A stretch of DNA of 45,048 bases, taken from assembly GCA_036337435.1 (NCBI GenBank), contig JAYZEG010000026.1, positions 1 to 45,048 of the forward strand. The letters are read 5' to 3'. Below are positions 1-45,048 of the stretch, piece after piece; the first letter of the stretch is position 1, and every line of letters begins with the position of its first letter. The translations under genes and the position numbers were made by a program. The notes under the pieces were generated by a model that made no database searches, was not told the origin of the DNA, and saw nothing but the letters and a program-made list of their open reading frames with translations. Origin of the DNA: Myxococcota bacterium. Its GTDB lineage: Bacteria; Myxococcota_A; Bradymonadia; UBA7976; UBA1532.

Positions 1-587
1 AGGTCAGGTCCTCGAGCACTGCACACAGCTTGATAGGGATCCTCACCACACACGACAACACCCACGCTTCGACAAACGCCGGTGTTCAACTCGCAAGGCT
101 GCCCGAGTTCGGGATAGGCCTCGTCGACTTGGCCATCGCAATCATCATCGAGCCCATTGCAAGCCTCTGCCGAGGGCCGCCCTGGCTCTGCATCGCATTC
201 GGCCCGCTGGGGAGTTCGACATGCGATCACGCCCCGCCGCTGACACGCCCCGTGTCCAACGGTACAATCCGAACCAGCGTCATAAGACTCATCAATTAAG
301 CCATCGCAATCATCATCCGCTCCGTTACAGAGCTCCTCCATAAAGTCCGGACAGGTTTCGGAATCGACTTGCCTGGCGTCGGCGGTCCCTTGATGGCCTG
401 AATCGTGATGGCCTGCACCCAGGTCAGCGTGCGGTGTCAGTCCCAGATCTGAACCGACTTCACCCTGTTGGACCTGACAAGCGGAACACAAAAGGGCCAG
501 AAGAATAGACAACCGTGTCTTTGGGGTTTTCGTCGTAGAGCCGTCTGCTTGACGCTGAAAACCAGCAGGCCAAGTCGCGTATGTCAT
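1..587 (-). CDS. Putative lipoprotein with MopE-like 'putative metal-binding' Cys/Asp repeats (partial, runs off the left edge; not in the ORF track)
   Basis: Manual minus-strand translation from ATG 587 (ATGA overlap with the upstream stop) is open to the window edge: MTYATW...RLSILLALLCSAC (lipobox-like), then ELCNGADDDCDGLIDE and EACNGLDDDCDGQVDE repeats separated by C-x-x-G-x-G-x-C-x3-G spacers, as in myxobacterial repeat proteins. Confidence 0.8.
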   Translation of the reverse strand, partial: MTYATWPAGFQRQADGSTTKTPKTRLSILLALLCSACQVQQGEVGSDLGLTPHADLGAGHHDSGHQGTADARQVDSETCPDFMEELCNGADDDCDGLIDESYDAGSDCTVGHGACQRRGVIACRTPQRAECDAEPGRPSAEACNGLDDDCDGQVDEAYPELGQPCELNTGVCRSVGVVVCGEDPYQAVCSARGPD

Positions 588-1042
588 CTATCGAACCAAT
601 TTGGCAAATCCGCTAAAAACTGCTCGCGCCAATGATACGCAGCTAAAAGCGACTCATCGTAATCACCTAACAGGGCTCGGGCGATAAAAAGTGCCTCAAC
701 GGACGCAAGTCCTCCGGCCGGATCAGGGAAGGTTGTCCCCACACGCGGATAGGCTGTTGTGACACCAGCGGGTATCGAGCGGGCGATGGGGTCGCCCACG
801 ACGGCCGCTTTGACTCTGGGCAACAAACGCCAAGTCGCATCCAACAGAAGTAGCGGCCGTCCGGCATCCGCAACGCTCAGGGCTGGTGCGTCAACTGCCA
901 GCAGCGTGTAGCCATCAGCATTGAACTCAAAGCCTTGCTTTGCTTTGTAAAACTGAATCTCCTCGCGATCGTGCAAAGGCGTTAATGAGCATTTACTCAA
1001 CCGTTCTTTCGGATGCCGTATAACAACAGTCTCAATTCTCAT
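584..1042 (-). CDS. TDD-superfamily (Tsr3/DTW-like) putative aminocarboxypropyltransferase
   Basis: 152 aa with HPKERLSKCSL, LLLLDATW (DxTW), RSIP...TAYPR, LASVEAL and YHW..QFL. This motif order is shared by Tsr3 and DTW proteins. Confidence 0.72.
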   Translation of the reverse strand: MRIETVVIRHPKERLSKCSLTPLHDREEIQFYKAKQGFEFNADGYTLLAVDAPALSVADAGRPLLLLDATWRLLPRVKAAVVGDPIARSIPAGVTTAYPRVGTTFPDPAGGLASVEALFIARALLGDYDESLLAAYHWREQFLADLPNWFDR

Positions 1043-2216
1043 GGCGTGCCCCTTCCCCTTTGAGAAACGCGGCCACCTCCATAGACTGGGTTACGTTCAT
1101 CACTTTCCCCTGCCGTCGTGTTCCTCGGCCCCCCCCTCGTACTGTGAATTGGTCATCAAGACGAGCCATGATTCGGTCCAAGTGGTCAGGCTGCCCGAAA
1201 AGCGCGAAATTCATCTCGCCGCCCGACGCCGAGTCGTGAACCAAAACGACCACCTCCGAATTCAGGTCTGCTGCCAGCCGTCCGACGGTTGATACAAAGT
1301 GAGGATGTAGAACAGGCCGCTCAATGCTGTAAAAACCATCGGCATCAGAAACCTGAGCCATTAATTCTTCTGCGAGCCGGCCTTCGATTTTAGCAACGTC
1401 TTTCGCCATCTGCTTCAGCTGTTCCTGCAGTCGTTCCACTGCATCTAAATGATGTCTGGCAGGTTCCGAAAGCAACCTCGTCATTCCGTCTGATTGCGTC
1501 AAAAGTGTTCTATGAGATTCGATCAAGCGCGTTCCAGCGAGGAAAAAAAGTCGCGTCTTGCCCTTATCGACTTGAGCGCCGACAAATCGTACAGCTTGAA
1601 GTTCAGCGGTGTTTCGAACGTGAGTGCCACCACACGGGTTCAAATCAACCTGCCCGATCCGGATCATACGTAGCGCACCATCGCCTGGTGCCAATCGTCT
1701 GAAACGAGCACCAGCCTCGGCGAGTGAATTCCTTTCCATCGACTCAACCCCAACATCGATCCCAGACCGAATCTGCTGATTGACAGCCTCTTCGAGTGCC
1801 ATGAGCTGGGCTTGAGGCGGCATCGCCGTATCGAGAACAATATCGGAGCGGTCCACATTTAAGTGGAACGCAAGGGTCTCCCAGCCAAAAAGGTCGATGG
1901 CTGTCGCCGTAATCAAATGCTGAGCCGTGTGTTGCTGCATGTGGTCGAAACGCCTCGCCCAGTCTATGGTCATGACCACCTCACCTAATGTGACAGCCCG
2001 ATCGGTCAAAACAGTCGGCGCAGAGGCATCTTGGACGTAATCTATGACGACCGCATCACCCAGCATAGCTCGGTCGGCTGGCTGACCACCGCCGCCAGGA
2101 TAGGCGATCGACTCCGAGATGGAGACACGGAATCCGCCTTCAACCCGGCTGCAGCCTGTGACCACAACCCGTGCCTCTGTACAATAACTGTCATGATGAC
2201 ACGCTAAAAGTCGCAC
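1032..2216 (-). CDS. alaX: Alanyl-tRNA editing protein (AlaX, long form with C-terminal DHHA1-like region)
   Basis: YPGGGGQPAD Gly motif, RRFDHMQQHTAQH (HxxxH), CGGTH (CxxxH) Zn editing motifs, C-terminal RGGG. GTG start. Confidence 0.9.
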   Translation of the reverse strand: MRLLACHHDSYCTEARVVVTGCSRVEGGFRVSISESIAYPGGGGQPADRAMLGDAVVIDYVQDASAPTVLTDRAVTLGEVVMTIDWARRFDHMQQHTAQHLITATAIDLFGWETLAFHLNVDRSDIVLDTAMPPQAQLMALEEAVNQQIRSGIDVGVESMERNSLAEAGARFRRLAPGDGALRMIRIGQVDLNPCGGTHVRNTAELQAVRFVGAQVDKGKTRLFFLAGTRLIESHRTLLTQSDGMTRLLSEPARHHLDAVERLQEQLKQMAKDVAKIEGRLAEELMAQVSDADGFYSIERPVLHPHFVSTVGRLAADLNSEVVVLVHDSASGGEMNFALFGQPDHLDRIMARLDDQFTVRGGGRGTRRQGKVMNVTQSMEVAAFLKGEGARHEN

Positions 2217-2302
2217 AAAACCCCCATGACTGACCCGTTACGAAGGTAATTGGAACGCCCGTCTACTTCAAGGCTGGATCAATGGGTTGTGCCCAAATCC
2301 AA

Positions 2303-3850
2303 TCAACCGAACAAATTAAAGGTCGCTGGGGCCACCGCGCCCGCTTGCGAAAACCCCCTTCGACCATAGGTGGTCTGAGGCCCCTTGTCCGGTCTCATAG
2401 TCGCTTGATCAACGACAGCTTGCTCGCGTGCACGCTCCTCTGCGGAATACTCAACGCCGCTCGCTTGGTCAGTCTCCACAGGGAGCTGACGTCCCCCCAC
2501 CGCATTTGGATCGGCCGATGCGTCGTTACGGCGTGGCTCAGACGGATTGAATCCACCTCCGCTGGCTGACGACTCGCCACCGTCCGAGCTATCTGGGACG
2601 ACACTACGCCTGTCGCCCTGACGATTCGGAACGACAGGCATCTCGGGACCTTGGACCTCAGGCGTGTTGGTTTGCGGCTTGTCTAAGGGCGTGCTGGCTG
2701 ACTCAGTCTGATCCCTTGACCCGGTCGCCTTCACTGTTGCTTTGTTGAAACCGGGATGCGTCTGCTTTTCCCTCTGTTCGACTTGCAGCTCCATCCTCGC
2801 TTGATTCGCATACTGTCGAGCGCGTGCCGCGACTCGGCGATCCGCACCCGATGGTTCAGCAGGGGCCAACGCCGCTCTTTGAATCGTTTGCATCTTCTGA
2901 ATTGTCGCCGCCGGATCCCCCTTGATGGGTGAAATATCTACTGGAACCTCTCCTGCGACTGCATAGCGTTTCCCGTCGGGGCCCGTTTCATAGGACAGAG
3001 AAATCGCACCGCTATGCCCACCAGCGGCACTCTTATGGGCCTGTTCATGGGCGCGCACTTCAGCATCCCGCTGGGCAAGCTCATCGACGCGAGCCTGCTC
3101 CTCTTCACTGAGTTCTTGCTGGTCCTGCCCTTTCTTTTTTGCAGGACTCTGTTTTGTGCTTGCTTTGTCGGAGCCATTGTCTCCACCAGTCCCGCTGTGC
3201 CCGTGCCCTTCATCGGCCTCGGAGTAGCCTTTTTCGGCACCAGAATCGGACTCGCTGCCATTGTCGTTGTTGGACGTTGCTGCTGCCTCTTTGAGCGTTA
3301 CTCCGCTCTCCTCACCCTGACTCGCCCCGACGTTTGCATCGGAGCGTTCAGCAGACTGCTGCGGCTCAACCACAGGCTGGCTGACCACAACCTGCGACGC
3401 TTCAGTCGGCCGTACCTGAGCACGCCGTCGCGCACTTCGACTCAATTCAACGGTGTCATCACGCTGCCGATCAATCGCCGCACTTTCAGGGTCAGTGCCA
3501 CGGATCCCGCCCGTCGCGGATAGCCCTTCTAAAGGCCCTTGACCGGGCTGTGCAACGACGCCGAGGATTTTCTGTCGACGGTTGGTTTGTTCGACGGCCA
3601 TCGCGAACAGCTTGTTCGAGTCAAAACCGGTTTCCGACTTCTTTTTTAAAATATTGAAGGCAGACGAACAGGCATCACAGTGCGCATCTGCCAATGGATG
3701 AGACTGCTCAGCACCGTCCTGCTGGATCCGCAGGACACCATCTTGCTCAAATAACTGAAAAACGGGTTTCTGCGCCGCGGTGTTTGCACTAGGCTGAAAA
3801 CCGGCGACACCGCAGACAAGATCTCCAATAGACGACAAAATAAATCCCAA
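2303..3850 (-). CDS. SprA-related family protein (putative metalloprotease) with long low-complexity flanks
   Basis: Core RDAEVRAHEQAH (HExxH), YETGPDGKRYAVAGEVPVD and IQRAALAPAEPSGADRRVAA are characteristic of the SprA-related family. Start codon uncertain (TTG 3850 or downstream). Confidence 0.8.
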   Translation of the reverse strand: MGFILSSIGDLVCGVAGFQPSANTAAQKPVFQLFEQDGVLRIQQDGAEQSHPLADAHCDACSSAFNILKKKSETGFDSNKLFAMAVEQTNRRQKILGVVAQPGQGPLEGLSATGGIRGTDPESAAIDRQRDDTVELSRSARRRAQVRPTEASQVVVSQPVVEPQQSAERSDANVGASQGEESGVTLKEAAATSNNDNGSESDSGAEKGYSEADEGHGHSGTGGDNGSDKASTKQSPAKKKGQDQQELSEEEQARVDELAQRDAEVRAHEQAHKSAAGGHSGAISLSYETGPDGKRYAVAGEVPVDISPIKGDPAATIQKMQTIQRAALAPAEPSGADRRVAARARQYANQARMELQVEQREKQTHPGFNKATVKATGSRDQTESASTPLDKPQTNTPEVQGPEMPVVPNRQGDRRSVVPDSSDGGESSASGGGFNPSEPRRNDASADPNAVGGRQLPVETDQASGVEYSAEERAREQAVVDQATMRPDKGPQTTYGRRGFSQAGAVAPATFNLFG

Positions 3851-3875
3851 AATTGATACTGGTTACCCATGAACG

Positions 3876-3902
3876 ACATCGGCACCATTGGCTAAAACTT
3901 GA
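3876..3902 (-). promoter_or_regulatory. Putative sigma28 (FliA/WhiG-type) promoter of the SprA-related gene
   Basis: Minus strand reads TCAAGTTT-N11-GCCGATGT versus consensus TAAAGTTT-N11-GCCGATAA. T-tracts lie immediately upstream (A-tracts 3902-3920 on +, UP-element-like). Confidence 0.55.
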
Positions 3903-4063
3903 AAAAAAAATGAAAAAAAATGTTGTCTTGAGCTTAATGGCTGGGTGTGTCCCAAATCTCTCGACTGTGACTGGCAATTTATGGTCGGAGTCAAGCACTG
4001 CGTGCCTTGACCTGTGAATGACAATACTGACGGTACGCTTAAGAAAGAAAGGTGGGCACGTCA

Positions 4064-5020
4064 ATGCAGCTCTCTAGGAAATTGATCATCGCCGGCAACG
4101 TGATCGCATTCATTGCTGTCGCAATTGCCGCCCTGGCCCTCAAGGCGACCAAGAGCACACGGCGGCCGCCGAACAACCCATCAAAAACCATGTTAGCCAA
4201 AGCGGTCAAGCTAGAGGCAGACGGGGCATTCAAAGACGCCGCCATGGCCTATCAGGCATCTTTGAAGCGACTCAATGCCACCGACCGAGTCGACGCTCAA
4301 AAAGGCTATTGGCGGGCCCAAGCACAAGCATTATTAAGCTTGGTCAGCACAGACCCAGATTACGTCGCTTCGTTTAAAGCGCATACGGAGATGTTTTATG
4401 ATCCCCGATACAAAGTGGACGACCTGTCACAGCTTATTCGCATGCAGAACGCCCTGTATACACGGACCGTTAAAACGGTATCGGGGGCTGGTTCGATTGC
4501 GAAAGATTGGTCTATTTGGCTCACATGGCTCAAGGCGCAAGCCGCGTCCATGAACGATGAACCAAATCTTGCGCTCAAGTCTCTCGAGCCTTTTCTCCTT
4601 GTATTCCCAGACCACCGACAGGGTCTCGTTCTCAGGTACAAACTTGCCAACGAACTGAAACTGGACGCCCTCGCGTTACGGACGGCGAGACATCTGACGA
4701 AGTTACAACCGTCATCGGTGTTGACAACTGAGATTGCGGAGATCCTCATTCGTACGGGTGGTTACCCTGAAGCGCGCGAACTGATGAAGGGCGAAATTGA
4801 AGCCAATGGGGCTACGACGACAACCGTGTTGCTGCTTTCGAGAGCCCACCTTGAAGCTGGTGATGGCAAAGAGGCGGCACTGGTTTTGACGAGAGCGATG
4901 GACTTGGTGAGCAACCCAAAGGCATTGGCCAAGGGGATCGAGCTCTTGAGACGTCGAGGTTATCCCGATTTAGCCGACCGACTTCGAAAGCGACTTACAA
5001 CGCGCACGCCCTCCCAATAA
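4064..5020 (+). CDS. Membrane-anchored TPR-like helical repeat protein
   Basis: ATG 4064 after AAAGGTGGG; N-terminal hydrophobic anchor; TPR-like helices (AVKLEADGAFKDAAMAY, AEILIRTGGYPEARELM, SRAHLEAGDGKEAALVL). Confidence 0.65.
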   Translation: MQLSRKLIIAGNVIAFIAVAIAALALKATKSTRRPPNNPSKTMLAKAVKLEADGAFKDAAMAYQASLKRLNATDRVDAQKGYWRAQAQALLSLVSTDPDYVASFKAHTEMFYDPRYKVDDLSQLIRMQNALYTRTVKTVSGAGSIAKDWSIWLTWLKAQAASMNDEPNLALKSLEPFLLVFPDHRQGLVLRYKLANELKLDALALRTARHLTKLQPSSVLTTEIAEILIRTGGYPEARELMKGEIEANGATTTTVLLLSRAHLEAGDGKEAALVLTRAMDLVSNPKALAKGIELLRRRGYPDLADRLRKRLTTRTPSQ

Positions 5021-5037
5021 GTGCGCACGTCGTGTCC

Positions 5038-8000
5038 TTATCGCTCTCTGAAAAAGATGAACCATTGACCTGCCCCCACACCGCTTCGCCCACACTTGTG
5101 AGTCGAATCATCTTCACCCCAATCGGTCCCGTCGCTTTGATTTGAGTCCATACAACGGTCGTCAAAGTCCACGGTAAAATCACCGGTATCACCGCAGGAA
5201 TCCTCTCCTTCACAATATCCCGAGTTCCATCGATTATTCCTTGGTAAGGTTTGCCCGGTCAGGTTATTCCTACGGGCGGGCTCCGGCTGTGTATCACCAC
5301 GTCCATTCTGCTCTTCGAAACAACTATTTCGGTCGGCACTCGCCCCAGACCATTCGCGATACCAATTCACATTGTAAAAACTGAGGTCAACTGTCATTCG
5401 ATCACCCGGCAGGCCAATGAAGTCCCGACAAACGAACCGGACGTCCGCATTTCCACCAAAACCACGCATGTCCCGCCAAACGCCGCTCATATTTCCTGGC
5501 GGTGCAATCGTCGCCAGATTCGAATGGTAATTTTGTCGACTGTCATTTACTGGGTCCCTGGTGCTCGAAACCAGTGTCCAACCACCACCATCGACGGCCA
5601 TATCACAAAAAACCGCGCGACGCGTATTTGTCCCCGGGGGCACCAAATTATAGGTTCCCGTTACACGACAGCCATCGTTATAAGCCGCTTTGCAACTCCG
5701 ATAATTTCCTTGGCATTCCTCGCCTGGAATTCCCGGTGACCCGTCATCTCCACCATTACGAACACAAATCACACGTCCGTTGTTATCAATGCCTTGAACC
5801 ACCTCGTCATCATCGCAAGATTGATTTCTCCGTACCACTTGTCTGCATGCTGTTGTCCCGTTGGCCGTCACTTGTACCAATGCTTGACCTTCACCGCACG
5901 TCCGCGCCGGTAAACTCGTCAACCCTTGACGGTCGCGCTCACAAACCAGAGCCCCATTGGCATTGATTCCTTTAGCGAAGAATCCATTCTGACACGTTTG
6001 GTTGGCGGACGTGAGCTGTCGGCACCGTGTGGCCCCATTTGCATCCAAACGATACAAAGCCTGGCCTGCACCACAATTGCGGGCTGGCAAACTCGTCAAC
6101 CCTTGGCGATCTCGTTCGCAAACCAAGGCACCGTTCTGGTTAATCCCTCTGGCGAAGAAGCCAGCATCGCAACTCTGATTCGACTTCGTCAACTGTCGAC
6201 ACGCCGTGGTCCCATCGGCATTAAGACGGTAGAGGGCCTGGCCTGAACCACAATTCCTCGCTGGCAGACTGGTCAAACCTGTTGCGTCGGCAACACAAGT
6301 AAGCGCCCCAGAGCTGGAGATCCTGCGGACGACCTGTCCATCTGGACATTCTCTCGTGCCGCTGCGAAGAGTCCGACATGCCGTGGTCCCATCGGCATTG
6401 ATTCGGTACAAAGCCTGTCCCGCTGGACATGTCCGAGCAGGCACAGCTGTCAACCCCCGCTGGTCGGCGGCGCAGACGATGCTTCCACTCGAATTAATTG
6501 TGACAATGAATTCACCATCGGGACACGACGTCCTACCCTTTCGGACAGTTCCACAGTTGGCACTGCCGTCGGCATTGATTCCAGTGACAACCTGGCTGGC
6601 AGGGCAGGTCGTTACAGGTAGGCTCGACAGTCCTTGTCTGTCTCGTTCGCAAACCAAGGCTCCATCTGCATTGATCCCACGGGCAAAGAAACCAGCATCA
6701 CAACTTTGATTGGCACGAGCCAACCTTCGGCAAGCGGTCGTGCCGTCTGCATTCAACCGATATAGGGCCTGCCCGGCACCACAGTTTCGCGCGGGGAGCG
6801 ACGATAGGCCTTGACGATCGGGCGCACACGTGAGTGCTCCGCTGGTATCGATACCAGTCGCAACTTCGCCGTCCGGACACGCACGCTGTCCTGAATGTAA
6901 GCGGCGGCATGCCGTGCTCCCGTCAGCATTGATTCGGAACAAAGCCTGTCCAGCTCCACAGGTTCGGGCTGGTAATTCAATCTGCCCTTGATCATTCTGA
7001 TCAGCCGCACATTGGACACTGCCATCCGCATTGATTCGGATAATCTTTTCATTGGCACCACAACTCTGATCACCTGTCCGCACGACCGAACAGACCGCAC
7101 TGCCATTGGGGTTGATGCCCGAGACCACCTGGCCTGCGGGACAACGGGTTCTCGGCAAGCTGGTCAACCCCTGCTGGTCGCGAACACAAATCAGCGCGCC
7201 TTCATCGTTGATCCCGCGGGCAACAAAGCCGTCATCACAGCCTTGATCGACCGACGTAATGCGACGACAAGCCGTCGTGCCGTCTGCGCCGATTTGATAC
7301 AAAGCCTGTCCAGCCCCGCACGTGCGTGCAGGCAAGGCGGTCAAACCCTGACGATCGACAACGCAATCCAACGCACCATTGGCTCTGACACCTGTGGCAA
7401 CTTGCCCCACGGGACACGCTCTGGCACCCGAATGGAGCGTTCGACAGGCCGTATTGCCCTCAGCATCGATTCTGAATAACGCCTGGTTGGCTCCGCAAGT
7501 CCGTGCTGGAATGCTCACTAGGCCCTGTGCATCAGCCTGACAGACGAGAGACCCGTCAGCATTCACGCCCGTCGCAACCTGGCCGTCTGGACACGCTGCC
7601 TGACCCGATCTGAGCCGGCGGCACGCAGTGGTTCCGTCTGCGTTAATTCTAAACAAGGCTTGACCAGCCCCGCAGGTTCTCGCAGGTAAGGCCGTCAGCC
7701 CGGCATTATCAGCCACACAAGTGAGCTGGCCATTGGCACTGATCCCGGTGGCGACCTGGCCATCAGGGCATGCCGACTGGCCTCCGTGGAGTTGCCGACA
7801 TGCGGTCTCGCCATTGGCTCCGATCCGGAACAAAGCCTGGTTTGCACCACATTCCCGTGCGGGCAACTGAGTCAGGCCTTGGCCATCGGCAGCACAGTCC
7901 AATTGACCATTGGCACGGATGCCAGTCGCGACCTGCCCTGCCGGGCAAGCGCGGACACCAGCGTGGACAACACGACATTCGGTATTGCCACTTTCATCGA

Positions 8001-10104
8001 TGCGAAAAAGAGCTTGGTTTGCACCACATGTTCGATTAGGCAAGCTCGTCAGACCCTGCTGGTCAGCCGCGCAGACCAGGTCGCCATCTGCTCCAATCCC
8101 TGTTGCAACTTGACCCTCTGGGCAGGCACGCTGGCCCGAGTGCAAGACACGACATTCCGAACGGCCATTGGCCCGAATGCGGAACAACGCCTGACCCTCA
8201 CCACAAGTATTCGCAGGTAAAGATGCCAACCCTGTCGCATCAGCACGGCACAGCACACTGCCGTCGTCTGCGAGCCCAGCCACAACGGCCCCGTCGGCAC
8301 ATGCCTGTTGCCCAGCTCTTGGACGCCCACAAACGCTTGTCCCATCCGCTCGTAAGGCGACCAATGCTTGGCCAGGACCACAGGTATTGGCTGGAATCTC
8401 AAGCTCATCAGGTCCGGCATCGACACAGATGACACTCCCATTGGCATTGTAGCCTCGAACGACCTGTCCATCCGCACATTCGCGGTCGCCGGCCCTTGGA
8501 CGCCCACAGACTGTCGTCCCGTCGGCACGTATCGCCGTGATCGCCTGACCCGGCCCACATGTATTGACCGGCACAGACGTGATACCTGTGTCATCTTGCT
8601 CACAGACTGGGGAACCATCCGCCGCAAACCCGCGAAGTGCGCTACCCGGGGCACAGGTCGCGTTGCGACAGATCGCCTGACCCGCGTCACTGATGCCGAC
8701 CATGACTTGATTTGCCGCGCAAGCGAGCGGCCGCATGACCAACAGACGGCCTTGACCATCAAAGACTTGGACGTCACCAACCCAAATTCCGAGACCACCG
8801 GCACTTAATCGACCATTTGCATCAATGTTTCCGTCGGATGCAATGGATCCCGACGACGCGATGTTGCCCCTCGCCTCGATAGACCCCGTTCGCATCGTCC
8901 CGGTAAAGGCACCCTGTTGGCCGATGCTCATCGTCCCGTTCAAGGTGATGTCTCCAGACAGACTAGACTCTCCCGAAATCGTCAAGTTGGTCGCCGCAGT
9001 TGGCCCTTGCAGATTGGTTATCCGAGCGTTGGTCATCACAGCTGTCGTCAGCGTCGCCAATGGCGCCGTGAGACCCCCGACCAAGTTTGTCGCACCTTGG
9101 ACATCAAATGCACCACTCACGCTCAAGCTATCGCGAACGAAGGTCGGATCTTCCAGGCTGATCCCTTCGCCATCGTTGAGCAACCGAAGTAGACCATCAC
9201 TGTTGCCATTATCCATTGGGGCCACAAAGATCTGTGCGCCGGAGCCGGCCCAGCTAATGCCTTCACCGACACCCGGATCATTGAACTGCAGGTTGTTTGC
9301 GCCGACCAGGTTGGTGTTTGTCATTTGGATGCCGGTTCGGAACTGACCGACGATGCGCAATGCGCCTTCATTCAGGACCAGGTCGCCACCATCCAACTGT
9401 AAGCGGCCGTTTTTTGGAGCGTCGCGGTCGTTACGCACATAGGGCAATCGATTAGGGTCATTCTCAAGGACGGCGAGCACCCGCGCGGCGACCACCTCGG
9501 GATCGGCGTTCTGACCGTCGCCGCCGGCTGGTCCTTGGGGTCCTCGCTCTCCCTGAATGCCTTGTGCGCCCTGCGCACCTTGAGGCCCGCGCACGCCAGG
9601 ATCCCCGGGCGGACCGGCAGGGCCGCGTAGGCCTGTTGGGTTGCCGACCCAAGCCCCATTCTGATCGATCACAACGTCGCCACCGATGCTAATGGAATTT
9701 GGTGTAATGTCACCTGTCACGTTATCGGCCAGGCTGGCCCGAAAAGCGACTGGAACCTTGAGCAGCTGGATTCTCGGCTGTAAGGGCTCACCACCGTCGA
9801 TGATTATCTCGAGATACAAGACGTCGGAGAAAAGTGCGGGATCAAGAGCCTGTTCAGAGCCGATCGCGATGGCGTAATAGCCTCCGATAAAGGCGACCTC
9901 TGGATGAGTTTCAGTGTAGACCGCAACACCGCCTTCTAAGTCACGAAACAGCTTGACTCGAACTTCAAAGTTCCCGTCCACAGGACGCCCTTGTGCATCT
10001 TTGACAAGACCTTCTTGCATCATCTGGTTCGGAAAAGCCCACGCCGCCCCAACGCAACCTAAAAGACACGCGATACTGAATATGACCGTCTTAAGAGTCT
10101 TCAC
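5038..10104 (-). CDS. Secreted fibre-like adhesin: N-terminal fibre domain, collagen segment, beta-rich segment, 34 Cys-paired repeats, C-terminal fibrinogen-like domain
   Basis: GTG start with GGAGGT RBS; signal peptide ending AWA; N-domain ending KVPVAFRA; 14 Gly-X-Y triplets; C-x16-C repeats; C-terminal YRSCKAAY...GTYNL...VFCDMAVDGGGWTLV, the N-terminal signature of fibrinogen-related domains. Confidence 0.85.
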   Translation of the reverse strand: MKTLKTVIFSIACLLGCVGAAWAFPNQMMQEGLVKDAQGRPVDGNFEVRVKLFRDLEGGVAVYTETHPEVAFIGGYYAIAIGSEQALDPALFSDVLYLEIIIDGGEPLQPRIQLLKVPVAFRASLADNVTGDITPNSISIGGDVVIDQNGAWVGNPTGLRGPAGPPGDPGVRGPQGAQGAQGIQGERGPQGPAGGDGQNADPEVVAARVLAVLENDPNRLPYVRNDRDAPKNGRLQLDGGDLVLNEGALRIVGQFRTGIQMTNTNLVGANNLQFNDPGVGEGISWAGSGAQIFVAPMDNGNSDGLLRLLNDGEGISLEDPTFVRDSLSVSGAFDVQGATNLVGGLTAPLATLTTAVMTNARITNLQGPTAATNLTISGESSLSGDITLNGTMSIGQQGAFTGTMRTGSIEARGNIASSGSIASDGNIDANGRLSAGGLGIWVGDVQVFDGQGRLLVMRPLACAANQVMVGISDAGQAICRNATCAPGSALRGFAADGSPVCEQDDTGITSVPVNTCGPGQAITAIRADGTTVCGRPRAGDRECADGQVVRGYNANGSVICVDAGPDELEIPANTCGPGQALVALRADGTSVCGRPRAGQQACADGAVVAGLADDGSVLCRADATGLASLPANTCGEGQALFRIRANGRSECRVLHSGQRACPEGQVATGIGADGDLVCAADQQGLTSLPNRTCGANQALFRIDESGNTECRVVHAGVRACPAGQVATGIRANGQLDCAADGQGLTQLPARECGANQALFRIGANGETACRQLHGGQSACPDGQVATGISANGQLTCVADNAGLTALPARTCGAGQALFRINADGTTACRRLRSGQAACPDGQVATGVNADGSLVCQADAQGLVSIPARTCGANQALFRIDAEGNTACRTLHSGARACPVGQVATGVRANGALDCVVDRQGLTALPARTCGAGQALYQIGADGTTACRRITSVDQGCDDGFVARGINDEGALICVRDQQGLTSLPRTRCPAGQVVSGINPNGSAVCSVVRTGDQSCGANEKIIRINADGSVQCAADQNDQGQIELPARTCGAGQALFRINADGSTACRRLHSGQRACPDGEVATGIDTSGALTCAPDRQGLSSLPARNCGAGQALYRLNADGTTACRRLARANQSCDAGFFARGINADGALVCERDRQGLSSLPVTTCPASQVVTGINADGSANCGTVRKGRTSCPDGEFIVTINSSGSIVCAADQRGLTAVPARTCPAGQALYRINADGTTACRTLRSGTRECPDGQVVRRISSSGALTCVADATGLTSLPARNCGSGQALYRLNADGTTACRQLTKSNQSCDAGFFARGINQNGALVCERDRQGLTSLPARNCGAGQALYRLDANGATRCRQLTSANQTCQNGFFAKGINANGALVCERDRQGLTSLPARTCGEGQALVQVTANGTTACRQVVRRNQSCDDDEVVQGIDNNGRVICVRNGGDDGSPGIPGEECQGNYRSCKAAYNDGCRVTGTYNLVPPGTNTRRAVFCDMAVDGGGWTLVSSTRDPVNDSRQNYHSNLATIAPPGNMSGVWRDMRGFGGNADVRFVCRDFIGLPGDRMTVDLSFYNVNWYREWSGASADRNSCFEEQNGRGDTQPEPARRNNLTGQTLPRNNRWNSGYCEGEDSCGDTGDFTVDFDDRCMDSNQSDGTDWGEDDSTHKCGRSGVGAGQWFIFFRER
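5764..8721 (-). repeat. Intragenic tandem repeat: 34 C-x16-C units, mostly as a 59-aa (177-bp) two-unit period
   Basis: Alternating units such as GLTSLPARTCGAGQALFRINADGTTAC and RRLHSGQRACPDGQVATGINADGALVC. 16 full pairs plus 2 leading units, counted by hand. Confidence 0.9.
9508..9633 (-). repeat. Collagen-like (Gly-X-Y)14 segment
   Basis: GLR GPA GPP GDP GVR GPQ GAQ GAQ GIQ GER GPQ GPA GGD GQN. Confidence 0.9.
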
Positions 10105-10107
10105 CGT

Positions 10108-13100
10108 TTAACCTCCAACCGGAATGTTGCAAGCGACACCTTGCTCCCCATCATGGGTTTCTTGACCAGGATTTGCTACTTCCTGACAATTGTCGTCTAC
10201 GTTTAGGATACCATCTCCGTCAAAATCATCTAAACACGCATCCTCATTTCCTTGATCAGGATTGGCCGTGTAGGGGCAAATATCCACGCCATTCGCAATC
10301 CCATCCCCATCGAAATCGGCTTGGTCAAGAGCATTACAATCCTCACCGTTGCCATTGGGCCATTTGCAATCGTCCAGATGTTGCGGGATCCCGTCACCGT
10401 CTTCGTCGGCGAAGAAGCCCTGGCACGCATCACCCACATTGTTGTCATCGACATCTGTCTGGTCTGCGTTTGGGACATCCGGACAGTTGTCCAGATCATC
10501 CACGATGGTGTCACCATCTCGGTCATCGGCTTCACAGGCATCGCCGAGCCCGTTGTCATCGCTATCATATTGAAACGCGTTGCGGACCAGGATGCAGTTA
10601 TCGCAAACGTCGCCGACCCCGTCGCCATCGGTGTCGGCGATATCGGGACTGGCAACACCGGGGCAATTATCTTCGCGGTTATCAATGCCATCGCCATCGA
10701 CATCACCGGCAGCCGGTGCGGCAATCGCACACGCAAGCCCGAGACCTGGGCTGGCCTCAGCCTGATCGGGATTCGCTAGTTCGGGACAATTATCTTGGTC
10801 ATCGGATACGCCATCACCATCTTGATCGTCTAGACAGGCGTCTTCGTTCTGATCGGCATTCGATACCAGCGGACATGTATCATCACCATTGGCCACACCA
10901 TCACCGTCCAAATCTCCGTCCTCAAGTTCGTCGCAAGAGCGTGGGTTTTGATCTTGCGGATAGGGGCAGTCATCCCGATAGTTGGGCATGCCGTCACCAT
11001 CGTCGTCGCGGTAAAACGCCTGACAGAGATTACCTGTTCCATCCCCATCAGCATCGACCTGGTTCACATTAGAGACATTCGGGCAGTTGTCTTGCTCGTC
11101 AGCGATTGTGTCTCCATCAGCGTCTTCGATTTCACACGCATCACCAATGCCATCCTGATCGGTGTCACGCTGACCTGTGTTGGGCACCAATCGGCAATTA
11201 TCACATTCATCACCAATCCCGTCTGCATCTTGGTCCAAGACGATTGGGGTGCTAAAGCCAGGGCAATTGTCCTCGGCATTTTGAACCCCGTCCCCATCAT
11301 CATCTCCAGGTCCCGGCACCGCAACAACACATGCCCGTCCAAGGCCTGGTGCAATCTCTTCTTGCCCTGGATCCGCAACCCCAGGGCAGATATCGGCCTC
11401 ATTTTCAATGCCGTCTGCGTCTGTGTCCGCCATACATGGCTCATCATCCCGTTGTTGCGGATTGGCTGTGTAGGGGCATTTGTCGTCTAAATTCATGACC
11501 CCGTCTTGATCGAAGTCATCTCCATCAAGGGCACCGCAAATCTGGCCTCCGGCATTGGGCCAGACACAGTCGTCTAGATGGTCTGGAATGCCATCACCGT
11601 CTCGATCCGAGAAGTAGGCCTGACAGAGATCGCCAACACCATCGCCATCAGCATCGACCTGGTTCGGATTGGCCACGTTCGGACAGTTGTCGTCGGGCAG
11701 GAGAATGCCGTCTTCATCGTCGTCCAAATCACAGGCATCACCGAGTCCGTCCCCATCCGTATCCAATTGGTCAACATTCCCAACCTCGGTGCAGTTGTCA
11801 CACAAATCTCCAAGGCCATCTAAGTCAGTATCGGTCTGGTCATTCGATGCAAGGTTCGGACAGTTGTCATCCGTATCGAGAATCCCGTCGCCGTCCGCAT
11901 CCAAATTATTGTCGACCTCGTCGCACGCATCGCCAATGCCGTCTTGGTCACCGTCACTCTGGTCCGCATTGAACGTATTGGGACAGTTGTCGTCCTCATC
12001 TGCCGTTCCATCATCATCGGTGTCTGGACGCAGGTCGGTACACGCATCACCGACACCGTCGTCATCCAAATCGAGTTGGTCTGGATTGGCACGCTCCGGA
12101 CAATTGTCGCAGGCATCTCCAAGCCCATCGAGATCCGTATCCGATTGGTCTTGGTTGAAGACATCCGGACAAGAGTCAAAATCATTGGCAACCCCGTCAC
12201 CATCACTGTCGACCCGGTTGTCGATCAAATCACAAACGTCTCCGATGTCATCGCCATCTGCATCAGCTTGGTCCAAATTCGCAACGTTGACACAGTTGTC
12301 TTCGTCATCGGGAACGCCATCGTCATCGGTATCAATGCCAACACCAGTACACGCGTCTCCTTGTCCATCCCCGTTGGAGTCAAGCTGGTCTTCATTGGCA
12401 TGGTCTGGGCAATTGTCACAAAGGTTCCCAAGGCCATCCAAGTCATTGTCACTTTGGTCGTTGCCGGCGACATCAGGACAGTTATCCACCTCGTTTCGGA
12501 TTCCGTCACCGTCGCGGTCCAGTAGATTATTGATGCCATCACACGCATCTCCAATCCCATCGCCATCCGCATCGCCCTGCCCTGCATTCGGCACGGCTGG
12601 ACAGTTGTCATCCCCATTCGGTATCCCATCTTCGTCATCGTCCAGATTGATCGGCTCGCAAGCATCCCCGGTTCCATTGTCATCGGCATCCGCCTGCTCG
12701 ACGTTAGGCACCTCAGGGCAGTTATCACATGCGTCACCGAGGCCGTCATCGTCAATGTCGACTTGGTCGGCATTCGCGACATCTGAACAGTTATCGTCTG
12801 GGGACAGCACCCCATCATTATCTGAATCGAGGCGACCATCAAAATTGTCGCAGGCGTCGCCGATGCCGTCGTCATCGGAATCGGCCTGATCTGCATTGGC
12901 ACGATTCGGACAGTTATCCCGATTGTCCCCAATCCCGTCTTCATCCGCATCGTCGACATTCGCTTCACAGTCGTTGAGGTTGTCCTGATTCGGATTAGCG
13001 ACAGCCGGGCAGTTATCGCAGGCGTCCCCAACGCCGTCCTCGTCTGCGTCGGCTTGATTGCCCGTCGCAAGGTCGGGGCAATTATCCGCCTCGTTCAATA

Positions 13101-16100
13101 TGCCATCACCATCTCTGTCTGCATCATCAACAGCGTCGCACGCATCACCAACACCGTCTCCATCGGAATCGACCTGTGCTGCATTTGCCAGGTCTGGACA
13201 ATTATCAACATCGTCGAAAATACCGTCGTTGTCAGTGTCTTGCCCCGCGACGCCTTCACACGCATCGCCCGTTCCGTTTAAGTCGCCATCAGCCTGGTCA
13301 GCATTGGCTCTGTCCGGACAGTTGTCACAGACGTCACCCACTCCATCTAAATCGATATCGCTTTGGTCATTGGAGGCAAAATCAGGACAATTATCGACGC
13401 CGTTTAAGATCCCATCGCCATCGGTATCGGCACGGTTATCAACGAAGTCACACGCGTTACCAAACCCGTCGCCATCATCATCGGCCTGGTCTACATTGGC
13501 GTTGTTGGGGCAGTTGTCGACGGGATCTGGAATCCCATCAAAGTCCGAATCAACATCACCGGCTTCGCAGGCGTCGCCCACCTCATCACCGTCAGCATCG
13601 GCCTGGTCTTGATTGGCAATGAGAACACAATTGTCACAGGCATCTCCCACGCCGTCTAAGTCTTGATCGCTCTGGTCATTGATCGCAATCTCGGGGCAAT
13701 TATCCGACCCATCCGGAATCCCATCGCCATCTCTGTCTCCAGAATTATCCGTTGGGTCGCAGGCATCGCCCCTGCCATCCTGATCTCGATCGGCCTGAGC
13801 CGCATTGGGCGTTCTGGGGCAATTATCATCCAGGTCTGAAACGCCATCCAAGTCACGGTCCCCCACGGCCGCTTCACAGTCATCTAAATTGTCTTGGTTC
13901 GGGTTTGCGACCAATGGGCAATTATCACACTCATCGCCCACTCCATCTTCATCGGTATCGGTTAAATTCCCTGTGGCGAGGTCCGGACAATTATCCTCGT
14001 CGTTTAAAATCCCATCACCATCGACATCAAGCGCATTTTGATTATCGCAGGCATCGCCGAGGCCATCCTGGTCTGCGTCCTCCTGTGCAGGGTTGAATTC
14101 ATCAGGACAATTATCCGCATCATTAAAAACCCCATCCCCATCGGTATCCGCACCCGCAGCGCCTTCGCAGGCATTACCGACGCCGTTGATGTCATCATCC
14201 TCTTGGTTTGGGTTGGCTCTGAGTGGACAATTATCACACAGATCACCGACGCCATCGAGATCGCCATCTGACTGGTCATTACTCGCGAGTTCCGGGCAAT
14301 TGTCTGCCTCATTGGGGATACCATCCCCGTCGCCATCCCGTTGATTGTCGACGGGGTCGCAGGCATCGCCGACGCCATCGCCGTCGCCATCCTCTTGCTG
14401 TCCATTGGGCGTGTTGACGCAATTATCAATCGCATCCGCGACACCGTCTTGGTCGGCATCATCGGGATTGTCAACGCATGCGTCACCGACACCATCTCCA
14501 TCCGTGTCAAGTTGGTCTAAATTGGCCACGTCGCGACAATTGTCACAAGCGTCACCGACCCCATCCAAGTCGGCATCGCTTTGATCATTCGCGGATAGGT
14601 CTGGGCAATTGTCCACAGCGTCCAAAACACCGTCCCCATCTCGATCAATTCGATTGTCGACCGGGTCACACGCGTCTCCGACACCGTCCCCATCACCGTC
14701 CACCTGGCCTTCATTGGCAACGACGGGGCAATTGTCTTCATCATCGGCTAAACCATCTCGGTCTGTGTCCACAGCCGGTTGCTCAAGACAGGCGTCCCCA
14801 CGACCATCTCCATCAGCATCCCCTTGGTCAGGATTAAATACGTCGGGGCAATTATCGCAGTGGTTGCCAACGCCATCATTATCAAAATCAGATTGGTCAG
14901 CGGGTCCATCGTTGGGGCAGTTGTCCACGTCATTTAGGACTCCGTCAGCATCAAAGTCTATGTCGTTCAATGGGTCGCAAACATCCCCGATTCCGTCGCC
15001 ATCGCCATCAGCTTGGTTCCCATTTCCGACCTCAGGGCAGTTATCGTCCCCATCAGCGATACCATCGCCGTCGGTGTCCAAACCATTGTCGCCCTGGCAG
15101 GCATCGCCAATCCCGTCTTCATCGGCATCAGCCTGATCGGCATTGGGATCTTGGGGACAGTTATCACAGACGTTGCCAAGCCCATCTAAATCAAAGTCAG
15201 ACTGGTCTCGCGACGCTGTATCCGGACAATTATCGTTCTCATTGATAATCCCGTCACCATCACGGTCGAGCTCATTAATATCATCGCATGCGTCGCCTAT
15301 TCCGTCGCCATCAGCATCAAGCTGGTCTGCGTTGGGCACCTCACGGCAGTTATCATCAGGGTCACCGACGCCGTCATCATCTCGATCCGGGACAAGGACC
15401 GCCTCACATGCATCACCAATCAGGTCACCATCGGCATCGGCCTGATCGGGATTGGCAACGAACGGACAATTGTCACAGCGGTCTCCTAGGCCATCAAGAT
15501 CGCTGTCGCTCTGGTCGCGAGTATTGACATCGGGGCAATTGTCAACGGCATCCAGGATGCCATCGCCATCGCGGTCGTTCTCATTTGGATCGTCACACGC
15601 GTCTCCGACACCATCACCGTCTTCGTCTGCCTGATCCGGATTAAAAGCCTCGGGGCAATTGTCATCCCCATCAGCGATTCCATCGGCATCTTGGTCTACG
15701 ATGACATCTGCGTCACAGGCATCGCCCACCCCATCCATATCGGAATCAAGCTGCTCGGGATTGGCGACGTCGACGCAATTGTCACAGCCATTGCCGACGC
15801 CGTCTAAATCAAAATCGGATATATCGGCCAGTGCCAGTCCAGGACAATTGTCGATGTCATTAGGTACACCATCGCCGTCGTCATCGAGGACAACATCGCC
15901 CTCTTCGCACTGGTCACCAACACCATCGCCATTCTCGTCCGCTTGTCCGGGATTAAAAACATCGGGACAATTATCGACTTCATCGGGCCGGCCATCTCGG
16001 TCGGAATCAATCACCTGCCCACCGTCACAGGCGTCCCCAACACCGTCGCCATCTTCGTCCTCTTGGATCGGATTAAAGACACCTGGACAATTGTCACACG

Positions 16101-17439
16101 GATTACCAATCCCATCTAAATCAGCGTCGGTGAGGTCTCGAACAGCGAGGTCGGGGCAATTGTCGCGAGCATCGCTGATCCCGTCACCGTCTCGGTCATT
16201 ATCTTCTGGATTGTCACACAGGTCTCCGAGTCCATCTCGGTCTGAATCAAGCTGGTTTGGATTGGCAATATCAGGACAGTTGTCATCGGCATCGGAAATC
16301 CCGTCTGCATCTGAATCCTGCTCATCGGCCCCTTCACACGCATCGCCAGTGCCGTCGCCATCCGCATCCGCTTGGTCAGGATTTTCAACGTCAATACAGT
16401 TGTCGCAGGGGTCACCTACCCCATCCAAGTCCTGGTCGGAAATGTCTAATGAGGCGAGGTCAGGGCAGTTGTCAGAGCCGTCGACAAGGCCGTCGCCATC
16501 ACGGTCGCCGTCAACAATAGAACAGGCATCACCACGCCCGTCCGCATTTAGATCGGATTGATCGGGATTAGGAACATCGGGACAATTATCATCATCGTCA
16601 ATGACCCCATCGTTGTCACGGTCACCCGCCACAGCCCCTTCGCATGCATCGCCCTGGCCATTCCCGTTGAAGTCCTCCTGACCAGGATTGGGTTCATTTG
16701 GACAGTTATCACAGGCATCCCCCAAGCCGTCTAGGTCCGTATCTGCTTGATCCTCATTGGCCACATCCAAACAATTATCAACATCTTCTGGCCACCCATC
16801 TTCGTCGCTGTCTAGCCCGACCGGGTCTGGGTCACAGATGTCACCCAGGCCGTCTTCATCAGTATCTTGTTGGTCTGCGTTCGCCGTCGCAGGACAATTA
16901 TCCTGTTCATCGATGATACCGTCCCCATCTCGGTCGGGCGGATCGCATGCGTCTCCGGCACCATCGCCGTCACTGTCCACTTGTTGCCGATTTGGATCAT
17001 CAGGGCAATTGTCCTCGTCATCTGGAATACCGTCATTGTCGACATCGGTGACAACGATGGGGTCACAGGCATCGCCCTGGCCATCCCCATCTGAGTCGAC
17101 TTGATCCGCATTGGCCTCTTCCGGGCAATTGTCAATCTCATTCGGCACTCCGTCATTGTCGATGTCCGTGTCACCCACATCAGGGACAGGTTCGACGACG
17201 CCCAGATCACCGACCGGCTCGACAACGCCACCGTCAGCCTCCACAATTTGCCCAAGATCCGGGTCTGGTCTCGGCTCTCCAAAATCCAGGAGAGGATCCG
17301 GCGTTACCGAGCCATCTTCCATCTGCATCGGAGCTGGCTCGGCTGGACCACCACTGCCGTCATCGCCGCCACATGCCAGTAAGCCAAACGCAACGAACGC
17401 GCTCAAAACACGTGTCACCAGATTGCATCCCGTCATCAT
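10108..17439 (-). CDS. Giant lipoprotein made of thrombospondin type-3 (Ca-binding) repeats
   Basis: Lipobox GLLAC-GG; ~69 DxDxDG...D[NDSKIT]C...NxxQxDxDxDGxGDAC units; no other domain visible. Start is ATG 17439 or 17436 after GTGAGGG. Confidence 0.9.
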   Translation of the reverse strand: MMTGCNLVTRVLSAFVAFGLLACGGDDGSGGPAEPAPMQMEDGSVTPDPLLDFGEPRPDPDLGQIVEADGGVVEPVGDLGVVEPVPDVGDTDIDNDGVPNEIDNCPEEANADQVDSDGDGQGDACDPIVVTDVDNDGIPDDEDNCPDDPNRQQVDSDGDGAGDACDPPDRDGDGIIDEQDNCPATANADQQDTDEDGLGDICDPDPVGLDSDEDGWPEDVDNCLDVANEDQADTDLDGLGDACDNCPNEPNPGQEDFNGNGQGDACEGAVAGDRDNDGVIDDDDNCPDVPNPDQSDLNADGRGDACSIVDGDRDGDGLVDGSDNCPDLASLDISDQDLDGVGDPCDNCIDVENPDQADADGDGTGDACEGADEQDSDADGISDADDNCPDIANPNQLDSDRDGLGDLCDNPEDNDRDGDGISDARDNCPDLAVRDLTDADLDGIGNPCDNCPGVFNPIQEDEDGDGVGDACDGGQVIDSDRDGRPDEVDNCPDVFNPGQADENGDGVGDQCEEGDVVLDDDGDGVPNDIDNCPGLALADISDFDLDGVGNGCDNCVDVANPEQLDSDMDGVGDACDADVIVDQDADGIADGDDNCPEAFNPDQADEDGDGVGDACDDPNENDRDGDGILDAVDNCPDVNTRDQSDSDLDGLGDRCDNCPFVANPDQADADGDLIGDACEAVLVPDRDDDGVGDPDDNCREVPNADQLDADGDGIGDACDDINELDRDGDGIINENDNCPDTASRDQSDFDLDGLGNVCDNCPQDPNADQADADEDGIGDACQGDNGLDTDGDGIADGDDNCPEVGNGNQADGDGDGIGDVCDPLNDIDFDADGVLNDVDNCPNDGPADQSDFDNDGVGNHCDNCPDVFNPDQGDADGDGRGDACLEQPAVDTDRDGLADDEDNCPVVANEGQVDGDGDGVGDACDPVDNRIDRDGDGVLDAVDNCPDLSANDQSDADLDGVGDACDNCRDVANLDQLDTDGDGVGDACVDNPDDADQDGVADAIDNCVNTPNGQQEDGDGDGVGDACDPVDNQRDGDGDGIPNEADNCPELASNDQSDGDLDGVGDLCDNCPLRANPNQEDDDINGVGNACEGAAGADTDGDGVFNDADNCPDEFNPAQEDADQDGLGDACDNQNALDVDGDGILNDEDNCPDLATGNLTDTDEDGVGDECDNCPLVANPNQDNLDDCEAAVGDRDLDGVSDLDDNCPRTPNAAQADRDQDGRGDACDPTDNSGDRDGDGIPDGSDNCPEIAINDQSDQDLDGVGDACDNCVLIANQDQADADGDEVGDACEAGDVDSDFDGIPDPVDNCPNNANVDQADDDGDGFGNACDFVDNRADTDGDGILNGVDNCPDFASNDQSDIDLDGVGDVCDNCPDRANADQADGDLNGTGDACEGVAGQDTDNDGIFDDVDNCPDLANAAQVDSDGDGVGDACDAVDDADRDGDGILNEADNCPDLATGNQADADEDGVGDACDNCPAVANPNQDNLNDCEANVDDADEDGIGDNRDNCPNRANADQADSDDDGIGDACDNFDGRLDSDNDGVLSPDDNCSDVANADQVDIDDDGLGDACDNCPEVPNVEQADADDNGTGDACEPINLDDDEDGIPNGDDNCPAVPNAGQGDADGDGIGDACDGINNLLDRDGDGIRNEVDNCPDVAGNDQSDNDLDGLGNLCDNCPDHANEDQLDSNGDGQGDACTGVGIDTDDDGVPDDEDNCVNVANLDQADADGDDIGDVCDLIDNRVDSDGDGVANDFDSCPDVFNQDQSDTDLDGLGDACDNCPERANPDQLDLDDDGVGDACTDLRPDTDDDGTADEDDNCPNTFNADQSDGDQDGIGDACDEVDNNLDADGDGILDTDDNCPNLASNDQTDTDLDGLGDLCDNCTEVGNVDQLDTDGDGLGDACDLDDDEDGILLPDDNCPNVANPNQVDADGDGVGDLCQAYFSDRDGDGIPDHLDDCVWPNAGGQICGALDGDDFDQDGVMNLDDKCPYTANPQQRDDEPCMADTDADGIENEADICPGVADPGQEEIAPGLGRACVVAVPGPGDDDGDGVQNAEDNCPGFSTPIVLDQDADGIGDECDNCRLVPNTGQRDTDQDGIGDACEIEDADGDTIADEQDNCPNVSNVNQVDADGDGTGNLCQAFYRDDDGDGMPNYRDDCPYPQDQNPRSCDELEDGDLDGDGVANGDDTCPLVSNADQNEDACLDDQDGDGVSDDQDNCPELANPDQAEASPGLGLACAIAAPAAGDVDGDGIDNREDNCPGVASPDIADTDGDGVGDVCDNCILVRNAFQYDSDDNGLGDACEADDRDGDTIVDDLDNCPDVPNADQTDVDDNNVGDACQGFFADEDGDGIPQHLDDCKWPNGNGEDCNALDQADFDGDGIANGVDICPYTANPDQGNEDACLDDFDGDGILNVDDNCQEVANPGQETHDGEQGVACNIPVGG
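10129..17172 (-). repeat. Thrombospondin type-3 repeat array with higher-order periodicity
   Basis: About 69 units by manual count: 17 consecutive three-unit super-repeats marked by CDNC, then six-unit super-repeats with an exact 600-bp period (Gln codons at 11622, 11022, 10422). Confidence 0.88.
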
Positions 17440-17518
17440 TCCCTCACCGTGTACTTTGCCCCTGACCTAAGAATGATGTATTTTGGGTGTCCAGTACAAC
17501 TCGTTTTCGAGGTATATC

Positions 17519-18067
17519 GTGTCCAAAGTGTCAATCGGGCTCTCCCTCTGTGCGATTGTGATCGCGACCGTGGCCCTGTTCCGTGCCCCCGATCGCTCGG
17601 CAGAAAGGCAATCTCCAGTCGTAACACCAGGCCCGGGGCACTCAGCAAGTTTGCAAACCCGGGTATCAAAAAATAAGCCTTCGTTGCCAATCAACCAGGA
17701 CGGTTTGAGTGAATATGTTGCGAAAAACGACCGTTTAAGAGAGGAACTGAATGCGCTCCGAGCGGACGTACAAGCCCTTCAAACCCAGTTTGAAGCGACA
17801 CAGAAAGCCCTGTCCAAATTCTCCGGTTTAGCTGGGGCCGCGGACCACAACCCTGATATACCTGGTCTACAGACCGAAGACGAAATAAAGGGAATCCCCG
17901 TACTGGGTGACCCGACAAATACAATCGACCCCAACACCCCCGAAGACCAGTTGGCTGAAGAACAGCGAACAAAAGAACAAGCGAGCCGACTACTGGCTCA
18001 ATCCAGAGAGGCCGAAGAAAGACCCGGTCCGTCCACAGAAAAAGGCGCAGTTAAAGAATCCCAATAG
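17519..18067 (+). CDS. Hypothetical membrane-anchored coiled-coil protein
   Basis: GTG 17519 with GAGG 6 nt upstream (track starts at TTG 17483); N-terminal hydrophobic helix IGLSLCAIVIATVALF; heptad segment NDRLREELNALRADVQALQTQFEATQKAL. Confidence 0.65.
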   Translation: MSKVSIGLSLCAIVIATVALFRAPDRSAERQSPVVTPGPGHSASLQTRVSKNKPSLPINQDGLSEYVAKNDRLREELNALRADVQALQTQFEATQKALSKFSGLAGAADHNPDIPGLQTEDEIKGIPVLGDPTNTIDPNTPEDQLAEEQRTKEQASRLLAQSREAEERPGPSTEKGAVKESQ

Positions 18068-18210
18068 GGACGAATGTGGTCGGCAACGCCGTCCCCCTCC
18101 CGTTCCACCTCACCCAAGACGCGCATTTTTCAAGAAATCAAGTTTACACTGTCAACCCTGACCTATTCCTGTTAGACAACAACTACATTGGCGTACATGG
18201 CAGTGATAGT

Positions 18211-21200
18211 ATGACTGGTCAGACTTTGACTTACACGCGCGGTGCAGGCTTGAGATGGAGTTTGTTTTCCATCTTCGCAGTCTCCGGCTTCGCCGGCCTT
18301 ATTTATGAAGCGATTTGGGGACGCTACCTAAAGCTTTTCCTGGGGCATTCGGCATACGCGCAAACCTTCGTTATCGCAATCTTTATGGGCGGCATGGCCC
18401 TTGGCTCCTGGCTGGCTGCCCGCTACTCTCATCGGGCAAAAAGTCTGCTGAGGGGCTATGCAATTACCGAAGTTGCCATCGCGTGCTTCGCGTTCGTCTT
18501 CCAGCCCCTGTTCGAGATACTGACGGCATGGGCCTATGATACGGCGATACCAGGACTGGGCCACCCAGTTGCCGTCAGCGTTTTCAAGCAATGCTTATCG
18601 ATGGCAATGATTTTGCCGCCGGCGGTCCTCATGGGGATGACATTCCCCCTAATGAGTGGTGGCATCATTCGCTTATACCCTCGCATCTCAGGCTCATCGC
18701 TGGCCATGCTCTACTTTACAAACAGTATCGGCGCAGCTTTGGGGGTTTTTCTCACCGGCTTTGTCCTCATTGGTTGGATCGGCTTGCCCGGAACAACATT
18801 GCTCGCGGGCAGCATTAACTTATTGGTCGGGTTAACGGTCTGGCTGTTGGCTAAAAAAGTCGACGAACCACAGCCAGCAACGGCTAGGACTGAGGCCATT
18901 GCTGTCTCTGGGCTCCACTCCGCGGCGAGCCCAAAGCTTCTTTTCTGGATTGCAGGTTTGACGGGGTTTGCTTCGTTTCTTTATGAGATCGGCTGGATCA
19001 GAATGCTCAGCATGGTCCTCGGCAGCTCCAGCCACGCATTCGAAATCATGCTCGGCACATTCATCGCTGGCCTTGCATTGGGTGGACTCTGGGTTAAAGG
19101 GCGGATTGATCGGCTCGACGACCCAACCGCATTTCTCGCGACGATGCAGTGGGTCATGGGTGCCTTGGCGATACTCACGTTATATTTATATAACCAATGC
19201 TTTGATCTCATGGCGGGGCTGATGAGCGGCCTGACTCGCACGGAGGCTGGATACACATTATTCAATATCGGAAGCCACTTATTGGCGGTGGTCATTATGC
19301 TGCCCGCCGCATTCTGTGCTGGCACGACGCTTCCCCTGATCACATTCGCCCTGCTGCGTCGAGGATACGGCGAAAAGAGCATCGGCCAGGTCTATGCTTG
19401 CAACACCGTGGGCGCGATTTTAGGCGTCTTTACGGCAACGCATCTCGCGATGCCAATCTTCGGCCTCAAGGGTTTGGTCATTTTTGGGGCACTCGTAGAT
19501 ATTGCCTTAGCTATCGCCATCTTTTTTGCCATCGGTCGACGTCGACTCATGGTCGGGGCACTGTGCGCTGGAGGCCTGCTCATCACCACCACCGCTATCT
19601 CGGTCCAATTTGATCCGCTGAGGATGGCGTCCGGCGTATACCGAGTCGCTCGAATCATGTCGACCGATAGCTATGAGTCGCTCTATCACGCAGATGGAAA
19701 AACATCGACTGTTGACGTTATTCGGGGCGGCGATGGTCGATTGATTCTAATCACAAATGGAAAGCCAGATGCATCCGTCAACCCAAAGACCGATGGCCCA
19801 CCGACAAGCGACGAGGGAACACAAGCGTTTCTGGCATCTGTGCCACTGGCCTTGCATCCTGACGCAAAAAAGGCCGCTGTGATCGGGATCGGCTGCGGCA
19901 TGACCACCAGTGTCTTGCTCGGGCAACCAACGCTAGAACAAGTCGACACAGTCGAAATAGAACCCAAAATGGTTGATGGTGCTGCGTTTTTCAAGCCCAT
20001 GAGCAGTCCCCTTTTCGACGACCCGAGAAGCCGCATCGTTATCGATGACGCACGGACGTACTTCTCGTCGACAGGGGCCCGATACGATATCATTGTATCG
20101 GAGCCCTCAAATCCATGGGTCAGCGGTGTTTCGTCTCTGTTCTCGGAGGAGTTCTACCAGCGCGTTTCACAGCACTTAAATGAGGATGGCCTACTCGCCC
20201 AGTGGGTACAATTGTACGAGTTGACGCCCGAATTGATTGGCTCCGTACTCACCGCAGTGCATAAGACATTTCCACATGTTGCTCTGTTTGCAACAGACGA
20301 CAGTAATATCGTTATCGTTGCCTCTCGTACAAAACCCATTGGCCCTTTGCAACAGACGGTGTTTGAAGCCTCATCGCTGGCATCCCGGATGGGTCGACAC
20401 GAAGTGAAGAGCCCCCGCACCTTCGAGGTTTATCGGGTGGGCGACTTGCAGACTCTCGGCCCCCTGTTTGAGAGCTACGATGCCCCCTCTAATTCCGATT
20501 ACTTTCCCTATTTAGATACCCATGCCACAAAACAACGCTTCCTCAGGTCGTCAGCTCAGGACTTGCTTCGACTTCGAACAACTGTCGTTCCGATATTGGA
20601 CATTCTATCCCCCACGCCGCGTTTTGACTTCGGTTGGAATACGCAGAAACTGCCCACTCATCGTCCCTCTAGCAACGCCCTTTACCCGCCGTTGAAAAGT
20701 ACGTTTGGTGCCGTTGCGATCTCGAGGTTGGTGATCAATGAAAACGCCGAAGGGCAGAAATGGATCCGGCCTGCTGCCAGAAAAGCCATCCTCGACTTAT
20801 CTAAACAGTTATTTAAGTGCACGCCAGCAAATGACCAAGGATTGAGCATTCGAAAGGCCGTTTTTGAGATTGGTCTTGCGACGAATCCATATCTCGATGC
20901 GCAATCGGCGAGCCAGCTTTGGGACAAGATAATGACGGGTCAGTGCGTCGACAAGCTCGATCCGATCTCGCGGCAATGGCTTGAAACAATGGCAAGTATC
21001 GGACGGCGAGATGCGGCCGCGATACTTGAGACCGCGCCTGGGCTGCTTGCGAGTGCCGAACCCAAGAGTGGAGTTACAGAGTTGGTCTTACTCGAAGCCA
21101 TTATGGCCGCTTACGTAAAACAGGGACATGGTCCAAAGGCTTTGGAGCTCTGGCAACGCCATGCAGACCGCCTGGGTGCTACGAAATCACTCAAACTCCA

Positions 21201-21243
21201 CCATCGGCTTTTACTGGCTCACGCTCGACTGCGCACGAACTGA
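18211..21243 (+). CDS. Fused multi-TM membrane domain / spermidine-synthase-like SAM-dependent protein
   Basis: Duplicated TM block (SGFAGLIYE..W.RYLKLFLG; TGFASFLYEIGWIRMLSMVLG), then VIGIGCGMT, VDTVEIEP, DDAR, YDIIVSEPSNPW. ATG 18211 is preferred over the track start at 18076. Confidence 0.85.
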   Translation: MTGQTLTYTRGAGLRWSLFSIFAVSGFAGLIYEAIWGRYLKLFLGHSAYAQTFVIAIFMGGMALGSWLAARYSHRAKSLLRGYAITEVAIACFAFVFQPLFEILTAWAYDTAIPGLGHPVAVSVFKQCLSMAMILPPAVLMGMTFPLMSGGIIRLYPRISGSSLAMLYFTNSIGAALGVFLTGFVLIGWIGLPGTTLLAGSINLLVGLTVWLLAKKVDEPQPATARTEAIAVSGLHSAASPKLLFWIAGLTGFASFLYEIGWIRMLSMVLGSSSHAFEIMLGTFIAGLALGGLWVKGRIDRLDDPTAFLATMQWVMGALAILTLYLYNQCFDLMAGLMSGLTRTEAGYTLFNIGSHLLAVVIMLPAAFCAGTTLPLITFALLRRGYGEKSIGQVYACNTVGAILGVFTATHLAMPIFGLKGLVIFGALVDIALAIAIFFAIGRRRLMVGALCAGGLLITTTAISVQFDPLRMASGVYRVARIMSTDSYESLYHADGKTSTVDVIRGGDGRLILITNGKPDASVNPKTDGPPTSDEGTQAFLASVPLALHPDAKKAAVIGIGCGMTTSVLLGQPTLEQVDTVEIEPKMVDGAAFFKPMSSPLFDDPRSRIVIDDARTYFSSTGARYDIIVSEPSNPWVSGVSSLFSEEFYQRVSQHLNEDGLLAQWVQLYELTPELIGSVLTAVHKTFPHVALFATDDSNIVIVASRTKPIGPLQQTVFEASSLASRMGRHEVKSPRTFEVYRVGDLQTLGPLFESYDAPSNSDYFPYLDTHATKQRFLRSSAQDLLRLRTTVVPILDILSPTPRFDFGWNTQKLPTHRPSSNALYPPLKSTFGAVAISRLVINENAEGQKWIRPAARKAILDLSKQLFKCTPANDQGLSIRKAVFEIGLATNPYLDAQSASQLWDKIMTGQCVDKLDPISRQWLETMASIGRRDAAAILETAPGLLASAEPKSGVTELVLLEAIMAAYVKQGHGPKALELWQRHADRLGATKSLKLHHRLLLAHARLRTN

Positions 21244-21336
21244 GATTGAGAGCAGAGAACTGCACTTTACAATGGAGCCGTATTTGATTTCTATCCTCCC
21301 ACTAGAGACTTAACCATTGTTTGGACCCGGGAACAC

Positions 21337-23388
21337 ATGTCTAGATTACCATTTGTGCTCACCTACTGCCTTATTGCCCTCCTGCTTGCCTGCGGTGATT
21401 CAGACCCGGGGTCGACCGAGGATCGGCCCGAGCCCTCCTGTGCTGACGGGACACAACGTTGCCCTGAGGGTTTCGAATGTCAGCTCAATGCTGCTGGCGC
21501 TTATCAATGCCTTGAGACAACAATCCCAATCCTCGATTTCGGTACGGCTGATGCGGATCGGCTTGACGATGCGACTCCAATGAACCCCGATGCCATGCCC
21601 TCCTCGCTGAGCTGTATGGCGCTCTGCCAAGGGGCTATCGATTGCATTTACAGCGGAGACCTTTGTCGAGCCCTTACGCCTGGCGAGGAGCGTGACGTCA
21701 TGGCCCAGTGCACCACTGCATGTATGGCTGATCGAAGCAGCTTTGCTAATCTTGAATCAGACGATTGTGCGACACGCGCTGAGGCTATTTTTAGCCAAGT
21801 CAGTGATCTTACTTTGCTCTGCGGGATTTCAACCTTGGACAATCCATGTCGAACGGCTGAAGGTGTCGACGGAGTGTGTACTGCAGCTGATGGCTGCACA
21901 GCGTCGTCCGATGGAACCAAATGTCTGGGCGATGCCGTTTGCTGCACCGGCATCCAATGCGGTGGCAGCGGCACCTGCGTTGGCGATGACCGATGCAACG
22001 GTCGCCCGATCGGTGGAGACTGTCCTGGCAATGGGGTTATTTGTTGCGAAGCATTTGCCCCGATCGCGGGTGCTTGTGACGACGATGCCCAATGTGCGTC
22101 TGGCATCTGTGCAACCGAGATGACAACACGCAGGCTCACCCCCGATGGATTTTGCCAAACCCAATGCGAAAACAGTGACGTATGCGGGGCTGGCGGCGTT
22201 TGTCTTGCCAATGCCGGCGAGGGCGTTTGTTTTCAGACGTGCGACGAAGAGTCCCCGTGCCGGCCCGGCTGGTTCTGTGGGCTGCAATCTAGAACCGATG
22301 CAACGGGTATGCTGGTATCCGTGCAAGTCTGTCTTACGGACTGCAGGCAGCAAGGGTGCGGCAGCGAGGGCGTCTGCAATCAGGACACTGGAGTTTGTGA
22401 ACTGAACATTGTGCCAGCTGAGGCGTGTGAATACCCCTGCCAGGACAATGAAGTTTGCGAGGGTAGTCGCTGCATCAGGGCCGACAATAGCTGCGTGACC
22501 GAATACAACTGTCCAGAGAACTGGGCGTGCACAAATGGCCAGTGCACAACGGCTTCATTTGCCGATTGCCAGCTCAATGTTCCCAACGCCTGTGCAGCAG
22601 GCCAGACGTGCGTCCGCACCAATGATGGTGGCGGGATCTGCCTTGTGAGCTGCATGGACAACTCGGCGTGCCCCCTCCATATGTCATGTCAACCCTTGTT
22701 GGCTGGCCAGCCTAACCTTTGTTACTACGAATTTTGTGATGCGGCCGAACTAAACGGCCTTTGTCTGCTCGGCGACCGTAATGGTACATGCCGGCCACTT
22801 GGTGACATCAATGTGTCTGCAGGAATCTGCCTGGATAGCGGCACGGCCGGAGAGGGCGAGCCCTGTGATGCCGAGGCTGATCGAACTGATGAAGCCAGTA
22901 TCGCGCTACTTTGTGGGACAGGTCTTCTTTGCATTGGCGATGAAGATGATCCACTCGACCCGGCCAACATGAATGAAGACCGAGGGGAATGTCAGGCACT
23001 CTGCACGGTTGGTGGAAATGACTGTGCAGCTGGTTTGAGCTGCGTTCAATACGGGCGCCCAGATGACCCCAACACGCCAGAGAATGAGTTGTTCAACATG
23101 GGTGTTTGCTCCCCGTCGGACTGCAACTTCCTGGGTGATGAGTGCGCCATGGGTGAAACCTGTCAGCCCATTGCATTCGGGGCAATCTTTGGCCGGTGCC
23201 GAGGGGTTGGAGAACTGGGCTTGGGAGAAGCGTGTCAAGAAAACACCGAATGCCCAGAAAATTCTATTTGCGGTAACGCCGGTGGCGGACCGACCTGTAT
23301 TCGCTTCTGTGCACCAAGAACGCAGGAATGCCCGTGGGGCCAGAGCTGTGTCCCCATCAATGGCGGCGCAGTCCACGCCTGTCTCTGA
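21337..23388 (+). CDS. Cysteine-rich repeat lipoprotein
   Basis: Lipobox LLLAC-GD; 82 Cys by manual count in C-x3-C / C-x4-5-C modules; two modules end in CC. Confidence 0.8.
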   Translation: MSRLPFVLTYCLIALLLACGDSDPGSTEDRPEPSCADGTQRCPEGFECQLNAAGAYQCLETTIPILDFGTADADRLDDATPMNPDAMPSSLSCMALCQGAIDCIYSGDLCRALTPGEERDVMAQCTTACMADRSSFANLESDDCATRAEAIFSQVSDLTLLCGISTLDNPCRTAEGVDGVCTAADGCTASSDGTKCLGDAVCCTGIQCGGSGTCVGDDRCNGRPIGGDCPGNGVICCEAFAPIAGACDDDAQCASGICATEMTTRRLTPDGFCQTQCENSDVCGAGGVCLANAGEGVCFQTCDEESPCRPGWFCGLQSRTDATGMLVSVQVCLTDCRQQGCGSEGVCNQDTGVCELNIVPAEACEYPCQDNEVCEGSRCIRADNSCVTEYNCPENWACTNGQCTTASFADCQLNVPNACAAGQTCVRTNDGGGICLVSCMDNSACPLHMSCQPLLAGQPNLCYYEFCDAAELNGLCLLGDRNGTCRPLGDINVSAGICLDSGTAGEGEPCDAEADRTDEASIALLCGTGLLCIGDEDDPLDPANMNEDRGECQALCTVGGNDCAAGLSCVQYGRPDDPNTPENELFNMGVCSPSDCNFLGDECAMGETCQPIAFGAIFGRCRGVGELGLGEACQENTECPENSICGNAGGGPTCIRFCAPRTQECPWGQSCVPINGGAVHACL

Positions 23389-23401
23389 GCAGGCCTTAGC
23401 G

Positions 23402-25003
23402 ATGTCTGCCGGAGATATTGTCTTCCACCGCATACCCGATGCCCGAGCGTTTTTAGTTGCACCATCAGCCCCTAAGAAGACCCACTTTTTTGGTGGCTTT
23501 TGCGCCCTGTGCGCAGTCGAACATCGAATTGCCTGCATCCAGCACCATGCCGGTGAAATCAAGACAGCCTTGAGTCATGCTGTACCCGGTCTATTCCAAA
23601 CTGAACGCACCAGTGACATGATCACCGCAGTGCTTGTGGAGGACAGCCAAGGACAATTTGGGTTTGTTGTCAGTAATGGCTCCAAAACACTTGATGGCCC
23701 TATGGCCCCTCCCATCCAGGTTGGCCATGGGTTTATCCAGAAAACACGCGGGCTTCTGACGGGACTTGATAATACATCTGCAGCCTTGGAAACACTCGGG
23801 ACAACTCGACTTGCCCTTGAAGCCAGGCTCAAGCAGCAACGACTCGACCATGAGCGAAGCCGAAAGAGAGCCCGTCTCCACTACCAAGCGCAGAAGCACG
23901 AGCGCACCATGATAAGAAACGCCGTGGCTGAGTCATCCGAACCCAACAGTCTGAGTCCCGCTGAACTGGATCGATGGAGCATGGAAGAGGCGGATAGATT
24001 CCGCGCCCTGAAAAGACGTCTTCGCGCCGAGGCGGAGCCCCTTGAAACCCGATACGAGACCATTAGAACAGAGATTGCCGAACTGAAAGCAAATCGGCGC
24101 GAACTCAGCCAAGCCTTGAAGAGCCATTTTTACTCGGCTTTCAAGTCTCCCTCCCCTCCTTCCAAGATGACGCAAATTGAACAGGTTCTACACCATGCAG
24201 CCTATTTTGGATACGTCCCCCACGGCATTGCGCAGTTCTGCGTGTCACCAAGGGCACATCCGTTCGAGGGCCCCCTGGAGGAAGAGCTGATGCCTGACCA
24301 ACAAACAGAATTACTGTGCGGTCTATCCTTTAAGCGCAGGCGAATTGAGCCGTTTCAAACCGCGCCACCTCCACTGACGGTTATTTTCGAGGACAACTAT
24401 CTCGTCGTCATAAACAAACCGTCCGGGCTGCTCAGTGCATCCGGACGACATTGGACGACGGCTGACAATGCTCAGTTCCGACTGTCTGCGCAACTCGGAT
24501 GCGAGATGCCTGTTATGCTTGTTCATCGCCTCGACCAGGACACGTCGGGCTTAATGGTTTTTGCAAAAGAACCGAAAACGCATCGCTTACTCAGTGCCGC
24601 CTTCATGGAGCGCAAAGTTGAAAAAAACTACATCGCCGTCGTGGATGGGACGCCCACAGAAACCACAGGTGTCATCGATCTGCCGCTGGCCACCAATCGG
24701 GCGGGCCGTCCTCGACAGGTCGTTGACCTTGTCAGCGGCAAGCCCTCACGAACCGAATATCAAGTGATGGGCCAAACCCGTCAGGGCACTGCTCTGAATC
24801 TAGTGCCGATTACTGGGAGAACACATCAGCTCCGAGTTCATTGCGCCCATCCAACTGGCTTAAGCTGCCCAATCATTGGTGATGACCTTTACGGGATCTC
24901 CCCCCCGAGCACCCGTCTGCTACTCCATGCCAATCGAATTAAATTTAACCATCCGATCACACAAAATACCGTAGAACTTGAAGCGCATCCAACCTTCGTC
25001 TAA
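23402..25003 (+). CDS. RluA-family RNA pseudouridine synthase with N-terminal coiled-coil extension
   Basis: VINKPSGLLS, VHRLDQDTSG (catalytic Asp), PITGRTHQLRVH, PIIGDDLYG, LLLHA. ATG 23402 chosen because the track start at 23063 overlaps the upstream gene. Confidence 0.9.
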   Translation: MSAGDIVFHRIPDARAFLVAPSAPKKTHFFGGFCALCAVEHRIACIQHHAGEIKTALSHAVPGLFQTERTSDMITAVLVEDSQGQFGFVVSNGSKTLDGPMAPPIQVGHGFIQKTRGLLTGLDNTSAALETLGTTRLALEARLKQQRLDHERSRKRARLHYQAQKHERTMIRNAVAESSEPNSLSPAELDRWSMEEADRFRALKRRLRAEAEPLETRYETIRTEIAELKANRRELSQALKSHFYSAFKSPSPPSKMTQIEQVLHHAAYFGYVPHGIAQFCVSPRAHPFEGPLEEELMPDQQTELLCGLSFKRRRIEPFQTAPPPLTVIFEDNYLVVINKPSGLLSASGRHWTTADNAQFRLSAQLGCEMPVMLVHRLDQDTSGLMVFAKEPKTHRLLSAAFMERKVEKNYIAVVDGTPTETTGVIDLPLATNRAGRPRQVVDLVSGKPSRTEYQVMGQTRQGTALNLVPITGRTHQLRVHCAHPTGLSCPIIGDDLYGISPPSTRLLLHANRIKFNHPITQNTVELEAHPTFV

Positions 25004-25084
25004 ATATAGTCACATACAAAACACCACAGCCCTCATCACGTGGGGATTCACAATGGCTCTTCGGGTCATTAAGGGAGGACAGAG

Positions 25085-26347
25085 ATGGGAACCGATTTAT
25101 ACAGAGCCGTACCCCTGGTTTTCGCGCTGCTATGGACACTAGGATGTGACTCAGACACGTCGTCCAGTAATCAAAATCAGACGGACCAGGCCGTTGCCGA
25201 TGCAGACATATCGACAGACTCCGGAGCTATGGACGCCGCCGGTGGCGCAGGTGGCGCTGGAGCCGAAGGCGGTGCCGGTGGGGCTGGCGCCGAAGGCGGT
25301 GCTGGCGGCGCTGGAGCCGAGGGCGGTGCTGGCGGCGCTGGAGCCGAAGGGGGTACGGGCGGTGCTGGAGCTGAAGGCGGTGCTGGCGGTGTAGGTGGTG
25401 TAGGTGGTGCAGGTGGGGCTGGCGGTGCCGGCGGTGCTGGAGGTGATGGCGGTGCTGGCGGTGCTGGCGGTGCAGGTGGTGCCGGCGGCGCTGGTGGTCA
25501 AGAGCCCTGTGTGTGTGATGAGCCTGTCATTCAGGTTTGCGGGGAAGACGGCAACACCTATAACAATGCATGCGAAGCACGATGTGCAGGAACCGCCCCT
25601 GCTTCTGCTGGCCCCTGTGACCCAAATGCCTGCCAGGTCGCAGCGGATTGTGGGGATGCTGGACCGAATTGCGACTATCGGTGCCTCGAAGGGCGTTGCT
25701 CCCCTATTTGTGGTGCCGCGTGCATGAACGAACTCGAATGTGCACCTGGACAAGATTGTATCGAAGGTCGGTGCTCGGGTGCGGCAGATTGCCCAGACCC
25801 CAACATGGCGGGCGTTCGGGTGTTCGGTCGAACCATCGAGGAGTGTGAACGACTCGTCGAAGCAAATGCCATCGTTTGTGAGGACGGCGAAGAATTTTAC
25901 AATGACCCTTGCGGCTGTGGCTGCATCGGTGACGGTGGTGCGCCGATGATGTGCGACTGCCCAGACGTCAACGACCCCGTTTGCGGTCTAAATGGCGTAC
26001 AGTATCAAAACATGTGTGAAGCAAACTGCGTCGGCGTGGATGCAAATCCAGGTGTATGCAACGCATGCGAGGAGCCCGAATGCATGAATGAATGTCCTGC
26101 AAATTCAGTGTTTGCAAGAAACGATCGTGGCTGCGAGGTCTGTGACTGCTGCGAAGTCCCTGTCTGTAATAACGTATGCGACCTCGGAACTCGGCGCAAT
26201 GAGCTTGGCTGCCCCTCATGTGAGTGCTGCCCGAGCTTGGACGCGTGTGATTTAGATTGCGCGGCTGGTTTTGTCACCGATGCAACTGGCTGCGCAATTT
26301 GCGAATGCAGTGACGAGGAAGTCATTATCCGCGAACGCGAGAACTAG
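25085..26347 (+). CDS. Lipoprotein with Gly/Ala linker, two Kazal-type domains and three antistasin-like modules
   Basis: GGAGG RBS; lipobox TLGC-D; Kazal motifs CVCDEPVIQVCGEDGNTYNNACEARC and CDCPDVNDPVCGLNGVQYQNMCEANC; three C-terminal antistasin-like modules ending GC-x2-C-x-C. Confidence 0.8.
   Translation: MGTDLYRAVPLVFALLWTLGCDSDTSSSNQNQTDQAVADADISTDSGAMDAAGGAGGAGAEGGAGGAGAEGGAGGAGAEGGAGGAGAEGGTGGAGAEGGAGGVGGVGGAGGAGGAGGAGGDGGAGGAGGAGGAGGAGGQEPCVCDEPVIQVCGEDGNTYNNACEARCAGTAPASAGPCDPNACQVAADCGDAGPNCDYRCLEGRCSPICGAACMNELECAPGQDCIEGRCSGAADCPDPNMAGVRVFGRTIEECERLVEANAIVCEDGEEFYNDPCGCGCIGDGGAPMMCDCPDVNDPVCGLNGVQYQNMCEANCVGVDANPGVCNACEEPECMNECPANSVFARNDRGCEVCDCCEVPVCNNVCDLGTRRNELGCPSCECCPSLDACDLDCAAGFVTDATGCAICECSDEEVIIREREN
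25241..25498 (+). repeat. Gly/Ala-rich coding repeat: (GG[AT]GGAGAE)5 followed by GGX triplets
   Basis: Five degenerate 27-bp units (e.g. ggcggtgctggcggcgctggagccgaa) followed by 9-bp GGX units. Confidence 0.9.
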
Positions 26348-26481
26348 AGGGCCAGTCACCTCTGCGTTAACCAAATGATTGCTGAGTGTGACCGAAGCAT
26401 GCTCGGCAACATCAGTTTCACGATAGCTGGACAGGTCATTCCACGGGTTGGCTCTCCAAATACTCGTCACGAGGCAATGCT

Positions 26482-28251
26482 GTGCGCCAACTGCTCCGAT
26501 TCTGGAAGGAATACCCACATCGTTACCGCAAGTGGTACGCGCTCGGGCTCGTCTGTTTAATTCTGACCAATATACTCACGGTGGCCATTCCAACGTTTAT
26601 CCAGTACGCCATCGATGGAATTGCATCGCCCTCACCAAACGAGATGTCACCGGTACAGTGGTCTATGGTGATTTTCTTGGCCGGTTTTTGCATCATCATC
26701 GTAAGAACCCTGAGCCGTACCCTATTTTTTAATCCGGGACGGGTTGTCGAATTTCGCGTCAAATCGGACATTTTCTCCAAGTTACTCAAGCAACCAAGAG
26801 CATACTTTGACGCCACTCAAACCGGCGACCTGATCAGTCGTGGAACCAATGATGCCAATGCGATGAGGGCATTGATTGGGTTCGGGAGCCTCCAATTATT
26901 TAACGTAACTTTCATCGTGGTGCTGACAACGGTCAGAATGCTGCAGCTCAGTGCGCCCCTCGCTTTGTATTGCGTGATCCCACTTTTCTTGGGCGCACTG
27001 GTCATGCGTTGGGCTGTCATCAAACTGTGGGCATACCAAGCTGCGCTGCTGGCGCAATTGAGCGTGCTGAGCGAGCGTATCTTGGAATCTTATGCCGGTG
27101 TCAGTCTAATCCAGGCGTACAATGCAAACCAAGGGGCTCAAAATCGGTTCCAACAGGAGAACCAAGCCCTTCTCGACATCAGCGAAAAAATGCTCGCCAT
27201 CAGAACATGGCTGTTACCGGTCGTTGGGATCGCTGGCCAGATTTGTGTTGTCGTGGTCCTTTTTTTCGGTGGTCAAAGTGTCATCAAGGGCCAACTATCG
27301 GTCGGAGAGCTCACAGCATTCCTGACCTATATTACGGTGCTGTCGGGCGGTCTCCGCTCTCTCGGATTCTTGATCGGTGCCTTTCAACGTGGACAAGTTG
27401 CTCTCGGTCGCATCTATGAACTCCTGGATACGCCAATCAACCGCCCGTCGGGTTCAGATTCGCCACCACAGCCAAGTGAGCAAGGTCACTCTCTGAGCGT
27501 AACAGAGCTGACGTTTGCATACCCGGATTCTGAGAAACCGGCACTCAAAGATATCTCTTTTGAGCTGAAGCCCGGTCAGACGCTCGGAATTTTTGGGCCC
27601 ACAGGCTCTGGCAAGAGTACACTTCTCAAAGTGCTGTCTCGTGTCTATGATCCCGCGCCGCACCAGGTTTACCTGTCTGATGTTGATGTCACTGAACTGT
27701 CCGTCGAGTCCTATTGGAATGCCGTCGCCCTCGTCCCACAGGAGCCCTTTTTGTTCTCACGTACTCTGAGACAAAATATCGCGTTAGCAACGGACGGTGT
27801 GTCCGTTCATGAGGACCGTTTAACCGCGGCGCTGAGGGACGCTGCGCTGACCAAAGAAGTGGCGGCCTTTCCTGATGGGCTGGATACCATCGTTGGTGAG
27901 AGAGGTGTGACCGTGTCAGGTGGCCAGCGTCAGCGGACTGCCCTTGCACGGGCCTTCTATAGGCCGTTTGAGTTAATCATCCTCGATGATGTAATGAGTG
28001 CGGTCGATCATGCGACAGAAAGCTTGCTTATCGATGCAGTCTATCGACGCACCCAAGGTCAGACGGCCATACTGGTGTCTCACCGCCTCTCCGTATTGGC
28101 TCATGCGGACCATATTATCGTTCTCGACGATGGTGCGATTATCGACCGCGGAACCCATGCAGAGCTTTGCGCCCGGGATGGTGTCTATCGGCGCGCTTGG
28201 CGTCTCCAAAGTCAGGCTGATGCGGGTGTACGGGAGTTGCACGTTGGTTAA
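26482..28251 (+). CDS. ABC exporter fused permease/ATPase, subunit with degenerate Walker B
   Basis: TM domain plus GPTGSGKS, VSGGQRQR, IILDD (catalytic Glu replaced by Asp), SHRL. GTG start after GAGG. Confidence 0.9.
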   Translation: MRQLLRFWKEYPHRYRKWYALGLVCLILTNILTVAIPTFIQYAIDGIASPSPNEMSPVQWSMVIFLAGFCIIIVRTLSRTLFFNPGRVVEFRVKSDIFSKLLKQPRAYFDATQTGDLISRGTNDANAMRALIGFGSLQLFNVTFIVVLTTVRMLQLSAPLALYCVIPLFLGALVMRWAVIKLWAYQAALLAQLSVLSERILESYAGVSLIQAYNANQGAQNRFQQENQALLDISEKMLAIRTWLLPVVGIAGQICVVVVLFFGGQSVIKGQLSVGELTAFLTYITVLSGGLRSLGFLIGAFQRGQVALGRIYELLDTPINRPSGSDSPPQPSEQGHSLSVTELTFAYPDSEKPALKDISFELKPGQTLGIFGPTGSGKSTLLKVLSRVYDPAPHQVYLSDVDVTELSVESYWNAVALVPQEPFLFSRTLRQNIALATDGVSVHEDRLTAALRDAALTKEVAAFPDGLDTIVGERGVTVSGGQRQRTALARAFYRPFELIILDDVMSAVDHATESLLIDAVYRRTQGQTAILVSHRLSVLAHADHIIVLDDGAIIDRGTHAELCARDGVYRRAWRLQSQADAGVRELHVG

Positions 28252-29992
28252 GCAGGAAAAAAGCGACTGGCAACTCATCAGCCGGTTGTGGGCGCACATC
28301 GTCGACCGCCGGCGGGTGGTGCTCACAACACTCATATTCATCCCACTGGGCACTCTCGCTGAGCTCGGACAACCGCTCCTGCTCAAGTATGCGATCGATG
28401 ACGGCATCACCAAGAATGACCTCTCGATTCTACCCTTAGCCGCGAGCATTTTCGTCGGACTTGTTCTGACCGGTTTCGTGTCCAAAACATTTGGCATGTA
28501 TACGCTTCAAAAGGCAGGTCTAAAAACGATAGCTGGGCTCCGCTCGACCATCTTCAAGCACGTCATGGGCCAAGGCCAGGGTTTCTTCGACAAACGAACA
28601 ACGGGTTCCATCATGACTCGAACAATCAATGATGTTGAAGCAATTTATGAAAGCTTAGCATGGGGTGCTGTCGGTCTGATCGCCGACGCTCTGATGATCG
28701 TCGGAACGTTCGTGGTCATGCTCACTCTTGACTGGAAGCTATCGTTGGTCTCCTTTGCCCTCTCCCCTGTCATCGTCTTGGTCGTCAATCTCTTTAGGAA
28801 GCGCCTGAGAGTTTTCTATACGCGGATCCGGAAAGCCCTGAGCAGTCTCAACGGGTACTTCGCCGAACAGATTCACGGCATGCAAGTCGTCCAAATGAAT
28901 GGCGCGCAGGAACGTGCTCTCAAGGACTTTAGAAGTCAAGCACATGACTACTTGGACACCTACAGGAAAGCCAATTGGTGGGATGCTGGACTCTACGCCA
29001 TCATGGACGGGATGAGCGCACTCGCAGTCGGGATCATGTTAGCATACGGTGCATATGCCATCGGGCTGGAGATGACAGGGGTCACCCTCGGGCTTTTAGT
29101 CGCGTTCATCGATTATTTGACGAAGGTGTTTGTTCCCATCAGAGAACTCTCTGGACGTATGGCAATGATCCAACGTTCGGCGGCGGCACTCGAACGGGTA
29201 TTCGGGCTTCTGGATACGGATACGACAACCGTAGATGGGCCGAAACGCTTGAGAAGAGGATCCGGACTCATTTCATTCAAAGACGTCGATTTCTCCTATA
29301 GTCCAAACGGCCCTCAGGTACTCAAAAAAATTCAATTCGAGGTCAAACCAGGCGAAGTAGTTGCCATCGTTGGTGCAACCGGCTCGGGTAAAACAACCAT
29401 AAGCAAATTGCTGTTGCGCCAGTACGATGGCTACGCGGGTGAGGTCTGCCTAGATGGAATCGAGCTCAGAAACTTGGCAAAGCGTGATGTTAGAGCGAGT
29501 ATTGCCGTTGTGCAGCAAGACCCGTTTCTCTTCCAGGGCAGTGTCGCCGAAAACGTAAAACTGTGGAACCCGGATGTGACCTTGGAGGCTGTCCGAACCG
29601 CGGCAGAACAAGCCCATGCGGCACGCTTCATCAACGGACTACCCGGTGCCTACGATTTCCAAGTGAGTGACCGTGGGGGCAATCTATCGGCGGGCCAGCG
29701 CCAGCTCGTCAGCATTGCCCGTGCATTTGCTTTGAACGCGCCAGTTGTTATCTTAGATGAGGCAACGTCAAGCGTTGACTCGGTCACAGAGCAGCTGATT
29801 GACGGGGCGATTGATCGATTGTTCGAAGACCGAACCGTGTTGGTCATCGCCCACCGGCTGTCGACGATAGCGAAGGCAGATCGAATTCTTGTGCTAGACA
29901 AAGGCGAGATCGTGCAATCAGGCTCTCATCAAATATTGGCCAAGCAGCCCGGACGATATCGCCACTTGGTGGAAACGGGCTTTTCGGTTTGA
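28244..29992 (+). CDS. ABC exporter fused permease/ATPase, partner subunit (MdlAB/TmrAB-like heterodimer)
   Basis: GATGSGKT, LSAGQRQ, VILDEATSSVD, AHRL. TTG 28244 after GGGAG overlaps the previous stop; the track start at 27998 is too far upstream. Confidence 0.9.
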   Translation: MVKQEKSDWQLISRLWAHIVDRRRVVLTTLIFIPLGTLAELGQPLLLKYAIDDGITKNDLSILPLAASIFVGLVLTGFVSKTFGMYTLQKAGLKTIAGLRSTIFKHVMGQGQGFFDKRTTGSIMTRTINDVEAIYESLAWGAVGLIADALMIVGTFVVMLTLDWKLSLVSFALSPVIVLVVNLFRKRLRVFYTRIRKALSSLNGYFAEQIHGMQVVQMNGAQERALKDFRSQAHDYLDTYRKANWWDAGLYAIMDGMSALAVGIMLAYGAYAIGLEMTGVTLGLLVAFIDYLTKVFVPIRELSGRMAMIQRSAAALERVFGLLDTDTTTVDGPKRLRRGSGLISFKDVDFSYSPNGPQVLKKIQFEVKPGEVVAIVGATGSGKTTISKLLLRQYDGYAGEVCLDGIELRNLAKRDVRASIAVVQQDPFLFQGSVAENVKLWNPDVTLEAVRTAAEQAHAARFINGLPGAYDFQVSDRGGNLSAGQRQLVSIARAFALNAPVVILDEATSSVDSVTEQLIDGAIDRLFEDRTVLVIAHRLSTIAKADRILVLDKGEIVQSGSHQILAKQPGRYRHLVETGFSV

Positions 29993-32154
29993 CAATAATT
30001 TGCAGAGACCTGCGCGCTGTGTGGCTGGCTATCACACTCTGTGTGGTCGGCTCAATCACACTTGGATGTAGTCAGAGGCAAAACAGTCCCAAACCACCAC
30101 AGCCGCCTCCAGCCGCTACGTCGGTCAACGCTGACACGCCGGATACGATTACCATGGCTGACTGTGAAGACTGCCATCCGTCACAAACGGATGCGTTTAA
30201 GGCAACAGGCATGGGCCGCTCTCTCTATAAGCCCAATGATCAACCGGTCATCGAAAACTTTGACGTGTCAGCTGCAACAGTTACTCATCCACAGATGGCT
30301 GCAACCTACCGCGCCTACCGCGATTCGCAAAACCGTTGGTGGCAGGAAGAGCGGGTCTCCGATGAAGTTGTTCAGAAGGTAGAGGTTCAATACATTATTG
30401 GGTCAGGAAATCATTCGCGCTCTTACCTCGGCATTATCAACAACGAATTAATACAGCTGCCACTCACTTGGTATAGCCAGGCTAAAAAATGGGACCTCAG
30501 CCCGGGATACGAAGGGGCTGGGCATATGCGATTTCTACGACCTATTGGCCCCGAATGTCTGTTTTGTCATAATAATCTAACGCCGCATGTCGACGGAACT
30601 AAGGCAACCTACCGTTGGCCACTCGCAGAAGGCATCGGTTGTGACCGATGCCATGGCGACGGGTCTCTCCATGTCTCGAAACGGCGTGCCGGGGATACGG
30701 TTCCAGCGGGACACTCAGACCCGACCATCATCAACCCTAAGCATCTGCCCCCCAAAAAAGCCTTCGAGATTTGCCAGCAATGCCATTTGCAAGGACATGT
30801 ACGTCTTCTGCTGCCCGACCAGCGGTGGGATGTGTATGACATCAAAGATGACCTGGCGAGCCATCACGCCGTATACGGCCTACCCACGAAACAGCATTCA
30901 GTTGAAATTGCCAGCCACGCGGAACGACTTCTCGAGAGCAAATGCTTCAAATTGGGTAAGAAGAGCCTGCAATGCACTGATTGCCACCAGCCGCATCAAC
31001 ATCAGGTCAAACCAATCCAAAATGTATGCAACGACTGCCACCAAGACAAAGGGTGTACCGACCCCGCGGGTCTCAAAGCAAACAGTCCCTGCGCTGACTG
31101 TCATATGCCCAATGTCAGAGTAAGCGATGCACCGCACATGAAATTTACCGACCACAAAATTCAGCGGACTCGTCTTCGTTCGCAAAGGATAACCAACGGC
31201 GCTTACCGACCACTCAAAGCCCTGTTGCAACCGACAGGGACCGGTCTACAAGTGGAAACCTATCGCGCTTTGGCCGATACACTCGCGAGCGTGAGGGGCG
31301 ACAAATACATCAAACGTCTCGGCCCAGCCATGAAAGCATTGATCCCCTATTTGTCCCATACCACTTGGTATAAAGCGTGGTCCATTTACGGTCGGGCACT
31401 GCTGGTTTCCGGCCGAAGCATCGAAGCTGTGAGTGCATTTGATAAAGCAAGCACGTTGGCACCAGACGTAATCAGCTTTAGGAGCATGCACATTCAAGCC
31501 CTCTTGAATGCAAAGAACCATACACGCGCGCAGCAACTCGCCGCGGATTTTGTGGTCGCGCAACCCGATAATGGATTTGCCCATGGACTTTTGGCGATGA
31601 GTCTACAACGCCTCGGCAGACACAAGGACGCGCATCGTAGCTATGGGGCGGCAGTCAGCCTGCTCCCCAACGATTCAAGTCTTCATTTTAACTGGGGCAT
31701 GAACTCTCTCGACGCCGGTGACCCAAAAGCAGCGTCTGAACACTGGGCCCGTGCAATCGAGGTCGATCCCCTCAATGTCGATGCCCACATTGAAATGATT
31801 ACCTATTACCGCGCAAATGGGATGTCTACTGAAGCCAACAATCAGGCAGTGCGAGCCTACAGAGCAAACCCGCGCAATGGTAGAGTCCTACTCGAGATCG
31901 CACGTGAATCGCGGACTCATGAGGCTTTTTCACAAGTTTTTGAAAGATACAACGCGGCCATTCTTGCTGACCCTAAGCAGGTGGCAGCCTATCTCGAGCT
32001 CTCGAGCCATGCTGCTGCGAACAATGAACCATTGATCGCCCGGGACGCCCTGTTTCGCGGACAGAACGCAGTTCCAAGTTATCCTCACTGGGTCCGTCTT
32101 CAAGCCGACCTTAAGAAGACAACCGAAGACGTCGAAAATCGTCAGGCGCGCTGA
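29989..32154 (+). CDS. Multiheme c-type cytochrome (7 CxxCH) fused to C-terminal TPR repeats, probable lipoprotein
   Basis: CEDCH, CLFCH, CDRCH, CQQCH, CTDCH, CNDCH, CADCH; YIIGSG and WDLSPGY motifs; TLGC lipobox; TPR helices in the last ~270 aa. Confidence 0.85.
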   Translation: MTIICRDLRAVWLAITLCVVGSITLGCSQRQNSPKPPQPPPAATSVNADTPDTITMADCEDCHPSQTDAFKATGMGRSLYKPNDQPVIENFDVSAATVTHPQMAATYRAYRDSQNRWWQEERVSDEVVQKVEVQYIIGSGNHSRSYLGIINNELIQLPLTWYSQAKKWDLSPGYEGAGHMRFLRPIGPECLFCHNNLTPHVDGTKATYRWPLAEGIGCDRCHGDGSLHVSKRRAGDTVPAGHSDPTIINPKHLPPKKAFEICQQCHLQGHVRLLLPDQRWDVYDIKDDLASHHAVYGLPTKQHSVEIASHAERLLESKCFKLGKKSLQCTDCHQPHQHQVKPIQNVCNDCHQDKGCTDPAGLKANSPCADCHMPNVRVSDAPHMKFTDHKIQRTRLRSQRITNGAYRPLKALLQPTGTGLQVETYRALADTLASVRGDKYIKRLGPAMKALIPYLSHTTWYKAWSIYGRALLVSGRSIEAVSAFDKASTLAPDVISFRSMHIQALLNAKNHTRAQQLAADFVVAQPDNGFAHGLLAMSLQRLGRHKDAHRSYGAAVSLLPNDSSLHFNWGMNSLDAGDPKAASEHWARAIEVDPLNVDAHIEMITYYRANGMSTEANNQAVRAYRANPRNGRVLLEIARESRTHEAFSQVFERYNAAILADPKQVAAYLELSSHAAANNEPLIARDALFRGQNAVPSYPHWVRLQADLKKTTEDVENRQAR

Positions 32155-32558
32155 TTGATATTGTAGACGCCGCGACCCTCGGCGACCTTAACCTCATCGG
32201 CTCCTTGCGTCACCGACATGCTCACCACCACAACCCGATTTCCGGTCCTGATGACATCCGCGACACACAACAGGTCTTCGAGTCCGGCTGGCTGAAGGTA
32301 GTCTATCCGGAGATCAATGGTCGACACCGCTGTTCCTGATTTTAGGGTTGTCCATGCAGCCAAACCACCTGCCGAATCCGCTAAGGCCGAGATAACCCCG
32401 CCGTGAATGGCGGGCCTACTCGAATCGCCAATCAAGCGATCATGGTACGGGATGCGCAGCGTCGCTCGTCCCTGGGCCGTCGACACCACCTTAAGACCCA
32501 ACAATTGATTGAAAGGCACCGACTTCTCAAAAAACGCTTCTAGATGCTTAAAGGACAT
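32142..32558 (-). CDS. PaaI-family hotdog-fold thioesterase
   Basis: PFNQLLG, IHGGVISALAD, STIDLRIDYLQPA. Confidence 0.88.
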   Translation of the reverse strand: MSFKHLEAFFEKSVPFNQLLGLKVVSTAQGRATLRIPYHDRLIGDSSRPAIHGGVISALADSAGGLAAWTTLKSGTAVSTIDLRIDYLQPAGLEDLLCVADVIRTGNRVVVVSMSVTQGADEVKVAEGRGVYNINQRA

Positions 32559-32572
32559 CTCCGCAAGGCTCC

Positions 32573-34678
32573 TTACCGAACAACAGACCCACTCTCACTG
32601 TCTGCACGAATCGGAACGAGACGGCCAGTCCGGTCCTCAGCCATCAAGAGCATGCCCTGGCTTTCGAAACCAAAGATCTTACGCGGAGCCAGGTTGGCGA
32701 CGACCACAACGGTTTTTCCGACCAAATCCTCAGGTTCCATATGTTGTGCGACACCAGCGAGGATCTGTCTCGTCTCAAACCCAAGGTCTACTTGAGTCCG
32801 AATCAACTTTTTACTTTTCGGAACCGCTTCAGCGTCCAACACGGTGCCGATTCGTAGATCGATTTTGGCGAAGTCATCGAAGGCGATCGTCTCCGCCAAG
32901 GGGTCGAAATCGACCTCTTCGTCGCCGGATGTCTCCTCGGGCTGACTCCTGCTAACCAGCGATGCCGTTTCCGCCTCAACTTGCTCGTTGGTCAATTTCG
33001 TGAACAGGATGCCCGCAGCACCTAACTGGTGCCCGGATTCCAAAAGTGTCCGTCCAGCATCATCCCAAATTAGCGTTCCGTCTCCCCCCTTCTTCGCGCT
33101 GTCGACAAGGCCTTCGAGTTCCAGCATCGCCCTCAACTGAGACATGGAAAACGGAAGGAAGGGATCAAATAAAATGGACAGACTGGCCATGATCTGAAGT
33201 GAAACATGGATGGTATTCGCGCACTGCTGTGGGTCGGTCTTTCGGGTCGCCCATGGTTGACTATCGTTGAAGTATTTATTGCCGAGCCGTGCAAGCGACA
33301 TGGCCTCATCCAAAGCATCACGGAATCGATAATTAGCCAACATCTGACCAACCCGAATTGGGAAACCGGCAAGTGCATCCAAAGTCTCAGTATCGAGTTC
33401 TGACGGATTAAGTAGGGAAGGCACCGTGCCATCGAAATGCTTTTTAGCAAATGAAAATGCCCGGTTGACAAAGTTGCCCAACGTGTCAGCCAGTTCGTTG
33501 TTGATGGCCGCCTGCAAACCCTCCCAAGAAAAGTCAGAGTCGCGTGTCTCGGGCATCACCTTCGTGAGTCCGTATCGCAAATAGTCAGCAGGATATTTTT
33601 CCAAGAATTCATGAAGCCAGACTGCGACCCCCCGACTGGTCGATGTCTTCATCCCCCTCAGATTTAGGAATTCATTTCCAGGCACGTTATCGGGCAGGAC
33701 ATAATCCCCTTTTAAATGAAGCATGGCCGGAAAAATCACGCAGTGAAAAACGATGTTGTCTTTGCCGATAAAATGAATCAACCGACTGTTATCGTCCTTC
33801 CAATACCGGGTCCATGCGTCTGGGTCGCCTTGCTCTTTGGCCCACTCGCGGGTCATCGAAATATACCCCAGTGGCGCATCAAACCAGACGTACATGACTT
33901 TTCCACTGGCATCGACACCTTCTTGCTCGGCAGCTGCTTTAGGCACAGGTACGCCCCAAGGCAAATCGCGTGTCATCGCCCTCTTTGCTAAACCTTCTTG
34001 AAGCCAGGATTTGACCTGTCCCCGCACATTCGGTTTCCAATGGTCCTTACTCGCGATCCACTCTTCTAACCATGGCTGGACCTCGTCCAATGGGAGATAC
34101 CAATGAGCCGTCTTCCTCAATTCTGGCGTCGCATTGGTGATGGCTGACCGGGGATTAAGCAACTCTCTTGGACTCAACGTTTGCCCACAGCGTTCGCATT
34201 GGTCTCCATATGCATCGTCGTATTCGCACTTCGGGCACGTGCCGCGGACAAACCTGTCCGCCAAAAAAAGACCCGCCTCCGGATCGAACAGCTGCTCTTG
34301 TGTCTCCACTTGAAAGACATTCTTCTCGGCCAGGTCGGCAAAAAACGCCTGGCTTGTCTCCGCATGCATTTCGCTTGTGGTACGCCCATAGAAGTCGAAG
34401 CTGACGCCGAGCCCCTCGAATGCATCGGCCATCATCTGATTGTAACGGTCTACGACAACCTGCGGGTCAACATCTTCGGATCGCGCCCGCAGCATAATCG
34501 GTACACCATGCTCATCGGACCCACAAATATGGAGAACGTCTTCACGCTGCAGACGCATGTAGCGGACAAAAATATCGGCGGGTAAATAGACGCCCGCAAC
34601 ATGTCCGATGTGGATTGGCCCATTCGCGTACGGCAGAGCCGACGTGACCATGAATCTTTTGTTGGCCGTTTCTGACAT
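32573..34678 (-). CDS. metG: Methionine--tRNA ligase with C-terminal tRNA-binding domain
   Basis: ALPYANGPIHIGH, Zn knuckle CPKC...CERC, YVWFDA, IGKDNIVFH, KMSKS-like KTSTS, C-terminal OB-type domain (FAKIDLRIG...NLAPRKIFGFESQGM). Confidence 0.97.
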   Translation of the reverse strand: MSETANKRFMVTSALPYANGPIHIGHVAGVYLPADIFVRYMRLQREDVLHICGSDEHGVPIMLRARSEDVDPQVVVDRYNQMMADAFEGLGVSFDFYGRTTSEMHAETSQAFFADLAEKNVFQVETQEQLFDPEAGLFLADRFVRGTCPKCEYDDAYGDQCERCGQTLSPRELLNPRSAITNATPELRKTAHWYLPLDEVQPWLEEWIASKDHWKPNVRGQVKSWLQEGLAKRAMTRDLPWGVPVPKAAAEQEGVDASGKVMYVWFDAPLGYISMTREWAKEQGDPDAWTRYWKDDNSRLIHFIGKDNIVFHCVIFPAMLHLKGDYVLPDNVPGNEFLNLRGMKTSTSRGVAVWLHEFLEKYPADYLRYGLTKVMPETRDSDFSWEGLQAAINNELADTLGNFVNRAFSFAKKHFDGTVPSLLNPSELDTETLDALAGFPIRVGQMLANYRFRDALDEAMSLARLGNKYFNDSQPWATRKTDPQQCANTIHVSLQIMASLSILFDPFLPFSMSQLRAMLELEGLVDSAKKGGDGTLIWDDAGRTLLESGHQLGAAGILFTKLTNEQVEAETASLVSRSQPEETSGDEEVDFDPLAETIAFDDFAKIDLRIGTVLDAEAVPKSKKLIRTQVDLGFETRQILAGVAQHMEPEDLVGKTVVVVANLAPRKIFGFESQGMLLMAEDRTGRLVPIRADSESGSVVR

Positions 34679-34910
34679 TGTAGTTCACCAAACCCCTGCA
34701 AACAGACCTGTGTGATAACCGATAAGCAGCCGACCGGGTATAAAAAAACACCACCACCGCACTTAACCCCGTAAGCGTGTTTGCACAATGGGCCACACCG
34801 ATGGGTCTACAACAAAATTCAACCAGGAAAGGCACAGCAGTAAAAAAGTGGGAGTAGTCAACCCACAAGCTATTGTATGCTGCAGCGAATGGTCTTTTGG
34901 GGGTAACGGA

Positions 34911-37619
34911 TTGAAAGTACATGCCTGCATCGTTTTCTTCGCATTATTAACTGTTTACGGTTGCGATGATCCCGCCCCCCCTGCCAGGGATAATCCAGAC
35001 GCCAGAGTCGAGCCAGATGTTCAAATGTTTGAACCGGATGCCATGGTGGCCCCTGATCTCGCTATCGATATGGCGGTCATCCCCACAGATGCGGCCCCAC
35101 TTCCCCGAGTGCCTGCTGCCGTTGAAACGTCGATCGCAGTGAACGAGACTGTGGCCGGTGCCACCCAACGAGTCACCTGCACGGTCGTAGATGCCGACGG
35201 TGCCATCATCGAAGATACGAGAACCCGAATCGACATACGCCCATCCATCGGCTGGTCGATTGTCGAGGGCGAAGAACAGACTTACGTGGGGCAGAGTGCC
35301 CAAACCTATCAGGTTCGCTGCATTGCAAGCCAACTTGGATTACAAGATGACACCCCAGCCCAATGGCAGGTGTCAGCGGGTCCGTCGACTCGGCTGAGGG
35401 CAAAGGTCGAGCCAGCCACCATCACAGCCGGCGAATCAGCGTCGACGCTCTGCGAAGGCGAAGACAGCTATGGCAATCCAACAGATGTCTCCCAGGTTGG
35501 CTTCATCTCGCAGCCAAACAATGTGATGCTCGCAAACGGTCAAGCAACGGGAACGGTAGCGGGTCGCTATCTGATTTCCTGTATCGACGATGGCACCGCC
35601 TCCATCGAGGCGGCCCCGCTTGTCATCGAGCCAAGCACAGCCGTTGACCTCGTGGTCGGTCTCGACCCCCAATTACAGGTATACCCGCTGAACTCAATCC
35701 TGTCGGTCAATGCCTACCTCATCGATGCCTTTGGTAATCGAGTGACTGAACCCGGAGTCGAGTGGTCCATAGAACCGCCTTTACCTGAATTCGGCCCTGG
35801 ACGTTTCCAGCTCAATCAGGAAGGGAATTTTGAATTGACGGTCAGTGCTAACACCGACGAGCAAGTCCTAGAACGCGCCTTTCCAATTCGCGTCGACTCA
35901 TCGGGTCCATCCATCCAGTGCACCGCCCCCAGCGAAGCTGCGATGCTTCGAGTCGGTGACAACGTTGTCCTGCAAGGCCAGGTCAACGACACCAGCGGCA
36001 TCGGCCTGGTCGAAGTCGACGACATCCCAGTTCCCATCGATGCAGCCGGCGCATTTTCGTGGCCGGTCGAACCGGTCCCCGGAGTGAATGTGCACACGGT
36101 CACAGCGCTCGACGAATTTGGCCAAGAAACGCAGGTCATCTGCACCTACTTCGCAGCGGTGGACTATTTACCTGAAGAGGCCCCCCTACCCGATGCCATC
36201 ACATTGGATTTCGCGCCTGCTGCGATAGACGACGGACCGGGTAAAGACCCAATCCGCAGTTTTGCAGACCTTTTTCGATACGTGATAGACTCGCCAGCCT
36301 TAGTCGACATTATGAATCAAGCTGCTGTAGCACAGAATCCAATTATTAATGATCAATGCTTGCAACGATTTCTTGGCATTTGCGTTGCTCGTGCGACTGT
36401 CAATTACCAATCCCTGGCCATTCGCGGCGCACGGACTGTCTCGATGGGCTTATACAACGGGGGCTTACTTCTCGCCGTCCGCTTAGACAATGTGCGGATT
36501 AACGTCCGTGTCAATGGCACGGTGAGTTCGAGCGGATACTTGGAAGCCAATAGTATTGTTGTCGGGGGGCAGTTCGCTCTCGGGCTCAGTGAAGCCGGTG
36601 TTCCTCAGCTGACTCTAGACCCTGCGTCCGCGGTACTCGATGTTGGAAATCTAAGCTCTGATTTCTCCGGGTTCGGCGGATTTCTTATCGACCTCATCTT
36701 CCCAATCATCAGTGGTGACCTAACAGGACAACTCAGTGGCACGCTCGGTGACTTCATCTTCGTCGAACTCGATACGATCTTATCAGGAGCACTTGCCGGC
36801 CTAGACCTATCGGCCTTCAGTTTAGGATTCGACATCGAGTCACCCTCCGGCGATTCGGTCGAAATCGCAATGCCGACCAGCCTGACGACCATGAATGCCA
36901 GCGAAACCAGAATGCGAATCGGGTTGGGAACCAGGGTGACGGGTCCATCGTTAAACCCAAGGCCATCAGCTGGCATTCCCCTCTTTGGCCCCATCGCGGT
37001 GCCTGAGCGAAACGACCCCGGAAGCTTAAGTGCCCTCATCAATCTCGGTTTGGTCAACCAGCTCATGCATGGTCTCTGGCGAGCAAACTTTTTTAATCTT
37101 GATGATGCCGGTGGCCTCCTCGGCGACGATGCCGGTGGCATCGGCTTTGGTTTTAATCTGCTCGTTCCACCGGCTGTCGAACCCATTCCCGGAGAAGACA
37201 GACTTCGTGTCCACTTTGGCCCAGCGCGTGGTTCGCTCACCTACCCAGACCTTTTTGAAGAGCCAATTTCCCTGGTTATGGCGGCAACCTTGACGCTCGA
37301 CGTTCTACTCAGCGACGACGGTGAGCTTCAATTCGGTGCTAATGGACTTCAGTTTGAAACCCTCCGCCTCCTGATCGAAGGCGTCCAAATGGAAGCTGCA
37401 GACCAAGAAGCTTTGGAAGAAGATTTAGGCCAGGTTGTGCAGGCTCTCGCTGGTGGCGCACTCAACCAAGCCCTGCCATCGCTTCCTGTTCCATCCATAA
37501 GCCTGCCTGAAGAACTTGTCGAATACGGCGTGCCAGCGAACACAGTCCTGGGACTGTCGGGGCCGCGACTCAATTTATCACCCACTCACATTCTGCTCGA
37601 TGGAGACCTTGGACAATGA
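34911..37619 (+). CDS. Lipoprotein with Ig-like domains and a predicted BPI/LBP-like (TULIP) C-terminal region
   Basis: Lipobox VYGC-DD (TTG 34911 gives a normal-length signal); Ig-like segments (DSYGN, DAFGN, GVNVHTVTALD); C-terminal region resembles BPI by eye (see findings). The CDS is confident; the fold call is inference. Confidence 0.7.
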   Translation: MKVHACIVFFALLTVYGCDDPAPPARDNPDARVEPDVQMFEPDAMVAPDLAIDMAVIPTDAAPLPRVPAAVETSIAVNETVAGATQRVTCTVVDADGAIIEDTRTRIDIRPSIGWSIVEGEEQTYVGQSAQTYQVRCIASQLGLQDDTPAQWQVSAGPSTRLRAKVEPATITAGESASTLCEGEDSYGNPTDVSQVGFISQPNNVMLANGQATGTVAGRYLISCIDDGTASIEAAPLVIEPSTAVDLVVGLDPQLQVYPLNSILSVNAYLIDAFGNRVTEPGVEWSIEPPLPEFGPGRFQLNQEGNFELTVSANTDEQVLERAFPIRVDSSGPSIQCTAPSEAAMLRVGDNVVLQGQVNDTSGIGLVEVDDIPVPIDAAGAFSWPVEPVPGVNVHTVTALDEFGQETQVICTYFAAVDYLPEEAPLPDAITLDFAPAAIDDGPGKDPIRSFADLFRYVIDSPALVDIMNQAAVAQNPIINDQCLQRFLGICVARATVNYQSLAIRGARTVSMGLYNGGLLLAVRLDNVRINVRVNGTVSSSGYLEANSIVVGGQFALGLSEAGVPQLTLDPASAVLDVGNLSSDFSGFGGFLIDLIFPIISGDLTGQLSGTLGDFIFVELDTILSGALAGLDLSAFSLGFDIESPSGDSVEIAMPTSLTTMNASETRMRIGLGTRVTGPSLNPRPSAGIPLFGPIAVPERNDPGSLSALINLGLVNQLMHGLWRANFFNLDDAGGLLGDDAGGIGFGFNLLVPPAVEPIPGEDRLRVHFGPARGSLTYPDLFEEPISLVMAATLTLDVLLSDDGELQFGANGLQFETLRLLIEGVQMEAADQEALEEDLGQVVQALAGGALNQALPSLPVPSISLPEELVEYGVPANTVLGLSGPRLNLSPTHILLDGDLGQ

Positions 37620-39859
37620 AGCACTCTACACTACTGGCGTTGATGGCCATGAGCGTCGGCGTCCACGGCTGCGATGATTCGCCACCACAGCTGACCCCTC
37701 GACCGGATATGATGATCGCTGTTGATATGGGGTCACTTGAGGACATGGCAATCACCATTCCAGATGCCACCCGTCCCCGAGTTGATGCGGCAGCTGAACC
37801 GCTCGCATGGATCGAAGTAAAAATCAGTCCAACGCGTGCGCTGTATCAAACCGGAATGGATTACGCCATCACTGTCGAGGCGTTTGATCGAGTCGGCCTT
37901 CCAATGCCCCAACCGCCCCTCCAATGGCGTGTCGAGCCGGCGGGAGCGGCGACTGTTACAGATGACCAACTCATTTCTTTCTCCGCCTCCGGTGCCGGCA
38001 CAGTGTACGCCTGCAGCGGTGACGTCTGTGGACAGGTAGGATTTCGAGCCGATGATGGTCCCCCGCGTCTGTCAGTGGCGACGCCGATGCGTGGCGAAAG
38101 TTTCTCCGGACCGGACCAGCAAACCATTATGGTCTCTGGCCAAGTCACCGACCTGAGCCGCAATTCGACGCTCTACTTAAACGGCGAGCCAATCGTCCTC
38201 GATGAGAACGGACAGTTTAACCATGCCGTGGAGGCGGAATTCGGTGTCAATCGAATCGAACTGGTTGCAGATGATGGGATTAGCAACGAGACCACCAGCG
38301 ACACACGTGACATCGTTTGGGCGCCGTCCTACTTGCCTGTCGATGACAATGGTGTCTCTCTAGCAAATGCAGGTCTCATGAGACTCGACCAAGCGTTATT
38401 TGACTCTGACGTTATTGCACCAGCCGCTCAAAATCCAAACGAAGTGACTGTCAATGGTTTAGCGAATTTACTTGAGGTTTTCTTTTCACTTATCGACATT
38501 GCAAGCCTATTGGATGGCGATGCCCTTCTGGGTGATTCCGGCGGAGCCATCTCTATAGATGAAGCTCAACTCGGTCGGGCCGAGGTCGAGTTCTCTGTCA
38601 CCGATACTGGCCTGGAACTGTTTCTGAGGTTTCCAGAGGTCGCCGTGAGGACATCTGGATCTGTAGACCTTCAAGGCCAAGCGATCCCACTCGATGGACA
38701 AATCACCATATCGGTAGCGGCACGTGTCGAGCTCATTTTAACCGTACAAGAGATGTTTGGTGTCGACGTTGGAGACACTGGCGTCGTTGTTGAATCGGTG
38801 GTCGGAGATTTTGAGGCAGCGGGCTTAGGGGCCTTGCTCACCGTCGGTGGCGGTGGAATTTCCGCTGCTATCGAATCCGCATTTGCAGATTTGGTCGATG
38901 GCATCGTGAGAACACAAATCGCTGACTTCACCCGAGATGCACTTCTCGGTCTGTTCGGAGACCTGAGAAACTTGCCTATCCAGTTGGACACGGGTTTCGA
39001 AGGTGTCGCCCCGCTCGATCTTGTCTTGAGTCTCTTTCCTGTAAGTGCAGAACATCGGGCCAACACATGGTCACGCTATGTGCTGGATGGAAGCCTGACC
39101 CATGCTGCGCCCATCGAGCCAAAACAGAATGATCCCGGGGTAGTCCGTCAACTTCCATCCGCTTGGTCTGATCAAGAGGGTGACGGCATTGGAATTGGAC
39201 TTCGTCTCACGTTCTTTAACGCTCTCCTCCACGAGGTTTGGCGTGGCAACCTACTTAATTTATCAATCCCTGCGCCAGCAGGCCTTGAAGCACTCATTGA
39301 AAGTGTGTCTGTTGAGGCCATCCTACCGCCGATTATTGCCCCGAGCCAAGCTCGCGAGGGTGCTCAATTCGAACTGCAAATTGGAGAATTGGTCCTCGGC
39401 GTGAGCGCACCTGGCAACGACGCTGCCGACGAGTTCAGAGTCAGCCTTCGCTCCGGGCTTGCTATTCGCTTTGCTGGCGACAGTCTGGAACTCAGGCTCG
39501 ACGATGTGCCCGATGTCACCGTACAACTTGTCGTCCAGAATTCGGACAGTCCGTTACCGACATCGCTCCTCGTCGTGGCACTTCAGCAACTTGTGTGGGC
39601 TCAAATCAGTGACGCGTTGGTTGGCGGCTTAGATTTCGGACTCGGAACAATCGATATTGACCCAGACGCTCTGGCAGCGTTCGCGCCTCGCATCGAGTCT
39701 ATGGTGGTCGCGCCAGACATTGTCCAACAACCCGGCCCGGACCCGGACCAAATCAGCCTTGAAGGGAGTCTGCTTATCACCTTGGGCCTGGTCCCCGAAA
39801 TGGTGGGCATGAATCCAGAGGATCCCAACCGAGAGAGAGACCCGGGTCGACAGCCATAG
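37616..39859 (+). CDS. Paralogous lipoprotein with Ig-like domains and a predicted BPI/LBP-like (TULIP) C-terminal region
   Basis: ATGA overlap with the upstream gene; lipobox VHGC-DD; shared motifs with the upstream paralogue (DxxGP/DDGPP, GQVxD, GVN, NxLxHxxWRxN, L[VP]PP). Confidence 0.7.
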   Translation: MKHSTLLALMAMSVGVHGCDDSPPQLTPRPDMMIAVDMGSLEDMAITIPDATRPRVDAAAEPLAWIEVKISPTRALYQTGMDYAITVEAFDRVGLPMPQPPLQWRVEPAGAATVTDDQLISFSASGAGTVYACSGDVCGQVGFRADDGPPRLSVATPMRGESFSGPDQQTIMVSGQVTDLSRNSTLYLNGEPIVLDENGQFNHAVEAEFGVNRIELVADDGISNETTSDTRDIVWAPSYLPVDDNGVSLANAGLMRLDQALFDSDVIAPAAQNPNEVTVNGLANLLEVFFSLIDIASLLDGDALLGDSGGAISIDEAQLGRAEVEFSVTDTGLELFLRFPEVAVRTSGSVDLQGQAIPLDGQITISVAARVELILTVQEMFGVDVGDTGVVVESVVGDFEAAGLGALLTVGGGGISAAIESAFADLVDGIVRTQIADFTRDALLGLFGDLRNLPIQLDTGFEGVAPLDLVLSLFPVSAEHRANTWSRYVLDGSLTHAAPIEPKQNDPGVVRQLPSAWSDQEGDGIGIGLRLTFFNALLHEVWRGNLLNLSIPAPAGLEALIESVSVEAILPPIIAPSQAREGAQFELQIGELVLGVSAPGNDAADEFRVSLRSGLAIRFAGDSLELRLDDVPDVTVQLVVQNSDSPLPTSLLVVALQQLVWAQISDALVGGLDFGLGTIDIDPDALAAFAPRIESMVVAPDIVQQPGPDPDQISLEGSLLITLGLVPEMVGMNPEDPNRERDPGRQP

Positions 39860-39874
39860 GGTTGCGTGCAGACT

Positions 39875-41008
39875 TTATCTGGCTGCAACCCCCTGCCTAC
39901 GTCGGCTCTGAGGTAAATTGGGGATAAGGCGCAGCTTAGCCTGCCGACGACTGGCCCGACGTTGCCTCTGTTTTTCGCGGTTTTGACGTGCTCTCAGACG
40001 AGCGGCCTGTGCTTTCATGTGGGCAAGGCCATTTCGACTATGCTGAGTGCCATAGTGTCGATTTCGACCTGCATATCCGGAGGACATCACGAGCATGCTG
40101 GCCGTTGGAGTCTGGGGTCTGACAGGCAAAGGTTGCACCTTGCGGCCCTGAACTTCGCCTGTGTTTGAGCTCGGCTCGCGCTTCATCTCTGGCGCAACCA
40201 TGGCAACCATCGGTGCAGACTTGGTCACACTCTCGACCTGTTGACCATCCAGAGTGGCGGCAAGTTTTTTTCTGAGTGTTTCGTCAGCGATTAAGCGCAG
40301 GTTACCCCGAGACGAACGCGCATAAACACGTAAATGGATGTGGGTGTTATGGCCCTTGAGATGACGAAGTTTCCCCCGTTCTTTCAGTCCCATATGCTTT
40401 GGAAACCAACGCCTGAGGTTTTCATCAGACACCTTTTCGGTCTCCTTCGCATGCTTAAACAGGGCTCTGATAATGGCGGTGTCCGAAAAAAGGTATTCGG
40501 TCTCATCGGATTCAAGAAACGATTTCATTAAGGTCCATGTCCTTGGGACATCGAGATTCTTGGCAGTCGTTCGTTGAAGCCCTTTTGGACTATGGCCTCG
40601 CTTCAAATAATAACCAACGTCAGCATCTCGCCCCGACTGATGTGAGATATGCTTTCTCAAACGCCCACCGAACTGAGTGGACAAATCCCCGATGTGCAGT
40701 TTAGGCGTCCCTGGGTGGCGCGCAGCGACCTTGGCGACGCTCTCTTCGATTAAATTAACCAACTCCGCTGTACCGTAGTTGCGCTTCGGTCTGGATTGAA
40801 TGTATTCACTCGACTGAATCGGGATCCCAAAGGCCAATGCACCCCGACCGGGTCGTCCGAGGCTAATGGTTTCCGATGGGACGGTTCCAAGCCCAATCTG
40901 AATCGCGTGACCCGCGCCCTTGTCACCATAGGCAGAGCCGCAGAGAAGGACCGTGCACAACGTCAACATTGCACTTGTGTAAATTGAAAGTTGTGTAGAG
41001 CGACGCAC
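39875..41008 (-). CDS. Penicillin-insensitive murein endopeptidase (MepA / peptidase M74-like) with Arg-rich C-terminal tail
   Basis: Signal peptide; NYGT, IGDLS..GG, HISHQSGRDADVGYY (H-x6-D Zn ligands), HNTHIH (HxH). Confidence 0.85.
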   Translation of the reverse strand: MRRSTQLSIYTSAMLTLCTVLLCGSAYGDKGAGHAIQIGLGTVPSETISLGRPGRGALAFGIPIQSSEYIQSRPKRNYGTAELVNLIEESVAKVAARHPGTPKLHIGDLSTQFGGRLRKHISHQSGRDADVGYYLKRGHSPKGLQRTTAKNLDVPRTWTLMKSFLESDETEYLFSDTAIIRALFKHAKETEKVSDENLRRWFPKHMGLKERGKLRHLKGHNTHIHLRVYARSSRGNLRLIADETLRKKLAATLDGQQVESVTKSAPMVAMVAPEMKREPSSNTGEVQGRKVQPLPVRPQTPTASMLVMSSGYAGRNRHYGTQHSRNGLAHMKAQAARLRARQNREKQRQRRASRRQAKLRLIPNLPQSRRRQGVAAR

Positions 41009-41046
41009 AGCCTAACCCTTCGCAGTTCAACAACACCCGAATACGA

Positions 41047-41063
41047 TGCAGGCCTTGTGCCAA
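41047..41063 (-). promoter_or_regulatory. Putative sigma54 (-24/-12) promoter of the murein endopeptidase gene
   Basis: Minus strand TTGGCAC-AAGGC-CTGCA has exact GG-N10-GC spacing with one mismatch to TGGCAC-N5-TTGCA. It lies ~40 nt upstream of the GTG, with an AT-rich tract further upstream (~41090-41170). Confidence 0.6.
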
Positions 41064-41257
41064 TCATGCAGCAGACCACCCCACCCAGAAAGAAAACATT
41101 AATACCGAATAATATTATACACTTATAAAAACCCCACTCGAACAAGAGATAAAAACTCAACAAACTTTTATCGTCGCGATGCCGTAATTTTGGCTCTTTT
41201 TGTCAGGCATATGGCATCATTTGACTTGGACGAGACCACAGCCATGGATGCCTTCGC

Positions 41258-43219
41258 TTGACTCATCGACCCATCACAAATCGGGCCTTACTCATACCCC
41301 TAGCCTGCCTCTTCGCTTCCGGTGTGACTGCCTGTGATGAAACGCAAGCCATCGTGCCAACAGATGGAGGGGTGCTTGAAGATAGCGCCCTTTTTGATAG
41401 GAACTTGGAGCCAGTCTGTTCATTGACCAGCCAGGGGCTATACGACCCCTTCGAATCAGCGCAATTGAATCAGTTTCCGGATGATCTTCTTACCGAACGT
41501 GATGAGGAGAGTCCGACAGGGCGTCGCCTCAGTTCAGACATCGCATTGTTCCCTTGGGCCTCGACGGCTCCTCCTTTATTGGGCAATAACTTCCTCCAAT
41601 GGGACGCGTTATCTGGCTTTGCCCTGTCGGGAAAGATTTTTGTCAGCTTCAGCGAGCCACTGGCGGAGGATTGGCAAATGCGCCCCCCGGCGTCGGACGC
41701 CGTCATGCTGGTCTCATTGACTGATGAAAAAATCGATCGGACCAGCCTCGAGCTGACTTGGGGCTTTGACGGCCGTACCCTATTTGCTCAACCGCGCACC
41801 CCTTTAAGACCAGGAACCACCTATGCGTTCCTTGTAACGAAAACGGTGACAGACGCGGCACCCGAGTGTTTACAGGCTGCCCCCCGCATCAAGGAGTTGC
41901 TACGCGGTGACGTCGGTGATCCACGATTTGAGCGAGTCAGCCCGGATTACATCCGAGCCCTGGACATTGCGGACCTTGAGGCTCGTGATATCGCAGGGGC
42001 GACCGTGTTTACAACCCATCGCGACCATGAGGTTTTGTTTGACGCTGCGGATAACATCAGGCGACGTCGATTCCAGTGGAACTCAGGGTCTCGATGCGAA
42101 GAAAAAGCTCAATGGATCGAATGTCGACACAGTTTTAACGCGCGAGACTACCGGAATGGAGCTGCCGTTTTTGACCCTCGACCAGTTGATACATACCGAC
42201 TTCCCGTGCGGTCTTGGTATCCGACGGGTTTTGATACGCCGAGGCCTATCATGATTTACGGGCACGGTCTCAACAGTAACTTTGGTGAGGTCCAAAAGAT
42301 CGTCGATGAGTATATCGGCCTTGGGTACGCGATCATTGCCACGCCAGCACTTCAACACGTGGATCATCCCACCAGATTAAATCCCGACTCGACCGCCGCC
42401 TTGGACTTTCTCGGCATCGATATCCCTAATCTGCAAATCGACGCGTTTAAAATGCGGGGGCACTTCAGCCAGACAACCCTGGATCGCCTCCAACTCCTAC
42501 AGCTTCTCCGCGATGTTGGTTCGCTGCCGGGCTTCGTTAATCAAAACTTGGATACCAACCTATCCATTTATTTTGGGGTCAGTCTGGGTGGCCTCCTCGG
42601 CTCGAGCCTCTTGGCGTTAGATGACCAATTACGTGCCGGCATTCTTTCTGTCGCCGGCGGTCAGCTGATCGCCTTCGCCACCGATACCGCGTCAGTTGAA
42701 GTTTTCAGGCCAGTCTTGGTCAACATATTCGATGGCGAAGCCATTTACGAGAAGATGCTCACGGTTGCCCAAACCTTTGTTGATGCAGCCGACCCAGCAA
42801 CCTTTGCTCCGCATGTCTTCTACCAACGAAACAATCCTGAGTCACGAACACCCGATATACTTATGCCCGTTGCCGTTTATGATGACATCGTCCCTCCGAG
42901 CACTGGGCGCGCCCTTGCACGAGCCCTGCGTATTCCTCACGTTGGACCGCAGTTTACGGAGGTGTTTGGAATTGAGCGTCAAGGCTGTCCGGCCCAAGGC
43001 AATGGCCGCAATGGCGAGTCGACGCAGGGCTATTTTCAATTCGACCGAGTCGAACGAGATGGCCGACCCGTACCTGCGCAACATACCAATACCCCCGAAA
43101 GCAGCATTGCTCTAGAGCAGTTGCGCGTCTTCTTGCAAAGCATACTGGACGGTCAGCCGGGCCTCATCGTCGACCCATACCAAGACGTCGACCTGCCTGA
43201 ACTGCCTCAAGAGCCATAA
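41258..43219 (+). CDS. Lipoprotein alpha/beta-hydrolase (extracellular lipase-like) with N-terminal Ig-like region
   Basis: Lipobox VTAC-D; FPDD..T and PRTPLRPGTTYAFLVT segments typical of secreted bacterial lipase N-termini; YGHGL oxyanion motif, GVSLGG nucleophile elbow, YDDIVP Asp, candidate His in AQHT. Confidence 0.78.
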   Translation: MTHRPITNRALLIPLACLFASGVTACDETQAIVPTDGGVLEDSALFDRNLEPVCSLTSQGLYDPFESAQLNQFPDDLLTERDEESPTGRRLSSDIALFPWASTAPPLLGNNFLQWDALSGFALSGKIFVSFSEPLAEDWQMRPPASDAVMLVSLTDEKIDRTSLELTWGFDGRTLFAQPRTPLRPGTTYAFLVTKTVTDAAPECLQAAPRIKELLRGDVGDPRFERVSPDYIRALDIADLEARDIAGATVFTTHRDHEVLFDAADNIRRRRFQWNSGSRCEEKAQWIECRHSFNARDYRNGAAVFDPRPVDTYRLPVRSWYPTGFDTPRPIMIYGHGLNSNFGEVQKIVDEYIGLGYAIIATPALQHVDHPTRLNPDSTAALDFLGIDIPNLQIDAFKMRGHFSQTTLDRLQLLQLLRDVGSLPGFVNQNLDTNLSIYFGVSLGGLLGSSLLALDDQLRAGILSVAGGQLIAFATDTASVEVFRPVLVNIFDGEAIYEKMLTVAQTFVDAADPATFAPHVFYQRNNPESRTPDILMPVAVYDDIVPPSTGRALARALRIPHVGPQFTEVFGIERQGCPAQGNGRNGESTQGYFQFDRVERDGRPVPAQHTNTPESSIALEQLRVFLQSILDGQPGLIVDPYQDVDLPELPQEP

Positions 43220-43932
43220 TCGTTGTCGTAGAGTGCTTCAATGGCAGCACGGACGCGCGCTGTCAGATCGTCACGATCCTCGAGGGTGAGGCCTTCGGTT
43301 TGAATCGGCTTGCCGACTTTCATTCTGACATCGCCGGCCGTGACCCGCAGCACTCGAGCCGGTATAATCCGTCCGGTGCCACTCAGGCCAATGGGTAGAA
43401 TCGGCACCCCTGATTTAATGGCCACGATGGCCCCACCTTTTTTGAACGGGAGCATCTCAGGCGAGGCCGAACGAGTGCCTTCAGGAAAGATCAGGATATT
43501 CTTACCGCCCGCAACATCACGAGCCACGCCATCCAAAACACTATGGTCCCCCTTCCCTTTGCCTCGCGAAACGGCAACGCACCCGATGGTTTTCATCGCA
43601 CCTGAGAAGATTGGAATTTTCATTAATTCTTCTTTAACGATGAAGCCAAATAGGAAGGGTAAATTCTGAATTAAAACCGGTGTATCCAAATGAGAACAAT
43701 GATTGCTCATAACGATGAATGGACCCGACTCTGGGATGTTCTCCAAACCGTCAATGTGACAGCGAGCCCCAGTCGTTCGGAGCATGCCCCGAGCCCAAAA
43801 ACGCGCCATACCGCGGGCAATAACGCGTCTTTTTGACATGGGCAGTAACGCGGCTACGCCATTCACGATGACAACCGCTGGTGTAGCAAACCCAAGCCAG
43901 CCATAAAGGACATACTTTCTTACGTTGATCAT
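43207..43932 (-). CDS. plsC: 1-acyl-sn-glycerol-3-phosphate acyltransferase
   Basis: NHCSHLD (NHxxxxD), IFPEGTRS, FKKG, VPILP. ATG 43932 is preferred over the track start at 44007. Confidence 0.88.
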   Translation of the reverse strand: MINVRKYVLYGWLGFATPAVVIVNGVAALLPMSKRRVIARGMARFWARGMLRTTGARCHIDGLENIPESGPFIVMSNHCSHLDTPVLIQNLPFLFGFIVKEELMKIPIFSGAMKTIGCVAVSRGKGKGDHSVLDGVARDVAGGKNILIFPEGTRSASPEMLPFKKGGAIVAIKSGVPILPIGLSGTGRIIPARVLRVTAGDVRMKVGKPIQTEGLTLEDRDDLTARVRAAIEALYDNDYGS

Positions 43933-44029
43933 GGAATCGCTGCCATTAACGCCGTTTTTCAGGTTCTTTAACACTATTTGAATCAACAGGACAGCATGCT
44001 TAAACACAAACGGAACCCGGGCCAGAGCA

Positions 44030-45046
44030 TCACTGAGGAACGAAGCGGATCAAGCCCCCGACCGGACGCGTCTCCAGTGCAAATGTATGCATCAAACAAA
44101 GCATCGTGACATAGAGAGACCCATCAGGCCCAATACTCACCGTCGAGGTCGAGTCATCGGTGATTTGATGTCGAAAGACAATCTCTCCGGTTTGTCGATC
44201 AACGACTAGCAACTCACTTTCCGCCGTCTTGGGAAGGTCAATAATCCCCAAAATAGAGTCTCCAGAGGGATTGAAACGCGTGGCCGTACCGATGAGATGG
44301 TTTTCAGTCACAGTCATAACCGACGTCCATTGAAGACCGTCAGGAAGCAGAATTTCCCAAAGGAGTGACTCTCCCTGAAAGGCACGTAAATCGGGCGTGT
44401 CCGTATTCAGCAAATCAGCGACTTGGATTTCGTAGTGGTAATGAACACCGTCGTTGAGCAATGGTGTGGTCCCCATTGCTGGCCCCGACAGAAGCGGAAT
44501 TGTCGATGCTGGCGCACACACATCTGCATCGGGATCCTTATCCACATTCGCATCGCAATCATCGATATTGGCCAGATAGCTTTTTGCGCCCGAGTTCAAT
44601 GGATCGAGTAATCCGAGAGTCCCATTGCCGTCGGATACCTTAACTTGGTGTCCATCGGGACTCACAGCAGGACTACTGGCACTGCTGCCCTTGGTCTTCA
44701 TATGCCAGCCTGCCTTCAATGTAGGCACCGTGCCAGACCGGTCCACTCTTATCTGAAATAGCGCACCGTCGATGGAATCCCCACCGATGACATAAATTCG
44801 CCCGTCCGGCCCAACCGCAGCTGTATTGTCGCTGAAATTGCCCTCCCCCGAAAATGTGTTTAACAAGCGAGACGGCCCGCCAAACTGAAGGGCATTAAAA
44901 TCCATCAGGACGCTCTCAGGTAATAAGGCACTCAACGTTCCCTCTTCGGCGGGCGGTGGCAATTCCCATCCAAAAACGACCGGAATATCCAGGGTATTGA
45001 TGACCGCACCATTCTCTCTGGAAATCAATGTGACAACACCATCATT
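44030..45046 (-). CDS. Beta-propeller-like (PQQ-repeat-like) hypothetical protein, partial (N-terminus beyond the right edge)
   Basis: Frame is open to the window edge; repeated blade-like motifs AVGPDGRIYV, SSPAVSPDG, VSIGPDGSLYV, VDRQTGEIVF. Confidence 0.6.
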   Translation of the reverse strand, partial: NDGVVTLISRENGAVINTLDIPVVFGWELPPPAEEGTLSALLPESVLMDFNALQFGGPSRLLNTFSGEGNFSDNTAAVGPDGRIYVIGGDSIDGALFQIRVDRSGTVPTLKAGWHMKTKGSSASSPAVSPDGHQVKVSDGNGTLGLLDPLNSGAKSYLANIDDCDANVDKDPDADVCAPASTIPLLSGPAMGTTPLLNDGVHYHYEIQVADLLNTDTPDLRAFQGESLLWEILLPDGLQWTSVMTVTENHLIGTATRFNPSGDSILGIIDLPKTAESELLVVDRQTGEIVFRHQITDDSTSTVSIGPDGSLYVTMLCLMHTFALETRPVGGLIRFVPQ

Positions 45047-45048
45047 GG

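Follow-up and report, generated by a model that had tools for sequence, protein, structure and literature searches.

How phage-fibre-like adhesins that have no anchor of their own stay on Gram-negative cells is an open question; for the MAT (mosaic adhesive trimer) fibres of Bdellovibrio bacteriovorus, the anchor is left unidentified in the available text of Caulton et al. 2024 (PMC10769870). The question is raised again by a pair of minus-strand genes in a 45,048-nucleotide contig of a Myxococcota bacterium (this whole stretch being the window), one for a predicted lipoprotein with thrombospondin type 3 (TSP3) repeats and one for a fibre.

10108..17439, minus strand: TSP3-repeat lipoprotein gene (product P0001; open reading frame of 2443 aa, start ATG).
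5038..10104, minus strand: fibre gene (open reading frame of 1688 aa, start GTG).
10102..10116, minus strand: junction (GGAGGT at 10116-10111, TAA at 10110-10108, 3 nt at 10107-10105, GTG at 10104-10102).

The minus-strand letters of the junction are ...GGT TGG AGG T, TAA, ACG, GTG. Read directly from the open reading frames, the TSP3 gene ends 3 nt before the fibre GTG in a two-gene unit, as the first-pass annotation had described, and its further claim that the final Gly-Gly codons of the TSP3 gene encode the fibre ribosome-binding site was confirmed, GGAGGT lying within those codons 6 nt ahead of the GTG. The interval is bounded by a divergent open reading frame (17483.., plus strand) and a convergent one (..5020, plus strand), so the unit consists of exactly two genes. 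The promoter scan (10 found, 8.3 expected) and the terminator scan (9 found, 11.1 expected) both stayed at shuffle level.

We considered whether mis-assembly of the metagenome bin had produced the giant repeat genes or the junction between them, given that the source genome lies in 95 contigs at 87% completeness, that repeat-rich genes are prone to collapse and that short repeat-derived ‘joints’ occurred among matching contigs. This is very improbable: a congeneric genome carries the same pair at 74% identity (products of 2439 aa and about 1686 aa), contigs of metagenome runs from two separate studies bridge the junction with two differences each (X1, 9866-10305; X2, 9841-10266), and the frames stay open across 7.3 and 5.1 kb. 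No DNA tandem repeats were found within 5038-17439, so the repeat arrays are old and do not stem from assembly stutter. The ‘joints’ over the interval had sides of 20-47 letters within repeats and were disregarded. Run X1 may be the source sample of this DNA. Two contigs of a metatranscriptome run matched the fibre gene (7701-7882, 1 difference; 9081-9320, 3 differences), a weak sign that it is expressed; matches of RNA run X20 inside the TSP3 gene were repeat matches of 27-40 nt and were left uncounted. No RNA contig covered the junction, an absence to which no meaning attaches.

The TSP3 protein is made up of the following parts.

17371..17439, minus strand: signal peptide and lipobox, read from the sequence (LLAC with Cys23; ..FGLLAC followed by GGDD).
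11620..17166, minus strand: generic TSP3 Ca-binding repeat array, residues ~92-1940, with periods of 23 and 103 aa.
11317..11616, minus strand: cassette-specific C-terminal module, copy 1, residues 1942-2041 (module HMM 111 bits; A3 profile 117 bits).
10717..11019, minus strand: cassette-specific module, copy 2, residues 2141-2241 (module HMM 118 bits; A3 profile 120 bits).
10114..10416, minus strand: cassette-specific module, copy 3, at the protein end, ..GVACNIPVGG (130 bits; alignment of 19 partner C-termini).

The lipobox (..AFGLLAC23GG) conforms to [LVI][ASTVI][GAS]C, and P0001 is thus a predicted lipoprotein, with Cys23 as the putative lipidation site. TSP_3 (PF02412) was the sole Pfam family detected on it, at 1211 bits against a 25-bit cut-off and over 61 stretches, and Pfam and NCBIfam gave no OmpA, barrel or sorting domain, in agreement with the first-pass description of a lipid anchor with no visible effector, OmpA or sorting domain. 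The protein holds 107 [DN]x[DN]x[DN]G motifs and 140 Cys, with 26.6% Asp; 30% of its residues are acidic and 2% basic. It is not featureless, which amends that description: it carries the ~100-aa cassette-specific module at its C-terminus in three copies. True modules scored 60-141 bits on the module HMM, and the controls, seven other TSP3-motif open reading frames of the source genome and three non-cognate TSP3 genes, at most ~43 bits.

Three kinds of known protein resemble P0001. It shares type 3 repeats, with their Cys residues and Ca-binding motifs, with thrombospondins and COMP, and the module profile matched those of COMP (1.5e-37) and thrombospondin-2 (9.4e-30). Unlike them, it showed neither EGF repeats, a coiled coil nor the lectin-like TSP_C domain in the Pfam search, and its lectin-like globular end is found on the product of the neighbouring gene. 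Thrombospondins have 13 repeats, set against the 61 Pfam stretches of this predicted lipoprotein. MtsC, a MYXO-CTERM surface protein of cell-cell cohesion (NF047638), is likewise a TSP3-repeat protein of Myxococcota, and P0001 scored 1512 bits on its model (cut-off 350), a total built from 19 repeat stretches at profile positions 66-267 of 428. The MYXO-CTERM tag is described, in the available text of PMC11980579, as a Cys motif, a transmembrane helix and an Arg-rich tail. The C-terminus of P0001, ..GEQGVACNIPVGG (..ACNIPVGG) before the stop, has no hydrophobic helix and no basic or Arg-rich tail and so lacks this tag; in place of the MYXO-CTERM tail of MtsC, P0001 has its N-terminal lipobox. 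The third likeness is to an OmpA-family envelope protein (PDB 5wtl, 3.3e-21), the sole chain of bacterial origin among the solved structures with a TSP3 match, from which P0001 differs by having neither the OmpA C-terminal peptidoglycan-binding domain nor a barrel.

The fibre protein, read from its N-terminus, has the following parts.

10036..10104, minus strand: Sec signal peptide, predicted cleavage AWA↓FP (from the sequence and the conserved mature N-terminus in relatives).
9655..10035, minus strand: N-domain, residues 24-150, a beta-sandwich without named family (model pLDDT 76-93; no Pfam family).
9508..9633, minus strand: collagen-like Gly-X-Y run of 14 triplets, residues 158-199 (from the sequence).
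8722..9507, minus strand: cassette-specific neck helix and beta-helix (the mid domain), residues 200 to about 461-475, found in family f1 only.
5764..8721, minus strand: stalk of 34 eighteen-residue Cys..Cys hairpins, residues 462-1447.
5041..5763, minus strand: tip, a fibrinogen/intelectin-like YCDxxxxGGGW domain, residues 1448-1688.

The cleavage site was predicted by comparison with nine relatives (A-x-A↓[FL]P-N/D-x3-Q-E-G); a lipobox-like LLGC inside the signal peptide was seen in the source-genome copy alone. The N-domain is widespread, its profile matching 7091 representatives at E ≤ 1e-10, with most of the 150 matches listed covering profile positions 1-163 only. Thousands of collagen-like proteins have it without being paired, as do three paralogues in the source genome. 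The ESM Atlas returned only ‘hypothetical’ clusters for it, a word-indexed protein search only three matches and tblastn against 50,697 phage records no match, and its fold matches were generic (Z ~7). The Gly-X-Y run is uninterrupted and scored 22.2 bits for Pfam Collagen, under the 27.2 cut-off; its length varies among relatives, and the unpaired paralogues have it too. Only the N-domain was confidently modelled in a monomer fold model of residues 24-475, so the fold assignment of the mid domain is tentative: part of it (model pLDDT 41-66) matched a bactofilin-like beta-helix (VIA against 6ria; Z 10.7, rmsd 2.1 over 87 residues), and it resembles EtpA and the passengers of Pet and Hbp in fold alone (Z 6.6-8.3).

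No model in Pfam or NCBIfam matched the hairpin stalk. The tip scored 42 bits on NF040941 (cut-off 30, profile positions 1-46 of 46) and 31 bits on Pfam Fibrinogen_C (PF00147; cut-off 22), the latter over profile positions 2-61 of 221 only. Against the PDB, the tip profile (A4) found XEEL/intelectin first (1.6e-9), followed by angiopoietin, FGL1 and tenascin, with alignments limited to the first ~65 residues. Foldseek, run on a tip model that had a mean pLDDT of 52 and was confident only at about residues 10-60, gave fibrinogen-related domains (FReDs) at probability 1.0 and TM 0.31-0.42. The animal ficolins and intelectins, of which ficolins are also among the best PDB profile matches, similarly combine a collagen-like stem and a YCD....GGGWT fibrinogen-type globular end on one chain; the fibre differs from them in being bacterial and Sec-exported, in interposing ~1250 residues (the beta-helix and 34 hairpins) between stem and tip, and in that its tip aligns with theirs in sequence over the first ~65 residues alone.

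The fibre gave no match for a barrel, LPXTG, C-terminal sorting tag or Peptidase_S74 domain (Pfam and NCBIfam; S74 at E ≤ 0.01), and neither protein nor the flanking open reading frames matched an autotransporter or two-partner-secretion translocator or a TPS domain in the same databases. These searches bear out the earlier view of a fibre with a tip and without visible anchor, autotransporter barrel or S74 chaperone. As far as the available description in PMC10769870 allows comparison, MAT fibres are similar in being multi-copy, secreted and phage-fibre-like, with an invariant N-terminal base, swappable C-terminal tips and no recognisable anchor of their own. By that description alone, the present fibre differs in its collagen stem, Cys hairpins, FReD-like tip and lack of an S74 domain. 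It differs also in having a dedicated upstream lipoprotein partner: ‘lipoprotein’ and ‘thrombospondin’ occur 0 times in the available text of that article.

The linkage of the two genes was examined in a census of 113 genomes of the class, including the source genome; one family (f1) holds the latter and 27 others, and 85 genomes belong to eight other families. The fibre mid domain was found in 18 of the 113, all in f1 (17 of the 27 besides the source genome, and 0 of the 85 elsewhere). Strong matches to the TSP3 module (≥85 bits) occurred in 16 of the 113, every one among those 18. There are 22 module-bearing TSP3 genes, one of them at a contig edge; in all 21 testable cases a same-strand fibre gene with the mid domain directly adjoins the TSP3 gene, which is upstream in 20 and downstream in one, a cassette with reversed gene order (G008:C35). 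Co-occurrence and adjacency, proposed earlier as a check, are therefore upheld. The part of the fibre that tracks the TSP3 gene is the neck and beta-helix, and not the N-domain that the first-pass annotation had put forward for complex modelling. The N-domain is widespread unpaired, and no TSP3 gene adjoins the three fibre genes of the source genome that have it but lack the mid domain.

The intergenic gaps run from -4 to ~116 nt on the same strand, which indicates co-transcription. Tight coupling, with the genes overlapping or at most 4 nt apart, was seen in just 5 of 19 cassettes; the translational coupling first proposed is therefore not conserved, whereas the operon linkage is. Cassettes also occur in tandem, with three pairs within ~17 kb in one genome (G016:C12) and two in another (G023:C6), and in two divergent cassettes of a further genome (G001) both genes of each cassette have the same nearest relative. 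Distances between fibre mid domains and between TSP3 modules were correlated (Mantel r 0.77, reached by 0 of 5000 permutations), among related genomes that are not independent. Tips differ between cassettes (FReD, tandem FReD, COLFI-like or unnamed) and the base is conserved, which is the pattern of receptor-binding fibres. The pair is thus a conserved, co-duplicating cassette with reciprocal, exclusive linkage across 11 genera, and not a set of homologues occurring independently, the outcome that was to have counted against the idea. The first-pass proposal of a two-part appendage, in which the wire may tether, scaffold or chaperone the fibre, is to that extent partly supported. No published TSP3-lipoprotein/fibre pair was found in the literature searched. 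Separately, a contig pattern scan gave 14 loci, mostly ones also found otherwise, and TSP3 and fibre lengths had a Spearman coefficient of 0.65 in 12 pairs, a weak correlation that, coming from approximate lengths and related genomes, we gave no evidential role.

Such linkage might reflect no more than co-regulated neighbours that share a promoter and a process, such as surface Ca2+ buffering with adhesion, and never touch. Consistent with this, no fusion (‘Rosetta stone’) protein was found, 0 of 152 fibre-base relatives having TSP3 motifs or the module; both partners are acidic, the mid domain having a net charge of -11 (-18 to 0 across 19 relatives); and shared descent alone can yield a Mantel correlation. 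We nevertheless regard it as improbable, because two lineage-specific elements are exclusively paired in every testable case, the pairing outlasted a gene-order inversion and repeated tandem duplication, and generic TSP3 proteins and N-domain fibres of the same genomes are unpaired. With both partners acidic, simple charge complementarity is absent, so any contact between module and fibre would have to be Ca2+-bridged or shape-driven. The unpaired N-domain fibres also imply that members of this fibre superfamily do not require a TSP3 partner for deployment.

Among 19 partner TSP3 genes, the lipobox is in frame in 13 and in a neighbouring frame just upstream in three; two are cut by contig ends and one is unclear. 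Most partners are only ~440-750 aa long, so the giant size of P0001 is a peculiarity of its lineage and lies outside the core mechanism. Each carries one, two or three modules, and we accordingly dropped the idea that three modules pair with a three-fold fibre; generic repeat number varies more than fivefold among cassettes and the module is retained.

These partners could instead be Ca2+-loaded chaperones or docking platforms in the periplasm or on the inner face of the outer membrane, where they would help the fibre to fold, trimerise or reach a secretin without joining the finished appendage. One-to-one pairing and co-duplication suit dedicated chaperones as well as anchors; several partners have long Gly-rich linkers after the lipobox, the source genome has three secretin genes, and the OmpA-family chain 5wtl shows TSP3 repeats in a bacterial protein. 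Known fibre chaperones are small, however, and 2443 aa with ~100 Ca sites would be a costly one, while repeat numbers that vary so widely around a constant module suit a spacer more than a folding cage; we think this role unlikely.

A matrix pair, with both proteins released or loosely bound to the surface and the TSP3 protein not tethering single fibres but cross-linking collagen-stemmed lectin fibres into a Ca2+-dependent extracellular network, comparable to the binding of collagens by thrombospondin and COMP, would account for the COMP and thrombospondin-2 matches of the module profile and for the collagen-like stems and FReD or COLFI-like ends of the fibres, and one to three modules per partner would permit multivalent binding. 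To this we give a low probability: the lipobox in at least 13 of the 19 partners points to membrane attachment, and the collagen run, being short, variable in length and shared with unpaired paralogues, is not what tracks the TSP3 gene.

The explanation we favour, tentatively and at somewhat less than even chances, is that the two genes encode complementary parts of a single cell-surface appendage, a lipid-anchored Ca-wire tether of the outer membrane and a cognate adhesin fibre on which its terminal module docks. After export by Sec and lipidation at Cys23, P0001 would be delivered to the outer membrane; starting at the lipid anchor, it would consist of a short acidic linker, a very long Ca2+-loaded TSP3 ‘wire’ with ~100 DxDxDG loops and, at its end, the three modules. 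The fibre, also exported by Sec, would trimerise through its collagen-like stem and neck, and would then bear the beta-helix, the long disulfide-stapled hairpin stalk and the fibrinogen/intelectin-like lectin tip. The terminal module or modules of the lipoprotein would dock the neck and beta-helix of the cognate fibre. This contact would keep the otherwise anchorless fibre attached to the cell, with wire length determining how far away it is held; the fibre's variable tip would bind glycans of particles, neighbouring cells or prey. Anchoring is complementary between the partners: most of the TSP3 genes have the lipobox in frame, and the fibres combine an SPI-type signal with the lack of an anchor. 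A complex prediction of three copies of fibre residues 199-478 (A2) and the last 105 TSP3 residues (A3) returned ‘no answer’ (score 0.00), with the partner fold uncertain, and carries no weight either way. In the OmpA family, TSP3 repeats are periplasmic, so the wire could lie in the periplasm.

The cassette lineage consists of marine myxobacteria for which metagenome bins are the sole record, so that direct tests in the organisms are limited; the two short candidate docking elements, the ~100-aa module and the ~270-aa neck and beta-helix, are both small enough for expression tests. A family of phage-fibre-like adhesins is hereby seen to have an obligate, co-evolving lipoprotein neighbour, in a cassette that uses bacterial TSP3 repeats as its length-variable element. 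That a bacterial fibre ends in a fibrinogen/intelectin-like head may be relevant to how marine Myxococcota, predatory or particle-attached, recognise glycans. It is possible, though we would call it somewhat unlikely, that the whole is a lineage-specific, plug-and-play capture appendage, with a lipid-anchored calcium wire whose length can evolve (~0.4 to 2.4 thousand residues), a docked trimeric fibre and exchangeable heads, ficolin/intelectin-like or of other lectin types. In that case, predatory or particle-attached bacteria would have a first identified dedicated anchor for their phage-fibre-like adhesins, and the animal thrombospondin-collagen-ficolin toolkit would have a bacterial counterpart divided between two genes.

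Two adjacent minus-strand genes, read as open reading frames (ORFs) with their translations, form the unit, here called a cassette:

10108..17439, minus strand: gene for the TSP3-repeat lipoprotein P0001 (2443 aa)
5038..10104, minus strand: gene for the fibre P0002 (1688 aa)

The minus strand reads GGAGGT-TAA-ACG-GTG across the junction: the P0001 stop (10110-10108) is followed by three bases and then the P0002 GTG (10104-10102), and the last two Gly codons of P0001 supply the Shine–Dalgarno-like hexamer of P0002, bearing out the first-pass annotation. As a divergent ORF from 17483 and a convergent ORF ending at 5020 flank the unit, it comprises exactly two genes. The junction is spanned by contigs from two metagenome runs, each with 2 differences; the runs belong to separate studies, and one may represent the source sample. 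The two-gene arrangement is confirmed, and an assembly artefact is very improbable. The sequence, or a near-identical one, was found in marine or seawater metagenomes (9 runs with at least 0.2 of sampled words, from 6 studies; contigs mostly >99% alike in the three runs compared), and two contigs of one metatranscriptome matched the fibre gene, a weak sign of expression.

Elsewhere in the window, the plus strand encodes a protein of 1055 aa carrying a spermine/spermidine-synthase domain (18076-21243), which is also syntenic next to the cassette in G001, a congeneric genome; a 420-aa product combining Antistasin and Kazal-type protease inhibitors, domains unusual for bacteria (25085-26347); a TPR-containing multihaem cytochrome c3/c7 protein (29989-32154); and a pair of large neighbouring proteins that hit Glucodextran_B weakly (34788-39859). 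A MopE-type metal-binding motif protein lies on the minus strand (3-587).

P0001 had been described as lipid-anchored but with no visible effector, and this held: a lipobox (..FGLLAC23GG) lies near its start, and TSP_3 is its only Pfam family (1211 bits, 61 stretches), NCBIfam hits to MtsC and Omp28-selenoprotein being repeat matches. The protein has 107 [DN]x[DN]x[DN]G loops, 140 Cys and 26.6% Asp, with periodicities of 23 and 103 residues. No DNA-level tandem repeats were found in the P0001/P0002 interval, and the P0001 arrays are therefore old.

The fibre starts with a signal peptide, its cleavage site (between AWA and FP) placed by comparison with relatives, in which the mature start is conserved ([FL]P-N/D-x3-Q-E-G), and continues as follows:

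Residues 24-150, window 9655-10035, minus strand: N-domain, beta-sandwich model (pLDDT 76-93)
Residues 158-199: collagen-like stem, 14 Gly-X-Y triplets
Residues about 200-461: mid, a neck helix and further region, partly modelled as a bactofilin-like beta-helix
Residues 462-1447, window 5764-8721, minus strand: stalk, 34 Cys..Cys hairpins of 18 residues
Residues 1448-1688: fibrinogen-like tip

The signal peptide of this fibre also contains a lipobox-like LLGC (residues 14-17; window 10054-10065, minus strand), not present in 9 relatives compared; if used, the fibre would itself be lipidated. The mid beta-helix resembled 6ria (VIA Z 10.7, rmsd 2.1 over 87 residues) in a low-confidence part of the model. 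Stalk hairpins (C-x2-G-Q-x-[VL]-x2-I-x3-G-x3-C, in double units of roughly 59 aa) matched no Pfam or NCBIfam model and appear to be an undescribed repeat. The tip scored 42 bits on the NCBIfam ‘fibrinogen-like YCDxxxxGGGW’ model (cut-off 30 bits) and matched Pfam Fibrinogen_C only at its start; when ten such tips were made into a profile, the top match was XEEL/intelectin (1.6e-9), ahead of angiopoietins, FGL1, tenascins, fibrinogen and ficolins, with matches spanning the first ~65 residues only. Although the tip model was poor (mean pLDDT 52), Foldseek placed fibrinogen-related domains (FReDs) first. The P0002 sequence and Pfam search revealed no barrel, S74, LPXTG or C-terminal sorting tag, in agreement with the earlier view of a tipped fibre with no visible anchor.

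With a profile of the N-domain (A1), 27,238 representatives passed E<=0.001 and, of these, 7,091 passed E<=1e-10; among 150 listed matches, the majority aligned to profile positions 1-163 only, and C-terminal domains among them included phage tail collar, LamG, FReD and COLFI. The N-domain is thus a very widespread, unnamed beta-sandwich that opens bacterial collagen-like proteins. In BFVD, it had fold matches (probability 1.0, TM about 0.5) to ~110-aa phage proteins and actinophage minor tail protein N-termini.

Co-occurrence was tested in both directions, and both were positive. From the fibre side, the 252-residue mid was searched against 113 class genomes and matched in 18, all of family f1 (17/27 besides the window's own genome, G000; 0/85 in eight other families). 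Among 23 genes with near-full-length mid, 20 directly adjoin a same-strand TSP3 gene; another, at the edge of its contig, is preceded by a TSP3 fragment of 124 aa; for one more, the upstream sequence stops after 255 nt; and in the last (G013:C355), the available 1.1 kb contains no TSP3 ORF. From the TSP3 side, aligning partner C-termini revealed a module of ~100 aa, always at the protein end (C..FF.D.DGDG.P..D.C.WP...C..L...D.DGDGV.N..D.C...NP.Q...C..D.DGDGV.N..DNC.E..NP.Q.EAEPGLG.AC.VP). Its profile gave 33 matches of at least 85 bits in 22 genes of 16 genomes, all f1 and all within the 18 mid-positive genomes. Every one of the 21 testable module genes adjoins a mid-domain fibre, 20 lying upstream of it and one, at G008:C35, downstream; the remaining module gene sits where its contig begins.

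In two other families, ten genomes gave weaker matches (70-78 bits); in the two cases inspected, the TSP3 protein stood alone, no fibre adjoined it, and its module-like stretch was internal. Genomes of family f6 (L095, G035:C1; L096, G041:C1) encode stand-alone TSP3 proteins of this kind (677-725 aa; weaker internal stretch, 57-66 bits; no fibre neighbour), possibly related or ancestral to the partner family.

Within G000, none of three further fibres with N-domain and collagen stem but lacking mid has a TSP3 neighbour. The module HMM scored at most about 43 bits both for seven other G000 TSP3-motif ORFs and for three TSP3 genes downstream of other fibres, compared with 60-141 bits for true modules. 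The pairing therefore joins two specific elements, not any TSP3 protein with any fibre.

Whole cassettes have duplicated: G016:C12 carries three pairs and G023:C6 two; in these tandem arrays (L040/L085, G016:C12:388000-418000; L035, G023:C6), bases are nearly identical and tips differ. Across cassettes, tips include FReD, tandem FReD, COLFI-like and unnamed types. Partners carry one module (11), two (4) or three (4, including P0001) and from about 5 to about 60 generic repeats, giant forms being confined to the G000 genus and genus g16. Of 19 partners, 13 have a lipobox in frame. In three others it lies immediately upstream but in an adjacent frame, contig ends truncate two more, and the last is ambiguous. 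At L039, L035 and L040 (high-GC bins), Gly-rich low-complexity DNA separates signal peptide and TSP3 repeats in different frames, which could be assembly error or real frameshifting. Gene order is reversed at L034 (G008:C35) and L097 (G008:C28), and a non-cognate TSP3 lipoprotein lies downstream of the fibre at L036 and L038.

Translational coupling, proposed from the tight junction here, did not generalize: the TSP3 stop lies -4 to 4 nt from an SD-preceded fibre start in only 5/19 cassettes, 10-29 nt in eight and 56 to about 116 nt in six. Judged from spacing, co-transcription appears conserved and translational coupling does not. In G001, each of two old, divergent cassettes has the same nearest relative for both genes, and distances between fibre mids track those between modules (Mantel r 0.77, 0/5000 permutations), as shared descent alone could produce. 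Co-regulated neighbours without contact are nevertheless improbable, given the exclusive pairing of module and neck/beta-helix.

That exclusivity, with the complementary anchor and tip, best supports a tether-and-fibre appendage, which we put at slightly under an even chance: P0001 would provide the lipid anchor and P0002 the effector tip, the module docking on the neck/beta-helix. We infer an outer-membrane or cell-surface location, calcium loading, trimer formation and this docking contact. Against the appendage, both candidate contact surfaces are acidic, and a screen of 152 relatives revealed no fusion protein; in addition, the module profile matched OmpA-family 5wtl, and TSP3 repeats of OmpA-family proteins are periplasmic. 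A dedicated assembly or export factor is a less probable role for the lipoprotein (G000 has three secretin genes). We consider equally unlikely a calcium-dependent matrix pair comparable to COMP with collagen. P0001 echoes the type 3 repeats of thrombospondin/COMP but lacks their TSP_C domain.

P0001 also lacks a MYXO-CTERM tag, which excludes it from that group, and P0002 echoes the stem-plus-FReD design of ficolins and intelectins. The closest functional analogue is the Bdellovibrio MAT fibre family, the surface anchor of which is stated to be unknown (PMC10769870). Literature searched, partly in excerpt, yielded no account of a TSP3-lipoprotein/fibre pair, weak evidence that none is in print. 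The cassette is a real, conserved, lineage-restricted two-gene unit with parts from known domain families; its novelty lies in the pairing, in the module as a docking candidate and in the mid domain.

Follow-up and report, generated by a model that had tools for sequence, protein, structure and literature searches.

Paired, stalked double-TULIP proteins resembling BPI in an uncultured marine myxobacterium-type bacterium

Bacterial double-TULIP proteins that resemble BPI are known from the DUF4403 family (2019), from a cluster of models in AFDB (2023) and from TipA of Bdellovibrio bacteriovorus (2025/26). TipA is the only bacterial BPI-like protein that has been studied at the bench. It is reported to co-purify with PE, PG and cardiolipin, to hold lipid in its lumen and to bind bilayers, and the same preprint describes double-TULIPs in AFDB that are fused to beta-rich domains or to second double-TULIPs (bioRxiv 10.1101/2025.09.09.675085). 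For the AFDB cluster, a figure legend names a 'Deltaproteobacteria bacterium' (PMC10584675).

Here we describe a pair of adjoining genes, A and B, from an uncultured marine myxobacterium-type bacterium. The window is the whole stretch of DNA that was analysed, 45,048 nucleotides in length. A preliminary description of this DNA had regarded bacterial TULIPs as mostly single-domain. That view is out of date, as DUF4403, P47/OrfX, TipA and the AFDB cluster are all double, and the novelty of the locus was overrated because bacterial double-TULIPs had already been described. A and B constitute an unstudied family of a known kind of protein. Our literature search, whose coverage excluded subscription journals, returned no paper on this family or on Bradymonadia TULIPs, and Myxococcota TULIPs appeared in it only as a passing mention. 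In the literature searched, we found no description of such a conserved pairing at two heights.

The movement of lipids outside the cytoplasm, between a cell's own membranes or between predator and prey, is poorly understood. The predicted A/B design is clean and testable, combining a lipid anchor with a fixed-length stalk and a double barrel, in a long and a short version that adjoin one another. If the heights matter, the pair would offer a simple model for the spatial positioning of tubular lipid carriers.

The gene pair and its parts

Both open reading frames are on the same strand, at the position given in the preliminary description, and can be divided as follows.

34911..37619, + strand: gene A, 902-aa predicted lipoprotein with a TTG start, the 'long-stalk' paralogue (ORF and translation)
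34911..34964, + strand: A signal peptide with lipobox Cys18 (sequence; Cys conserved at ≥90% across 101 aligned rows)
34965..35102, + strand: A acidic, Pro-rich, predicted disordered tether, residues 19-64 (pLDDT <50; alignment occupancy 0.58)
35103..36170, + strand: A stalk of four predicted Ig-like beta-sandwich domains, bounds ~65-157, 158-243, 244-330 and 331-420 (all-beta, pLDDT >90 in AF2; Pfam)
36171..37616, + strand: A predicted double-TULIP (BPI-like), residues 421-902 (helix-sheet-helix twice, as in B; hhalign; A-only profile)
37616..39859, + strand: gene B, 747-aa predicted lipoprotein, the 'short-stalk' paralogue (ATG overlaps the TGA of A)
37616..37672, + strand: B signal peptide with lipobox Cys19 (sequence; aligned Cys of homologues in canonical L-A-[AG]-C boxes)
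37673..37801, + strand: B acidic tether, residues 20-62 (sequence; variable and gapped in the homologue alignment)
37802..38317, + strand: B stalk of two predicted Ig-like domains, residues 63-234 (hhalign to the third and fourth of A; Glucodextran_B)
38318..39790, + strand: B predicted double-TULIP (BPI-like), residues 235-725 (AF2, Foldseek, all-against-all structure search)
39791..39856, + strand: B acidic C-terminal tail, residues 726-747 (pLDDT of the final three blocks: 73, 61 and 54)

The stop codon of A (TGA, 37617-37619) and the start codon of B (ATG, 37616-37618) share an ATGA overlap within ...CAATGAAG.... The start of A is most likely the TTG at 34911, which carries GGGG just upstream, and the resulting length is backed by close homologues of 903-904 aa. 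An alternative in-frame ATG at 34788 would place 41 additional residues before the signal peptide. In the window, the pair is bordered by metG on one side and by a gene for an M74 murein endopeptidase on the other, both on the opposite strand. A scan for promoters and terminators gave nothing above the expectation from shuffled sequence.

Each protein begins with a hydrophobic segment that ends in Cys (...LLTVYGC18 in A and ...SVGVHGC19 in B), and the residue at lipobox position -2 is atypical in both (Y in A, H in B). Canonical lipoboxes such as LAAC, ALGC and LTAC occur among the homologues, and 97 of 162 homologous proteins match the lipobox pattern. The signal peptide and the lipobox with its invariant Cys indicate that A and B are probably bacterial lipoproteins, a call made for both by motif match.

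In A, residues 16-64 are rich in D, E and P and have pLDDT <50 in AF2, and the model then shows four all-beta domains at 68-420. The last Ig-like domain of each protein is matched by Pfam Glucodextran_B and Big_7. Relative to a cut-off of 27 bits, Glucodextran_B reaches 27.8 bits in B (residues 150-228), and the weak span in A (333-415) reaches 21.4 bits. Stalk domains of homologues match Big_1, Invasin_D3 and Glucodextran_B and also have Ca_tandemer-like similarity. Pfam matches and secondary structure together suggest that the stalk of A is Ig-like. The TULIP-proximal sandwich is marginally more conserved than the rest (mean top-residue frequency 0.53 versus 0.45-0.51), a margin that we considered too small to serve as an argument. 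The 22-residue C-terminal tail of B is not conserved in the homologue alignment, and neither a recognised sorting tag nor a hydrophobic stretch was found in it.

By BLASTP, A and B share a single 48-residue match (E 2e-4). Profile-profile comparison with hhalign relates them with 99.8% probability (E 1.1e-29, 624 columns) and pairs B 63-235 with A 244-420. The initial proposal of two coupled paralogues is confirmed by the reading frames, the overlap and this alignment. Its outline of each protein as a lipobox, an acidic linker, Ig-like domains and a C-terminal region of ~480 aa holds as well.

A and B are ancient, co-inherited paralogous exported proteins. The A-then-B tandem is present in 28 of the 31 related loci examined, and in the tree a single branch with SH-aLRT 100 separates A (29 rows) from B (32 rows), with parallel topology in the two halves. 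Among 63 A-type proteins the TULIP region has its median start at residue 442, and among 86 B-type proteins at residue 245. Throughout the family this difference in stalks, four Ig-like domains in A as against two in B, is preserved. Inheritance of the family is vertical, and members occur in 14/14 genomes of the window's own taxonomic family and in 47 of the 57 genomes sampled from the class. Such near-universal, vertical occurrence (14/14) looks more like housekeeping than a weapon, an observation that runs against the explanation we favor below. The genome from which the window derives carries two pairs and a lone B, and B proteins share ~33% identity within one taxonomic family.

Farther afield, the double-barrel domain occurs in 168 of the 301 genomes sampled across the phylum and forms 2204 protein clusters at 50% identity, none of which is annotated. 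Tandem double-TULIP lipoproteins were seen in two of four loci that we inspected in the phylum's other classes. One protein (P0180) is a natural single chain in which an Ig-like linker lies between two double-TULIPs. It was rejected as a fusion of A and B because the A model outscores the B model on each of its double-TULIPs (360 and 348 bits versus 26 and 48), which makes both of them A-type.

Gene neighborhoods in the window and in 20 related loci include nothing that points to lipids. Genes for SNase-like, TPR and cNMP-binding TPR proteins and for an unknown protein of 400-600 aa recur in the 20 loci, in a neighbor table that is inflated by high-GC antisense ORFs, and we read them as synteny among kin and not as partners. 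A complex prediction limited to the TULIP domains, A 420-902 with B 235-747, and made with their own alignments scored 0.00 and speaks neither for nor against contact.

Fold and kinship to BPI, LBP and CETP

AF2 models of B residues 235-747 (pLDDT 89.9, pTM 0.86) and of full-length A (pLDDT 89.4) both predict two tandem barrels, each with a long, twisted antiparallel sheet set between helix A and a long helix B. By DSSP, the first barrel of the B model comprises a helix at 48-58, strands at 76-165 and a helix at 180-217, and the second comprises a helix at 297-309, strands at 314-406 and a helix at 415-437. The same two-barrel pattern appears in the A model at 451-629 and 712-854. Barrels of the A type also carry a conserved Cys pair, C483 and C491.

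When the B model was compared with the PDB by Foldseek, BPI ranked first (1.4e-17), followed by CETP (2.1e-15) and LBP (5.7e-14), with the bacterial double-TULIPs OrfX and P47 next at 1e-8 to 1e-4. An all-against-all structure search aligned the same model with BPI (1ewf_A) at Z 21.8 and rmsd 3.4 Å over 408 of 456 residues (model 16-488), and with CETP at Z 18.6. Single-barrel TULIPs match one half only, with Z 9-11.6. A two-barrel, BPI/LBP-like TULIP on Ig-like stalks had been proposed from sequence, with AlphaFold and Foldseek named beforehand as the check. This proposal is supported, in that BPI, CETP and LBP top both structure searches and the B region matches BPI over nearly its whole length; superposition on a solved double-TULIP over the whole length was checked on the B model only. 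The fold assigned to A is a prediction based on homology to B, the pattern of secondary structure and matches of an A-only profile.

By-eye comparison with BPI had yielded a series of landmarks, and these map in the A model to the structural elements that one would expect. The stretch FLIDLIF... (A591) coincides with the long helix at 590-629, LSALINLG... (A706) corresponds to a strand and the helix at 712-724, and the LPSLPVP stretch (851) closes the helix at 829-854. HMMER profile alignment to BPI and LBP chains recovers two of the by-eye pairings, namely the '..PP' strand and the '...LPLP' that follows the last helix.

Kinship is also detectable at the sequence level by profile. A mixed A+B profile matches LBP at 1.4e-8 and BPI at 2.6e-6, and these proteins are its sole matches among PDB sequences (three at E up to 10). 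The A-only profile gives 2e-5 for LBP and 2.7e-3 for BPI, and the profile alignments are colinear. Homology of the bacterial A/B family to LBP and BPI is thereby indicated by sequence, beyond likeness of fold. With A as a single sequence, a PDB search had no match at E up to 10. The best match of the single B sequence was a phage tail protein at 0.019, which we took as chance.

Curated family models rarely reach these proteins. No Pfam or NCBIfam model matches the TULIP part of A or B in the window; NCBIfam returned 0 families for the two proteins and nothing above cut-off in 53 representatives. PF01273 and PF02886 have no match in A or B at E up to 1, and their gathering cut-off is not reached. 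Below threshold, seven of the 61 family members are matched by PF01273 (best 1.1e-4) and three by PF02886, and among the 53 representatives PF01273 matched three. PF14356, the model for DUF4403, matches one of the 61 members (E 0.011) as against seven for PF01273, and matches neither A nor B of the window.

Proposed lipid handling and cellular setting

The best explanation overall, to which we assign a probability of roughly 0.55, is that A and B form a stalked pair of double-TULIP lipoproteins that handle lipid. By analogy with BPI, LBP, CETP and TipA, each module would load an amphipathic lipid, be it a phospholipid or a molecule resembling LPS or lipid A, into the apolar inside of its tube and would then pass it to another membrane or protein. 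The stalk would meet the module at its first strand, where residue 16 of the B model aligns with residue 2 of BPI. In double-TULIPs the N-terminal strand is reported to lie in the central sheet (bioRxiv 10.1101/2025.09.09.675085; PMC6791001). Because the first strand, where the stalk joins, belongs to the central sheet, the module might be mounted as a crossbar whose tips are both unattached, and the crossbars of A and B would then stand at unequal heights over the anchoring membrane.

In one setting, to which we give somewhat less than even odds, the modules would be turned outward, displayed by the cell surface or by vesicles, and would take up lipid from the membranes of other cells by capture or extraction, much as has been proposed for TipA and BPI. 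Action in the periplasm between the cell's own membranes is nearly as probable, and other roles make up the remainder. A lipobox, an Ig-stalk and a distal functional domain are the usual layout of a surface-displayed lipoprotein. The residue at +2 after the lipobox Cys is Asp in both A and B, which by the E. coli rule signals inner-membrane retention. For lipoproteins of M. xanthus, Lys at +2 is reported as an inner-membrane signal and Ala at +7 as a matrix signal. Among 97 homologues, the +2 residue is G in 36, D in 13, A in 12 and K in 2, and +7 Ala occurs in 10. These sorting rules conflict with one another and single out no location. A MYXO-CTERM-like tail is absent, in that the TULIP region ends a median of 2-3 residues from the C-terminus (63 A-type and 86 B-type proteins), and NCBIfam gave no match above cut-off in the 53 representatives.

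Both proteins are strongly acidic. Acidity is given here as charge, as the Biopython pI has a floor of 4.05. Net charge is -76 for A and -70 for B, and in the TULIP domains D+E outnumber K+R by 57 to 21 in A and by 74 to 23 in B. The preliminary description had recognized this acidity and had used it to prefer lipid transfer or sensing over killing. The observation stands, but the argument is a weak one because acidity on this scale is shared by other exported proteins of the window.

A periplasmic shuttle for the cell's own lipids is, on the whole, less likely than not, although several observations agree with it. The proteins would have their anchor either in the outer membrane's inner leaflet or in the inner membrane, and tether and stalk would bring the bar to the opposite membrane for the cell's own phospholipid or LPS precursors to cross the periplasm, with B acting near the anchoring membrane and A further off. 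By default, diderm lipoproteins end up in the periplasm, and nothing like a surface-sorting tag was recognised here. Near-universal vertical inheritance, the parallel trees of A and B and a conserved stalk difference of ~200 residues (two Ig domains) fit such a role, as does the reported placement of DUF4403 as a periplasm-facing outer-membrane lipoprotein (Levine 2019, PMC6791001). AsmA (PF05170) was found in none of four genomes (one 100% complete) from the window's genus, which would favor a shuttle. However, MlaD-type transporters are present in 21/21 relatives and AsmA (PF05170) in 14/21, which leaves no gap to fill, and we conclude that this census does not discriminate between the readings. 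The several copies per genome and the fast divergence noted above are unusual for core envelope machines, and rigid multi-Ig stalks are typical of surface proteins; all of these dampen our enthusiasm for a shuttle.

The TULIP module might instead handle no lipid, serving as the protein-binding or structural head of an adhesin-like stalk, or might carry a small hydrophobic signal or pigment. The Aha1 N-domain employs a related fold without lipid, and takeout, JHBP and carotenoid-binding proteins are carriers of the latter kind. The single-barrel matches do include Aha1 N-domains (Z 7-9), takeout, JHBP and a beta-carotene-binding protein, the stalk domains of homologues have the Big_1, Invasin_D3 and Ca_tandemer-like similarities described above, and the window also codes for matrix-like secreted proteins. 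We nevertheless regard this reading as quite improbable, as the full-length matches are the two-barrel lipid carriers BPI and CETP (Z 18.6-21.8 versus a single-barrel maximum of 11.6), sequence profiles match LBP and BPI only, and TipA, the sole bacterial double-TULIP tested, is reported to bind phospholipids. More improbable still is a BPI-style killing factor that binds lipid A of prey by charge and directly permeabilizes the outer membrane. LPS binding by BPI depends on its cationic N-terminal domain, whereas A and B are acidic throughout, TULIP domains included, and they are predicted to be lipid-anchored and not released. Killing would agree with BPI as the closest structural relative, with the predatory habit of cultured Bradymonadales as reported (PMC7188933) and with the reported destabilization of bilayers by TipA (bioRxiv 10.1101/2025.09.09.675085).

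Two bolder readings, which we judge improbable, concern a two-tier relay and the origin of the family. In the first, the crossbars, set at different heights over one membrane by the conserved difference of two Ig domains, would relay lipid from one bar to the next over a gap of 20-30 nm, in the periplasm or in a predator-prey cleft. On its lipid-anchored stalks, such a relay would parallel in bacteria the LBP-to-CD14 hand-over or ERMES. In the second, the A/B family may be the closest prokaryotic kin of eukaryotic BPI/LBP/CETP, because PF01273 scores better than DUF4403 and LBP is matched at E 1e-8. If true, this would bear on the origin of a eukaryotic immune and lipid-transfer family.

Comparison with known systems

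E. coli YceB (DUF1439; PDB 3l6i), a TULIP lipoprotein with one barrel only, aligns with the second barrel of the B model (Z 9.0, model 281-484) and has a short linker and no stalk. Side-by-side bacterial genes for multi-TULIP proteins are represented by clostridial OrfX1, OrfX2, OrfX3 and P47 (Foldseek E 1.6e-8 to 2e-4). These Firmicutes proteins fit the B model much less well (TM 0.15-0.25, Z 6.9-9.2, rmsd 8-11 Å), are not lipoproteins and lack an Ig stalk.

In the AFDB cluster that contains human BPI, bacterial models such as A0A2D5ZNG0, compared here by description, are reported at TM 0.81 (Barrio-Hernandez et al. 2023, PMC10584675). The account of the cluster gives no architecture, pairing or function. 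DUF4403 (PF14356) is described as a bacterial full-length BPI-like two-barrel family, mostly of lipoproteins, with a linker of 20-25 residues and, in that description, no Ig stalk, unlike A and B (Levine 2019, PMC6791001).

TipA and TipB (Bd2538/Bd2539), compared with A and B by description and not by sequence since TipA is absent from the PDB chains matched, likewise involve a BPI-like double-TULIP, a predator lineage and a two-gene operon, and their beta-sandwich is reported to be functionally tied to the TULIP. In contrast to A and B, TipA is secreted with a signal peptide and its paper mentions no lipid anchor ('lipoprotein' occurs 0 times). It is reported to homodimerise via a hairpin insert. 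Its partner is a small C2-like sandwich, whereas the operon partner here is a second predicted double-TULIP lipoprotein. The TipA/TipB plan of a small beta-sandwich adapter gene beside the double-TULIP is not seen at this locus, where the sandwiches are fused N-terminally.

BPI, LBP and CETP (PF01273 + PF02886; PDB 1ewf, 1bp1, 4m4d, 2obd) have the whole two-barrel fold in common with the predicted A/B modules, at 12-14% identity. These eukaryotic proteins are soluble and secreted, and BPI is cationic, whereas A and B are acidic, apparently lipid-anchored and carried on Ig stalks as a paralogous pair.

Architecture and predicted fold of the tandem lipoproteins

The two adjacent genes under study, here called A and B, are as follows.

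34911-37619, forward strand: gene A, an ORF of 902 amino acids, with TTG at 34911 as the best choice of start codon
37616-39859, forward strand: gene B, an ORF of 747 amino acids

The TGA stop codon of A is overlapped by the ATG of B. Close homologues of A recovered by homology search are 903-904 amino acids long, and an in-frame ATG further upstream, at 34788, would place 41 residues before the signal peptide. Both proteins carry the sequence motif of a hydrophobic signal peptide with a terminal Cys (...VYGC18 in A and ...VHGC19 in B). Position -2 of the lipobox is atypical in both, the Cys is conserved at 90% or more in a 101-row alignment, and canonical boxes are present in homologues. An acidic, Pro-rich stretch follows the Cys (residues 16-64 of A are disordered in the AF2 model, with pLDDT <50), and downstream of this tether are all-beta domains and then a C-terminal region of ~480 residues. 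The preliminary description of two coupled lipoproteins is confirmed, and we regard the export signal and overall architecture as established.

As single sequences, the C-terminal ~480 residues of A and B have no match in Pfam, NCBIfam or the PDB. An alignment of 61 such domains (A3), 32 of B type and 29 of A type, draws on the window together with 31 loci in related genomes. The AF2 model of B residues 235-747 made from this alignment (pLDDT 89.9, pTM 0.86) has a helix, a long sheet and a long helix, and this pattern occurs twice. A Foldseek search of the PDB ranks BPI at the top (1ewf, 1.4e-17; 1bp1, 3.0e-17, TM 0.55/0.60), followed by CETP (2.1e-15) and LBP (5.7e-14). Below these are clostridial OrfX/P47 proteins (1.6e-8 and weaker) and a last group of single-barrel TULIPs that includes SPLUNC1, takeout, JHBP and latherin. 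A search independent of Foldseek matches model residues 16-488 to BPI (Z 21.8, rmsd 3.4 Å, 408 of 456 residues) and also finds CETP (Z 18.6), then single-barrel proteins that cover one half only (Z ≤11.6); YceB matches the second half with Z 9.0. The full-length AF2 model of A, made from the 101-row alignment (pLDDT 89.4, pTM 0.68), is disordered at 1-64, has four beta domains at 68-420, and repeats the double pattern of B at 421-902. These AF2 models establish the predicted fold, and the structure searches with the B model support the earlier reading of a BPI/LBP-like two-barrel module.

Homology is also established at the profile level. Searching the full set of PDB sequences with the A3 profile finds LBP (1.4e-8) and BPI (2.6e-6 and 3.2e-6), which are the sole matches at E ≤10. 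The alignments are colinear in barrel one and weakly so in barrel two, and two by-eye pairings proposed earlier, a '..PP' strand and a '...LPLP' stretch, recur in them. An A-only profile gives LBP at 2e-5 and BPI at 2.7e-3 among three matches in all at E ≤1. When the 61 members are scanned singly against Pfam, PF01273 appears in seven (best 1.1e-4), PF02886 in three (best 0.045) and DUF4403 in one (E 0.011). None of the 61 reaches the gathering level for any of these models, and A and B of the window have no match to them at all. Neighbours of the domain in the ESM Atlas are unnamed Myxococcota clusters (0.93), a Bacteroidota cluster (0.91) that has PF02886 in 57% of its members, and eukaryotic BPI-like clusters (0.85-0.87).

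Paralogy, stalk length and distribution

BLASTP of A against B yields one 48-residue match (E 2e-4), and a comparison of the alignment of A homologues with that of B homologues gives 99.8% probability and E 1.1e-29 over 624 columns. Because B residues 63-747 align with A residues 244-902, B corresponds to A minus its first two stalk domains. This difference of two domains is conserved, since the median first residue of the TULIP module is 442 (IQR 424-459) for 63 A-type proteins and 245 (IQR 235-264) for 86 B-type proteins. The sandwich adjacent to the module resembles Glucodextran_B in Pfam (27.8 bits for B, with a cut-off of 27, and 21.4 for A), and 48 of 53 representatives match this model at E ≤0.01. 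The remaining stalk domains show a weak likeness to Big_1, Invasin_D3, Big_2 and Ca_tandemer.

A word-indexed search returned nine relatives for B and seven for A, query included. In an exhaustive profile search, the number of cluster representatives was 2204 at E ≤1e-3, 1424 at 1e-10 and 486 at 1e-30. Among the best 150 of the 2204, the domain always lies at the C-terminal end of the chain or close to it, and the chains have ~350-1400 amino acids (mostly ~690-1040). All named members are annotated 'hypothetical protein', and the MAGs they come from bear the titles Bradymonadia, Myxococcales or Myxococcota. With a TULIP-only profile at E ≤1e-10, 168 of the 301 genomes sampled in the phylum are positive, including 14/14 in the family of the window's genome and 47/57 in its class (summed from family tallies). 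The rest of the phylum is patchy by family, for example 23/23, 14/14 and 10/10 versus 0/23, 0/18 and 0/10.

The A-then-B tandem is present at 28 of 31 fetched loci, and we consider this conserved pairing established. Of the other three, one is a contig end and two have B alone, one of these being in the window's genome, which carries two A/B pairs in addition. That solitary B-type gene (locus L014, G000:C31:30251-36500, at 495-2657 on the reverse strand) is the genome's third B-type double-TULIP lipoprotein, and a divergent gene of 611 amino acids occupies the place where A would be expected. A lone B is likewise present in genome G016 (locus L025). The complete genomes G035 and G199, also of this class, carry the A/B pair. 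A tree of the 61 domains divides A from B by one branch (SH-aLRT 100), with parallel branching in both halves; the duplication is therefore old, and A and B have been inherited as a unit since. The A/B pair itself was also duplicated within the family.

Tandem double-TULIP lipoproteins occur at two of four inspected loci from other classes of the phylum. At one of these (L053, G103:C212:13500-22500), proteins of 1127 and 1071 amino acids are in tandem, followed on the same strand by a third lipoprotein gene that is partial in the fetched stretch. In the metagenomic protein P0180 (2316 amino acids), a single chain contains two A-type double-TULIPs, at 984-1469 and 1832-2315, joined by an IPT/Ig-like linker of ~360 residues. 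Its N-terminus has a signal peptide and ~980 residues without assignment; P0025 is a fragment of the same protein.

Other genes and environmental matches

Several further genes of the window are listed below.

5038-10104, reverse strand: 1688 amino acids, weak fibrinogen-C and collagen-repeat matches, adjoining the next gene
10108-17439, reverse strand: 2443 amino acids, 49 matches to the thrombospondin type-3 repeat (1211 bits), net charge ~-689
18076-21243, forward strand: 1055 amino acids, a spermidine-synthase-like domain at 583-739 only, the other ~900 residues without match
25085-26347, forward strand: acidic protein of 420 amino acids with Kazal-type and antistasin-type protease-inhibitor domains, both animal-type
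26482-29992: two ABC exporter genes, translationally coupled to the next gene
29989-32154, forward strand: 721 amino acids, multihaem cytochrome c motifs (c3, c7 and c552 models) and TPR repeats

The 2443- and 1688-residue proteins look like giant eukaryote-style matrix proteins. The AsmA model PF05170, the only AsmA-like model used, matches in none of four genomes of the window's genus (G000-G003, one of them 100% complete) and in 14 of 21 relatives overall, and MlaD is found in 21/21. Twelve DNA runs, belonging to eight studies, contain 20-65% of the words sampled from 34700-39900. Marine or seawater metagenome is the label on eleven of these runs and the best match, X1, has no label; labels alone do not verify habitat.

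Proposed function and relation to known double-TULIP proteins

Homology suggests that A and B handle lipids, which would enter the tubular interior of the modules as in BPI, CETP and TipA, the last from the TipA/TipB double-TULIP system of Bdellovibrio bacteriovorus. PE, PG and cardiolipin are described as co-purifying with TipA, with lipid head groups seen in its lumen (bioRxiv 10.1101/2025.09.09.675085). BPI residue 2 aligns with residue 16 of the B model in the search independent of Foldseek, and the stalk would attach to the module at its first strand. In double-TULIPs this strand is described as part of the central sheet (bioRxiv 10.1101/2025.09.09.675085; PMC6791001). The module would therefore lie crosswise over the end of its stalk, leaving both tips free, and the modules of A and B may be held at two different heights. 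Both proteins are strongly acidic (net charges -76 and -70), which speaks against cationic attack in the style of BPI, an argument that is weakened by equally acidic exported proteins nearby.

We lean slightly toward an outward-facing role in which A and B touch foreign membranes, judging by their architecture, the number of copies and how fast they diverge. A periplasmic lipid shuttle is nearly as likely, and is favored by vertical inheritance, near-universal presence in the window's family and the lack of any surface tag. The tail after the TULIP module is only 2-3 residues at the median in the same 63 A-type and 86 B-type proteins, so a C-terminal sorting tag is absent. In Escherichia coli, Asp at +2 directs lipoproteins to the inner membrane, and this rule applied to A and B would give that location. 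For Myxococcus xanthus, Lys at +2 is reported to specify the inner membrane and Ala at +7 the matrix; these rules predict neither location for A and B, and homologues vary at both positions.

Our literature searches found no publication on the A/B family, its lipid anchor and Ig stalk, or its conserved long/short pair. The bacterial BPI-like double-TULIP is nevertheless a known kind, because DUF4403 has been described as a full-length BPI-like lipoprotein of bacteria (Levine 2019, PMC6791001), bacterial AFDB structures are reported in a cluster with human BPI (Barrio-Hernandez et al. 2023, PMC10584675), and the structure of TipA has been solved (Caulton et al., bioRxiv 2025/26). Caulton et al. 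also describe double-TULIPs in AFDB whose fusion partner is a beta-rich domain or a second double-TULIP. A and B extend this known bacterial kind by one more family.
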